A program made the translations under genes and the position numbers. 64,000 nucleotides of DNA from positions 1,488,001 to 1,552,000 of the forward strand of contig LSRY02000007.1 of assembly GCA_001643675.2 (NCBI GenBank), written 5' to 3'. This document shows, in pieces, positions 1 through 64,000 of the stretch; the first letter of the stretch is position 1, and the number at the start of each line of letters is the position of its first letter. Source of the stretch: Monocercomonoides exilis PA203 (Eukaryota > Protista > Preaxostyla). A model generated the notes under the pieces. The model was given only the letters and a program-made list of their open reading frames with translations. It ran no database searches and was not told the DNA's origin.

Positions 1-88
1 TTAAACAAATTTTGAAACTTTCGTTTCATTTGCAAATTCGATTTTTTTAAAGTTAATAACAACAGCAATCGAATTTAAATTGCTTGGG

Positions 89-1542
89 ATGAGGCGCGTT
101 GCGACGTCTTCCGTTTTTGTTGGCTCATTTGTATTACTTGTTATTGGGGTTCTGATATTCATTTTGTCAATAGTTCTGATGGGTGCGAAGTTCAAAGCTG
201 TCTCAGCGATTTTGGTGATTATCAGCATTGCTGGGGTTGCAGTGTTTGTTGTGGGGCTGTTCGGTTTATATGGTGTCTACAAAAAGACGATCAAGAAGAT
301 CATGTTTTTGCTGGGGATTATTTGGTGTGCTGTTGGGGGTGTGATGCTGATAGTCGGGATCATCGGGTTTGTGATGACCGATACTGCCTCTCGCGTCGTG
401 TCTGATGCCTCCATCAAGCAAATCTGTGGGATCAAAGTGACGCGCCCGGAGAACAAGAGTGCCGAGTTCAGCGAGATGGACCAGACGAAGGCCGATTTGT
501 GCTGCCGATTTTTGTCGCTCAACATGACCGAGGATTTGCGGTGCCTGCCGAGCGAGACACCAGAAAGCGTGTACAACATGTTCAAGACGGTTGTGTCGGG
601 GCTGGTGTTTCCAGTGTGCACGATCGCGTTCTACGTGTCGCTGTTCATCCTGTGGATGGGCTTCTGTGCGTTTGTGATGATGGCGAAAGGGAACGAGTGG
701 CGGATCCAGGACATGCAGGAGGCGATGATGAAGAAGGGAGGGCTTTTGACAGACGAAGACCTGAAGAAGCTGGGCAAGTCGAGAAAGGAGATGCTGGCAT
801 ACATGCCAACAAGAGGAGGGAAGAGCCTGTATTGCTTTGGTGTGTTGATGTTCAAGTATAGTTTTTTTAAGTTTTGGGAAAAAAATATTCATTTTTTTCA
901 GTTTTCGTATGTTATTGTTAAAAATTTAATACATTCAATAACCAACTTTTTTTACTTTTAACAATTAATTCCTCATTACTTTAATTATTCTTTTATTTGG
1001 TATTTCATTCATTCATTCTTTCTTTTTATAAACAAATTATATCATTTCTCCACTTATAAACAGATCATCTTGCTCGTATTGATCCAAAAGCAGAGATTGC
1101 ACCGCGGCAAAAGTCACCCAGTGCTATTGAGAAGCCTCTTCCAGGACTGAAAAAGAAGCGAAAGAAGAACAAGGACGAAGACAACGATGATGATGACAAC
1201 GACAATGAAGAAGGAGAGGACAATGAAAATGACGAAGAGAAAGAGGAGGGTGATGATGATGATGATGAGGATGATGGAGATGAATCGAAAGAGAAGAAAG
1301 AGAAGAAAGGGAAAAAGGAAAAGAAGGAGAAAAAGGATGAAAAAGATGAGAGTAAAGAAGGCAAAGACAATGAAGCAAATGCAGAAAGTTCATCTTCCAG
1401 TGATCAATCTTCATCCTCTTCATCATCATCTTCTTCTTCTTCTTCTTCGGTTGATAATCCATTGGGAGAGAATGCAGAAGAGGAAGAGGACAAAGAACCC
1501 AATCCAGCTGCATTTGGAATAGCCGCAATGACATACTTTTAA
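89..1542 (+). CDS. Tetraspanin-like four-TM protein with long acidic/Lys-rich C-terminal tail (2 exons: 89-839, 1064-1542)
   Basis: Three closely spaced hydrophobic helices, a Cys-containing loop (ICG..LCCR..RC), then a fourth helix. A phase-1 intron GTGTGT..CAG (840-1063) joins in frame to DHLARIDPK..., ending AMTYF-TAA. The ORF-track tail after 840 is intron read-through. Confidence 0.7.
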
Positions 1543-2692
1543 CATTACTGCTGAAAAAAGGAAAAAATGAAGAAAAGAAAAGAAAAGAAACCTTTTCTAC
1601 TCATTTCCTCTTCATCATCCTCTTCTTCTTCATTGACTTACTCATTTGCATTTTCTGTGAAGATTTTCTAAGAAATAAATTGTTCTTATAAACTTCTATC
1701 AACCTTTATTCTGTATTGAGAAACACTTCACTCTGCACTCTTCCTGTTTGCTGCTCTTTTTGAAAAAAACGAAAAAGTTATTTTGAAATTTATTTGTGCC
1801 TTTTTTGAATTGGTTGTAATTTGATCTGTTTCTATTTTGTTATAATTCCATCTTTGGTTTGAGCAATTTTTTTTTTTTAAATTCTGTTTTGCTTTGCTTT
1901 GCTTTATTTTTTGTTTATGTTTGTATTGATTTTTGAATTTCATTCACGTCAAAATGAATTCAGGGAGATATATTCACATTAACATTTCTCATTGAAGGAA
2001 TACATAATAAGTGAGTAAATAAATAAATCAACAAATAAAGGATGATAAAAACCTTTACAGAAGATGTGCATCAAAAACAAGGTTCCAATGTCAGATGGAA
2101 AAACACGAAATAAAAAAACAAATAATAAATATACAGTTCAGTTCTTCACATATTTGCTTTTAAAACCCATCAATAAACTCAAAGTGCATAGAGCAAAAAA
2201 TCTCAGTTTTTTTTTGATAATTTTTGTTTATTTATTCATTTTGCAAAAACAAAAACAATAACAACATCAACAATAACAATTTTACGATCTCTCCAAATCT
2301 GTTTCCTCAACATGACAACGTTTAAAATAAAATGAAAAATAAAATAAAATAAAATAAATAAATAAATAAAACTTAACAAAACCAAAGAAAATAACAGACA
2401 AATCAAACATATTACGGACTCGCAAAAACTCATAAATAAAAACAAACCACTCAGATCCGATCAAAAAGATGAATGATAATCTCTTTAAAATAACAATTTT
2501 ACTGTACATATTAACATTTTTCAAATTGTTCTCTTGAAAAATAAAATAAAATAAAATAAGAAAAAAAAACATAAGAATTTAAAAGAAAAAAAGTGGAAGA
2601 AACAAAAGGAAAACACTAAATGAAATGTAACTAACTGCAAAAACTAGTGCAATTATCTTTCTCTTTCTCCTTGTCATTCTCTCTTCTTCCGT

Positions 2693-4689
2693 CTAATAAA
2701 ACGATGCCTGTGTTGGATTCGGGTTGTATCCATCAGCAGGAGGAGGCTGGCGAGTATAAGGTGTTTGCATTGAAGAGCCAGCAGTAGCTGAAGCAGAAGC
2801 AGCATTAGCAGCAGCATAGCCCGGATATTGCACAGCCTGTGGAGTGGCAGCAGAAGGCAGAGGCTGCTGCTGGTAAGGCGAGCGGAACGAGGCACCTGGC
2901 TGCTGGAATGGCATGCCCTGTGCAGCTGGTGCCATGCGAGGTGGATAAATCTGCGCCTGTGGAAGTTGCGGGTGTTGTTGTGGTGGTGGCATTTGTGATT
3001 GCATTTGTGGTTGTTGAGGATTCATCGGATACCCTCCTCCAATCCCTCCTCCACAACCTCCTCCTCTCCCATCCATCTGCTGCATGCCTTGCATCGGGGG
3101 ATAAGGTTGCTGTCCGCCTGGAACAGGAGCAGCTCCTTGTGCATAAGGCGCAGGAATGCCAGGGGCAGCACGGAACGGCATCTGCTTCGGCATCGTCTGC
3201 ATCATCTTCGGCTGTGGCTGGAGTGAATTGTATTGCAAAGGCTGTTGTTGTGATTGTGGTTGTTGTTGGAGTTGTTGTGGCTGCTGATGAACTGTCTGCC
3301 TCATCGGCATCAGATCTGGACGAGGAGAAGAGATAGGAGTTGAAACAGAGGCAGAACCAGAGCCAGAGCCAGCAACAGAACCAGGTGGAGAAGAAGCTGA
3401 AGCAGATGAAGAAGAAGCAGAAGCAGAGCCAGGAGCCCCACGATAACCAGCCAGCGGCTGTGTCGAAGCCAGCGCCACGGGCTGCACATACGACTGGAAG
3501 CACGGCGGCTGGTAGGGCTGTGCCATTGACAGCGATCTCCCTCTCTGCGATGCTCCGTCTGTGTTTTCCTGCTGAGTGCTCTGCGGAATGAGCGAATTGG
3601 CTCGAGACAGAAGCTGTGAGGCAGCTGCTCCCGCTGCTTCAATAGCGCCGATGACTCCGCCGGAGCTTCTGGGTGCAGGTGAGGTGGAAGAGAATGAAGG
3701 GGAAGGGGATGGCTGGGTCTGTGTTGGATGTATTGGTTGCGTTGGTTGTATTGGTTGCATAGATTGCATTTGTTGCATTTGTTGCATAGGAAGTTGTGCA
3801 TATGGAGGATATTGTTGCATTTGTGGGTTATGTGGCTGCATTTGAGGTTGCATCTGAGGTCGCATACCAGTCATAGCTCCAGCACCAACACCTGTGCCTG
3901 TTCCAGAGCCGCTGCCAACAGCAGCAGCAGAAGCATTTGGAATATTCGATACAACACCAGGGCGGTTGATGTATCCATTGTTGAGTGAAGGCATCGACTG
4001 AGAGAGCGGTTGCTGGCCAATGGGACGATAGCCAGCAGGGTTTTGGTGCAAGGAGTGGTACATCTGAGGGCCCTGGCCGTATGTGAAGCTGTTTTGGCGG
4101 GCAAGCTGCTGAGACTGGGCAGACGCAGGCATTGTGGGCATATTTGACATGTTTTGCAAATTTGACATGTTTTGAATATTTGGCATGTTGGGGTTATTAC
4201 AGGAAGAATAAGAAGAAGAAGAGGAGGAGGAGGAAGAAGGAGGAATATGAGGAATATGATGAGGAGGTGGAGATGGAGAAGAAGAGGAAGAAGGATATGA
4301 ATGCTGAGCCATCTGCTGCTGGAAGGAAATGGGTTGCTGCTGTTGATATTGAACAGGACGGGAAGAAGATGGATAATCAGCAGAGGCAGAGATGAAAGCA
4401 GCAGCAGAAGAAGAATTGGAAGAAGAAGAAGAAGAAGAAGAAGCAGAAGGGCAAGAAGCAGACAAAGACGGAAGGATTGCCTTGATCTGAGGGCGATGCT
4501 GGGCATAATGTTCAGCATAAGCCGAAAACGGCACTTTGTCGCCGCACACGTCGCATTCAATTGTCTCTTCGGTTGCTTCTTCAATGACGACGCCTTCTTC
4601 AGTCACCTGAGGGATGGAATTGGGAATTTGGTCTGTTGGAGAAGAAATATTAGAAGAAGAAGAAGAAGAAGAAGAAGAAGAAGAAGAAG

Positions 4690-4720
<31 letters not shown>

Positions 4721-7700
4721 TGAAGGAGGTGACAAAGAAGGAGAAGAGGAAGAGGAAGAGAAAGAAGAAGGTGATGATGACGATGACGATGATGATGGCG
4801 ATGATGTATTAGCCAATGGATCTGATCCTTCATCTGTGGTTTCGAAGTTCATCTGTCCAGATGGAGACAAGATATTTCTGTGGATTGAACTTTGAGAAGA
4901 GGAAAGAGAAGAAGCAGATGAAGTAGAAGGAGAACAAGAAGGAGAAGAAGGAGAACAAGAAGAAGAAGGAGATGGAGAAGAAGAAGATGATGATGAGGAA
5001 GGAGGAGAAGAAGAAGAATCAACATTAACAGCATTATTAGAATGTGAAGTGTTCATCTTTCCTTCTTCTGAGTGACTGTCTGCTTGTTCAACAGAACCCA
5101 AATGGTCTGTTGATGTTTCAGTGAAGACAGAAGCAGGAATTTGGAGTGCGTTTGAAGAGAGAAGAGAAGAAGAAGAAGAGGAGGAGGAGGAGGAGGAAGA
5201 TAAAGAAGTAGAAGAAGAAGATGTTGATGATGATGAATTGGTTATTGGATTTGAGGGTGGAGGAGAGAAAGATACAACAGAAGAAGAAGAAGAAGAAGAA
5301 GAAGAAGAAGAAGATGATGATGATGATGAAGACGTAGTTATTCCGCCAGCAACAACTGGCGAGCCATCAAAAGAAGGAGCAGGGAGACTGCAGGAGGGGG
5401 GAGAAGGGGCTGGAGAGAAGAGGATTCTCAAGTCGTGTGAATAAACAGAATCTTGTGAGTTAAACAGCTCCTGCAGAGCATTGGCAGTTGAGGTTGAAGA
5501 AGAAGAAGGGGAAAGAGAAGGGGAAAGAGAAGAAGAAGGAGAAAGAGAAGGAGAAAGAGAATGAGAAGAAGAAAGAGAAGAAGAAACGGATGCGTTGTCA
5601 ACAGACCCCACAGAGGAAGAAAGCTGAGAAGAGGCAGAGAGAGAAAGAGAATTGGGGTGATGAGGGGTGGGAGGGTTGGAGGAAGGCGAAAGAGGGGTGG
5701 AAGGTGTGACGAGGTTGCATTTGGAGTCGTAGAAGGGAGGGGTGAGAGGAGGGGTGAGAGAAGAAGAGGAAGAAGAGGAAGAAGAGGAAGGAGAAGAAGA
5801 GGAAGAAGGAGAGGAAGAAGAAAAAATTTCATAACTAGAAGCTTTAGTTCCTTCTTGTTCATTTTCATTATTATTATTACTATTAACAGCTTCTTCTTCT
5901 TCATCATCATCCAACAGCAGACCCGGGACAAACTTCCTCAGCTCAGGGCGGTGGGTGACGTAATGCTCAGCATAGCTGGTGAATGGAATGCTGTCACCAC
6001 AAATATCACACTCAATTGTCTCTTCGCCTTCGGAGCTGCTGTTGGAAGAGGTGGAGGAAGAAATGGAAGAAGAAGGAGAAGAAGAAGGGAGAGAAAGAGG
6101 AGGTGTGATAGGGCGTTGAGAAGGGGATAGTGAATTGAATGAAGAAGAAGAAGAAGAAGAAGAAGGTGATGATGATGAATTCGATGAAAGAGGTTGAAGA
6201 TGAATGGTTGGATTGGGAATAGGTTGCTGTTGTTGAACTGGGTTTGTGAATGCATTTGTGTCTGAGGGAGGTTTATTTACTGAAGAAGAAGAGGAAGAGG
6301 AGGAATTAGAAGAATAAGGATAACCAGAAGAAGAAGAAGAAGAAGAAGAAGAAGAAGAAGAAGAAGAAGAAGAAGAATGATTCGCACAATTATAATTACT
6401 ATTACTGTTCCCACTGTATCTTGCATTCTCTTCCTCTGCCTCCACGTTGTATGGGTCAGAGCCAGGCGGCGGAACAACAAGCGACTGGTTGAGTGAACGT
6501 ATCATCATCGTCTGCATCAGAAGCATCTTTCGCTCTTCTCTGCTTTCGGATTCGGTCTTTTGGGGAGGTTTTGGTTTGCTTTGATCTTTGTTTTGTTCTT
6601 TGTCTTTATCTTTGTAATTTTCTTTGTATATTCCTTTTTCTCTTTCTCTTTCTTTCTCTCTTTCTTCTTCTATTTTTTCGTTTTGTCGTATTTGCTCCTG
6701 CAAATATCGTGCAACTTCACTGGCTTTCTCCTCCTTCTCCTTCTCCTTCTCCTTCTCCTTCTCTTTCTCTTTCTCTTTCTCTTTCTCTTTTTCTTTCTCT
6801 TTCTCTCTCTCCTTCTCCTTCTCTTTCTCCATCTTCTTCATTTCCTCTCTTTTCTGCTCACTTTGTTCTATTTCTGCTGATTCAATATCGATTTCTTCGA
6901 CTGACATAAATCCAAACATTTCTTGCGCTTCGCGGCACACTATTGGCTTATTGGCTGGTTGTTCTGTTATTTCTTTATCTTTTTTATTTAATGAAGAAGA
7001 AGAGGAGGAGAAAGAAGAAGAAGAAGATGATGATGATGAAGTGGAAGAGGAGGAGGAAGAAGAAGAAGAAGGTGTAGCATTCTTTCTATTAGCCATCTCT
7101 ATTGAAGGTGGTGGAATGGGCTTTTTCATTTGTTTTGTTTGTGTTTGACTCTGTGGTTGTGCCTGTGAATGAGCCTGTGTTTGATTAGAAGCTGAAAATT
7201 GATACAGAAATAAAAATAAGAACAGAAATGTTAAATCAAAATAACAAATAATAATTATTATTATGAATAAAATAAGAATAAACATATAAATAAATTCATA
7301 AAAAAGAGATAAATTAAACACAAAACAAACAATGAATGAATAAATAAATAAATAAATAAATAAATAAAAACAAAAATAATATCCAATTTCATACCATTTC
7401 CCTTCTTTCCACACACAGGCTTCTGAATCAGATCTTCGTCTGGAATGAATGTCGGCACAATCACAAACTCTGATGTCTGCTCTAATGGATTGATTTCTTC
7501 TTTCTCTGCTTCTGCTCTTGCTGCTATTGATGGAACAGCAGAATGACTGAAGCTTGGGAACATTATGTTCGATGATGATGGAGATGATTGAGAAGAAAGA
7601 GAAGAGGATGAAGGAGAAGAAGAGAAAGAAGAAGAAGGAGAAGATGATGACGACGGAAATGGCACAACTGGAGCACGATTAACAGCCGCATTCACCGCTG

Positions 7701-8355
7701 GCTGCATCATTCCTCCGTTCGGCAGGCGGTTGACTGGATGTGAAGGAGGAGCAGCATTTGGGGCAGAGATGCCTCTCATTGCCATTCTGGCAGGCTCTTT
7801 GGGGTTTGGATAAGAGCCATGTGGAGGTTGTGGGTAAGCAGAGCGGTTGGGGAGGAAGCGTTGGTTGGATTGTGATAATGAAGAAGGAGAGGAAGAAGAA
7901 GGAGAGGAAGAAGAAGGAGAGGAAGAAGAAAATGATGATGATGGTATAGATGCAGAAGGTCCAGAGATCGAAGCATTGTATGATGAAGAAGCCAATGAAG
8001 AAGCCAAAGAAGAAGAAGGAGCATGAGGCATTGATGGCTGAGGTGCTGCTTGGCTGTAGGACATCATCGGAGGCAGGTTGATTGCTGGCCTGGCTTCTGC
8101 TGACCGAGACTCATTCAATCTGCTGGTTGAGGTTACTTTTGAGGTATCAGAGGAAGAAGAGGCAGAAGAAGAAGAAGAACTAATCTTCCCAGACTCACGA
8201 GCAAGCTCTTCTTCTTCCTCTTGTGAGGCGAAAGTATATGGCATTGGAATGATGTGTGTGACTTTCTGGACACCAGGTGTGTCTTTGTTAAGCTCTTCAG
8301 CTATCAGTGGGTGATAGAGGAGATCTAAGGCAGAGGGGCGGTCGGTGGGTTCCTG

Positions 8356-8388
<33 letters not shown>

Positions 8389-9777
8389 AAAAAAGAGAGA
8401 GAGAAAGAGAGAAAAGGAGGAAGAGGGAAGGAAGGAGGGTTTTGTGGGTGATAATTGCGAGTGCGTGAATGAATATATATATGCGATGAAAAATATGGAT
8501 CGAAAAATATAAATTATAATTCATATTTTTTAATATTTGAACAGAACATTAAACAAAAAATTTCAAAAAAAGAAAAAAAAAATATAATGAAATTCACACC
8601 AAGCTCAGCATCGAGATCACCATGTGTCTCACTTCTGGCCTGACGGTGCGGGGAAATGGCAGCTTCAGCATCACCTGCAGCGCCAGGCGCCTTCTAAGCG
8701 ATCTCTTCCGCCTTCTCTGTACAGTGCTTGATCCCAATGTGGAACCAAGTGTGCAGCCAAGCTCGCTATCATCTCCCGCTCCCCCGTCTGGCAGGTCGCT
8801 GTTGGCTTCTTCTTTCTCCTTCATCATCATCATCGCAAAGTGCTGGCGTGCTATTTGGCCGACGCCCTGGGGAAAGGGACGCTGAAGTGTGAGCATCTCG
8901 TATGCGATGACTCCCAGTGAGAAAATATCGACCTTGTTTGTATATCTTGAAGGAAAATAAGAGTGTGGAATAAATAAAAAAAATAAAGCATTTCTTGGAT
9001 TGAAAATAAAAGTTGTGAAGTAAACTCTTCTTTCAGAAAAATTTCTGGGCTTGCATATAAACGTGTACCAACTGTTGTTTTTGTAAGATTTTGTTTCAAT
9101 CCTAATTGTTTGGAAGTTCCAAAATCCGCTAAATAGAACAAAATAAAACCAAAAATTAGATGATAATTTTCGAAAATTCAAAAAGAAGCAAACTTATTTT
9201 AATTTGTTTTTCGTTATAAAACAAAATGTTTTCTGGCTTTAAATCTCGATGCATCAGGCCAACAGAATGCAATCCAGCTACCCCATGTATCATTTGCGCT
9301 AAAAAATGTAAAGTTTCCTGTTTTTTCGTTTTTCAACAAATGTTATAAAAAGAAACTTAAAATAATATTTTCCAGTTATTCAAACTGATTCTGAATATGG
9401 CTTCCGCAACCTATCTTGACGATCGAGTAATGCGTGACGAAGATCACCACCAGGGCAGTATTCGAGAATTAAGTAAAGTTCTTTTTTTGTTAGAATTTTG
9501 TTAATAACATTTACGACAAATGGTGTATTAAATGATTTGTTGAGGATTGCAAGTTCGGCTTCCTGATCATTTCTTAACTTTCCATCTTTCAAAATCATCT
9601 TTTTCCAACAGAAAACTTCTCCTGTCTTTTTATGCTTGATTGAAATAACTTCACCAAAAGAACCTCTTCCCAAGACTTTAAGCTGTTGGTCTATAAGAAC
9701 ATTACGTAACAAAAGTGAATGTATATAATAAATTCATAAATAAATTTATAGAGCATACAATCTTTCACGGAAGACAT
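2693..9777 (-). CDS. Giant NEK-like Ser/Thr kinase: N-terminal kinase domain, Ser/Pro/Gln low-complexity tail, two C2H2 (UBZ-like) fingers; 7 coding exons
   Basis: Spliced translation reads MSSVKDYQQLKVLGRGSFGEV..CWKKM..LILEYCPGGDL..HRDLKPEN..TDFG..GTRLYASPE..DIFSLG..EPTDRPSA. Phase-compatible GT-AG introns link it to the 8353-7395 and 7191-2693 exons. Confidence 0.85.
4652..4719. repeat. (GAA/TCT)n microsatellite, about 22 units, encoding poly-Ser
   Basis: Pure trinucleotide run inside the kinase exon; one of many such tracts in the window. Confidence 0.95.
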
Positions 9778-9950
9778 GTTCTCAAATAAAATCTAATATT
9801 TAAAATATATTAAGGGCAAATAAAATATTTTTTTTTAAAAAAACAAACATCATTTTTCTAAAATGAAACTAAAAGCTTTCAGACTTACCAAAAGAAGAAT
9901 AAACACATAGATAACAAGAAGATGAAATGTATAAAATGAAAATTTAACTT

Positions 9951-12330
9951 TTACAGAAGTCCACCCATCTGTATAGTTTCATCCAGAAGTGCCTTAACAT
10001 CTGCATCCCGACCTCCAAGCACCTTCCACACAGAATCCAACCCAGTCTCGTCTTTTTCCTCTTCTGTAGCAACAAGACGCCCGAGAACAACAGAATAATG
10101 GAGCAGCGCATCTGCCGGAAAATGAGGAAGAATGGAAAGCGAAAACGGCAGCAACGCAACAAAATAGTGGATTGATTTTCTGAAAGTGAAAGTTTAATAA
10201 ATGTGATTCAAATATTTTGAATAACAACAAGAAAAATAAATAAATAAGTTAATAAACAAATTAACAAATCGCAAATCCAAAATTATTATCAATCTATTCC
10301 AAACCTCTCCAGCTGTATCAGCCCGAACTTCTTCGCCACCACCATCGCTTCTCCCAAGTTCTTCAGCTTCGTCAAATCCAAGTTGCTCATCACACGAGCA
10401 CATATCGTCTTCACACGGATGGAACCACACTCTTCTGCAAAGGCAATCAGAGAGACTGCATCTTCGGCTGTTAAGTTGTCTGTGGGGAGTGTGTCTGTGT
10501 TGATGTATGTGACAAGCGCCTCAATGGCTGTGTTGGAGAGGGGAAGTGGCTTTCCAACAGGATTGGAGGAGGAAGGAGAGGAAGAGGAAGAGGAAGAAGA
10601 GGAGGAAGAAGATGATGGAAGAGGTTCTGGTGGTTCCTCTGGCGAAGAAGAAGAAGAGGAAGAAGAAGAAGACGAAATGTCAGCAGAAGAAGAAAGAGGA
10701 GAAAGATAAGTCAGAAGAGGAGGGAAACGGCCCTTTATGATGGCTCTGTTGACTGGAAATGCCTTTGAACCAGAAGAAACCTGAGCATCACAGCAGCGCT
10801 GGAGGGCTCTTTGGATGTCTTCAGCAAGGGTGGATGGAGGAGCTGTGATAGAATATTCAGTTGATATCATTTCAATAAAGAAAGAAAGACATTCATGTGG
10901 ACACGAAACAGAATAAAGATTAATTTAGGATAATGAGGAATTCGTGGGAAATAAATTGCATAAAATGAATACAAAATTAGAATGAATTAACATCTTATTT
11001 GGAAAAAAAAAGAATAATAAAAGAAAAGCACACAAATGATGTATCGCGTCAAGTCATTCAGAGGAGTGTTTCCGTCGTGTCCTCCAAAGATAAACATGTC
11101 CCCCTGATATGCCACTGCCCTGTGCTGAATACGAGCCGTGATGGGCGTTCCTTTGATCTTCTCCTCTGCCCACGAATGCAGCGAGAACGAGTAGAAGCAC
11201 ACATCATTCATCTTCCCGCCGGCATTCCCACCAAACACATACATGTTCCCGCCTTGCACCACTGCGCTGTGCCGGTAGCGCGGCTTCGTTGCCTTCAGAA
11301 TCTTCACTTCTGTCCATTCGTGGTTTCCTGTTTGATGCATTTTTTTTTAATATTTTTATAAAAATATTAATATTAATAATAACAATAATAGTATTAATAA
11401 TAAAATAGTGTTAAAATTTATCGATCATAAAAATAAATGCACTAACTTAAATTGAATTCCCAAAGATCTCCAAATACTGAATCGCCAAGCCCTCCGAAAA
11501 CAAACATGGAATGCCGATATCCAACAGCTGTATGCTCATCACGAGGAGGTGGTATGGCTCCGGGAATTTGCACTTGAACCCACTGATTTTTTTCTGTAAA
11601 TTAATTTTTGGTTTTAGAATTTCTTAAAATTTAAAGAGAATTCAAAAGTAATCAAACCAAAATCCAAGTACCACGTCTCGTTCAAACGATTTTTTCCATC
11701 TTCTCCTCCAAATATATACATGCGAGTTCTTAAATATTTGAATTGTATTTACTGGTTCAAAACAAAACAAAACAAAATCTCAAACCCGTAAACAAGAGCA
11801 GTGTGACGACGTCTGGCCGAAGGACTTTTTTGCTCTTCTGTTACAATTACTCTCCATGTATGATGTTCTGTTGAATAAGTCAATTTATGTTTTATCAGAA
11901 TTAGAAAAATTGAATTATTGAAACATACCAAAAGAAAATGCATAAAGATCTGAATAAACAACATTTTGTTGTCCGCTTCCTCCAAAGATAATCATTTCAT
12001 CTCCATATACAACTGCGCTGTGGCAACTTCGACACGCGGGCGAAGATCCAAGTATTGGCACACGAAGCCATGATTGTGTTTCTATAAAACGTATTAGAAT
12101 CCAAACAGATATCAATGCAAAATATTCCAAAAGTAAATTTATTGCATACCAAAATCAAATTTGAATATTTCACTAGAAAAGTCATTTCCAAGGTCACCGC
12201 CAAAAAGATAAAGATGATGATCATAAACAACAATAGACGAATCTGCAAGGCCTGGAGGCACATCTCCGCGTGGAGGAAGTGTATGAAATGTTTTTGTCTC
12301 ACTAGTAGTATCTCGAACACGTCCAGACAT
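9951..12330 (-). CDS. Kelch-repeat + BTB/BACK-like protein (LZTR1-like architecture), multi-exon
   Basis: Repeated kelch blades (LYLFGG, RSCHSAVVYGDEMIIFGG, RYRHSAVVQGGNMYVFGG, RIQHRAVAYQGDMFIFGGHDG), then SPPSTLAEDI and BTB-like FPVNRAII..ALVTYINTD. Ends GGLL-TAA. Confidence 0.8.
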
Positions 12331-12702
12331 TTTTTATGAGTAAAAAAAAGTGTTGTAAGATCTAACCCTTCACAAAATGATTGATTATATCGATTCACGA
12401 TTAACTTTCAAATGATATCCTTGGTTCTCAAAAAATAAGAAGCTATTAATTAAGTGATCTTTTGAAAATGAAGTGCGCGCTATTGATTTAGGCTTATTAA
12501 TTAAAGATTGTGAAATGATTTTCTTTATTCCTTTTATTTTTCTCATAAAATCGCTCAACTTCAAAAGAAAATATTTCTTGAACCATCATACAATAACAAA
12601 GATTGTAATCTTTTAACAACAAACTTTTTTTTCAAATATTTATTCTTTTTGCATTCAAAATAAATGATATTTAATATTATTTTCCATTTGATATCCAATA
12701 AA

Positions 12703-13372
12703 TTAATCCATTTTTTTCTCATCATTATCACTTTCTTTTGATTCGCCTTCTTCCTCATCCGCTTCTTCTTTGTCAACTTTCATTCTCTTTGAGCTGTGCT
12801 TTATTTCTGCAAAGCATCAATAGTTTTGGAATATATAACAAAGAATAAAATTTTTATATACCTTCTTCATCCATTGGGCGAAGGATCATATTTGGAATAG
12901 ATCCTCTGATTGGATAGGATCTTGCACATCTTGGGCATATCATTTCACCTTCTTCAATAACAATGCAACACACTGCATAATAAAGTGCTTTGAGAAATTC
13001 TTTGTTAGTATGTGGTTCTTTTGGGACTTCAGGAGGTAATACTGGAGAATCTTTAGGAGCAACCTGATGTTTGAAAATAAGTAAAAAGATGAATGAAGAG
13101 GATTAGCATTAATAAAAAGACCTCTCGATAAGCAGTAAGAAGAGTTGGATAGTCTATTCTGTCTATCATCCTCACTATAAACGCTTCATCAAACTTTGAA
13201 TCTTCAACTGAAACCTTTGTTGCAGCAAGCTATAATGCAGGACATTTTATAAACGAAAAAAATACACAAATAAAATAGAAAAAGAAATATGCATGTAAAC
13301 TGTAAGCGAAGGAGGTTCCTTTTTGCATCTAGGATCGACACATGTTAAAATATTGTGTGTGATAAGCTTCAT
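12703..13372 (-). CDS. TRM112: Trm112 methyltransferase activator subunit (4 exons; not in ORF track)
   Basis: Spliced translation MKLITHNILTC..C..FDEAFIVRMIDRIDYPTL..IEEGEMICPRCARSYPIRGSIPNMIL, followed by a short acidic tail. Confidence 0.92.
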
Positions 13373-13463
13373 TATAAAAATAAAAACTGACGAAAGATAA
13401 ATGAAAATAGGATCAATTATTTAATATTATATGCAGATCAATGAAACAAAAAAGAAAGGTTGA
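13373..13463. promoter_or_regulatory. Probable bidirectional promoter between TRM112 and SEN2 (about 91 bp between ATGs)
   Basis: Head-to-head gene arrangement with a very short AT-rich spacer; no specific motif identified. Confidence 0.55.
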
Positions 13464-14336
13464 ATGACTGTTATCTTAATAAATAAGGATGAACTATACG
13501 CATCGCTAAATATTAGAAATTTAGTAGGTTATTTTGGAAAGGTAGTGCAACTTTTCGATGATTTGCCAATGGCGGAAACTCGTTCTTCAAAAAAAATTAT
13601 TCTTCCTTCAGAAATAAACCCCAAAGATCCGTCTATGTTTTTAAAATTGATGCCAGAAGAAGTTTTATATTTATTAGATGAGAAAAAAATGGTGAAAGTT
13701 TTTCAGATGTTTGATAAGTTAACAGTACTTCAATTAAGGCAACTTGTCGATTCTTCAAATCATACAGAGGAAGATTCTTCTTCTATGTCACCTCAAGCAT
13801 TTTTTTCAATATTCGCTTCTTTAAATATTCGATTTATTTGCAGATACTTTGGATTTCTTTCATTAATAAAGAAAGGATGGATTATTCAAGATGGATTACA
13901 ATATGGATCGGACTTTGCGTTATACAAAGCTGCTCCAATGGTCGTGCATTCTTCGTATCTTGTGTTTATAAATGAATATCAAAATTCCTCCTTTACAGAT
14001 GCATTTACTGATTTATCATCGTCTTCTTCAATTTCATGTTCAACTTCACCTGCACCATCGTTATTACAAAGTAATTCATTAAGTTCTTCTCTTTCGTTTC
14101 GGTCACTTATTGGATTTTCTCGGGTTGCATCATCAGTAAACAAGGATTTAATCATTTTGTCCGTCTTTTATCACACGCCACTTGTTTCATCTTCATCACC
14201 TTCAAGTTCTGAATCTGCTGAGTCATCATTTCTTTCATCAACATCTTTTCAACACCTTAAAGAAAAAGTGAAGATTGATTGCCAAACATATTGCACCAGA
14301 GTTGAGAGGTGGATTCCTCAAGAAACCCGAAAGTGA
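13464..14336 (+). CDS. SEN2: tRNA-splicing endonuclease catalytic subunit, Sen2-type
   Basis: GYFGK and LKLMPEEVLYL motifs, catalytic region GWIIQDGLQYGSDFALY..P..VHSSY, RVASSVNK, and C-terminal VERWIP..R. The exact start is uncertain. Confidence 0.8.
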   Translation: MTVILINKDELYASLNIRNLVGYFGKVVQLFDDLPMAETRSSKKIILPSEINPKDPSMFLKLMPEEVLYLLDEKKMVKVFQMFDKLTVLQLRQLVDSSNHTEEDSSSMSPQAFFSIFASLNIRFICRYFGFLSLIKKGWIIQDGLQYGSDFALYKAAPMVVHSSYLVFINEYQNSSFTDAFTDLSSSSSISCSTSPAPSLLQSNSLSSSLSFRSLIGFSRVASSVNKDLIILSVFYHTPLVSSSSPSSSESAESSFLSSTSFQHLKEKVKIDCQTYCTRVERWIPQETRK

Positions 14337-14589
14337 TATGAGCATTCTAAACTTAAGTCATTTATGATTTCTTTTTATTTGAAAAATTAATCAATATGGA
14401 GCTCACATTATAATTTAAAAAAATATGAATGTGATAAATTGTAATATATTTAACATTGATTTTAATTGAAAGATATTATGCCAAATTGAGAGTGAAATAA
14501 CGCATTGCGAAAAATATCAATGAAAATTCAAATAAAATGAGAAAGCCAAATAAGTCAAGTGAAAAAAAAAAAACTTGCTTACAACTATT

Positions 14590-16850
14590 CTATGACCGTT
14601 TTGAACGACTTCTGGTTTGTTTCAGAACATGGCCCCCTCCAAGCGATGCCCAGAAATCGTCTGAATTCGATGATGACGATGAAGAAGAAGAGGAGGAAGA
14701 AGAAGAAGAAGGAGATGGAGACGATGAAGACGATGGGGTGCTGGACTGTGCCCATGACGGAGTGCTGGATGGCGAAGGCGACTGCTTCGGCGTGGCAGAC
14801 GAATGAGGTGGTGGTGTTTGCTCCCAAGGAGGAAGCGAAGAGGAAGGCGTGGAAGAAGACGAAGCAGAAGCAGAAGAAGAAGAAGAAGAAGAAGAAGAAG
14901 ACGATGTCTTTTTGGCAGTACCAAAAATGACAACACCTGTCGGGGGCTCCAGCTTGTCCTCAGGCGTCGTTGATTTTGGCGGCTGTGGCTGGGGTGACTG
15001 TTGCTTGCTTGGTGCAGGCGATGGCTTTGACTTATGTGCGGCGGGGGCAAACATTGAAGAAGTAGAAGAAGGAGAAGGAGAAGATGATGATGTTGAAGTT
15101 CTACTTCTGGCAGATGGCTTTGATGCCACGTGAGACGCCGAAGAAAATGCAGACGTGCTAAACGGAGTCTTCGAAGCTGAGGAAGAGGAAGGGGAAGAAG
15201 AAGTTGAATGAGGATGAGAAGAAGAAGAAGAAGAAGCAGGCGAAGTGATCTTTGTAGTGCTTGTAGGCTTTTGGGGCTTTGAATCGTCGTTCAGTCTGTG
15301 TGGGGCAGACTGGATGATTGTGTGTCCTGTCTCGTCTTTCATAATCACCTGGTCGCCGATCTTTGAGATGGGTGTTGTGCCGTCTGAAGAAGAGGAAGAG
15401 GAGGAAGAGGAGGAAGAGGAGGAAGAAGAAGCATCAAAAGAAGGAGTGCTTGATGATGAGGGATGGTCATCTCCGTGAGAATGCGCTTTGGATTTTTCAG
15501 CTTCCTTTGAAGGATCAGAATTCATAAAGCGGTCGATTTCTTCTGAGCTGAGGACAACTTTCCGCCCGCTCAGAGTTTGATACGTCGGTGCAGACTGCGA
15601 ACTCGAAGATGAAGAGATCGAAAATGGAGCCTTCGAAGAAGAAGAAGACGATGAGGAGGAGGAGGAGGAGGAAGAAGAAGAAGAAGCAGGTGCAGCAGGC
15701 TCGCCGCTCAGGAATGCAGCGACCTCAGCTGCGTCCACTTTCCTCTTCTTCCCAGACAGCGTCTCGAACGTCACAGAGCCGACAACTGGCGGTGGAGAGA
15801 TGTAAGACCCGCTCGGCGACGGAGACGGGGTGCGCCGCTGGGAAGACGAGCTGCCTGCACTCGGCGCAGGTGGAGGAGACCGCGAAGGGCGGCTGCCGGA
15901 GCCCATCGAATATCCGCGGATCGACTCGTGTTCCGGAGGAGGGCTCAGCCTTCGCGATTCGGAGCTCTTTTGAGGGGCTGACGAAGGCAACTCAGCAAAT
16001 TCTACTTGCAGATCGGCTTCAATGCAGCATATTGCTGAAGACGGCTTCACTTCCACAACGTCTAAGTCGTACGGTTTTTTATTATAGAGAATGCGTATTG
16101 TGGATCCAGCCGTAAGCGCAGTGAAAGATCGTAAAGAATATTCCAGTCTTCACATTTATAACAATTATTTAAAAACATCTGAACTTGTAATATCAAAAAA
16201 AATTAATATAGCATACACAGCTTTTGGATTTGTGATATCATAAAATGTTCTTGAACGAGGTTGAAACTTGACATATTTCCCAGAAGGCAATCTACATCCT
16301 TTAACCTCGATTTTCTGCCCTTCGGCAAGCCCAAGTGATTCCATCATCTTTTTTCAGATAAAAAGTTAAACCAATGATATTAAATGTAAATGTAGCATAC
16401 CCAAAAAGGCATGTATATTTGATTTTGGCGCGCTGAAAACTCATGAACGCCAGCATGGATTTTTAGTCCAGTAATTCTATTTGTAAGCTCAAACATCAAT
16501 GGCTTTCTTGGGTCAAGGAGATCCGCTAATTGTTCTAAAACAATTGCTGGTAAAAATACTATTATTTTCAATTTATGTAATAAGCTGCAGCAATATGTTA
16601 AAAACAGAAACCTTTTCCCGTTTGTTCCATATCTTGTTTGTCAACCAACGCATAGCAATGTGCAGTATACGTTGCAGAAAAATCTGTTACGCTTCGAAGA
16701 GCTGGACGGCGTCCAGCTGCCATCATTCCACTTGCTCCCAGAAGTTGATGAAATAATCCAAAACTCTGTTTTTGTGCAAAATGAAAAATGCAATCATAAA
16801 AACATGTAAATGTTCAATTAATAAAACAAAAATTCTGTACATCAAACCAT
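14590..16850 (-). CDS. UFD1: Ubiquitin fusion degradation protein 1 (p97/Cdc48 adaptor) with long Ser-rich tail and C-terminal SHP-box-like motif
   Basis: Spliced GKVFLP..PLMFEL..HAGVHEFSA..IYMPFWMM..LPSGKYVKFQP..ITNPKAVLEYSLRSFTALTAG..ICCIEADLQVEF; the tail ends in FWASLGGGHVL. Confidence 0.9.
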
Positions 16851-17282
16851 GTTCTTCTTGGATAATTAATCCGAAATGAAAAAAATAAAACAAATTTGGG
16901 TGGTCCTTTAATCATTAATAACTTACTAGTTTGAGTTAATTGCTAAAAAACTTTTCTGCTTCACCCGAGAATATAAGATCAGTTTGATAAGCATCGTAGC
17001 ATCAAATAAAACAAAAATCAAGGATCTTGCTTTCAAAAAATAAACTTAAAAAAAATGTTGTAATTATTAATTCGATTAAAAGCAGGAAAAGGTCTTTAGG
17101 ACTGGAAAAATGAAAAGTGTGAAGTGAAAAATCAAAATGTTTCCTCAGATTTGAAGTTTTTATATCATATAAAATTAAGTTTCGAGAAGAAGTTGAAAGC
17201 ATTTCAAAGAAAAGATGAACAGTACAAGCATTATTGACTTGTAGAGATTGAAACACATCTTAAATTAATTGGAGTATTTTTT

Positions 17283-18818
17283 TTAGAGGAAGTAATCAGG
17301 AGTTGCTTTCTTTGCGGGAACTCCACGAGAAGCTTGCGGTGCAGCATCAAATATCTTAAATGACCGTGCAAGAGACTCGTCAAACTCAAGTATGGCAGCG
17401 ATATTGCCACACCTTAATATGACATATATGAAATAAAATAATGAATAATAAATGTCGTTGATGAAAATATTATTATTATTGTTGTTGTTGTTTTATAATA
17501 CAAAGGGAAATTGAGAATATTAAATTTTCAAATGATTTTAAACACATAAATGAATAATAACATTTTTTTAAATGAAAGAAAAAAAGACAAACCGATAGCA
17601 ATAATTTGGAGCCGACCATACAGTCACAAGCGTGTCTCTGAACATATATTTAAATCCCTCCATCACCAATTGATGTGCCCTACAGATTAGCTCCACTTTA
17701 TTTGTTGAATTGAACTGGAAAAGAATTGAAGCACAATTAGGGGAAAAAAAATGCAATTTTATAACAAATATTTCAAAAGTCGATAATTTTTTAAAAAAAT
17801 CAATAGATAGGATAAGATAACAAACTTGATCAACAACATTCGCTCCAAACAAAAATCCAGCTCCACGAGGCGATAGACCCCATCCATCAATTTCTAAATA
17901 AATAAAATATTTCAAATGAATATTTATTGTCATTTTGTTTATTTATTACGGTTAAATTCGTTCAATAAAAGCGTTCTCAAAACAAACCATCTGGATCCGA
18001 CCAAAGCAAATCACACATGCTCCCTTTAAAACGACAATTATGAAAGATATAAAATCAATACAAAAATTAGCAAAACAAAAAAAGTATTCAAACCATCATG
18101 AGGAACTTCTAATTTTCTATCAATAACACGTATTTGATCAAGAGTTGTTAACGATGGACTTAGCCCTCCATGAACGCAGAAAATACGATCATCAACAAGG
18201 GCAGACAAAGAGAGATAATCAAATATCTCTGTGCAATATCTCCAAACATTTACAGATCCATATTTTCGAAGGCATTCATCGTAAAATCCATACACCTGCG
18301 TGATCTGCCTAGATTCGTGATTGCCTCGAATTAAAGTGATTCGTTCTGGATAGCGAACCTATTATATTTCAATGAAAATAATTATTAATGAGAAAATGAT
18401 AAAATACCTTCAATGCAAGCAGCAGGAGAAACGTTTCCACTGAGAAAAATCCTCTGTCGACGAAATCTCCCATGAACAAATAGTTTGTGTCTGGACATTC
18501 ACCACCAACAATGAACAATTCTTTAAGATCATAAAATTGTCCGTGTATGTCTCCACAAACCTTATTTAAAATAAAATAATAAAAAGAAGTTTCATAAAAT
18601 CGTGATAATGAAAGTAAAATATATTTTTAGTTTTATAATATCATCAAAAACAAAACATTATCTCACACTGTAACTGGAGCATCAACTTTCTGAACATTAG
18701 ATTCTTCTATCAAAATTTCTCGAGCTTTTGCGCATAGTGATTTGACTTCGGCTTCACTAAGATACTCGCATCGTTTTAATCGCTCAATTTGAGAATCAAG
18801 TTCAGATATTGATTCCAT
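17283..18818 (-). CDS. PPP4C: Ser/Thr protein phosphatase 4 catalytic subunit (PP2A family), multi-exon
   Basis: [92 protein letters not shown], and C-terminal KKATPDYFL. Confidence 0.9.
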
Positions 18819-19339
18819 TTATGAAATATAGTTATCACTGATCATGACAATTCTTAAAAACCTTCTGACTGTTGTATTCATGTGATTCAAGTTTATAAAT
18901 GCAGAAAATAATGAGACAAAAAGAAAATATGATTATCTGTGTTTTCAAAAATTTTTAAGATACATTCAAATAAACATATTAAATATATAAGATAATTATT
19001 AATTTGAAAATTGTTCAAAATAAAAATTGAAAGTTAAAAAAAATAACGCGTATTGAGAAGGTGAGCATTTTGATTTAAGAATTATAAAAATACACTAAAG
19101 TGGTTGGCTTGGCTCACAAAAAATGTATTTTATATTAATACAGTGTTTGTTTACAGAAATCAAAATTAATGACAAAAAACTTCAAAAACAAATAACAATC
19201 ATTTTATTGCAATTCAAAGTGAAGATAAAACGCGTAAAAAATAAAAGCTCAATTAATTGATTTTTGTTTTGAAACACGCATTTATATAATAAAGGGCGCA
19301 GGAATTTTTTATTTTGAGTTTTTCTTTGCATCCACGTCC

Positions 19340-22300
19340 ATGGTGAGACGCTCCACCAGCGCAAAAGCTGCGTTCAATATTGCTGCATTGCTGTTGCTTT
19401 GTGTAAGATGCCTTAATGTTGAAGGTAACGTCAATGCACAAATTCTGCAAAAAAGGAGCGAGGAGATCCGGAACAGCATGTTGAGCAATGCACACGAAAA
19501 TGCCAAACGTAACAACAATTTTTCTATTCAGAGGGAAACGATTGGGAGCGCAGCTGACAATTGCATCTGCTGTGTTCAAACAAGTCTCAAAATCATCAAC
19601 AGCTCGTTGTGTGTGAGCCATCTCACCATGGCGCCTCTCCGTGAATGCACACTCCTCACTTCTCACCACCACTCATCCACCACCATTCGCTCCACCACCT
19701 GCCAGATCCACTCCCGCCACAACCACAAACACCACCCACTTTTCCTCTCTGCCCACAGCTACCTCGCCCTCACAAACTTCTCTCTCCAAATCCCTCAGCC
19801 AGCATTCCTCTCCTTCCCCCTCTTCTCCTTCCCTCCAAATTCCCTCTCTTCCGCTCACTCCCCAATCCCCTCCTTTTTCTCCATCTCCCATTCTTCCTTC
19901 TCCTCATTCATCTCCCTCATTCAGCCCTTCCTTTTTTCTCCTTCTTCCATTTCTCCTTCTTCTTCCCTTATTCATCTCCATCTCTCACACACACTCTTCA
20001 CCAACATCACCGCTGCACCACAATCCACACACACCATTCCTGCCATTCACACACACTCACACAACTCATTCACCGCAACAACCACCACAAACTCAAACAC
20101 AAACACCCATGCGAACACCCACATAATTCCCTCCTTTTCTCTTCATTTTTCCCTCTCCGTCCACTCATCCATCTTCCTCCACACTCACAACCCCATCGAT
20201 GGTGCCATTCTCCCCAACCTCAACAGCCCCTCCACTTCTCTCTCTGCCTTCAACTCCTCTTTTCTTCACCAAACACGTTCTTCACCAAATGATCTTATAA
20301 AGTGTAATGGATCCGAAGCTCAAAAATTAAAACTAGAAAGAAACTCCTCATTCAATCTGAATAGCTATCTCTTTGAATGGTGTGAATGGGAAAATACAAC
20401 TGGTGGGTCAAATCATGGAGGTGCACTTTATGTTGTTTGTTCAAATGCTAATCTCACAATTACTTCTTGTTCATTTTCAAAATGCGCAAGCAATGACCAT
20501 GGTGGAGCGTTATATAGTGAATGGTTGTTAAATGTCAATATCGCAAAATCCAATTTCACAAATTGTTCTGCGGCTCGTGGAGGAGCCGCTTATATCGGGT
20601 ATCCTCAATCAAATTCTGTTCGTGCATTCTCAGAAAACAGAGTGGAAAGTTGCAAAATAACAAGCAGTATTGGAACCGGTTGGTTTTTTGGACTAAATTA
20701 TAATCCAACAACTGTTCAATTTCAGTTTTCCAAAAGCAAGTGCATTTCAAATTCTGGTGGAGATTCTGCTGGATCTTTAACACTCAATAATCCTCCTTCT
20801 TCGAAGCCAATTCAGTTTTCAATCGTTGAGAATCAGTTTATCAATAACATGTTGAATGCTTCTTCTTCATTTGGAGGTGCTGCCATTTACTGTTATGCAA
20901 CTTATTCCTGGATGAATGGAATTAAATTCATCACGTTCTGCTTCTTCGATGGCAATACTGCCACAAATGGAAGAGGGAATGATGTGTTCTTCAACGGAAG
21001 TGATATCACCCAATCTCCTTTTGAAAATTGTGGCTCAACAACTCCATCAAAAAGAGTATGGAATGCTGGAACAGCTGATAACGCCAATTTCAATGGCTGG
21101 CTCCCATTTGTAATGCCAAATAAAATAGTTGCCAACAGCGGATCAGATATTGATGCCTGCGGCGAAGCAAATAAGCCATGTGCTACCATTGAGTATGCCC
21201 TCTATGGATTTGGTTTTTTCAAAGAAGCTTCACTTATCCTCCTCCACTCCACATTCACTCCAACTCAGACACTCACTTTCAATGCCCCAAATACAATAAT
21301 CACCGGAAATGGTACAACTGCCCCCACCATCGCCTCCAGTGGCATTCCCCAACCAACTTCTTCATCCTCTCCCTCATCATCGACATCTTCTTCACCAGAT
21401 CCATCTGCCTCGTCTGCCCTCTTCCAACAGACCCAGGGCTCCCTCACAGTCTCTGCCCTCGCCATCGCCCACAACTCCACAAACACTATCACCCCCATCC
21501 TCTTCCACCTCTCCGATAACTCCCCTTCCCTCAACCTCAACACAACCACCATCACCGGAACAACCTCCATAACAATAAAAACTCCCCTCTTCTTCCTCAC
21601 TGCTGGCTCCCTCGCCCTCAACCACACAGCAATCACCAGTCTCACCCTCAGCAGCCAGAGCATCTTCCACCTCACCTCCCTCACAAATCCCCTCACCATC
21701 AACTCCTCCAACATCACCCACATCACCTCCACAGCCACTCCAGCCAGCTGTGTCCTCTCCTCTGCCACCTCCCCTGCCCTCTCCCTCTCCCTCACCAACT
21801 GCACCATGACCAACATCAACTCAGAACAGTTGAACCAACAGACTGCCACCGATGGCGGGTGCATCTCATTCGCCTCATCTGCCTCTGACAATACGTTTTC
21901 AGTGAGCAACACCATCTTCTCCAGCTGCTGTGTGAGCGAGGATACAAATTCTGGAGGAAGAGGCGGTGCTCTCATGATCGAGTTCAATGAAGGCTCACAA
22001 TTGTCAGAATCCTCCTTTTCCGTTACAAATGTGATGTTTTCAGGCAACAAGGCGAGTGTCGGAAGAGATATGTATTTTGTGTGCGAATCATTTGTCGCTT
22101 CTGTGAAAGAGCCCTTGTTCGCCTTCATGAAAAGCATCACGCAGAAAGACAACTCGATTGTTGGACATGACAGAACAGAGGAATTCGGAGATTGGGATGT
22201 GGACTTGTTCATATTTCTGGACGGATATAAAGCTGACAAGGTGTTTATCGATGGAACATCTGGGATCGAGGTATTGTATTGTGGGATTGAAAAGGTGCCA

Positions 22301-25300
22301 TGCAAGAGTGTGGACTATGGGGCAGGGCATCTGAAGAGAGCACAGAACATAATAGAAGAAATTGTTGTGTGTTCGAAATCGACAGTAGCTGGATGTTTGG
22401 ATGTGGGAAGAGTGCTTATAAAAGCAAAAACTGAGACAATTGTGGAGATTGAATGCCAAAGAGAAGCGAGTGGGTCCGAAGAATCCATTCTGAAGACAGA
22501 ATCACTGACAGAAATGGAGTTCATTGGGATTGTTGTTCCATCGAATTTTGAGAGGACAATCACATCAGTGATCGGATCAAGCACTCAAAATGGGGAGTTG
22601 CACATGAAGAACTGCATGATGAGTGTGGTTGGAGGGAAGGAAAACACAATTGAATTTTCCTTGATCAAATCGACAGGGAAGATGGTTGAACTGGAGTTTG
22701 TGACGATTTCAGAAGTGAAATCATCTGTCTCGCTGTTTTCATTTTCACTTTTCTCATCAAATGTGAATGAAGGAGAAAGTGAAGAAAAATGCAAAGTGAA
22801 ACTGTTGAATTGTTCAATGGAAGGATGCAGTTTTGCAGAGCGTTCATTTGGTGAATCTCCATTGATGATATCTTCTTCTGTTTTGTTTGAAAACAGCAAC
22901 TTTTCAAATATTGAGAACACGGGCAGTGGAGAAGGAGGTGTTGCAAGAGTCACATTAATAAATGACGAAGTTTTGGTTATTAAATCAACAAATGCGTCAT
23001 CTTGTTCGCTTTCATCGAACAATGGAAAAGGAGGGTTTTTGTATTTGGATTGCCAAAATTGTTTGGAAGAAAAGCCTTTTCTTTTGGAAACAGCTTCGTT
23101 TATGAACAACAAAGCTTCCATTGGAAAAAACGTGTTCATTTTGGGAAAGGATTTGAATAGTTCTGTGACAAATAATTCATTCAAATTTGATTATTCCTCA
23201 ATGATAAATGACAGCAATTTGTTTGTTGGAGGCGATAGCTTTCATTCAAACAAAGATTTATTCATGTTCCTCGTTCCATACAGCTCGTTTGAGATATTTA
23301 TCTCATCGAGTGGATTTGATGTTGCAAGATGTGGAAGTGAAGAAGAGCCATGCAAAACGGTGTGGAAAGGGATGGAAAACATGGAAAAGGGAACTGGAAA
23401 TAAAACTATTCAGGTTGAAGGATCAACTGTTATTCGAGATTCATTCAGTATGTCCAATTATCAGATCAAAAAGAGTGTGAAGATGGGAGAAGAGAATGTG
23501 AAAGCAACTTTGAATTTTGAAAAGGCAATTGGAAGCCAACCGGAATATTTCATGGTAAATGATATTCATCTTGAATTGACAAATATCCAACTGAAACTGT
23601 CAACTGGATTTGACAATTCAGCCAAAACAATGATTTCAAACAGAAAAGGTGAGTTGACAATTACTGGATGTTCATTCCATTCAGAAGCGGGAGTGAACAA
23701 TGGGTTCAATTGCGTATTTGTGGATGCAGTTGGAGGAACTGTAGATGTGAATGATTTGACGATGGAATCATGCAATGTTGGAAACAGCATTTTTGCCATT
23801 CACGATGCTGGAGTTTCAGTCCATTTGGTGAATGTTCGAGTGAAATCGTTGAATGAAAGCGGAGGTTGCTTTTTGTCAATCAAGAAATCCGAACCAGGAT
23901 TGAAGACAAATGAAGGAGAAAATGAAGAATGTGAAAATATTGAGATTGACAATTCATCATTTTCAGGAGTGAAGAGAAGCGATAATGGAGCAAGCATTTT
24001 GGAGTCAAAGAGCGATAAAAAGATTTGTTTGGTTGTGAATTCGAGCAACATCACAGAAGACAAAGCAGAAATAAGTGAAAAAGGAGGGGCGATCTTTTTC
24101 ACATTGGGTGCATCTGGCTCAATGAAGATGGTTTACTCAACAATCAGCCATTGCAGCTGCAACGACAGCACGGGAAGAGGTGGAGGGGTGTTTTTGGCAA
24201 CAAAGGAAAGAGGAGAATTGTATTTTTCATTTGTGGGGATGAAGTTCAGTGCAAACACAGCAAGTGTGGGGAATGATATTTTCATTGAGTGTTTCAACAT
24301 CACATCTCAGATCAATGAAATGCAATTTCGGTTTGATCTTCGAGAGAATCATTATTCGCGAATTAATGCAATATATGGAAGAGATTCATGCGATTATTCA
24401 AGCGACACTGATCTTATTGATTTTGTGACAATTCATCAGGGTGACACGATCATTGTGAGCAGTGTGAATGGATCGAATGAGAGGCAATGTGGAGCAAGCA
24501 CACTTCCATGTTATTCAGTTGATTATGGGTTGATGCATCTAACTTCAGATTTCATGAGTGTTATGATTGTTGTTGAAGAGAGTGTGATTGGTGATGAGAT
24601 TAATCTGAAGGAGATGAGTTTGAGTTCGAAGAGCAGAGAAAATTGTGAAGTTGAAGTGAAATCAGGAATGACAAGAACAAGAGAGGCATTGGTGATGACA
24701 ACAGGAACAGTTTCATTGGTGAGAGTGAACTTTGTGTTTGATTCAAATTTTGCTTCCACACATGATTCACTGATCTCACCAGAGGGAGGGATTCTTGAAG
24801 TGATGAATTGCTTGTTCACAACAAAACAATTGATAGAAGGAGTTAATGCAGAATTTACAAATATTCAATTCCACATAATAAAAATGGCAAAAGGAGAATT
24901 ACAACTTGATGGATGCTCAATATCAAATCTTATTCTTCAAAAATCTTCAATATATCTATCATCATCACTTCCATCAGTGATTTATTTGTTTGAGATATTC
25001 AATTCAACAATTAAAACTTCTCTGATTGATATTAATGAATGCGGGCAATTAACAATCAAGGATTTCAACACAGAAAATATCACAGTTGAAGGAAATGGAG
25101 AATCACTGATATCTTGCTTGTCAATGAAAAAGACGATGCAATTGACAAATTGCACAATAGGCGGAGTCGGTTCAAAGACCAAAAAAGGGAAATTGATGAA
25201 ATTGGAGAATTGTTTGGATGTGAAAACGGATAGTTGCATTTTTGATGGAAGTTTAAAGGAAAGAAATGAGAAGCAGTTGAATATTGAAGAAGAGAAGTGC

Positions 25301-27253
25301 AGATGGGATGGATCTCTTGTTGATGTTGTGAAGAGTTCTGTTTTGATGAAAGACATAACAATATCGAATTCACCAGAAGGTGGAATAACAATGAGTGGAG
25401 GGGAAATGACTGTTAATGAGGGAAGATTTGAGAACAATAATCCATCCATTGAAGGATATCCATCACTGAGAAGGAATATCATCTGTTCAGACTCAGGAAC
25501 ATTGAATGTGATGAGTTTGAAAGGAGGAGATGGATGGAAGGATAATACTTCTTTTTGGATGTTGAATGAAGGATGCAGTTTTGAAGGGATAGCTTCAGAA
25601 AGGGATTCATCATTTTTCATTCCTGTATTAGAGAGTGTGGAAGCAAAAGAAGAAACAGATAGAATGAAACTGACATTCAAAGGGATGCTTCTTATTCCAT
25701 GTAATCTGTCATTCGCAGTTGTGAAGAGGAAAGGAGAAGAGAAAGAGATTGAACATTATGATTTTGATTCAAATGGGTTTTTATCCGAAAGAGAAGTTGA
25801 AGGGAGTGTGGCAAAAGATCTCATCAGCAGTTGTGGAAATGAAATAGAGGTGAGTGTTTCTATTTTGTTTGGAAACTCAAATTCTCCATCATCAACCAAT
25901 TCATTCATTTTGAAGAATGCGAGCATCACTCAGCCAAAAGGAGATGAAAGAATAACTGAAAGTGGGAACGAAGAAAAATCATCATGGGCATTGATTGTGA
26001 TTGTGATATTTGCAATAATGTTTTTGATTGTTCTGATTGTATCAATTATCTTCATTGTTCGATGGAGGAAGGTGAAGAATGAAGCAGAAGATCTGAGAGA
26101 GATTGTGAATGACAACATCAGAAAAGATCCGAAAGCGTTTGAGATGGTGACAATGGAGATGTCTCCTGAGGAGCAGTGGATGAGAGCAGAGAGGGAAGGA
26201 GAGAAGAAGAACGAAGAAAGGATCAAGAAGAGGGTCTATGATTCGAATATGGAACATTCAGAGTCATCGGAGCATCTTCTATCTGAGAGTGGATCGACAG
26301 AATATATTTTGGGAAGAGATTCAGACAAGATCCCTGATTGGGTGTTGGAGAAGGTTGATGAGAAAGAAGGAGATGATGCTTCAAGAAAGAGATCGCCTTC
26401 ACCTTCCATTTCATCAACTTGTTCAACTGATTCAGATTCAACTTTTGTTCGTGGAGAAGATCTGTGCCCGACCACCTCATCGATGTCGAATCTGGTGGAT
26501 GCAATGGCCTGCTCATCGCCTCATGAGAAACTGATTGTGGATCTGCGAGATTCTCTGTTCATGTTGTTGCACGGAAGGAACGAGAAGAAGGAGATGGCGA
26601 TAGGCACATTGACTGAGAGAGAGCACACAGCTGCACAGGTGTTGTTTTGGGTGGCGAATGGGGCTCTCCATTCATTTGATGAGATGGAAAACCCACTTCA
26701 GACATTATCCAGTTTGAGTCCCCACATTGTATTGTTCTCTGAGCACATGGTCATCTGCATTGTCATGCATTCAGACTTCTTGTCTGATGATGATTCGGAT
26801 TCTTCTTCCATCTCATCTTCAACCATTGCGACATCTGCAAGTGATGATGAAAGTGACTCATTGCCCTCATCTGCGTTTGAGGACGAGGATGACAATTTCA
26901 AAAAAGAGTGTCTGAGATGGAAGGCGCCTGAGCTGCTGATGAACAAGAAGAGGGAAGCAACGAAGGAGTCGGTGGCATTCTCGATTGGGATGATGCTGTG
27001 GGAGTGCCTGACGCTTCATGTTCCGTTTGGGGAGTATGAGGCAGAAATTGCTGGACAGAAGATTGTGAATGGGGAGCGTCCGAATATTGGGGTTGTTGAG
27101 TGCGAGTGGGGAAGAGAGTTTGTGAAGAAGTGTGTGCTGGGGGATTTGACAGAGAGGCCGACGCTGACAGATGTGAAGCGGTGGCTGATTGGGCACTTTC
27201 CAGAAGAAGCAATAATTGTGACAGCAACAGATGCAATATTCACCGAAGACTGA
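19340..27253 (+). CDS. Giant intronless single-pass receptor A: beta-helix (GGA[I/L]/FxxN, CG..PC) ectodomain, TM helix, degenerate TKL-like pseudokinase
   Basis: 2637 aa ORF with an N-terminal signal-like stretch, repeated GGALY/GRGG..F..N.A..G.D and CG....PC motifs, TM at about 25985-26059, and C-lobe remnants RWKAPEL, FSIGMMLWE and RP. No GxGxxG, HRD or DFG. Confidence 0.85.
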   Translation: MVRRSTSAKAAFNIAALLLLCVRCLNVEGNVNAQILQKRSEEIRNSMLSNAHENAKRNNNFSIQRETIGSAADNCICCVQTSLKIINSSLCVSHLTMAPLRECTLLTSHHHSSTTIRSTTCQIHSRHNHKHHPLFLSAHSYLALTNFSLQIPQPAFLSFPLFSFPPNSLSSAHSPIPSFFSISHSSFSSFISLIQPFLFSPSSISPSSSLIHLHLSHTLFTNITAAPQSTHTIPAIHTHSHNSFTATTTTNSNTNTHANTHIIPSFSLHFSLSVHSSIFLHTHNPIDGAILPNLNSPSTSLSAFNSSFLHQTRSSPNDLIKCNGSEAQKLKLERNSSFNLNSYLFEWCEWENTTGGSNHGGALYVVCSNANLTITSCSFSKCASNDHGGALYSEWLLNVNIAKSNFTNCSAARGGAAYIGYPQSNSVRAFSENRVESCKITSSIGTGWFFGLNYNPTTVQFQFSKSKCISNSGGDSAGSLTLNNPPSSKPIQFSIVENQFINNMLNASSSFGGAAIYCYATYSWMNGIKFITFCFFDGNTATNGRGNDVFFNGSDITQSPFENCGSTTPSKRVWNAGTADNANFNGWLPFVMPNKIVANSGSDIDACGEANKPCATIEYALYGFGFFKEASLILLHSTFTPTQTLTFNAPNTIITGNGTTAPTIASSGIPQPTSSSSPSSSTSSSPDPSASSALFQQTQGSLTVSALAIAHNSTNTITPILFHLSDNSPSLNLNTTTITGTTSITIKTPLFFLTAGSLALNHTAITSLTLSSQSIFHLTSLTNPLTINSSNITHITSTATPASCVLSSATSPALSLSLTNCTMTNINSEQLNQQTATDGGCISFASSASDNTFSVSNTIFSSCCVSEDTNSGGRGGALMIEFNEGSQLSESSFSVTNVMFSGNKASVGRDMYFVCESFVASVKEPLFAFMKSITQKDNSIVGHDRTEEFGDWDVDLFIFLDGYKADKVFIDGTSGIEVLYCGIEKVPCKSVDYGAGHLKRAQNIIEEIVVCSKSTVAGCLDVGRVLIKAKTETIVEIECQREASGSEESILKTESLTEMEFIGIVVPSNFERTITSVIGSSTQNGELHMKNCMMSVVGGKENTIEFSLIKSTGKMVELEFVTISEVKSSVSLFSFSLFSSNVNEGESEEKCKVKLLNCSMEGCSFAERSFGESPLMISSSVLFENSNFSNIENTGSGEGGVARVTLINDEVLVIKSTNASSCSLSSNNGKGGFLYLDCQNCLEEKPFLLETASFMNNKASIGKNVFILGKDLNSSVTNNSFKFDYSSMINDSNLFVGGDSFHSNKDLFMFLVPYSSFEIFISSSGFDVARCGSEEEPCKTVWKGMENMEKGTGNKTIQVEGSTVIRDSFSMSNYQIKKSVKMGEENVKATLNFEKAIGSQPEYFMVNDIHLELTNIQLKLSTGFDNSAKTMISNRKGELTITGCSFHSEAGVNNGFNCVFVDAVGGTVDVNDLTMESCNVGNSIFAIHDAGVSVHLVNVRVKSLNESGGCFLSIKKSEPGLKTNEGENEECENIEIDNSSFSGVKRSDNGASILESKSDKKICLVVNSSNITEDKAEISEKGGAIFFTLGASGSMKMVYSTISHCSCNDSTGRGGGVFLATKERGELYFSFVGMKFSANTASVGNDIFIECFNITSQINEMQFRFDLRENHYSRINAIYGRDSCDYSSDTDLIDFVTIHQGDTIIVSSVNGSNERQCGASTLPCYSVDYGLMHLTSDFMSVMIVVEESVIGDEINLKEMSLSSKSRENCEVEVKSGMTRTREALVMTTGTVSLVRVNFVFDSNFASTHDSLISPEGGILEVMNCLFTTKQLIEGVNAEFTNIQFHIIKMAKGELQLDGCSISNLILQKSSIYLSSSLPSVIYLFEIFNSTIKTSLIDINECGQLTIKDFNTENITVEGNGESLISCLSMKKTMQLTNCTIGGVGSKTKKGKLMKLENCLDVKTDSCIFDGSLKERNEKQLNIEEEKCRWDGSLVDVVKSSVLMKDITISNSPEGGITMSGGEMTVNEGRFENNNPSIEGYPSLRRNIICSDSGTLNVMSLKGGDGWKDNTSFWMLNEGCSFEGIASERDSSFFIPVLESVEAKEETDRMKLTFKGMLLIPCNLSFAVVKRKGEEKEIEHYDFDSNGFLSEREVEGSVAKDLISSCGNEIEVSVSILFGNSNSPSSTNSFILKNASITQPKGDERITESGNEEKSSWALIVIVIFAIMFLIVLIVSIIFIVRWRKVKNEAEDLREIVNDNIRKDPKAFEMVTMEMSPEEQWMRAEREGEKKNEERIKKRVYDSNMEHSESSEHLLSESGSTEYILGRDSDKIPDWVLEKVDEKEGDDASRKRSPSPSISSTCSTDSDSTFVRGEDLCPTTSSMSNLVDAMACSSPHEKLIVDLRDSLFMLLHGRNEKKEMAIGTLTEREHTAAQVLFWVANGALHSFDEMENPLQTLSSLSPHIVLFSEHMVICIVMHSDFLSDDDSDSSSISSSTIATSASDDESDSLPSSAFEDEDDNFKKECLRWKAPELLMNKKREATKESVAFSIGMMLWECLTLHVPFGEYEAEIAGQKIVNGERPNIGVVECEWGREFVKKCVLGDLTERPTLTDVKRWLIGHFPEEAIIVTATDAIFTED

Positions 27254-29369
27254 ATGGGGGCAGTGGATGAAGAAGGATGCGCATGAGGGAATGAAAATTA
27301 GATGAGCACGCGAATGCTTTGAACCATGTATTGGAACAGTCAAGAGTTGCAGAAAGCAGTGTTGAAAAGAAGCTGTCACTGTGCATGGAGAAGGGGAAGA
27401 GGAAAGAAAATGAAAGGCTGCTGGCTATAAAAAAAAAGAAAAGCATTGCACCACCACAAACACATCAATTTTGATTTTATTTTGGTTGTTGTTGTTGTAA
27501 TTCACATTTTTGTTTGTATTTTTGTCACCTGTCTGAAATCTGGAAGCCATTTCGAGTTTTCACATCGCCTCTTCATTTTGTTGATGCTTTTGTGATGCTG
27601 AGGGTTTCGAATGCCGATCAATCATGAGGAGTTTTCTTGCTAATGAGATGTTCTTTTGATGATTATATTGGCTGTTTGAATCCTTTTGTCACTTTTTGCA
27701 TCGATATTTGTGATCTCACTTGTCTTTTTGTTTGTTTGATTGATTGTTTCTTCACTATTTTTGCGTTTAATATTTTGTCACATAACAACTGTGTTTTGAG
27801 ATATGCTTCTTCAAATGTTTTGACAAATTATTTCTCTCGCTCACTTTTTCTTTTCTGAATGGTTGAATTGTTCATATTTTTTTGTTGTTTGTTTTGTTAT
27901 ATTTATATTTTTATTTGTATTTCTGATTTTTATGTGAGTAACTCATTTGTTGTTGTGCCTCACACATTGATTTTTCACAACACTTTTTATAGTCAGCAAT
28001 GGCCGCTTCATTTTCAGAAGGAAAAGCGATCATTGAAGCAGATAAAACACGACGAACGTGCTTTTTCAATGCTTGAAGAGGGTTCTTCTTTTTTTTTTTC
28101 TATCTGAGCATCTCGGATGATTGTTGTCAAAAGAAAAAATAAAGATGAAATGTTTAAATATCTTTTCAATATGGGAACCATCGTTGTGTTTCGAAATAAT
28201 TCAATTGTCAATAACTTTATGGAATCAACTGGCTCTCTCTTTTGTTCACAAGCATTTTAATTTGAAATTTTTTCATTTTTCATTGACTTTGAAATCATCT
28301 TTTTTAATCATTTTATTCGAATCAAAAATTCTTTCTTTTATTAATTTTCTTTCAATGCTTTCAACAATCTCTCAAACATCATCATGTTAGAATTATTCTC
28401 ATTTGTTTTGAAAAATAAATCTCTCATTCATAGAAATAATAAACTATTTTGGTATTTTATCTATTCATTAGAAATGAAAATTAGTAATTGTCAAACATTA
28501 TTCTCCTCAAAAAACATCCTCATTTCAAAAAAGATTCATATTTTTTATGTTTTTTTTATTGATTGTTGAACTTTGATTTCTCAAAATAAGCTGCTGATGG
28601 AAGCAAAGCACAATGCAACATCAGCTGTTCAACTCCTTCTTTTTCCTTTGTTTAAAGAAAATTAGAGGACGAAGAAGGACAAAACAAAGATAGCTGTAAC
28701 TTTTCTCGAAAAAATAGAAACTGAAGAACAACTTTAACCAGAAAAATTATGAAAAGGAAGATTCGACAGTTGGGAAAAAAAATGGAAATGTCAAAACTTG
28801 AATAAATCGCATCGAACATAAATTACATCGGTCGCAATAACATAATACTGTTCGCGAATAGTTACTAATTATTTCATTCATTTTTCGTCACACAATAACG
28901 TTGGAAGTGAATGGTGTAATTGCATTTTTTCGCATTTGTGGTTCTTTTTTTATTTAAAAAAAATCAACATTTTGAACAGAGATCTCTTCTTTTTCATTTT
29001 TTCATAAATATTCAGAAATTCTTTTTAAATATTTTCATTGCAATGATTGTAGATTTCAATTTTGAGAAACGAGTATATCAAAGAATTATGCAAAATTTTC
29101 AATATAAACTCCATAACTTTTTATTAATTAATCGCTTATCATATTGACTGTGTGAATCAAATCCCACCATCTTTGTAATCAGATGAAACACAATTTTTAT
29201 TTCAATTCACCAAATGATAAAGCAGACTAAACTGTTTTCAATCGCGTCAAGTTCCTTTCAATTTCATCAGAATATATCCGATTGTGATAATGAGCGATAT
29301 CACTTTGTTCATTGAAAAAAAGTAATTGATTAGACAAATAATATCTGGTTACACAGAGTTAATGTCAAA

Positions 29370-29925
29370 CTATCAAGCTTTTTTTTGTGCAAAGAATTAA
29401 ATTCTTGTTTCACTTATTATATCAATAAACCTTCTCAGATTTGTTTATAAAGTGCAATAACATATTTTTTAACATGTACAGTCATCGCAAAAAATACCGG
29501 ACAAGATCGATTGAACTATAACTGCATGAGGAATAATTCCGACAAATTTCATCAAAATATATCTTATCAATGCAAACTCAATTGATAAACGAGACTTTCA
29601 AAATGACTTCATTTGTGCTCAGAGAAAAAATTATTTTTGAAATCTCGGCAAAACTCAAAAACTGCTTTCTCCAAGATTTCAAAAATAATTTTTTTCTGAG
29701 CACAAATGAAGCCATTTTGAGAGTTTTGTATATCAAATGAGTTTTCATTGATGAGATATATTTTGAGGGAAATTGTCAGTGTTATTCCTCTTGCAGTTAT
29801 TGTTAAATCGATCTTGTCCTGTATTTTGTGCGATGTCCGGTATTTTATGCGATAACTGTATTAATTATTCAAAAACATTAAGTTTAGTGACCTCATGCGT
29901 ATCTCAAAAAATGAACCCATTTTGT
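29370..29925 (-). mobile_element. Decayed older repeat, interrupted by the foldback MITE; inverted homologue of about 31885-32065
   Basis: Both flanks of the MITE align by eye, in reverse complement, to sequence inside the 31690-32171 element. Confidence 0.55.
29479..29858. mobile_element. Foldback MITE, Tc1/mariner-like (family F1, older copy)
   Basis: TA|CAG...CTG|TA ends; the whole element is an imperfect hairpin; terminal ATCGCA-AAAATACCGGAC direct-repeat units, with one unit missing on the left; homologous to 50041-50436. Confidence 0.85.
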
Positions 29926-30029
29926 TGGTAATTTTTGTTAGCAATCAAATATTCGATATAGGAATGCGTTTTCATTATTTGATAAACATCATGAAAAACA
30001 AAATGAAACTAATGTTTAATTTTCGATTA

Positions 30030-30479
30030 CAGTCGAAACCGGATATAATCACGTCGAATATTATCACATTCGCCTATAGTCACATTTTTCGATGCACCGA
30101 CATTTTTGGCCAATTTTTCATTCATTTTCCATCGCATAAAATCACAGGGCTGAAATTATATTATCACATTTTTTATCGTAATGGGTGATTTTTTCATAGA
30201 AAAATTGATTTTTTGATCAAAAATAACAATTTTTCGCTTTTTCAAAAATGTTCTCAAATAAGTCAAAATAATGTGTATTTGTGATAAAAATTGTTCAAGC
30301 AAGTGAAAAAAGTGTATTTGTGTAGAATTTCCAAAAAGAAAAAAATCGTCCCAAAATTAATTAATTAACAAATTAATTTTTATTTTTTTCTGTGAAAAGC
30401 ATTATCGTGTATAATCACAATCGGATATAGTCACAAAAAGTTGTAAAAAAACCGATGTGATTATATCCGGTTAAGACTG
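30030..30479. mobile_element. pogo-like non-autonomous MITE
   Basis: TA flanks; 27 bp TIRs CAGTCGAAACCGGATATAATCACGTCG and CAGTCTTAACCGGATATAATCACATCG; subterminal TATA(A/G)TCAC repeats. Confidence 0.85.
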
Positions 30480-31689
30480 TATTGGAAAAATTGGTCTTTG
30501 AAAAATTATTTCCTATTTCAAGTTTGAACGGTTTTTTTTTTCATTTCGATTTTTTCCTCTTTTTTCCAACAACTCATCATATCGAAAAGTTTTTAATGTT
30601 TAAACCAGATATTAAAAAGATTCATATATCATTTTTTGAAATATGGGTGGTCATCAACAAAAATTTTACTTTTTTTTGTATTCATTCAATTTCAGTATGT
30701 GAAAACCCAAAGAAACAATTCAATAACAATATGTGAGTGAAAATTTTCATAATCACAACTATTTATGAGGTGATAATTATCAATTCCAAAAACTTTATGA
30801 CATTGACATGTTCTTTTTCATTCAAAAGAAAAATGAAAATCAATTGTTTTATTTGCCATTTATTGAGATGAGTTTTTGAAATTATTTAACGTGAAATTTG
30901 TGAAAACTTTTAATGCACATCAAAATTTGCTTTTTCAATTTTTTGAAAAGATATATTAATTGGTATTATTTTGAATTTTTTATTTGAAAACAATCACACA
31001 GATCCATCCTTCATTATTTTGTGATTTTTCTTTCTTTCTCAACAACAATGCATGCGTGTGATTATTTAAAATAATAAGAATTTTTTTCGGAGTGTTGATT
31101 TTTCAATAGTTTTATTTATATGGAGTAGAATTATTCATTCGAAAGAAAAAAGCATGACAAATTTTTGAAATAACGAAGCAAAAGATTGAAATCACTAAAA
31201 AAATCATGAAAGAAAAAAGTTTTGACATTTCAGTGCTTCAAATCAATATTCAAAGTTAATTCTCGAACAGAAAATTTTAAATGAAATTATATGGTTTCAA
31301 AAACAATGGCCCATATTCATTTATTTTAATTGCAAAACAAAAATATTCTCAAAAAAATATGGGTGATTATTTTTGAAATTATATCAATCTTCGGTGAAGA
31401 AAATTTTCTAACGTTGTTTGCATATGGGAGGAGGTTCAGAATTTCAATACGAAAAATTCACAGTTGTTTTATTAATAAATGTCTCAGCGGAAATAAAGTT
31501 GAAGATGCCTTTATTGAACCTTTTTTCTTTTCTGTGATCACTTATTGGCATTCAAGTGAATTTTTTGAACCAAAAATAATGAATGATAAAAAATGAATTC
31601 AATAATACTCTCCCATATTTATTTCATAAATAAAATGGTTGTTTAAAAAAATGATAAGAGGCTCTTGAAAATGTTACGATGACATTATG

Positions 31690-32171
31690 TGGCTGATCCT
31701 TTTTGAAATCACACTTTCGTTCGAGTTTTGATCAAAATTATAATCTCAATGGGATTTGTGACAAAATGAACTTTAAACTGAAAAAACATTTTGTAAATGA
31801 TATGGGACAAAAACTTTTTCCCTATGAATTTTCATTAAAATGTCTTGCACTTTTGATAAAATTAATGTGAACAAAATACATGAGAAAATTGGGTTCGTTT
31901 ATTGAAATGCATATGAGATCACAAAACTTCAGGTTATTATATCAATGATGTTTGCTTTCGGATACAAAAATCAAATTTCTTTTGACATCTGTGGTTGTTT
32001 GCTAAAGAAATGAGAGAAACAATAATCTATTTCTTCGTGCAAAAAAAAACTTGAAAACCCGACTTTTCCCCCAAATTAAAAAGCAAAACTAACACTTCAA
32101 TACAAATCCCATTGAGATTAAAACTTTAATAAAAACTCGAACGAAAGAATGATTTCAAAAAGGATCAGCCA
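31690..32171. mobile_element. MITE-like element with about 70 bp imperfect terminal inverted repeats
   Basis: TGGCTGATCCTTTTTGAAATCA..CTTTCGTTCGAGTTTT..TAATCTCAATGGGATTTGT at 31690-31759 and its reverse complement at about 32102-32171. Target-site duplication unclear. Confidence 0.7.
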
Positions 32172-33032
32172 TGTTATCTATTCTTGGAAAAATCCAAAAT
32201 TATAAAGTGTTACGCTCACATGTTAATTAGAATATTTCTCTTTCACAATCTTTTTCATCGAAACAGTTCTTCATCTTTTTTGTTTTTCAATTATTATTTT
32301 CTTTGAAAAAATTACAAAACGATGTTGTTATTTTTGTGATTTCAAATATGAAAATGTTTTGAAGAATTTTTTTTTATTTGTTGAAAAGCATATATTTAAA
32401 CATTTTGGGAAAAGATTGTTTTTTGGAATCAATGCTATTTTGAAGCATAATATATTTGATATTGAATTTGAATACTTTTTGATTTTTACGTGTCAAAAAC
32501 AAATCTCTCGGAATTATAAAAGAATTTTGCTAAGGACCTGCCATTCATTTTTATTGAAAATTCTGTTATAACAGAAAAATTTAACATTTTTCTTAGCATC
32601 ACTCACACAATTTTATGTATGTTGATTGATGTGCTATCAGAAATAAATTAATTTCCAAATTAAAAAGAACTGCCAAAAAAAAAAAAAAAAATACACAGTG
32701 AAAAAAACAGATTATTATAAGTTGAAAGCAATGGGAAAAATAAAATCAATAATTCTAACATGCATAATTAATGATATTAATAAAAAAAGATGATTTAAGT
32801 TAAAGAAAGGAATCAAAGTTAAGAGTGAGTGATATTGCAATTCATCCATAAAACAACTCGTTTCTATCAACGAGTTTACAAAAAGTGAAAGAACAAAGTC
32901 GCAAATAATTCTTTTTCTTAAAAAAGATTATAAAACCATTAAAAAAAAAAGTGCTAAAAATTGAAAATAAATAAAATCAAATAAAATCAAATAAAATATA
33001 AGAAACAATGCCACAGCAGCAGAGTGCGTATA

Positions 33033-35961
33033 TTAAGAGAAGAGAGAAAGAATTTCCTCACGAGGCGACGAAGACGGAAGAACATCAGAAAGGCGAGATG
33101 GAATCGGAGGAATTGAAGTCTGGGACGATGGAGAGAGAAGAAAAGAAGAAGAAGAAGAGGAGGAGGAAGTAGATGAAGATGACGAAGAAGAGGAAGAGGA
33201 AGAGGAGGAATGAGAAGCATGATGATTATGCGAAGAACGAGACGAGTGAGAAGAGCGGGAAGAGTGTCTGGAATGATGAGAATCTCTCACAGGAGTTTGA
33301 GTAGCAGAGGCAAAAGGAAGAGGCGGAGGAGGGGAAGAAGAAGAAGAAGAAGAAGAAGAATTGTCAAGGGATGTTGACAACACAGCAAAGGAAACAGGAG
33401 CAGGAGTTGAGTCAGAATGGATGCTTGGTGACTTGCTTGGATCATCAGAAAAAGAGAAGGAAGAAGAGGAAGAGGAAGAAGAAGATGATGATAGTGCAAA
33501 TGGAGCAGGGTTCAGCGAAAGAGAGGTGGCAGAAGCGACAGAAGGAGAATGAGAAGGAGACATCGAAAGAGAAGGAGAAGGCGACGGAGAAGGAGAATTA
33601 CTGCCAAAAGGGAAGGAATACACCGAGGAGGCGCGCGTGTGGACGAAGCCAGCGTCTATCAAAGGCGAATCCTCGTCGGAAGAGCTGTGTTCTGAGTGGT
33701 CTGAATGCTCTGAACTCGATCTGTGCTTCTTGCTCTTCTTCTTTCTGTCTTTGTCTTTGTCTTTCTCTCTATCTTTATCTCTTTCTCGATCTCTCTCTTT
33801 CTCTTTCTTTCTCTGCCTCTCTTTTTCCTTTTCTCTCTCTCTTCGTCTTCTACTTCGCTCTTCCAGCAGCTGTTCGTCAGGAGCTTGCGGATTGACAGAC
33901 AAAACAGCTCCGCTTTCTCTCTCTTTCTTTCGATCTCTGTCTCTGTCTCTGTCTCTTTCTTTGTCTTTATCCTTCTCCTTTTCTTTTTCTCTTTCTCTTT
34001 CTCTCTTCTCGCTTTCCGCTGTTTTATCCCTGTCCTGTTCTCTTGACGCCTTTCTCACCTTCACATCGTCTTTCCCTCTTTTTGTGCTTCCCTTTGCGCC
34101 TCTTCTGCTTCCTTCATCAGTCAACGAATCATCTCCTGTCTCATCCTCACTCACATGGCGTATGCCATCTTCATAGTCATCCACATCATCATCATCGTCA
34201 TCGTCATCACTACCTCCAGATTCATAAGCTCTATTTCTTATACTTCCTTTCCTTCCCCCATTGCCCTCTGTATCAAACCTCACTTTTCTCACTCTATCCT
34301 TGTCTCTCTCCGAATCTCCTATATTCAAGCTGTTCCGGGAGCTGTGGTGGCTTCTTCCTCCTCCTCCTCTGCTGCCTTCCTCTTTCCCTCTCTTCTGCAT
34401 CGGATGCGGTATTGCAGTCACAGCAGGAGACGACGTGGAAGAAGGAGGCGCCGAAAACAGCTCATCCACAAACGACGCTATTAGCTCAGGCGAAGGAGAG
34501 GGTGATGCAAGCGGAGTAGCAACAGATGATAATGAAGAAGAAGAAGTCGATGAAGATGATGAAAACGATGAGGTGGATGTTGACTGCAATAATCTAGGAG
34601 ATGGCTGAGGAGATGAAGCAGGCGAAGAATGGGGAGACTGATGGGAGGAGGTTACAACAGGCGTGTGGGAAGAGCGCACAGGTGTCTGTGTGGAGGAATA
34701 AACAATCAGCCCTGATGAACTCCCAGGGAATGCAGAAGCAGATGATGATGATGATAAGCCCTCTGAATGTGCATCTGGTGTGCTTGAGATGAGAGAGGCA
34801 GACGAGGAAGGCGTCAAAAGTGCTCGTGAACCAGACTTTGGTGTCGTTGAGGCTGGCGGCGATGGTGAAGACCTGGCGCACGGGAAATCTGCATCAAAGC
34901 TGATGAGAGGAGGAGATTCGGATCTCCGTGACTTTTCGCTTTTTCTCCGCTTCTTGTCTTCTTTCTCTTCTTTCTCACGCCTGTCTTTGTCTTTGTCTTC
35001 TCTTGATCGCTTCTCTTCTCGTTCGCGCTGTCTTCGGGCTTCCCGTTCCTTCTCCTTTCGCCTTCTCCGTTCTCTCCATTGCTCTTCTTCGTCTGTTTCG
35101 CTCGAAGACACACTGGCATCTCTTTTCTGTTTGGGCTTTTCCCTTTCAGAGCTTGTTTTGCTTGTCGAACTGTCTGAACTGTCATCTTTTCTATCTCTAT
35201 CTTTTTTCGAATCTTCCTTTCTTTTTTTGCGTTCTAATTCTTTTTCTTCGCATTTCAGTGGTAAACGTTCAAGAGGAGGATCAGTAGATATCAAAGGTTT
35301 CAAATAAGGCATAACAGGCAAAAGTGGCAATAAAGAATCATAACATTTAGGAAAAGGAATGTCTCTTCTGACCCAAACACGATCCACGTATTTATGACGA
35401 ATAAATTCCGTAAGTTTTCTTTAATAATTTCAAAAAATAATTATTATTATTAAAATTAAATCAATTATAAAATGTCAAATAAACCCTGTTTCTTTTGGGC
35501 GTACAAAAGGACGAGGAAGAGTTGCTTCCCAGATAGAGTTAGCTCTGTCATTTCCCATGTTCAACATGAACTTTGAAATAAAGAATTAATATAAATTTTT
35601 TTCAAAAAATAAATATAAGGATTGCTCAAAATCAAACATCGACTTGCTCTTGACTCCATTGATCCATTTTTGATGATTTAACTTTAGAGTACATTGTTCC
35701 TAATCCTCTATGAATCCCTGAGCAGTTGATGCATATAAAAATTCCCAAGTTTGTTGATGTCCACTCGGCACCTGATCCAAATAAAATACGGATAAATTAT
35801 TGCACATTCAAATGAAAAAAGTCTTTTATGGGGAAAGCAAAAATAACAAAGAATTAACCTCTGGATAGGCAATCAGCACAAAATTGATTTGGAGGTCTTT
35901 GCCTTTCTTCTTGAAGAATGGCGATAAGTTGTTCATTTGTCTTCCTTTTTGGTTTACTCAT
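33033..35961 (-). CDS. ArfGAP-domain protein (SMAP/AGFG-like N-terminal GAP) with long charged/Ser-rich tail; 4 exons
   Basis: Spliced NQFCADC..WTSTNLGIFICINCSGIHRGLG..SKVKS..DQW..MGNDRANSIWEA..FIRHKYVDR (C4 zinc finger plus Arg finger). Confidence 0.9.
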
Positions 35962-36115
35962 AGTTTATTTATTTAAGATAAAGACTTTGAAATTTTAATG
36001 AAATCGTCGTTGGAGTTAGATCTTAACGAAAAAGATAGAATAATGGGGTATATCCAATTAAAGATTTTGTTTGATAAATAAATGTGATATGGAAAAAACA
36101 AAGTATTGTAATTTT

Positions 36116-38336
36116 CTATTTATCCTTTTGTTGTTTTCCCTTTTGTTTGTTTTGTTTCTTTTTATCTTTTTGAGATTTGTTTTTTTGTTGCTTTTTCTTA
36201 TTACTTTCATTGGAAACAGCTGAATGTGAAGATGACTGCGCAGATGCCGTAGCTTGCTTTTCTTTCTGCTTGTTCTTAGAATTTGGAAGCGAAGGGAAAT
36301 CCGTCAAAGGAACCGACCCTGGATGAATCAGATGAGCAGCATGCGGCTGCTGCAGGGAAATGGCAGAGTGTGCAGGGTGAGGAGAAGTAGAAGAAGAGAG
36401 TGAATGAGAAGACAAAGGTGATATCTGCTGTTGTGGTGAATTAACCGAACGCGAATGAAGCAGCTGCGCAGGCTCCTTCAGCGGCGCCCCCGACAGAATG
36501 GGGGCAGTCTGCGCCGTCTGGAAGAGCTCGCCGGAAGACTCAAAGAAAGCCATCTGCGGCGTCGGAAGCATCGCTGCCTGTGTGTTTGTCTTTGCAAGAG
36601 CAGCAAGGGCAGGCCCAGTGGGATGAGAAAGATACGCCTGCGAGCCCAGCGGCTGCAGCGGAGGCTGGTGGGCATACGGCACAGCGGCTGGCAGAAGGCC
36701 CTGGGACTCGGGCGAAGGAAGAAGCGCTGCAGATGATGAAAGACTACCACCTCCACCACCACCAATAGCAGCAGCAGCAGCAGATGAAGAAGACGAGTAA
36801 GTTGCCTTTGCCTTGCCGCTCTGGACAGCACTTTGGTTTTGGGCTTGATGCAGTTGAAATGAAGGAAGAAGCGGCGCGGAGCTGTTTGGAGGGGCAGCTG
36901 TGTTTGACAGGCGCGAGGCGAATGGAGCGGGTGTCGGGAGCAGAGGAGAGGCTCCCGGTGAAGGAGGGATCGACAGGACGACAGGCTTTGCAGGCATCGG
37001 GCAGGCAGCAGAGAGGTTTCCGCCTGTAGGGGAGACGTGCTCAGGCTGCTGCGAGATGAGCACAGGGGCGCGTGCAAAGGAAGAAGGAGATGGCTGGTTA
37101 TCGGCATGATTTGGGGCAGAGGATGTGCCGGAATGTGGGGAAAGAGGCGCCGATGGCTCAGAGTTTGTGTAGGATGGTGACTGTGTTTGCGGCTGAAGTA
37201 ACGAAGATACTGAAGGTGTATGAGTGGATGAAGAAGTTGATGAATCTTGTGGTGTAAAGGATTTAGTGGAGATTTCAGTAACGGATTCAATTCCTTCTGC
37301 GCATTCAGATGAGACGCCTGTTTGAATGTGCTCTGGAGAAATTGCATCAGAATGAGGAGAACATTTTTCATTTGCGCTTGTTTGTGAATTGATAAAGTTG
37401 CTGCTTTGCATTTCTTGATTTTTGAGTAATTCAGAATCTTTTGGCATTTCTTCACCGCAAACTTCTTTTGAGAGATCTTGCTCTATCTTTTTTGTATCTT
37501 TCTTATTCCGCTTGTAAAATGGAACAGGTGTAGCTTTCGGCTTAGAACCCGGATGAGAAGCTTCAAAAATCAAATAGCTTGTAGATTTTTCAGGGAGTTT
37601 TTTGATTTGTGAATTTGAAGAACTTTCTTTTTTCTCCTTTTTTGAATGAGAGCCATGAGATCGATGTGGAATATTTGCAATATTCATTTTTGGAACGAAT
37701 ATTCTATCAACAAGTTTCAGTGTTGTGGAAGAGACCTCATTTGATGTTTCTTCTTTCTTCTCAATCGTTTCAACATCTTTTTCTTTCTTCTCTTCAATCG
37801 ATTGCTGTTTTGTTTCTGAAGATTTAACCGGTAAGTCTTTATTTGAATTTTCTTTAGTTTTATTCGAATCTGTTTGGCGATTTCGCTCATTTAATGAATG
37901 GGATGGTTTTGTTTCTTCTGATGATTTCTGAGGCACAGAATCGGTGACTTTTGCGGATTTTGCTTCTTTATGCTTTGATTTCGATTTTGAATTAGAAATC
38001 TTTACATTGAGTTTCGGTACGAATACAGATGAATTTATGTTTAATTGTTGAGAGCTTGTTTTTGAAGACTCACTGTGAGTTGACGATTTTGAAGAGGATG
38101 ACGATTCATGATGATGCTTCTTTGGTGCCTGTATTCCTTGTTGCGCATCAAACCATTCTTGTGCATTTTTAGGCGGTCTGGATGGCTGTTGCTGTTGATA
38201 TAACCCTGCCATTGATGAACTAAAAATATCGAAAGGATGCAAAATAAATTTTTTATAATAGCTTGTCAAACGTTGGTGGCATTAACATCTCTTCGAATGC
38301 CCCGAATGGAAACAGAACTGGCGGGTAAAACGCCAT
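36116..38336 (-). CDS. Low-complexity hypothetical protein with a PAM2-like motif; 2 exons
   Basis: Upstream exon MAFYPPVLFPFGAFEEMLMPPT joins the 717 aa ORF through a phase-2 GTTTGA..TAG intron. Contains LNINSSVFVP (PAM2-like), DFPSL and a basic C-terminus. Confidence 0.6.
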
Positions 38337-38619
38337 CAAACCCCCGTAAACAAATGTAATTCAATTTGCTATTAGAAATAACGGTTCAAAGGATCATGGT
38401 TATCTTTCTTATCAAATAATCATTTTTCCCATTTGATTATTATTACAACTTACTGAACAAAAATGAATGAATGCCCATGAAATTAATTGCTTTTATCAGA
38501 ATCTTTTTTATCGATTCTTACAAATATTAAAATTTACAGTTTCTTTGGTAATTAATGATATTAAAACATAACTTGAAAAATAAAAACTTAGAAATGGATT
38601 ATGAAATGAATTGAGAAGA

Positions 38620-39945
38620 TTAAATGGATTCCATGATTTCTTCTTCCATTTCCTCATCTTCACCTTCTTCCTCTTCTTCCTCTTCGTCTTCTTCATCCTC
38701 TTCAAATGATCCCCAATGTTTTCTAAGTTCCTGCTTTTCTTCCTCTTCCTCTTCGATATCATAAGGATTTCCATAAATAGGATGGCCGTCCTAAGATTCA
38801 AAATTTCATAATGATAATTGTCAAAATATGAATTAATTATTTAAAATATGCGTTTATTACCCTCACAAGAAAATACAAACGTAAAAATAAACTTTTGAAA
38901 AAAGAATATCTTTTCAGGCTGACAATGATGGACAACTTTTTCCACACAACAAACATATTATCATCCTCTTTTAATTTATCAGTCTCACTCATGTTTAATG
39001 TCATATAGACACACACCTCATCAGTTGGAGGAGTACCCCATCCACCTGGTTGCATTCCGTACTGAGCACCAAGCCTGGCAGGGATCGGAGCATTCACCCC
39101 AGGCACTTTCAAATTGGGATAGGACGGAGGTGGGCCATAACGCTGCATATTATAGAGCCACGGTGGGGGCATTCCTGGTCCCATTCCAAGCGCTTGTTTA
39201 AGTTCTGCTGACATCACTCCTGGCTTGTATTTTGACGCATTGATCTGATTTTCTTTTCCTTCATAATAAATATCTCCGTGAATTGTAAGATGTTCTGGCT
39301 TTGTTTGATACACAAAAAATGCATCATGGAGCATCTTCCAGTCCATTGAAACCTTTCCCATTTTTGGTCTAACTTTCTCACGCTGCTTTTGCTTTCGAGA
39401 TTTTTTTGCTTCTGCTTCAGCAAGTGCATCTCTCATCTTACTAACTCCAGTTGCCTCAATATAGTCAGGCAAGCGATATAAAGATTTTTCTATTCCAACT
39501 TTATTTGCTAGATACTTTCGCTTTTGTATCCAATGGCGCGGAACAGGAACAGTATTCCGATATGATTTAAGATGAACGAGAAGCAACGCTTCATTTGAAT
39601 TAGCATCATGAAGTTCAACAACCTCTGGATGCTTAACTTGTTGTTTTAATTGAGCAATAGTCATTCTATTTAAAAGTTTTCGTTTTTTCTTTGAAAGAAC
39701 AGTCCGTTCCAACTCTTCTTCCTCTTCAGTTTTAACTTCTCCAAAATCTTTTTCTGCATCGTTTTGCTCTTCGGAAATAGTCTCCATCTCGCTTTTTGGT
39801 CTTATTGCATTGAATTTTGAAAAGATCTCTGCAAATTCTGGATCAACTGATATTTCGTTTTGTTTATCATCAATATCCCTGCGTAAAAAATACATACAAA
39901 AAATTTATTTATTAAATAAGAAACTTTAATGTCAAATTCAAACAT
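38620..39945 (-). CDS. SF3B2: Splicing factor 3B subunit 2 (SAP145/Cus1), compact form; 3 exons
   Basis: IAQLKQQVKHPEVVELHD..LLVHLKSYRNTVPVPRHW..KRKYL, HGDIYYEGKE, PPPWLYNMQRYGPPPSYPNLKVPGVNAPIP, GGWGTPP; the last exon is DGHPIYG..HWG plus an acidic tail. Confidence 0.95.
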
Positions 39946-40225
39946 AGTTCGAAGATAAACAAAAACAAATTAAAAAGTAAGTAATGAAGGGTTTTTGATC
40001 GAATAATTTCTTTTTTTACCTATCTTTTCATATATCAAATAAAAATGCATAAACAAATGAACTTAAAGCAATTGATAAAATGCATTTGTTCTTTGATTAA
40101 TGTTTAACATAAATAAAATCATATCACATGAAAAAAAAAGTTTTAAGAAAGGCGAATCATTTTAAAATTTCAAATTTGCTCACAAAATCTTTTAACTTCA
40201 ATTTCAGTTAATTCAAGCCTTGTTT

Positions 40226-43200
40226 TCACCTTTTCCCCTGACCGAGTGGAAGTTGTGAAGGAGCAGCTTTAAAGAGAATGTTTTCTAAAAGTTTCTCTCT
40301 TTTGGCATTTCTGTCTCTATTTGCTTGAAAAAGTGAGCTTTTTGAAGATTGCGATGGGGCCCTCTTCAATTTGCCTTGCTCTTTTTGCTGTTTCATCGTC
40401 CTTTGCATTTTCAATTCATCTAATTTGGCCTTCCTAATCTTTCTTTCCTCTTCTTCTTTCGACTTCTTCTCCTTCATTCTGAGTGTCTCTATCTTCTTTG
40501 ATAGCCTTTCGCTCTTCTCTTTCAAAAGCAGCTGTTTCATCTGCAGCCACCGAAACTGCGCAACACCCGCAGCAAACGCGCGCCGGCAGTCGAACGGGCA
40601 GAACGGGCAGAGGAACGAGAGAAGGGGAGTTGTTTGAATGCAATACTCGGCTAAAAGGATGAGAGAGCCAGGAATAATCGACTCAGAGCCAGAAGAAGGC
40701 GGACAGGCAGGGCGAGAAGAGAACGATGTGATTGAACGGGAAGAGGAAGCTGGCTGTTTTGTGGTTGTTTGGAAGGGCTTGACAGAAGAGCGAAGCTGAG
40801 AATACGAAGTTGAGCTGAGCGGTCTTTTTGAAATGGAGGTTGTTAATCCAAGAGGAGGTGGAATGAAAGAACGTGATAACAAATTCGACGATGGAAAAGA
40901 AGAAGAAAACGAAGAAGAAGAAGAAGAAGAAAATGATGATGAAGAAGATGTTACAGAATAATTTGGCATCTCGTTCTGCTTCACGCAGTTGTTTAAGAAA
41001 CCATCGCGCTGCTGACGAGGAAGAGAGAAGAGCTCAGACAATGAAATGACCGGATATCCTTCATTGGGGAAAGAAGAGGCAGAGCTGTGAAGTGAATCAG
41101 TCAGTCCTCCAGGGGGAGTTTGAGTGAATGTGACATATGAATGAGAAGAAGAAGGAGAGGATGAAGGAGTTGTTAGTGACGATAACGATGATGGCTGTGA
41201 AACAGAAGAGGAAGAGGAAGAGGAGGAAGAAGAAGAGGAAGAAGGTGCTTGTGATGATGTTGGTGGCTGAAGAAGCTGGCGAAGTGGGGTTGCCCCGTCT
41301 GAAGTGAGAGACGGAGGAAGATGCGCCAAAATGAAGTCGCTTCTCTGCATCTCGTCGTCCGACTCAGCAAATTCGTCTTTCTCATCAGCAGAAACAGAAG
41401 TTCCCTTTGTTTGCTGCGTCGTCCTCAGCTGCTGCTGTTGTTGTTGTTGTGGTGTGCTTGTTCTCTGAAACTGCCTCCGCTCTGCTTCTCTCTGCCTCCT
41501 CATCCTTCTCGCCAGCTGCTCCTCTTTCTCTTTCTCTTTGGCCTTTTCTGTCGCACATGCAACACAGAAGGGCGAATGGGTAACGGAAACCTGAGAAAGG
41601 CGAAGTGAGGTTAAAAGAGGAGAAGAGTGAGATGGCTGCTGAAGCTGCTGAGTGTTTGACGAGCGAAGTGGAGAAGAGAAGAAGGAAGAAGAGAACAGCA
41701 TGGGCGAGGCAGTCAGGTTCGACGGAGAAGAAGGAGAAGAAGGAGAAGAAGGCGGTGAAATGGAGAAGGAAAGAGAAGAGGAGACAGATGAATACACAGA
41801 TGGCCTGACTGTTTGGCGGGTGTTGATTGGAGAGTCGAAGCACACAGACGGAAGAGCAGGTGGTGTTGGAGAGATGAAAGGGTCAGAAGGCGGCTGGTGA
41901 ATGTGGAAAGGAGAAGGAAATGGCTCATAACTCAGCTGGGAGTATGTTTTGCCACTGAAAGATTGCCCAAAGTCGCTGTGCTTATAGCGAGGCGAGCCTA
42001 TGGAATGAGGTGGCTGTGGAAGTTCTTCAGATTCTGTAAACTGATCTCCGCCCTTTTTGAGATTTTCTTCACTGTTGGACAATTGATGCTCATCTAAAAA
42101 TGACTTTTCTGAAGCATTTTCTGTTTCTGCACCTTTTCTTTCATTGCGCTGCATTTGAGGCGCCTCCAACGAATTTTGAAGTAAATTTTGGTTTTTTGAA
42201 TGATTTTCTTGCGCCATCTGATCAGAAGAAGATTGCTGTCTCTTTTCTGTTTGAGCAGAATCACCAGCATTCTCCTTATCTCCTTCTGCTTTTGCGCTTT
42301 CTGCTGCATTCTTCTTCTTCGCAATTCCAGTCACCATTTCCCTTGCTGTGTTAACTTTGCTCTCATTGTTTGAGCCTCTGCCAGTTCGCAGAGTTTCAAT
42401 GCCTTCCAAAAGAGCCTTCCACTCTTCATCTGGCTCTTCTTCGCTGCTCAATTCTTCTTCGTCTTCATCTTTTTCTTTCTCCTTTCTTTCTCCTTCACTT
42501 CCTTCCTTATTTTTCTGTTGAGAAAAGCTTTGTTCGTTTTGAGCTTCGCATTTTTCCAATTTATCTTCAATTTTTCCTCCTTGTGCCTCTTTTTCTGGTA
42601 TATCCACAATTTTTTCATGTGGAATTGCTTTCAAATGAAGTGGTGATACACTTGCTGGTAAAGGTGAATGGTGAACTTCATGTTGAACATTAACTGTAGA
42701 ATTTGGCTGTTCTGTTTGTTTTTTCAATGAAAATGAATCATCTTCGCCTTCAAATTCTTCATCTGCAAAACTGCTAACGTCGCTCCAGTCCATATAATCC
42801 TCGTCGTCTTCTTCTTCCTTTTCTTCTTTATCGTTGATATCATCTTTTGAGAATTTCTGATCATTTTCACAATTTTTATCCAAAGTTGACCTTCTTTGAA
42901 AGCCACCTTTTCTATCAAACCCATTCGCATTTTGTTCTCCCTTGCTTTTTCCTGTCCCGTCTTCATTCCCTTCCACCAACTTCCTCCTCTTCTTCTCAAC
43001 TTCCCTCATCTCACACAATTTTTCTTCTTTGCCCTGGCACAGCACCTCCTCTTCTGCCACAAACTGAGCTATGCTTGGAAGGATCTGCTGCAGCACCGCC
43101 AGCGTCGAAAGCGCAGACAGCGCCAGACTGTCTGTCGCATCCAGCCGGGGAGACGGCGGAGTGTGTGGAGGAGAGCCGATCGAGTACGAGCCATCGGCAA

Positions 43201-44780
43201 GTGAAGGCATTTCGAGAGAATGCGGAGAAAGCGTTTCTGTGAGTGTGTCAGCGAATGCAGTGTTTGAGATGTCATTGTCGTTTATTTGGTTGATTGAAGG
43301 GTCAGATGCAATGGGCGTTGAAGAGGAACGATTTGAAGGCATCTTTTGAGGTTGATTGCTTGAAGAAGACTCATTTTCCATTCCAAGTGCTGTTATTTGA
43401 GCTATTCCACTCATCGTTTTGTCCGATTGCTCCAGAGAAGGAGTAACAGAACGGAGTCGTGCAAGTTCGGTGGATGAGAATTCTGTGACAGCATTCGCCC
43501 AATCATTGCTCTGACCTTCTCTGTTTCTGCTGCTGCTTCTGTTTGTCTCATTCATTTTTGCTGATCGCAGCTGTTGTTGCTCTTTTCTCGTCATACCACG
43601 TTGAGTGCTCCTATTTCTTGATGCTGATCCATAAAGCAGAGACGGAGTATTTCCTGTTGGTGGTGTTGGATTCCGTCGATCTGCGTATGATTCTCTCATT
43701 TTGGTTTTCTGATTTTTATTTTCTTGAATCGCTTTCTTCGCATCTGGAGAAATGCCGCGAATGAAACGTTCTTTAGCCTCCGCATTCCATTGGCGGATTT
43801 TCTCATTCTTTTGAGCAATGAGCGATTCAGTGCTTTTGTAGTACAAAGGCACAGAGCTCCGTTCGAATAAAGTTTCACTTGTGATTTTTAGTGATGGTGA
43901 TTTGGATCTCAAAGTTGACGAGCGTATAGTTCGATAATCAGGAGGCTTTTTCGTATCTTTATTTGCTGGAGAATAAGGATTTTTTATGAGAGTTTTAAGT
44001 TGATGTATTATTCCCATCCAAGTTTTCATTGGATAGTTATTCAATTCTATTAGAGATGGAGTGAAAGTTCTGATCATGACAAAAACTTTGTAAGCTTTAT
44101 CCCATAAGTCTCTCGTTATTTCTATAGCTTTAAAACTCGATAAGTTTGATAATCTTTCTTCAATAGATTGCAAAGGCGAAAAAAAGGGGCAACCATCAAA
44201 TGATACAGAAGAAAGTTTTACATTAAATGAAAGCGAGCGTATTGTTGATTCCAACGAAATAGGATTCCACTAAAGTGCAAAAGAGTTACAGTTAATAAGT
44301 TGAATAAATCACTTTTAAAAATAATACATCCAAACCGAAGCGTCCAACGTTTCAAGCAAAGATAACGGAGCAAGAGGTTCTAATGCAGAAATTTTATTTT
44401 TCGCACATAAAAGCGCTTGTAGTCTTGTGCATGCAGATAAAGGTTTCAGAGACTTTCAAAAAGATAAACGCGTTAATTGGAAAAATAAATGTCAAGCAAA
44501 CAGAAATATAATTCTCAGAAATATCCAAAATTTCAAGTCCAGGGCATTGTGAACCAATCGCAGATACATCATTCAATTCACAGCAATTAACATTTAATAC
44601 CGATAAGTTTTCTGGGAGCCATCCAAGAGAAACTACAAATAAAAAAGAGTAAAATACAAAAATCAATAAGCAAGACACACCTAAAGTTTGTTGAGACAGC
44701 GATACATTTAATAATTGTGTTTCTTGATCTTTTTGTCTTGTTGGGCATTTTTCTGTCTCGTTAATACCCTGAGAAAACAT
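40226..44780 (-). CDS. Protein with N-terminal SDS22-like leucine-rich repeats and a long low-complexity/coiled-coil region; 4 exons
   Basis: Spliced LSVLNVNCCEL..LEILDISENYISSLKPLSACTRLQALLCAKNKISALEPL..LETLDASWNPI..FDGCPF, continuing into the 1342 aa ORF. Confidence 0.75.
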
Positions 44781-44898
44781 TTGAAAAAACTACCCTTATT
44801 TAATTTTTTCAATATCAACCCAACATATTCCTTAAAGAGAGATATTTTATTTTTTGCACCGTTTTCGAAAACATAGGTTGAATTTCAATAAATACTAT
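44781..44898. promoter_or_regulatory. Probable bidirectional promoter (118 bp between divergent ATGs)
   Basis: Head-to-head arrangement of the LRR gene and the membrane-protein gene. Confidence 0.45.
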
Positions 44899-45775
44899 AT
44901 GTCTCAAAGCGATAAATCTTCAATAAATGCAGAAACAACACAAAACTCTGTTGTACAGCGCGTTACACTTCACAACCCTTCTCCGACAGCTTCTTTTGAG
45001 GGGAAATGCCTAAATGATGTCAAAAGACAAATAAATGTTGACGGAAAAGAAATTAATGATGAAAAAGATGAAGATGAAGATGAAGATGAGGGGAATCAGC
45101 AATTTCCATGCTGCGTTTATGCACTTTTTTTTTCACTAATCATTTCATTATTTCTTCTACCTCTGATTTGGAGGCACCTTCCATTTACAAAAGTGCATGT
45201 ACAATTGTTTAATGATGGTAAAGCAGTTGAAAGAGTCTTGTCAAAAGTTTGATTTCAATTTTTTTAATATCTTTTTTGTGAAATTTCAATTTTTCAGAAA
45301 TATAATTGCTATTTTTGGATAGACAAAACGAGTGCAAGAATAATGAGTAAACGTCTGCGTTAATTTTTATTGTTTTCTATTCATAATTGTTGGTTTACGT
45401 TTATATTCAGTTCCGGACTTTTTACAAAAGTTTATGACCCAACCAGGGGACGAACTCATAAAAGAAACAATTGATTTGTGCAACTCAAAACAACCTCCAT
45501 CTGTTCCAGAAGAACCTTCTTCGAGAAATACCAAACTCGGTAGGTTTGCAGATGATATAGAAAATCGCATTCATGAGAAAGAAGAAGAGAATTTTCAAAA
45601 AGAAAAGAAAAACTACGAAAAACTGAAATTGGCTAATCAAAATTGGGAAAGAAACAAAGAAGAAGCTTGCCACATTCTACACGAAATGTACAAGGATTCA
45701 CAAGCTTTTTCTGATTTCCAGAAGAAGCAACTTTCTTCAGTGGATCCGCCATTTAAAAACGTCAAAATTTTTTAA
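44899..45775 (+). CDS. Hypothetical single-pass membrane protein with C-terminal coiled coil (exons 44899-45246, 45298-45352, 45411-45775)
   Basis: Two GT-AG introns with matching phases join ORFs 44854..45252 and 45434..45775. Hydrophobic segment CCVYALFFSLIISLFLLPLIW. Confidence 0.65.
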
Positions 45776-45900
45776 TGTTAAATTATAATTGTTTGTATGA
45801 TTTTACTTTAAAGGTCTTGTTTGAACATTTTCTTCAAATTTTTTGTTATATTTTCAGATCTCATTTCACATTCTTTTATATTTTGTTTTTTATTTTGAGG

Positions 45901-48835
45901 ATGGCTTTTCCTTTCTATTCCTCGGAAAGCGAAAGATCATCTCTAAGATTTTCTGCGTTTCTATCTCAACATTCTGCGGACGAAACTCGTCATACAGATG
46001 AAGATTCTGCTGATTCTTTAAGAAGAAAAAATCGAGAAAACTATCTTGGCCTTCGTCGATATGAAGAAGATAGCTTTTCTGAAACAACAATGATTGATGT
46101 ATAATAATTTGTTTTGAAAAGATTTATTAACTTATGTGAAGAAAAATTCATTAGTTCAAATTATTCAAAAACTATCAAATTCTGAAGAAGAAATGAGAGA
46201 ATCTCTAAAACAATTATGCTCCATTGTTTCTACAATGTGTCCAAAGCCAATTCTTAATTCAACAATAAAACTTATGCTTTCCCTAAATCTTCTGGAGCCA
46301 CTTCAACAATTTTTGAAGCCTACTACCCATACAGATCTTATTGTGTGTTATTTTCACTTAAGCACCAATTTAATCACTATTTATGTCTATCAAGATATTA
46401 TCATTGCAACTAATCCATAATATTCGTATGATTTATAATTTCATTAAGAATCTTCAAAATTTTGACCAAATTAGTTGCATGTGAAATTTTGAAATTCACA
46501 AAGGAAATACTTTATTCTTCGTGCCTGTCATTTTTTCCTGCATTGTTTCAAAGCTCAGTCCCCAAAATTATTGAATTAGTGTGATTTATGAAATTTTCTG
46601 TTTTTAGAAATCATTTCTTTTTGAGACATGCAAATGCGTGCATTTTCTTTCTATTTTTTCAACAGATTTCAGAGACTACTGCGTGCAATTTGATCTTGTT
46701 GCTCCTGTAATTTCCATCATACAGACATCAAGTCAAGAACTCTTCTTCCCTTCAGCAAGCCAATCATTGATTCCTCAATCATCATCTGTGCTTTGTGCAG
46801 GATTGATGGCATTTGAAGGGCTTTCGTCAGTGAGATGGAGAGGCAGAGGAAGTCAATCAGCAGTAGCAACTGCAGCCACTGCTTCTGACAATCCTTCACC
46901 AAATGAAGAAGAAATTGATTTGTCATCTTCTCAGCCTTCGCTGAGCGGAATGATGGAAATTGAGCCAGAAGCGTCTTCTTCTTCTGCTCCTCAGCCTTCT
47001 ACTTCTTCTTCCGAGCCTTCAACCAGCAATGTGAATGAAACATCAGAAGAGCCACATGCAGAGGCAGGCAGTGCTGCAATCAAAGCTGACAAGCTGCTGA
47101 ACGATTCGATGCCAATGATTCTCTGCCTCACAAGCAGCTCTGATGAAAACATTGTTGTTCACTCTACGGCAGCTGTGTATAAACTCACTTATGACAATTC
47201 TGATGCTATCAAAGTGTGAAATTTGCGGGGAATTGAAAAAAAAAAAATTAATTAACAAGGAAACAAAAGAAAGAAGAAGAAAATCAGAAAACTATTTCAT
47301 TTTCTTTTCTTTTCTTTTCTTTTCTTTCTTTCTTTCTTTCTTTACGATTTATTATTGTTGCAATTCTGTTGATTCTTTTTTGTTTGATAATTCCAATCAG
47401 ACGTTTTTGGAATGGGAAAATATAAATTCCTTTGCGACGTTGCTCGGAAGCGAGAATCCTCTTATTCAATGGAACACTCTCAGAACACTTGGAAATTGTC
47501 TTCAATATTCTGAAACTAATTTAGACGTATGCTGACTTTCTCAAAATGCATATTTTTGATTTTCATTTATTTATTCTTTATTTATTTCTCTATTTTCGTA
47601 TTGATCTCGCTTTATTATGAATTAAAATAAAATAAAATAAAATAATAATGAATGAAATTTCATTTATAAAAATCATATTGAAAAATTTCTTTAGGCAATT
47701 TGGAGATTAAACATTGTTCATTTTCTGAGTCATTTGATTCTGCAGCCCAATCCCCGATTGAGAAAAGAAGCACTTTGGATTTCAGTTACGATTATTCAGT
47801 GCGAGCGGAAATATGTTTGCATTTTTCTTGTCTTATATTTTGTTTTGTTTTGTTTTGTTTTGTTTTGTTCCATTGTCAAAACAAATGTTTTATATTTGAT
47901 CCTTTTATTTTGCTATCTTTCTTTTCAACTTAAATTTTCAAATTTGCATTTTTCTTTTCAAATGATATATTTCCTCCTTTGTTGTTACTCATCTTTTTTT
48001 TTTCTTTTATTTTATTTTAATTCACATATTGCATGTGTCTGCTTATATATTTATATTTATATTTATATTTATATTTATATTTATATTTATATTTATATTT
48101 ATATTTATATTTATATTTATATTTATAAATATGTATATTAAAATACTAAATTAATAAATATTAATATTTTAGATTGCTTCACTTTTCAACAACTCTGTAA
48201 TCTCATCCATGCTTTCGGTGCTTCCTTCATCGCAGAACGAAAGCCAGAAGGAGATTCTGCTTGCAATTGAGTCCATTGTTAAGACATCCACACTGTGCTT
48301 TGTGCGTTTGGTGGAACTTAACTTGGTCGAAGCGCTTGTTCGGTTACTTCCGAATTCGCCAAATCCAATTATTTATTTCATATTAAAAATTTTTAATATG
48401 CTTCTTTCTTCTGGGCAGTTCTACAAAGAGTTTATTGTTCAAGAATTTAAATGCAATTTTCGATTTGTCCTTGATACTGCTGCTCAGCTTGGCTTTCTTC
48501 ATTTTCCTGCAGAAATTCAAGATTCAGACAATTCAAACGATCAATTAAATCAGTTGCTTGCAGTGATTACTTCTTTTATACACTCCCTCCAACCTTCACC
48601 TTCTCCGTCAATCAGATCAGCAAATATTGTGGTTCTTCGTATTTGTGCATTAAGAGGAGATGCTTATTTGGGAATTCTTGTTAATCATGAAAATAACAAA
48701 ATTAGAACAATTGCAGAGGGAATAATGGAAAATTGGTTTAACAACCAAGAGTCATTTGATGAGATGAATGAAAGAAATTTACCAATAACTGTTAACTTTT
48801 CTTTTTTAATTGAAAAAAAGCTTTCTGAAGAATAA
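45901..48835 (+). CDS. Divergent importin-alpha-like ARM-repeat protein, multi-exon
   Basis: IBB-like SLRRKNRENYLGLRR, then ARM-like helices FRDYCVQFDLVAPVI, NTLRTLGN, LRKEALWI, QKEILLAI, LVNHENNKIRTIAEGIMENWF. Internal exon boundaries are only partly resolved. Confidence 0.65.
48044..48127. repeat. Intronic (TATATT)n hexanucleotide microsatellite, about 13 units
   Basis: Perfect tandem run; it produces the YIYIYI artefact in the ORF track. Confidence 0.95.
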
Positions 48836-48911
48836 AATTAATTTCTTTATAAATTCTGTTATATTTTACAAATATTTTTGAAAATTTACTAACTTATATC
48901 TCAAGATCAAT

Positions 48912-49346
48912 ATGAAGATTTTTGTGACTCTTTTGCCAAACAAGGAAACAGTTGAACACGAATGCGATCCAAATGGTATGTTACATATATTATTTATATA
49001 AGTAACTGATATAAACTACTCATATTATTAAAACATACCAAACAGACACTGTTCGTGACTTAAAATGTGCAATTGTTGCGAAACATTTCACTTTATACAA
49101 GGCAGAAAATCCAGACTGTGATGAAAATTCACTTCTTATGTTTTTTAAAGATGGAGTTTCTTTTGGGCAGCTTCGGCCAGATGTTTGCAATTGACAGATT
49201 TTTATTTATTTGATTATTGTATTCAATAGGAGGTAATTGGAAGTTGTGGAGTTGTTGAAGGTGATACAGTGGTTTTTGACTTCGAAGACTCTTCTATTGA
49301 GCTTGAGTTAAAACAACAGAAAGATGAGCGACCTCCAACTGATTAA
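48912..49346 (+). CDS. Small ubiquitin-like (beta-grasp) protein, 105 aa, no C-terminal GG (exons 48912-48975, 49046-49182, 49230-49346)
   Basis: MKIFVTLLPNKETVEHECDPNDTVRDLKCAI..LLMFF..QLRPDEVIGSCGVVEGDTVVF; two phase-consistent GT-AG introns. Confidence 0.75.
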
Positions 49347-50040
49347 TCTTTTTTTCATCGGCATTTTTTGCGAATATTGTGTTTTTTGTCTTCATAATTA
49401 TAGAAATAATTTATTGATTATTTTAAAATAATTCTTTTCGTGTTATTTTTAAGTTGCAATATGGAAAAACCATTTCATGGGATATACATTCAACAATAGC
49501 ATAACTCATCAAATCCATATTTTTATGTAATTGTCTTTTTGCATAATCTTCGCAATACACATTTTTTTTAGTTGTTGCATATGAGTAGGAATTTTATGCT
49601 TTGTGAATTTTGTTCCAAGCGATATTCACAAGATTTTTTTCAAATTTTTTCCGTTTTCCAGATTTTTTTCGCACGAGAACGAATGATATATAATGATATG
49701 ATAGTAGATAAAAATTTTTTTACATAAAATTGATTTTTTTCCCCCATAAATGCAACATTTTTTTTACTCGTATCATTAGATACAATGCAGATTGAATCAA
49801 ATAATTCAAATTGAAAAAATAATTTATAATTTTGGGGGTCATTTAAAATAACCCCTGTTTATTTGAATTGACTTGCTCATTTTTTTTATTTTCATCCTAT
49901 TTAGAATTAAATGTTCAAAACATGAAAATAGATAACATTAAATTATTAACATAAAAGATTAATATAAAATACAAAAGTTTTTTATGATTCTCTTTTTGCA
50001 AAAATTTTGATCTTTCAATAATCAACTTCGAAAAAATATA

Positions 50041-50436
50041 CAGATATTGCATAAAATACCGGACATCGCACAAAATACCGGACAAGATCCATTTCACAAT
50101 AACTGCAAGAGTAATAATTCTGATAATTTTCCTCAAAACACAGCTTGTCAATACAAACTCACATGACATACAAGACTTTCAGGACAGCTTCGCTTGAGCT
50201 CGGAAAAAATATATATTGAAATCTCGGAGAAAAAGAATTTTGAGTTTCTCCGAGAATTATAAAATAATTTTTTCCGAGCTCAAGCGAAGCTGTCCTGAAA
50301 GTCTTGTATGTCATGTGAGTTTGTATTGACAAGCTGTGTTTTGAGGAAAATTATCAGAATTATTACTCTTGCAGTTATTGTGAAATGGATCTTGTCCGGT
50401 ATTTTGTGCGATGTCCGGTATTTTATGCGATATCTG
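50041..50436. mobile_element. Foldback MITE, Tc1/mariner-like (family F1, near-perfect arms)
   Basis: TA|CAG...CTG|TA ends; about 190 bp arms and a 12 nt loop; two tandem ATCGCAyAAAATACCGGAC units per end. Confidence 0.9.
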
Positions 50437-50756
50437 TAATAATTCGATAATTCGTTTGAAATGCTATTCAAACTAATGTTATCAAATACATGAGTTATAT
50501 AACGCGAGTAAGTATGGTTTTAACAATTAAAAATTCATTTTTTCCAATATACAAATCATAAATGCTTCTGAAAACTTTTGGTTTATTTCTTCACAATTGC
50601 AAACAATTTCTTTAAAAATGAAGCACCAACAACAGCTTTTGTGCCATTTTGATCAGTTCTCATTGGATAATAACTGCTTTTTTCGTTTTTAGCAACAGCA
50701 ATTTTAAAACAATATTGTTTTTCATTTTTCGCCTTATTGTTGAACAACATTATGAA

Positions 50757-51003
50757 ATATGTCTAAATTTTTTTTAAAAGTTCCGTTTGTTTCATTTTCA
50801 AATAAAATTAAATTTTCATATTTCGATCAAATTTCTGTTCCCACTTACCTAATTTTGCTGTAATGAAAACAAAATCTTGACAAGATATTGTTTTCATGAC
50901 ACCGAAATTATGTAAGTGGGAACAGAAATTTGATCGAAATATGAAAATTTAATTTTATTTGAAAATGAAACAAACGGAACTTTTCAAAAAAATTTAGACA
51001 TAT
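50757..51003. mobile_element. 247 bp near-perfect palindrome (foldback element) with ATATGT...ACATAT ends
   Basis: Arms mirror around position 50880 with a 1-nt centre. Confidence 0.8.
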
Positions 51004-51149
51004 AAACAAGAAAAATATTAAACACTGAATGAAAAATGTGTATATGGTTCTTTTTCAAAATTTCGTTTTTTTATAAAGAACATTTTGTATTATTTAAAAA
51101 AAATATTTTTCTATATTTATCTTCTTATAAAACCGATCACACATTCTGT

Positions 51150-53062
51150 TTTTTATGCTTTCAATACTTGAAACCTTTGGCTTTTATCTGTTTTAATTTT
51201 TATCCCTCTTCATCCAAATGATAACTCACAAACTCAATTTCTATATCAATTGTGATTGACATTTATTCTCTTGCATCCCCATCAACGGCTTTCACTCCAG
51301 CAAACTCAAAGTCCCATCAACGAATCAATCATCTCTCTCCTCAGCAGATCCGACAAATCCCTCTTTGTCTTCAACACCTCTTTCTTCCAACAAACGCTTT
51401 CTTTATCAAATGCTTCCATGATACACGAAGGATCAGAAAATAACAGAGAAAATTCAGGATGATTTTCTTCATTCGGACTGAACAGCAACAAATTTGAATG
51501 GTGCATATAGAAAAATACAAATAACGGAAATGATTGGTGTGGAGCGCTAAAAATTATTTTGCGAAAATGCCAATCTCACAATCACGTCTTGTTCATTTTA
51601 CAATTACTCGACTTGTAATCATGGAGGAGAATTATTTTGCAGATATTTATAAAATTTCAACATCGAAAAATCCAATTTCACAAATAGTTCTGCTTTGAAT
51701 GGAGGGGCAGCACACATGTTCTATCCGCAATCCAGTTCTGTTTGGGTATTATTTGAAAACAGAGTGGAAAGTTGTTAAATTACAAATTGGTGCGGAACTG
51801 GTTGGTATTTCAGACTCGAAAACATGCCATCAAATGCTCAATTCCTGCTCACCAAATGCAAGTGTATCGCAAATTCTGGTGGAGACTCTTCGGGTTCTTA
51901 AACGTTCAACTGGCCTCCAAGCAACAAACCAGAATATTTTTTGGTAAATGATTGTCAGTTTATAAATAATAAATTGACATCGTCTTCTTCTTATGGAGGT
52001 TCTGCTATGTTTTTCAGAGAAACATATTCTTGGATGAGTTGAACAAAATTAATCTCCTTTTGCTGCTATGATTGTAAAATCGCAACAAATGGCAAAGGCA
52101 ATGATGTATTTTTCATTGACAATGCAATCACCCAATCTCCATTCGAGAATTGTGGTTCAACAACTCCAACACAAAGGGTATGGAATAATGGAACTGCAGA
52201 AAACTCAATGTACAATAGCTGGCTCCCACTTGTAATACCAAACAAAATTGTTGCCAACAGCGGATCAGATGTCGATGCATGTGGAAAAACACAGCAAAAC
52301 CCATGCGCCACCATTGAGTATGCCCTCTATGGATTTGGTTTTTTCAAAGAAGCTTCACTTATCCTCCTCCACTCCACATTCACTCCCACAAAGACTCTCA
52401 CATTCCGTGCCCCAAATACAAAAATCACTGGAAATGGCACAACTGCCACCATCATCGCTTCCAGTGGTATTCCCCAACCAACTTCTTCATCCTCTCCCTC
52501 ATCATCGACATCTTCTTCACCAGATACATCTGCCTTGTCTGCTCTCTTCCAACAAACTCAGGGCTCCCTCACAGTCTCTGCTTTCGCCATCGCACACAAC
52601 TCCACAAATCAAATCACCCCCATCCTCTTCCACCTCTCCGATAACTCCCCTTCCCTCAACCTCAACACAACCACCATCACCGGAACAACCTCCATGACAA
52701 TAAAAGCACACCTCTTCTTCCTCACTGCTGGCTCCCTCTCCCTCAACCACACAGCAATCACCAGTCTCGCCCTCAACGGCCAAAGTATCTTCCACCTCAC
52801 CTCCCTCACAAATCCCCTCACCCTCAACTCCTCCAACATCACCGACATCACCTCCACTGCCACCCCCACCAGCTGTGTCCTCTCCTCTGCCACTTCCCCT
52901 TCCCTCTCCCTCTCCCTCGCCAACTGCACCATCACCAACATCAACTCAGCTCCACAAAACCAACAGACTGCCACCAATGGCGGGTGTATCTCATTCGCAT
53001 CATCTGCCTCCGCCAACACATTTTCGGTGAGTGAATCCATCTTTTCCACCTGCTCTGTGAGC
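51150..53062 (+). pseudogene. Truncated mosaic pseudogene fragment of receptor A ectodomain (homologous to about 20100-21940)
   Basis: The 5' part carries stops and frameshifts but aligns to FEWC..GGAL..GGAA..ENRVESC..GNDVFF. The 3' part is open and close to receptor A (ATIEYALYGFGFFKEASLILLHSTF identical). Homology stops at about 53062 and the ORF runs on into unrelated sequence to 53278. Confidence 0.85.
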
Positions 53063-53948
53063 GAAAGTGAAACGAGTGCTTTAGAAATTGAAGAGCTGAT
53101 AAATATAAAGAAAGAAAAATTCAATGGAAAAAGAAGCAAAGGAGAAAGGAAGAAAAAGTTCTTCTTTGAAAGGAAGTTGGCATTAGAGATTTTACGAGTA
53201 TGTAATATGAAAATGAAGAGAGAAATGATAACGAAAATCAATAAAATGCGTGAAGTGATGAGAAAGAAAGAGGCTTAATTAAGGAAAAAGAGAAAGATCA
53301 TTTTGAAATCATGAGATTTCGACAAAAAAAGAATGATCGAAAACATGAAAGGAAATAAGGAAAAATGAAAAAGGAAAAGGAAATATACCTACGATTCTGC
53401 AACTACAACATCCAAGTGCAATGTTTATTGTGATTATGGATTCTGCATTATGAAACACGAACACGTAACAAATTTATTTTTCAGAATTTACAGAATATCA
53501 TAGTTTTCTTTTTAATATTTAAGCAAAAACTCTTAAAATTATCTTCGAAGAGAATCATTCTTCACACAAAACTCAAAACAAACAACAATTTAACTTTATC
53601 TGCAAATTATAAATTTAACATTTATTTAATTAAAGCGTGTAAACAAGCTTCCATAGAATTATCAAGGTTTGGTCAATAAGACTGTCAAAAAAGGTTTGAT
53701 TATTCTTTTATTTCCACTTTATTGTTGTTAATGTTATTTAATTGTTTTTTTTTTCCTTTCCCACAATAATTATTAATTTGAATGATCTTTTCTAATTTGA
53801 ATTAGGATGATGATTTTATATTTTTGCCCTTTTATTTGAATGAAGTGACCTTAATTCAAATTGACGTAGGTTTATCTATAAAACCTCAATTTATTCAATT
53901 TTCCCAACTTAATCTGCATTGTATCTATTCTATGCTGTGTAAACCTTC

Positions 53949-54964
53949 ATATGTTCAACTTTTTAATGGGACTTTTTTTCTTTATTGGCACTTTCTTTGT
54001 TTTTGCATGCCAATCATTTAAAAAAAGCTAGATGGACCTCAACACTCGGATGTGTATGTTCATATAACAAATACATAAAATTACGGGTTTATTTTTTAAT
54101 TTTCTTTTATTTTTCGTAGAGATATTGCATTTTTTTATTTATTTTGAAGTGACTTTTTTCGGCCGAAGAAGCATTTCACAAATTTTTGAAATTCATTTTT
54201 AAAAACAACTGGCATTATCCTTTTTATATTCAAAATCTTAAGTTTAACAACTTGTTTTTTCTTTATTTTTTCACATTTCATTTTTTTATCAACATGCGAA
54301 CACAAATTTGAAAATTTCTTTGTTATTTAAATGAAGAGTTAAAAATAAAAATGTGATATGAAAAATGCACACTCTTATGAAGAAGTGTGAAAAATGTTGA
54401 ACATTAATATTTTCTATTTTCATCAAACTCATCAAAATGGAATAAGTTTGATCTCAGATCATTCAATGTTGTGACCATTCACCTTTTCAAGATAATAAGA
54501 AAATTTCAATGTTCAACCTTTTTCACACTTCTTTATTAAATCGTGTATTTTTCATATCATATTTTTGTTTTTAACGCTTCATTTAAATAACAAAGAAATT
54601 TTCAAAATTGTGTTCGCATGTTGATAAAAAATTGAAATGTGAAAAAATCTAGAAAAAACATGTTGTTAAACTTAAGATTTTGAATATAAAAAGGATAATG
54701 CCAGTTGTTTTTAAAAATGAATTTCAAAAATTTGTGAAATGCTTCTTCGGCCGAAAAAAGTCACTTCAAAATAAATAAAAAAATGCAATATCTCTACGAA
54801 AAATAAAAGAAAATTAAAAAATAAACCCGTAATTTTATGTATTTGTTATATGAACATACACATCCGAGTGTTGAGGTCCATCTAGCTTTTTTTAAATGAT
54901 TGGCATGCAAAAACAAAGAAAGTGCCAATAAAGAAAAAAAGTCCCATTAAAAAGTTGAACATAT
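53949..54964. mobile_element. 1016 bp long inverted repeat (foldback element) with ATATGT...ACATAT ends
   Basis: Arms of about 465 bp and a spacer of about 80 bp; the outer ~300 bp are identical by eye; no credible ORF. Confidence 0.85.
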
Positions 54965-55945
54965 TTGAACTGTATTTTTTCTTTCAATTTCAGCATTTGG
55001 ATCCAATTTTTTTTTCCCCGTTTCAAAACACTTTCAAATGCCCAAAAAATAATAAGCATCAAAATAAAGGCAGTTTTCATTTTGAATTTTGAATTTGAAT
55101 AAGAAAAACAATGATTCAAGGGTTTCAGGTTTTGTTCAAATCAATGACACCTTTTGAAAGAAAACTCTAATGCATATCATTCCTTAAGTTTTCATTCAAG
55201 GTGATATTTGATTCCATATTCTTTTTCAACAAGTTATAAAAACAATTCAATAATTCATGCAAGAGCTTTATTCTTTGGAAGCAAATTTTGTTCTAACTGA
55301 ACATTTTTGCAACAATATTTCACTCCGTAATTGCTTTTGTTTCGTGAAATGACAATGATAGCAATAAAATATTAATCCATGCAAATTAAAAAGATCCTAG
55401 AACATAACATCTATTTCTTAATCTCAATATTTGTGTGCTCTCCAAAACAGTCCCAAAATAAAAGAGGTGTTCAATAATTCTCCACGAAAGTTGTTTCTGA
55501 ACAAAACCAAAAAATTGAATGGAAAAAAGATATGGAAAGAAGTGCATTTTAAAGGAAACTCATCGCACGACACATCAAACACAAAAACACAAAAATAGAT
55601 CTGTGCTCAAGGACTCCACACAAATTCCTCTTCTTGTTGTTTACCACAGCTTTGTGATAGCTCATAAATCTCCTCTCAAAAATAAAAACAAAAGATAAAT
55701 AAAAAAACCTAATTCTTAAATACTAATGATGCGACGATGTTCAATTTGAAACAAAAGTCTGGCTTCAAATTACCCTGTGACCTGCTGGCCAAATCCGTGA
55801 GAAAATGATTGCCTCAAGGCAACTTACAGATTAACCAACAAATCACTATTCTCAATCCATTCATCCGTACCATCCTGCGCCAAGTATCCTCCATCTCTTT
55901 GGTGTTCTAATCCTGATTTTGGTTTCTCAACAACCACTGCCTCCT

Positions 55946-58900
55946 TTAAGTGCAGCTTTCCCCACTTTTGCTGAAACTTGCTCTCGAATTGTTTGCCTTG
56001 CTGTCATCCTCCTGCTCCTCATCAATTATCGCGTCTGACATCGTGAGTGTGACCTCATTCTTCGAGAAGAACTTGATCAGCTCCTTTTTCACATCGCAAA
56101 GCGTTATTCGGTCTCTTCCATGCTGCAGCAAAGCTGCTGCCACCAGCCCTGCCTGCCTGCTCCCCGATATCACACCCATGTTTGGCCTCTCTCCATTCGC
56201 AATCTTCTGCCCTGCTGCATCTCCCTCATACTCTTCAAATGGAATTTTCAGAGATAGGCACTCCCACAGCATCATCCCAACTGAAAACACCACTGACTCC
56301 TTTGTTGCACTCATCTTCTTATTCATCTGCAGTTCTGGCGCCTTCCACCTCAGACACTCTTTTCTGTAGTATCCATCTTCCTCAAATGCAGATGAGGGTG
56401 GTGGGGAATCCTTCCCATTTCTATTCGACGACGAGCAAGCAGACGAAGATGTGATGATGGTGGATGACGATATGGAGGAGGAGGAGGATGAATCATCAGA
56501 AAAGCAGTCCGAGTGGAGAGCGATGGCGATTTCCATATGTTCAGAGAACAGGATGATATGAGGGCTCAGATTCGCCAGAGAAGGAAGATAATATTTATCA
56601 TCCTCAAACGAGTGGAGTGCTCCATGCACCACCCAGAACAGCAGATGTGCCCCTGTCACTTCCCGCTCCATCAGTGACCCAATCGCCATCTCCTTCTTCT
56701 CGTTCTTTCCATGAAGCAGCATGAACAGCGAATCCCTCAGATCCACAATCAGTTTCACGTATGGAGACGAACAGCTCATTGCATCCACCAAGTTTGACAT
56801 CGAAGAGGTGGTCGGGCACAGATCCTCCCCTCGAACAAATGTGGATTCTGTGTCTGACGTATCTGTTGTTGAAGTGGATGAAATAGAAGGTGATGGCGAT
56901 CTCTTTTGAATCTCTTCCTCCCACTCCTTCTCATCCACTTCCTCCAATACCCATTCTGGAATCTTGTCTGAATCTCTCCCAAGGATGTATTCTGTCGAGC
57001 CACTCTCAGATAACAAATGCTCCGATGACTCTGAATGCTCCATATTCGTCTCATACACCCTCTTCTTTATCCTCTCTTCATTCTTCTTCTCTGCCTCCTT
57101 CTCTGCTCTTCTCCACTGCTCTTCTGGTGACATTTCCATCGTCACCATTTCAAATGCCTTCGGATCTTTTCTGATGTTATCATTCACAATCTCTTTGTAT
57201 TTCTTTGCTTCTTCTTTTGACTTTCTCCAACGCACAGCCAGAATAATAGATATAATAAGAACGACTAAAAACAAAACAGCAAAAATGGCAATAGCAATTA
57301 AAGCCCACGATGAAGCAGCTTCAATTCCTTCTTTAACAAGGTTTCCATTTCCCCCCATCTGTCCTGTTCTATTCTTCAGAACAAACTGAGTGGTACAGTG
57401 CTGTGCTCCCTTCTCTCCAAACGCAATCGTCACTGTTACTTCTGCTTCATTTGGCACTGACACGATTGCAGATGATGATATTGATCCCCTCACTTCCTTC
57501 TCTGAGACAAAGTCAGCATCTGAAAATTCATGCCGCTCAACAGCTTCAGCATCCCCAATCCATGTGCTCACTTTGAACGATAACTCGCATGGAATCAGAA
57601 CACTTCCCAAAAACCGAAGCTCCACAACACTTCCCTTCTCCTTGCTCTTGACTTCCTCTAAAACCGGAATAAACAGAGTTGAACTCCTCTCAGATACTAT
57701 TCCTTCAACTCTGCATCCTTCATTCAGAAACCAAAGAGAACTATTGTCCTTCATTCCATCTCCTCCCTTCAAACTCTCGATGTTCACCAACCCTTCACCT
57801 GAGCAGATGATGTTTCGCCTGACAGATGGAAACTTCACAACGCCTGGATTGTTGTTCAAAAACTCTCCCCTTTCAATTCTCACATCACCTCCAGAAACGG
57901 ACATTCCTCCATCTTTCGCATTTTTGATAGTTGTGAAAGACATGACAACAGATGAATCCTCAAAATGGACAACTGATCCATTCCACTCACACATTTCTTT
58001 TCCCGATGCATTCAATTCAGACTCTCTTTCTCCCTCATCTCCACTGAATGTGCACGACTCCAGCTCCACAGCATTGCTTCTTTCACTTCGCAGCATCTTC
58101 CCTTTCTGCTCTCTTGACACACATTTGGCAAACGATATGTTCTGCATGCGCAGACTCCCCAAACAATTCGCAAATAACACTTCTCCCATTCCAGCTGTCA
58201 TTGTGATATTTTCAATCGAACACACAGAAAACACACATTCACATTTATTCCTTGCATCTTCACTTTCTTTCATTTCATTTTCTCCCTCAAAAGCAAATAA
58301 TGCCCCACCATCACACATAACATCTCGGCACTCGCTCTTTTCGATTGCCACCATCTCACAATCCTTTGCTGTTATCAACCCCAATGAGCATTCGAGCGAA
58401 GTCATCACTAATGATGTGCAGCTCAGCCTCGATTTCTGCTCACATGTAATCATTGGAGACGATGATGAAACATGGCTCAATGTTGCATTCTCCAACTCCA
58501 GATAACCCCCTGAGGAAACATACAGCAGCGTTGCATTCATCAAAAACGCATTCTTGTGCTCATTTACCGTTCCGCTGAATGTGCACTTCGTCATTTCTGT
58601 TTTCCCTTGGCCACACTCAACAAAGCGGAAATGATTCCTCAGAGACTCCGAATCCACAACAAAAGATATCCCCCGAAAAACAACAGATTCGATGCACAAC
58701 ACCACACACGGACGAGTACTCTCCAAATGTGTGTTCAGCCGAAGATATGCTGCTTTGGTTGTTCTCGATCTTATTGACGCGTCTGTCACATCCAGCTCAC
58801 CCTTGATGAGCCCTTCCCCAATCACAACAATCTGACTTTCAAAATCGTGTGTGAGGTGGCTAACAGCAAATCCAAGCGATGCACACGGAAGCATCTGCGA

Positions 58901-61900
58901 GCCACAGTTCCTGCTGTCTTCGCTGGCCACTTCTCTGTCTGAGGTTGTGAATATCGTGTCATTCTGATATATCACAATGAATTCAATCAGGTTCACCGGC
59001 TCTCCGCACAGCTCTGTTCGGTCGATCCCATATATCGCATTCAGCCTGTTGTACTTCGATTCCCGCAGATCAAACAGGAACTGTGTCTCGTTGATCTGCT
59101 CCTTGATGCTGTAGCACTCCACAAACAGATCTCTTCCGATGTGTGCAATGTTCGAGTCAAACACAATGCTCTTGAACATCATGTCCAGGTCTCCTGCAAA
59201 CACTGCCCCAACATACGCCCCTCCTCCCCATCCACTTTGAGCCGAGCAGCTGCTCAGTGTGATCGATGTGTCTCTCACATGCAGATATCCTCCTGAGACC
59301 ATGTGAAAATAGATTGCCCCTCCCTTCGGCGAATTGCTGCTCATGCACATCTCAAACACACTCGCATTAACATCCAATGCTGTTGCACTGCTGCTCATCC
59401 CAAGATCAAAAACACATCCATTTCCACCATTATTCGTGATGTTCTTGAATTCGCTTTTGACCAGAGTGATGGCCGATCTTCCATTCCTTTTCTGCACCTC
59501 TCCCACTTGTTTGTCTCGTGTCCCAATGATGCTTCCATCTCTCATTTCAACCATCTCTGCTTTGAATCCCTCCATCACACATTCCACATCCACTGCCACT
59601 TCAAACAGATACTTTCCAATCGATGAGCTCACCACAGACAGTCTTTTCACAATCACACTTCCTCTCATCACAACTGCAAATGAAATCCCGCTGACTTGGG
59701 ATGCTGGCACTTTCATGCTGACTCCACAATCAACCATCTCCAGTTCCTCTCCCTCGCTCACAATCACTCCCCCTCTTTCATTCACAAATCCATCTCTCAC
59801 CACAAATGTGATCCACTCAAACCTCAGTTTCCTTGTGTTTCGCATGCACACATCCACACCCTCATCTCCAGAGCACTCGATGATCAGGCTTGCCGTTGAT
59901 TGCTCCTCGTTTTCAGCACCAGCTGATTTCACCTCGAAGCCTGACAGAATCCCATCCTCCTCATATCTGCACTCTCCAGACACCACAATCGTTTTCTCAT
60001 TAGCCTCAGTCAACAAATGCTCAATGCCATATCTCCAGCTCTGACACGGATCTTCGGCACTTCCACACCGCAACAAGTCATATCCTCCTGCTCCCACATG
60101 CACTGTGCTGCTTCTGAACTCCACCAGAAACCGAATCAGTGATGTTTCCCCGTGGACTGAATCCGCTCCCATCAGATCGTTATCATCACTTTCCATCTCG
60201 CTCAATGAGAGATTGAATGTCTCTGTTGTCACTGTGGTGTTCAGATCCTGGCATCCAACAAACAGATGCTTTCCAATTGCTGCGAGATTTGACAAAAAGA
60301 ATGTGCCGTTCAACGATATGCACTTGGGCTCTGTCGCTTCACTCCCATCAACAAACATCGCTCCTCCTTTCCCATTCCCTGCCTTGCACTCGCATCCTTC
60401 CATCCTGCACCCATCCACTTTTGCACAGTCACTGCTTCCCAGTCTGATGCACATCAGCCCTCCTTCCTTCCCCGTTCTCGATTTCGCTTTTGTGAGTGTG
60501 CAGTTTTCTGCTCTCAGCGAGCCTTGAACTGCAAAGGGTGCATGCGAATGCTCTGTCAGTGAGGTGAAAGAACAGTTTTCAACGATAAACCTGCCTCCCA
60601 TCACTTTCACAATTCCATAATCCGTCAACATTCCACTGCTTTCGCTGATCGAGCAGTGGTTCATCATCAGTTCTGCACTTGTTGAAGAGGAAACAATGAT
60701 CGCCTGGATTGCAGATATCATTGAAGAGGGTATCTGGAAATTAATCAAGCGAAATTCAGATGCTTTTGAATTCACAAACACACCATCAAACACTCCGTTC
60801 TGCAATTCACCTGAAACACGAAGCTCGCATTCTTCTCCTTCAGACAGCGAGGCAACCACAAACGATGACACATCATATCCTCGGTCGATCTCAACCACAT
60901 TCTGGATGTGCAGCTCCCTCTTCTCTGCTCCCTCCAACGTGTTGCTGTACCCGCTCCAAAAAGAATGGCACGGATATGCTTCCTCACCACAGCCCACCAT
61001 ATCGAATCCTTCACTCGACACAACAACAGTTGAAAGATGTGCCTGAACCAGAAACAGCCTCAGATCCACTGGATCCTCAAACCTGGATACGTCCACTCCC
61101 TTCACATCAACAGTGCTCTCATCGCTCCCACTTGTCAACTCAATGCAGAATCTGTCTGAGAGGATGGATGAATTCAGCTCAACACATTCCACAAACATGT
61201 CTTTCCCTACAAATGCATTGTTTTCTTTGAATCCAACACCTCTGAACAGGTAGTTGTTGGCATATCCTTCACTCATTGCAACAAACAGGCATCCTCCATA
61301 TCCTCCTCCAACATCACTCACCCAGCTGCTCATCTGTACGTTTTCTATCCTCAGCTCATTTTCCTCACTCATTTCGCACAACCCAAAACTCCCATTCTTC
61401 GTGCTCGCTCCGCACCCTTCAACCACACATCCATCACTCATTGTCAATCCAGATCCCTTGTTCACAGTGACAATACGCCCATTAATCGCATTCACTGCGC
61501 TCACATTCACTGCTTTGAACTTCCACTTCGCATGACCTCCACTCACAAACAAGCTCGCCTCTCCTGACGAGATTTGCGAGATTGATGTGTTTCGGCATGA
61601 AAACTCTCCTCCCTCACAAAACACAATTCCCCAGCTGCCTCCAAATCCCAATCCAGCAAACTTCACAGAACTCAGCTCAACTGATCCACCGCTCTCTTGC
61701 ACAACCCACCTTCCAACTTCCTCTCTTCCCTCTCCTTCTTCTCCAAACAAACAATTCACAACTGCACATCTTCCTTGGATGATCAACAAAACCGAACTCA
61801 ATGAATTCAAGGCTTGCAAAGCAGAAGCTGAAACAACAGAATTGGAAGTTGTTTCTGTTTCTGAAGTCAGCTTGAAATGCAGTCCTCGCAGAGAAAGCAC

Positions 61901-64000
61901 AACTTCTGCATCAGAAACACACAGCTGACCACCTGGCTTAATCTCCAGCTCAGGCTTCGTGTTGTTCGTTCCATCAACTGTGAGTGTCTTGTTCGCATCA
62001 ATAACCCCTTCCAGAAATGTGTTTCCTGCCAAACGGATTGTTGTGTGCAATTCAATAACAAACTTGAATGCATATTCCACATCTCTGCACGGCATTTCCT
62101 CGTGCCCACATCCATTGTTGTTCTGGAACAACCCATTCACAAAAACAATCTCTTCTCCTGCTGGAAACAGCATCACCAATATCGATGAACTGATGACTGC
62201 TCCTGAAGTGTCATCATACACCCAGAACCGTTCTTTCTCGTCAGATTCTTTAACTGTCTCTTCCCACAGCTCCAGACGCAGCATCTTTCGTGGCTGGGGG
62301 CACACAACATACACATCTTTCCCGATTTCTGCCCTGTTGTCCACAAACTCGTTCTGCTTCATGCTGTACTCCACGCTCACAGCACAAAACTTCAGATACA
62401 ACCCTCCTCCAAAGCTCTCTTCTCCAGACACCCCATTCCCTTCAAAACAGTTGTCTTCAACATTCAGTGTTCCTCCCGCTTTCACCTCCACGCATCCGCA
62501 CCCTCCTCTCCCGTTGTTTTCCAAACAGCTCACGTTGTTGAATGTGTTCCCCACTATTTCACATTTCTCTCCTTCTCCCACTTCCCCAACAAATGCTCCT
62601 CCATCCCCCGCTTGCCTGCTGATATTCCACACATTCACACACCTCATTTCAACTGCCCCACACTCCACAAATCTGATCATTGCGCAATCAGAAAGAGTTG
62701 ACATATTCATCCAAGTGTTGCTCACTTTGAATGATGAGCACCTTCCTCCACTCAACACCCCTTCAGACCCAATAGCTGACACATTCTCCAGATTCGCTTC
62801 ACTCAGCTCCATTTTTGAACCGATGCCGCTTGCTTCCACCAACCCATGACCATCCACACAAACTCCTTTCACAGAAAAGCCCTTCATTGTCAGCTCTCCC
62901 CCTTGCACACTCACAAACGAATAGTTCATCTCTCCTGATTCGCTCTTCACAGAGCACTCCTTCAGCTTCAAAGAACATTCTGTGCACTTCAGAAAACATT
63001 TTCTGTGAGATGCAAACGACTGCGGCACACAGAACCAAATACACTCAAAACTCGTGTTTTTCTTTGTCTCAATCATGCTGTCTGAGTCTCCTTCCCCACT
63101 CTCAATCACTGCTCGATCCCTTTCATCTCCCTGCACCTTTATCGTCATTTCTTGTGCATCAAGCACCAGAGGATTATCGAACACAAAATCTCGAAGAAGC
63201 ACAATCTCAACATTTGCATCACCAGCTCGCCGTGTGGCTGCATATTTTATTCCCTCACACGGATAATCTTCGAACCCACACAACCGGTAGTTGCATCCCT
63301 TCTTCCCCACATACACTCCTCCGATGCTTTGACGGAAAAATACCGCCAGTGGAATCAGCATCTCATTTTCTCCATTTTCCATCCCCATCATATCTTCCAG
63401 AATCGGCCTCTCTTCAACAGCCTTCGGAAAGTCAAAATTCAGCGAGTTGACATTCACCACATCTGACAGATTCCCACACATCACAAACATGTTGTTTCCT
63501 CCATTTTCTGCCTCGTTCGCATTCTCTTCCTTTCCAAACTGCACATCTTTCAATGCAAAATCCCTCCCTCCATCAATGCATTTCACAACCATCCCTCCAC
63601 CCACTCCACTCAATAATTCTGATGCATCAGACACGTCACCATTCAGCGCCCTGCATTTTTCTGCAAGTCTTTCTTCACCACTTCCTCCAATTCGAAGAAC
63701 TGCTGTTCTTGACAGCTCCACAAAACATCCTCCCCCGCTCCCTCCATGAACAGAACAGTTTTCCCAGCGAACTCCATTCAGCACAAGCTCCATCCCATCA
63801 TCCAACTTCCCAAACAGCCCACATCCACTCACTCCACTTCTCGTCAAGTTGCAGAACGAGCAGTTTCTCATATGCATGCTCTTCCCCATATTGTCGAACA
63901 ACAATGTCTTGCAAAAATCATCTGCAGCCCCTTCCTCCACAACGGTTGTGTTCTCCACATTCAAGGCTCCTCTCGATGAATATGATATCGTTCCTTCTGA
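55946..64000 (-). CDS. Giant intronless receptor B (same family as 19340-27253), 5' end beyond the window
   Basis: The frame is open to the window edge (>2680 aa). Repeated GGG..F..N.A..G.D and CG....PC motifs, TM at about 57232-57309, juxtamembrane region near-identical to receptor A, pseudokinase RWKAPEL / FSVGMMLWE. Confidence 0.85.
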   Translation of the reverse strand, partial: SEGTISYSSRGALNVENTTVVEEGAADDFCKTLLFDNMGKSMHMRNCSFCNLTRSGVSGCGLFGKLDDGMELVLNGVRWENCSVHGGSGGGCFVELSRTAVLRIGGSGEERLAEKCRALNGDVSDASELLSGVGGGMVVKCIDGGRDFALKDVQFGKEENANEAENGGNNMFVMCGNLSDVVNVNSLNFDFPKAVEERPILEDMMGMENGENEMLIPLAVFFRQSIGGVYVGKKGCNYRLCGFEDYPCEGIKYAATRRAGDANVEIVLLRDFVFDNPLVLDAQEMTIKVQGDERDRAVIESGEGDSDSMIETKKNTSFECIWFCVPQSFASHRKCFLKCTECSLKLKECSVKSESGEMNYSFVSVQGGELTMKGFSVKGVCVDGHGLVEASGIGSKMELSEANLENVSAIGSEGVLSGGRCSSFKVSNTWMNMSTLSDCAMIRFVECGAVEMRCVNVWNISRQAGDGGAFVGEVGEGEKCEIVGNTFNNVSCLENNGRGGCGCVEVKAGGTLNVEDNCFEGNGVSGEESFGGGLYLKFCAVSVEYSMKQNEFVDNRAEIGKDVYVVCPQPRKMLRLELWEETVKESDEKERFWVYDDTSGAVISSSILVMLFPAGEEIVFVNGLFQNNNGCGHEEMPCRDVEYAFKFVIELHTTIRLAGNTFLEGVIDANKTLTVDGTNNTKPELEIKPGGQLCVSDAEVVLSLRGLHFKLTSETETTSNSVVSASALQALNSLSSVLLIIQGRCAVVNCLFGEEGEGREEVGRWVVQESGGSVELSSVKFAGLGFGGSWGIVFCEGGEFSCRNTSISQISSGEASLFVSGGHAKWKFKAVNVSAVNAINGRIVTVNKGSGLTMSDGCVVEGCGASTKNGSFGLCEMSEENELRIENVQMSSWVSDVGGGYGGCLFVAMSEGYANNYLFRGVGFKENNAFVGKDMFVECVELNSSILSDRFCIELTSGSDESTVDVKGVDVSRFEDPVDLRLFLVQAHLSTVVVSSEGFDMVGCGEEAYPCHSFWSGYSNTLEGAEKRELHIQNVVEIDRGYDVSSFVVASLSEGEECELRVSGELQNGVFDGVFVNSKASEFRLINFQIPSSMISAIQAIIVSSSTSAELMMNHCSISESSGMLTDYGIVKVMGGRFIVENCSFTSLTEHSHAPFAVQGSLRAENCTLTKAKSRTGKEGGLMCIRLGSSDCAKVDGCRMEGCECKAGNGKGGAMFVDGSEATEPKCISLNGTFFLSNLAAIGKHLFVGCQDLNTTVTTETFNLSLSEMESDDNDLMGADSVHGETSLIRFLVEFRSSTVHVGAGGYDLLRCGSAEDPCQSWRYGIEHLLTEANEKTIVVSGECRYEEDGILSGFEVKSAGAENEEQSTASLIIECSGDEGVDVCMRNTRKLRFEWITFVVRDGFVNERGGVIVSEGEELEMVDCGVSMKVPASQVSGISFAVVMRGSVIVKRLSVVSSSIGKYLFEVAVDVECVMEGFKAEMVEMRDGSIIGTRDKQVGEVQKRNGRSAITLVKSEFKNITNNGGNGCVFDLGMSSSATALDVNASVFEMCMSSNSPKGGAIYFHMVSGGYLHVRDTSITLSSCSAQSGWGGGAYVGAVFAGDLDMMFKSIVFDSNIAHIGRDLFVECYSIKEQINETQFLFDLRESKYNRLNAIYGIDRTELCGEPVNLIEFIVIYQNDTIFTTSDREVASEDSRNCGSQMLPCASLGFAVSHLTHDFESQIVVIGEGLIKGELDVTDASIRSRTTKAAYLRLNTHLESTRPCVVLCIESVVFRGISFVVDSESLRNHFRFVECGQGKTEMTKCTFSGTVNEHKNAFLMNATLLYVSSGGYLELENATLSHVSSSSPMITCEQKSRLSCTSLVMTSLECSLGLITAKDCEMVAIEKSECRDVMCDGGALFAFEGENEMKESEDARNKCECVFSVCSIENITMTAGMGEVLFANCLGSLRMQNISFAKCVSREQKGKMLRSERSNAVELESCTFSGDEGERESELNASGKEMCEWNGSVVHFEDSSVVMSFTTIKNAKDGGMSVSGGDVRIERGEFLNNNPGVVKFPSVRRNIICSGEGLVNIESLKGGDGMKDNSSLWFLNEGCRVEGIVSERSSTLFIPVLEEVKSKEKGSVVELRFLGSVLIPCELSFKVSTWIGDAEAVERHEFSDADFVSEKEVRGSISSSAIVSVPNEAEVTVTIAFGEKGAQHCTTQFVLKNRTGQMGGNGNLVKEGIEAASSWALIAIAIFAVLFLVVLIISIILAVRWRKSKEEAKKYKEIVNDNIRKDPKAFEMVTMEMSPEEQWRRAEKEAEKKNEERIKKRVYETNMEHSESSEHLLSESGSTEYILGRDSDKIPEWVLEEVDEKEWEEEIQKRSPSPSISSTSTTDTSDTESTFVRGEDLCPTTSSMSNLVDAMSCSSPYVKLIVDLRDSLFMLLHGKNEKKEMAIGSLMEREVTGAHLLFWVVHGALHSFEDDKYYLPSLANLSPHIILFSEHMEIAIALHSDCFSDDSSSSSSISSSTIITSSSACSSSNRNGKDSPPPSSAFEEDGYYRKECLRWKAPELQMNKKMSATKESVVFSVGMMLWECLSLKIPFEEYEGDAAGQKIANGERPNMGVISGSRQAGLVAAALLQHGRDRITLCDVKKELIKFFSKNEVTLTMSDAIIDEEQEDDSKANNSRASFSKSGESCT

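What the first reader, a model, noticed from the sequence alone, without database searches (positions are those of the whole stretch)
19625..21935. Candidate cassette-exchange system: a receptor module bracketed by two G-depleted patches, with the same unit present as a silent copy between palindromes
Seen: in receptor A a normal-composition beta-helix module (about 20290-21230) lies between two C-rich, G-poor patches (about 19625-20285 and 21235-21925). The fragment at about 51150-53062 begins within the homologue of patch 1, contains a divergent version of the module, and ends where patch 2 ends and receptor A switches to G-rich coding. That fragment is flanked by foldback palindromes (50041-51003 on the left, 53949-54964 on the right). 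Established: silent partial donors sharing flanking homology drive surface-protein variation in trypanosome VSG, Borrelia vls and Neisseria pilS. Inference: the patches could act as homology arms or R-loop-prone switch-like regions for swapping N-terminal modules among this receptor family. Ordinary duplication and decay remains a serious alternative.
Basis: partly seen in the sequence, partly recalled or inferred. Interest (0 to 1): 0.8.

Follow-up and report, generated by a model that had tools for sequence, protein, structure and literature searches.

The report
Transposon-borne receptor head copy, mosaic family
The "silent copy" is the cargo of a jumping gene that once picked up the head of a giant surface-receptor gene of the gut protist Monocercomonoides exilis. 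That head segment has since been repeatedly copied between receptor genes and about 45 such transposon copies, but nothing shows a programmed switching system.

Summary
The sequence features are real. Receptor A (19340-27253) has two C-rich, G-poor stretches around a normal-composition beta-helix module. A 79% identical partial copy lies at 51339-53064, and the palindromes exist.

The reading needs correction:
- **Palindromes:** they belong to three dispersed MITE families.
- **The copy:** it is the cargo of a ~3.5 kb TA-flanked transposon with 17-nt inverted ends (49777-53927, about 45 copies). The capture junction (21939/21940) is the same nucleotide in every copy checked. Its endpoints therefore record one capture, not repeated breakage in the patches.

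The core idea of exchange is supported:
- Module trees interleave transposon copies with full-length genes. Transposon monophyly is rejected (p-AU 4e-47), with no fixed differences.
- Cargo and transposon-backbone distances are uncorrelated.
- A subfamily that is a 100% clade in the 5' part and the tail is rejected in the module and patch 2.
- Tracts up to 197 bp identical sit inside 19-35% diverged modules.

Breakpoints also lie inside the module. The GC skew is the reverse of an R-loop switch region. Flow into transposon copies is supported, but flow out of them is unproven.

The scan noted similar mosaic archives elsewhere in this genome. Verdict: evolutionary ectopic gene conversion, a new variant of a known kind.

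The parts
19340..27253 (+). Receptor A: 2637-aa open frame with a signal-peptide-like start, a beta-helix ectodomain, one transmembrane segment and a kinase-like tail. It belongs to the M. exilis tyrosine-kinase-like receptor family.
   Evidence: The annotated model P0001 starts only at Met504.
19625..20285 (+). Patch 1: C-rich, G-poor, low-complexity coding stretch. It is translated and is subfamily-specific up to about 20145.
   Evidence: Skew. Four-fold sites. Indels among six paralogues are all multiples of 3, and third positions vary most. Subfamily signal.
20290..21230 (+). Hypervariable but length-conserved (941-953 nt) beta-helix head module.
   Evidence: Median pairwise identity 0.66-0.79; pS 0.57, pN 0.21. 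Fold.
21235..21925 (+). Patch 2: C-rich, G-poor coding stretch. Its core (21437-21939) is 0.87-0.94 identical across receptors, the C2 subfamily and transposon copies.
   Evidence: (pS 0.15).
20146..22206 (+). Pooled zone: the part of the receptor in which subfamily relationships disappear.
   Evidence: The within-minus-between subfamily identity gap drops from +0.14 to +0.37 down to about 0 at 20146. It returns at about 22207. AU tests.
49777..53927 (+). One copy of a ~3.5 kb non-autonomous TIR transposon. In the window it is 4151 bp because of two MITE insertions.
   Evidence: Sharp common ends in 16 copies. Arms found at 45 and 51 first-look sites. Terminal pattern: 44 hits against 0 for the control.
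49777..49793 (+). Left terminal inverted repeat, including the flanking TA.
53911..53927 (+). Right terminal inverted repeat, the exact reverse complement of the left one, including the flanking TA.
51217..53064 (+). Transposon cargo, the 'silent copy'. It is the homologue of receptor A residues ~255-867, with 3 in-frame stops in the last 437 codons and a frameshift upstream.
50039..50438 (.). Foldback MITE (194-nt arms) inserted in the transposon's left arm, with a TA duplication.
   Evidence: Empty sites in L031-L033. 1477 first-look candidates genome-wide.
50757..51003 (.). Second foldback MITE (123-nt arms) inserted in the transposon's left arm.
   Evidence: Absent from L031-L033. Other copies exist.
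53949..54964 (.). Foldback element (467-nt arms) lying 21 bp outside the transposon's right end.
   Evidence: At least 20 copies at 84-90% identity on many contigs.

Best explanation
Receptor A is one of more than 120 giant beta-helix receptor-kinase-like genes of Monocercomonoides exilis. Its head has a hypervariable, length-conserved module. A short conserved island at the end of patch 1 lies on one side. A long conserved stretch (patch 2 plus about 270 bp) lies on the other.

The partial copy at 51217-53064 is the cargo of a ~3.5 kb non-autonomous DNA transposon. The transposon has 17-nt terminal inverted repeats and TA flanks. It captured the head segment once and then spread to about 45 sites. 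The palindromes are unrelated MITEs that landed in and beside this copy.

Since then, ectopic (non-allelic) gene conversion has kept copying pieces of the head among full-length receptors, a second subfamily (C2) and the transposon-borne copies. It uses the conserved stretches, and conserved motifs inside the module, as homology. This keeps patch 2 nearly uniform and makes every module a mosaic.

Shown: the transposon, the single capture, the mosaicism and the discordant histories. Inferred: gene conversion as the mechanism, TA as the target duplication, and net flow from intact genes into the transposon copies. It is an evolutionary process, not a demonstrated programmed switch.
For: Transposon:
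- The ends are identical and sharp, and the 17-nt inverted termini are perfect.
- The terminal pattern gives 44 hits against 0 for the control.
- Both arms are dispersed on the same contigs with 1.8-2.0 kb between them.
- Every copy examined carries the head homologue, ending at residue 867.
- The junction falls at the same nucleotide in six copies.

Exchange:
- The IQ-TREE module tree mixes transposon, receptor and C2 rows in starred clades.
- Transposon monophyly is rejected: dlnL 419, p-AU 3.75e-47.
- There are 0 fixed or near-fixed differences and 620 shared polymorphic columns.
- Cargo and backbone distances are uncorrelated (Spearman -0.03). Mean distances are 0.295 for the module, 0.178 for the backbone and 0.116 for patch 2.
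- Subfamily L001-L006 is a 100/100 clade in the 5' part and the tail, but is rejected in the module and patch 2.
- Embedded tracts occur, for example 197 bp with 0 mismatches between a C2 gene and a transposon copy that differ by 19% overall.
- A four-gamete neighbour test on the module gave 0 of 1000 permutations as low as observed.
- Receptor A and the window copy are mutual best matches (0.82-0.94) only across 21056-21436.

Flow into transposon copies:
- They carry a mean of 1.35 stops, against 3.6-4.1 expected for neutral decay at the backbone's divergence. Five of 17 have none.
- pN/pS among transposon copies (0.38) equals that among genes.
- Their private changes look neutral and include 11 stops. 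Receptors have none.
Against: - No reads could be examined, so ongoing exchange in culture, expression and direction of transfer are untested.
- The low synonymous divergence of patch 2 (pS 0.15) could partly reflect constraint or strong compositional bias rather than conversion. The four-gamete test was not significant for patch 2 in transposon copies.
- TA as a target duplication rests on flanks only. No empty site exists for this element, and no autonomous partner was found.
- The subfamily group was chosen from overall BLAST similarity before the trees were built, but not blind to the identity profiles.
- Short-read polishing of a nanopore assembly could blur very similar stretches.
Confidence: 0.74

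Rival explanations
1. Programmed cassette exchange. The G-poor patches would be dedicated recombination or R-loop switch regions. The palindrome-flanked silent copy would be a donor that the cell uses to swap receptor heads, as in VSG, vls or pilS systems.
For: The geometry fits: truncated, start-less copies hold a variable core between conserved ends, and exchange with full genes is real. The patch composition is a DNA-level feature conserved in all 25 genes. One G4 motif on the template strand of patch 2 is conserved in the copy.
Against: - The palindromes are MITEs.
- The copy's ends come from one transposon capture.
- Breakpoints also lie inside the module, and most of patch 1 is outside the pooled zone.
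- The skew is opposite to that of an R-loop-prone sense strand.
- At least 24 of 25 sampled heads are open, and more than 120 long models are annotated. No single expression site is therefore evident.
- The only direction supported is into the silent copies.
Confidence: 0.08
2. Selected but unprogrammed archive. The transposon-borne heads are kept because they serve as donors that feed new module variants into the receptor genes.
For: About 45 copies share all polymorphism with the genes. They carry fewer stops than neutral decay predicts. Near-identical tracts link transposon copies with receptor and C2 genes. Earlier notes of this scan reached a similar reading on other windows; those are leads only.
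Against: Overwriting of transposon copies by intact genes explains every pattern seen. Private changes in the cargo look neutral and include stops. No transfer from a transposon copy into a gene was polarised.
Confidence: 0.13
3. Plain duplication and decay. The fragment is a dead partial duplicate, the family's pattern reflects only different selective constraint along the gene, and there is no exchange.
For: The window copy is broken. Conserved and variable regions are expected in any receptor.
Against: - Segment trees are incongruent.
- Single-origin monophyly of the cargos is rejected.
- The module is more diverged than the transposon backbone that carries it, and the two distances are uncorrelated.
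- Identical tracts of 116-197 bp sit inside modules 19-26% diverged.
Confidence: 0.02
4. Assembly or polishing artefact. The mosaics and the uniform patch 2 arise from cross-mapping of short reads among paralogues during ten rounds of Pilon polishing of the nanopore assembly.
For: The assembly was polished with Nanopolish and ten rounds of Pilon, and the family is highly repetitive (PMC8767320).
Against: Reads cannot cross-map into modules that differ by 20-35%. The deep tree discordance lies in exactly those modules. Patch 2 still differs by about 9% between copies. Nanopore reads (N50 8.9 kb) span the whole unit.
Confidence: 0.03

Closest known systems
Anaplasma msp2/p44 'functional pseudogenes' (also Borrelia vls, Neisseria pilS, mosaic VSG formation, Babesia ves1): segmental gene conversion from truncated donors
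   Same: Truncated, start-less copies carry a hypervariable core between conserved ends. Short segments are copied between copies, giving mosaic genes.
   Different: Here there are more than 120 apparently intact full-length genes rather than one expression site. The copies are dispersed by a transposon rather than held in arrays or at telomeres. No direction, initiating element or machinery is shown. The organism is a gut commensal, not a known immune-evading pathogen.
Pack-type non-autonomous DNA transposons (Pack-MULE, Pack-CACTA of plants) that carry captured host gene fragments
   Same: Terminal inverted repeats, no transposase, an internal host gene fragment with a fixed capture junction, and dozens of dispersed copies.
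   Different: TA flanks and short 17-nt termini suggest a Tc1/mariner- or Stowaway-like element rather than Mutator or CACTA. The cargo has been repeatedly overwritten by paralogous genes after insertion, so cargo and backbone have unrelated histories.
Ectopic recombination in large surface-protein families (Plasmodium var, Giardia VSP, Trichomonas BspA or Pmp-like families)
   Same: A very large family of surface proteins has conserved blocks, hypervariable blocks and mosaic paralogues.
   Different: The ectodomain is a stack of beta-helix units on a kinase-like tail. The variable block is length-conserved. The conserved arms have an extreme C-rich, G-poor synonymous composition.
Merlin-type cargo transposons with receptor pieces noted by this scan elsewhere in the same genome (s1-464124, s1-471158, s1-463782)
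   Same: Same genome, same receptor family captured, and the cargo is said to be overwritten by family members.
   Different: Those notes describe long inverted repeats and 8-bp duplications. This element has 17-nt termini and TA flanks, so it is a different transposon family. The comparison was not tested here.

Membership tests
Programmed gene-conversion variation system (msp2/p44, vls, pilE/pilS, VSG) | Truncated silent donors with a variable core between conserved ends | tested here: met
   Cargo copies lack the start, signal peptide and most of patch 1. They all end at residue 867, and most carry 1-3 stops.
Programmed gene-conversion variation system (msp2/p44, vls, pilE/pilS, VSG) | One or few expression sites, with the remaining copies silent | tested here: inconclusive
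   24 of 25 sampled heads are open and more than 120 long models are annotated. This argues against a single site, but expression could not be examined.
Programmed gene-conversion variation system (msp2/p44, vls, pilE/pilS, VSG) | Directional transfer from donor to expressed gene | tested here: inconclusive
   Only flow into the silent copies is supported: there is a deficit of stops and gene-like pN/pS. No event was polarised.
Programmed gene-conversion variation system (msp2/p44, vls, pilE/pilS, VSG) | Dedicated initiating cis element beside the exchanged unit | tested here: not met
   The flanking palindromes are dispersed MITEs. There is only one canonical G4 motif in patch 2.
R-loop-prone switch-like region (immunoglobulin class-switch type) | G-rich non-template strand in the direction of transcription | tested here: not met
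   The coding strand of both patches is G-poor, with skew -0.6 to -0.9. The G-rich part is the tail.
Pack-type non-autonomous TIR DNA transposon | Terminal inverted repeats at sharp, shared ends | tested here: met
   The 17-nt termini are perfect reverse complements. The ends are aligned in 4 (left) and 15 (right) copies.
Pack-type non-autonomous TIR DNA transposon | Target-site duplication | tested here: inconclusive
   TA abuts both ends in nearly all copies, and no longer duplication is present. No empty site was available, so TA could be part of the terminus.
Pack-type non-autonomous TIR DNA transposon | Many dispersed copies | tested here: met
   45 and 51 first-look sites for the two arms, and 44 terminal-pattern hits against 0 for the control.
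Pack-type non-autonomous TIR DNA transposon | Host gene fragment as cargo, with no transposase | tested here: met
   The cargo is the receptor head. The arms are AT-rich, with no open frame over 84 aa in the window copy.
Pack-type non-autonomous TIR DNA transposon | Autonomous partner with the same termini | tested here: inconclusive
   More than 100 DDE_3 transposase matches exist in the genome, but none lies inside a pair of these termini. No further DNA could be fetched.
M. exilis tyrosine-kinase-like receptor family (largest gene family; PMC6759080, PMC8767320) | Kinase-like C-terminal domain and close paralogues in M. exilis only | tested here: met
   123 hits, all M. exilis, most with PF07714 or PF00069. 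Receptor A itself scores 21.8 bits on Pkinase, below the cut-off.
M. exilis tyrosine-kinase-like receptor family (largest gene family; PMC6759080, PMC8767320) | Beta-helix ectodomain | tested here: met
   AlphaFold2 gives pLDDT 82-92 over the module. The best Foldseek matches are PL6 lyases, tailspikes and antigen 43, but they are weak: E 6e-4 and low TM-score.
MITE (the three palindromes) | Short foldback element, high copy number, insertion with target duplication | tested here: met
   For 50039-50438, the empty sites in L031-L033 show a TA duplication.

The most novel reading that the evidence does not exclude
The C-rich, G-poor arms are sequences that target recombination to the receptor head. 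The ~45 transposon-borne head copies are a mobile donor archive that the cell, or selection, uses to renew its receptor repertoire. This would be an antigenic-variation-like diversification system in a non-pathogenic, mitochondrion-less eukaryote, built on a transposon.
Probability: 0.12. Interest if true: 0.85.

Novelty: new variant of a known kind. Interest (0 to 1): 0.55.

Why it matters
The largest gene family of M. exilis is described in print only as an expanded kinase family that overlaps "unclassified repeats" (PMC6759080, PMC8767320). This analysis explains part of that overlap: a TIR transposon carries the receptor head.

It also shows that a hypervariable head module is shuffled by gene conversion among genes and transposon copies. 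That gives a tractable free-living or commensal model for how surface-receptor diversity is generated. It is a clean example of transposon cargo and backbone having separate histories.

It corrects the gene model of receptor A as well. The annotated model lacks the first 503 residues, which include the signal peptide.

Tried and rejected
- **Reads.** No test of chimeric reads, expression or transcript start was possible, and I did not try another route.
- **More loci.** Left arms of most transposon copies, and possible longer or autonomous copies (for example termini 16 kb apart on C58), could not be read.
- **Pfam on receptor A.** It gave only a sub-threshold kinase hit and nothing for the head.
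- **G-quadruplex idea.** There is only one canonical motif per patch 2.
- **Autonomous partner.** DDE_3 and mariner profiles find many transposases, but none within these termini.
- **Stop in L004.** The stop in close paralogue L004, considered as a trace of transfer from a decayed copy, is a private point change and uninformative.
- **My own boundary idea.** I expected the receptors' pooled zone to end exactly at the cargo junction. It was not upheld: the zone runs to about 22206.
- **FastTree.** The first tree was replaced by IQ-TREE with support values.
- **Singleton rates.** Cargo and backbone rates are not comparable because the sample sizes differ, so I did not use them.
Full report
**Organism and gene**

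The window is contig C69:1488001-1552000 of an 82.3 Mb, 101-contig genome. All 123 protein relatives of the large ORF are from Monocercomonoides exilis. The published nanopore assembly has that same size and contig count (PMC8767320).

Receptor A is an uninterrupted 2637-codon frame at 19340-27253. It has a signal-peptide-like start, a long ectodomain, one hydrophobic segment and a weak kinase match. It belongs to the tyrosine-kinase-like family, which is the largest in this genome (PMC6759080). The annotated model starts only at Met504, whereas paralogue models are 2485-2659 aa.

**Observation**

- The two G-poor patches are real. The coding-strand skew is -0.6 to -0.9, with a module of about zero skew between them and a G-rich tail after about 21940.
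- The bias is present at four-fold synonymous sites: C 0.53-0.60 and G 0.02-0.03 in the patches, against C 0.07 and G 0.25 in the tail. It is therefore a property of the DNA, not only of the amino-acid composition.
- All 25 sampled paralogues show it, with a module length fixed at 941-953 nt.
- Patch 1 is translated. Indels among six close paralogues are all multiples of three, and third positions vary most.
- An AlphaFold2 model of residues 296-880 is confident over the module. It resembles right-handed beta-helix proteins, though weakly.
- The partial copy at 51339-53064 is 79% identical to 20218-21939 and is broken by stops and a frameshift.
- The palindromes exist, but the left one is two separate foldbacks.

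**What the silent copy is**

Each palindrome belongs to a dispersed family. There are 209 first-look candidates for the right one and 1477 for the left one.

Three other loci (L031-L033) align with the window from about 49775 to about 53927. They skip 50039-50438 and 50757-51003, so these two palindromes are later insertions. The first shows a TA duplication against the empty sites.

The aligned unit has sharp ends in every copy examined. The ends are 17-nt perfect inverted repeats abutted by TA. The terminal pattern occurs 44 times in the genome, against 0 for the reversed control.

The two AT-rich arms occur at 45 and 51 first-look sites, on the same contigs, with 1.8-2.0 kb between them. 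Every copy read carries a homologue of the receptor head ending at residue 867. The junction lies between 21939 and 21940, at the same nucleotide in six copies.

The unit is therefore a non-autonomous TIR transposon of about 3.5 kb that captured the head once. The fragment's endpoints are inherited, and are not independent breaks in the patches. No transposase lies in it. No autonomous partner was found, although the genome holds more than 100 DDE_3 matches.

A second class of relatives (C2) shares 20114/20267 to 22308/22428 with receptor A and then continues with its own sequence.

**Evidence for exchange**

1. Among six close paralogues, identity is 0.90-0.97 from the start codon to about 20076. 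It drops to 0.6-0.8 across the module and recovers in patch 2 and the tail. Isolated windows inside the module reach 0.95-1.00.
2. Family-wide, the patch 2 core is the most conserved part of the first 4 kb, at 0.87-0.94. This holds in transposon copies too.
3. Synonymous divergence is 0.57 in the module and 0.15 in the patch 2 core. Values are the same for gene-gene, transposon-transposon and mixed pairs.
4. In transposon copies, the module is more diverged (0.295) and patch 2 less diverged (0.116) than the transposon's own backbone (0.178). Cargo and backbone distances are uncorrelated (Spearman -0.03). A 100/100 backbone clade is dissolved in the module tree.
5. The module tree interleaves the three contexts in well-supported clades. 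Monophyly of the cargos is rejected, with dlnL 419 and p-AU 3.75e-47. There are no fixed or near-fixed differences and 620 shared polymorphic columns.
6. Subfamily L001-L006 is a 100/100 clade in the 5' part and in the tail. It is rejected in the module (p 5e-5) and in patch 2 (p 0.001). Its signal vanishes at about 20146 and returns at about 22207.
7. Near-identical tracts lie inside diverged modules. One example is 197 bp with no mismatch between a C2 gene and a transposon copy. Another is 80 bp with no mismatch between the window copy and receptor L005.
8. A four-gamete neighbour test is significant for the module, with 0 of 1000 permutations.
9. Receptor A and the window copy, 30 kb apart, are mutual best matches only across 21056-21436.

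The geometry is right in outline: there is a variable cassette between conserved arms, and partial copies take part in exchange. The details differ.

- The left arm is only the last ~140 bp of patch 1. The rest of patch 1 is subfamily-specific.
- The right arm extends 270 bp into the G-rich tail.
- Many tract ends lie inside the module, with recurrent ends near 21091-21098. That is where the cysteine-rich cap motif of the next beta-helix unit begins, and where two other relatives start to match.
- By inference, the pooled zone corresponds to the first two structural units of the ectodomain rather than to the compositional patches.
- The sense strand is G-poor. By established knowledge of R-loops (favoured by a G-rich non-template strand), this argues against a switch-region analogy.
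- On direction, transposon copies carry far fewer stops than neutral decay at the backbone's divergence predicts (1.35 against 3.6-4.1). Their divergence carries the same pN/pS as genes. Their private changes look neutral and include 11 stops, against none in genes. So intact genes have overwritten the silent copies. Transfer in the other direction is neither shown nor excluded.

**Limits**

The sample is 51 loci.
- Polishing artefacts are conceivable in near-identical stretches, but they cannot explain discordance in 20-35% diverged modules.
- The cause of the C-rich synonymous composition is unexplained. So is the coincidence of the capture junction with the compositional switch.

**Earlier notes of this scan**

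After my main analyses, I found notes on other windows of this genome. They describe about fifty truncated receptor heads trading patches with genes, mosaic receptor paralogues, and Merlin-type cargo transposons.

They agree with my reading and are not independent evidence. The TA-flanked 17-nt-TIR carrier described here appears to be a different element from the Merlin ones, but I did not test that.

**Verdict**

The best explanation is evolutionary ectopic gene conversion in a giant receptor family, with a cargo transposon spreading partial copies that take part in it. This is a new variant of known kinds (Pack-type transposons; mosaic surface-gene families). It does not appear in the two M. 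exilis genome papers I read.

Noticed in passing
window 19340-20848: The annotated protein of receptor A (2134 aa) begins at Met504 inside the head module. The frame is open from 19340 with a signal-peptide-like start, and paralogue models are about 500 residues longer. The model is probably truncated.
   Followed up: partly
window 50039-50438, 50757-51003, 53949-54964: Three foldback MITE families. The first has 1477 first-look candidates genome-wide, and empty sites show a TA duplication.
   Followed up: partly
L034:1-3438 (C10:1590000-1593438): In one C2-subfamily member, about 3.4 kb of 90-bp tandem repeats (70% alike) stands where receptors have patch 1.
   Followed up: no
L020 and L021 (C25:1629678-1636685); L024 and L027 (C25:2120302-2129665): Two inverted pairs of C2-type head copies lie a few kb apart. 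One pair is 99.5% identical over 4.9 kb, which suggests recent inverted duplication or arm-to-arm conversion.
   Followed up: no
L050 (C16:1226463-1230271): Two copies of the cargo transposon abut tail to tail, so their right arms overlap at about C16:1228744-1228771.
   Followed up: no
L004 (C69:1131195-1133663), homologue of window ~20333: A close paralogue of receptor A has a private TAA at codon 338 (TTA in its nearest relative). It is either a young pseudogene or a sequence error.
   Followed up: partly
window 55946-63964 (-): A second giant receptor ORF (over 2672 codons, running to the window's end) shares only the cytoplasmic part with receptor A at the DNA level (72-74%).
   Followed up: no
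window 21771 and 52896: There is one canonical G-quadruplex motif on the template strand of patch 2, conserved in the transposon copy. Only four such C-run motifs occur in the whole window.
   Followed up: no
genome-wide: There are more than 100 matches to the Tc1/IS630-type DDE_3 transposase domain, many in open frames of 420-550 aa. TA-targeting transposons may still be active in this genome.
   Followed up: no
C58:1783809 and C58:1800199; C14:1131964 and ~1140750; C38:581467-591247: Some pairs of the cargo transposon's termini lie 9-16 kb apart. These could be copies with large insertions or longer cargo, but they could not be fetched.
   Followed up: no
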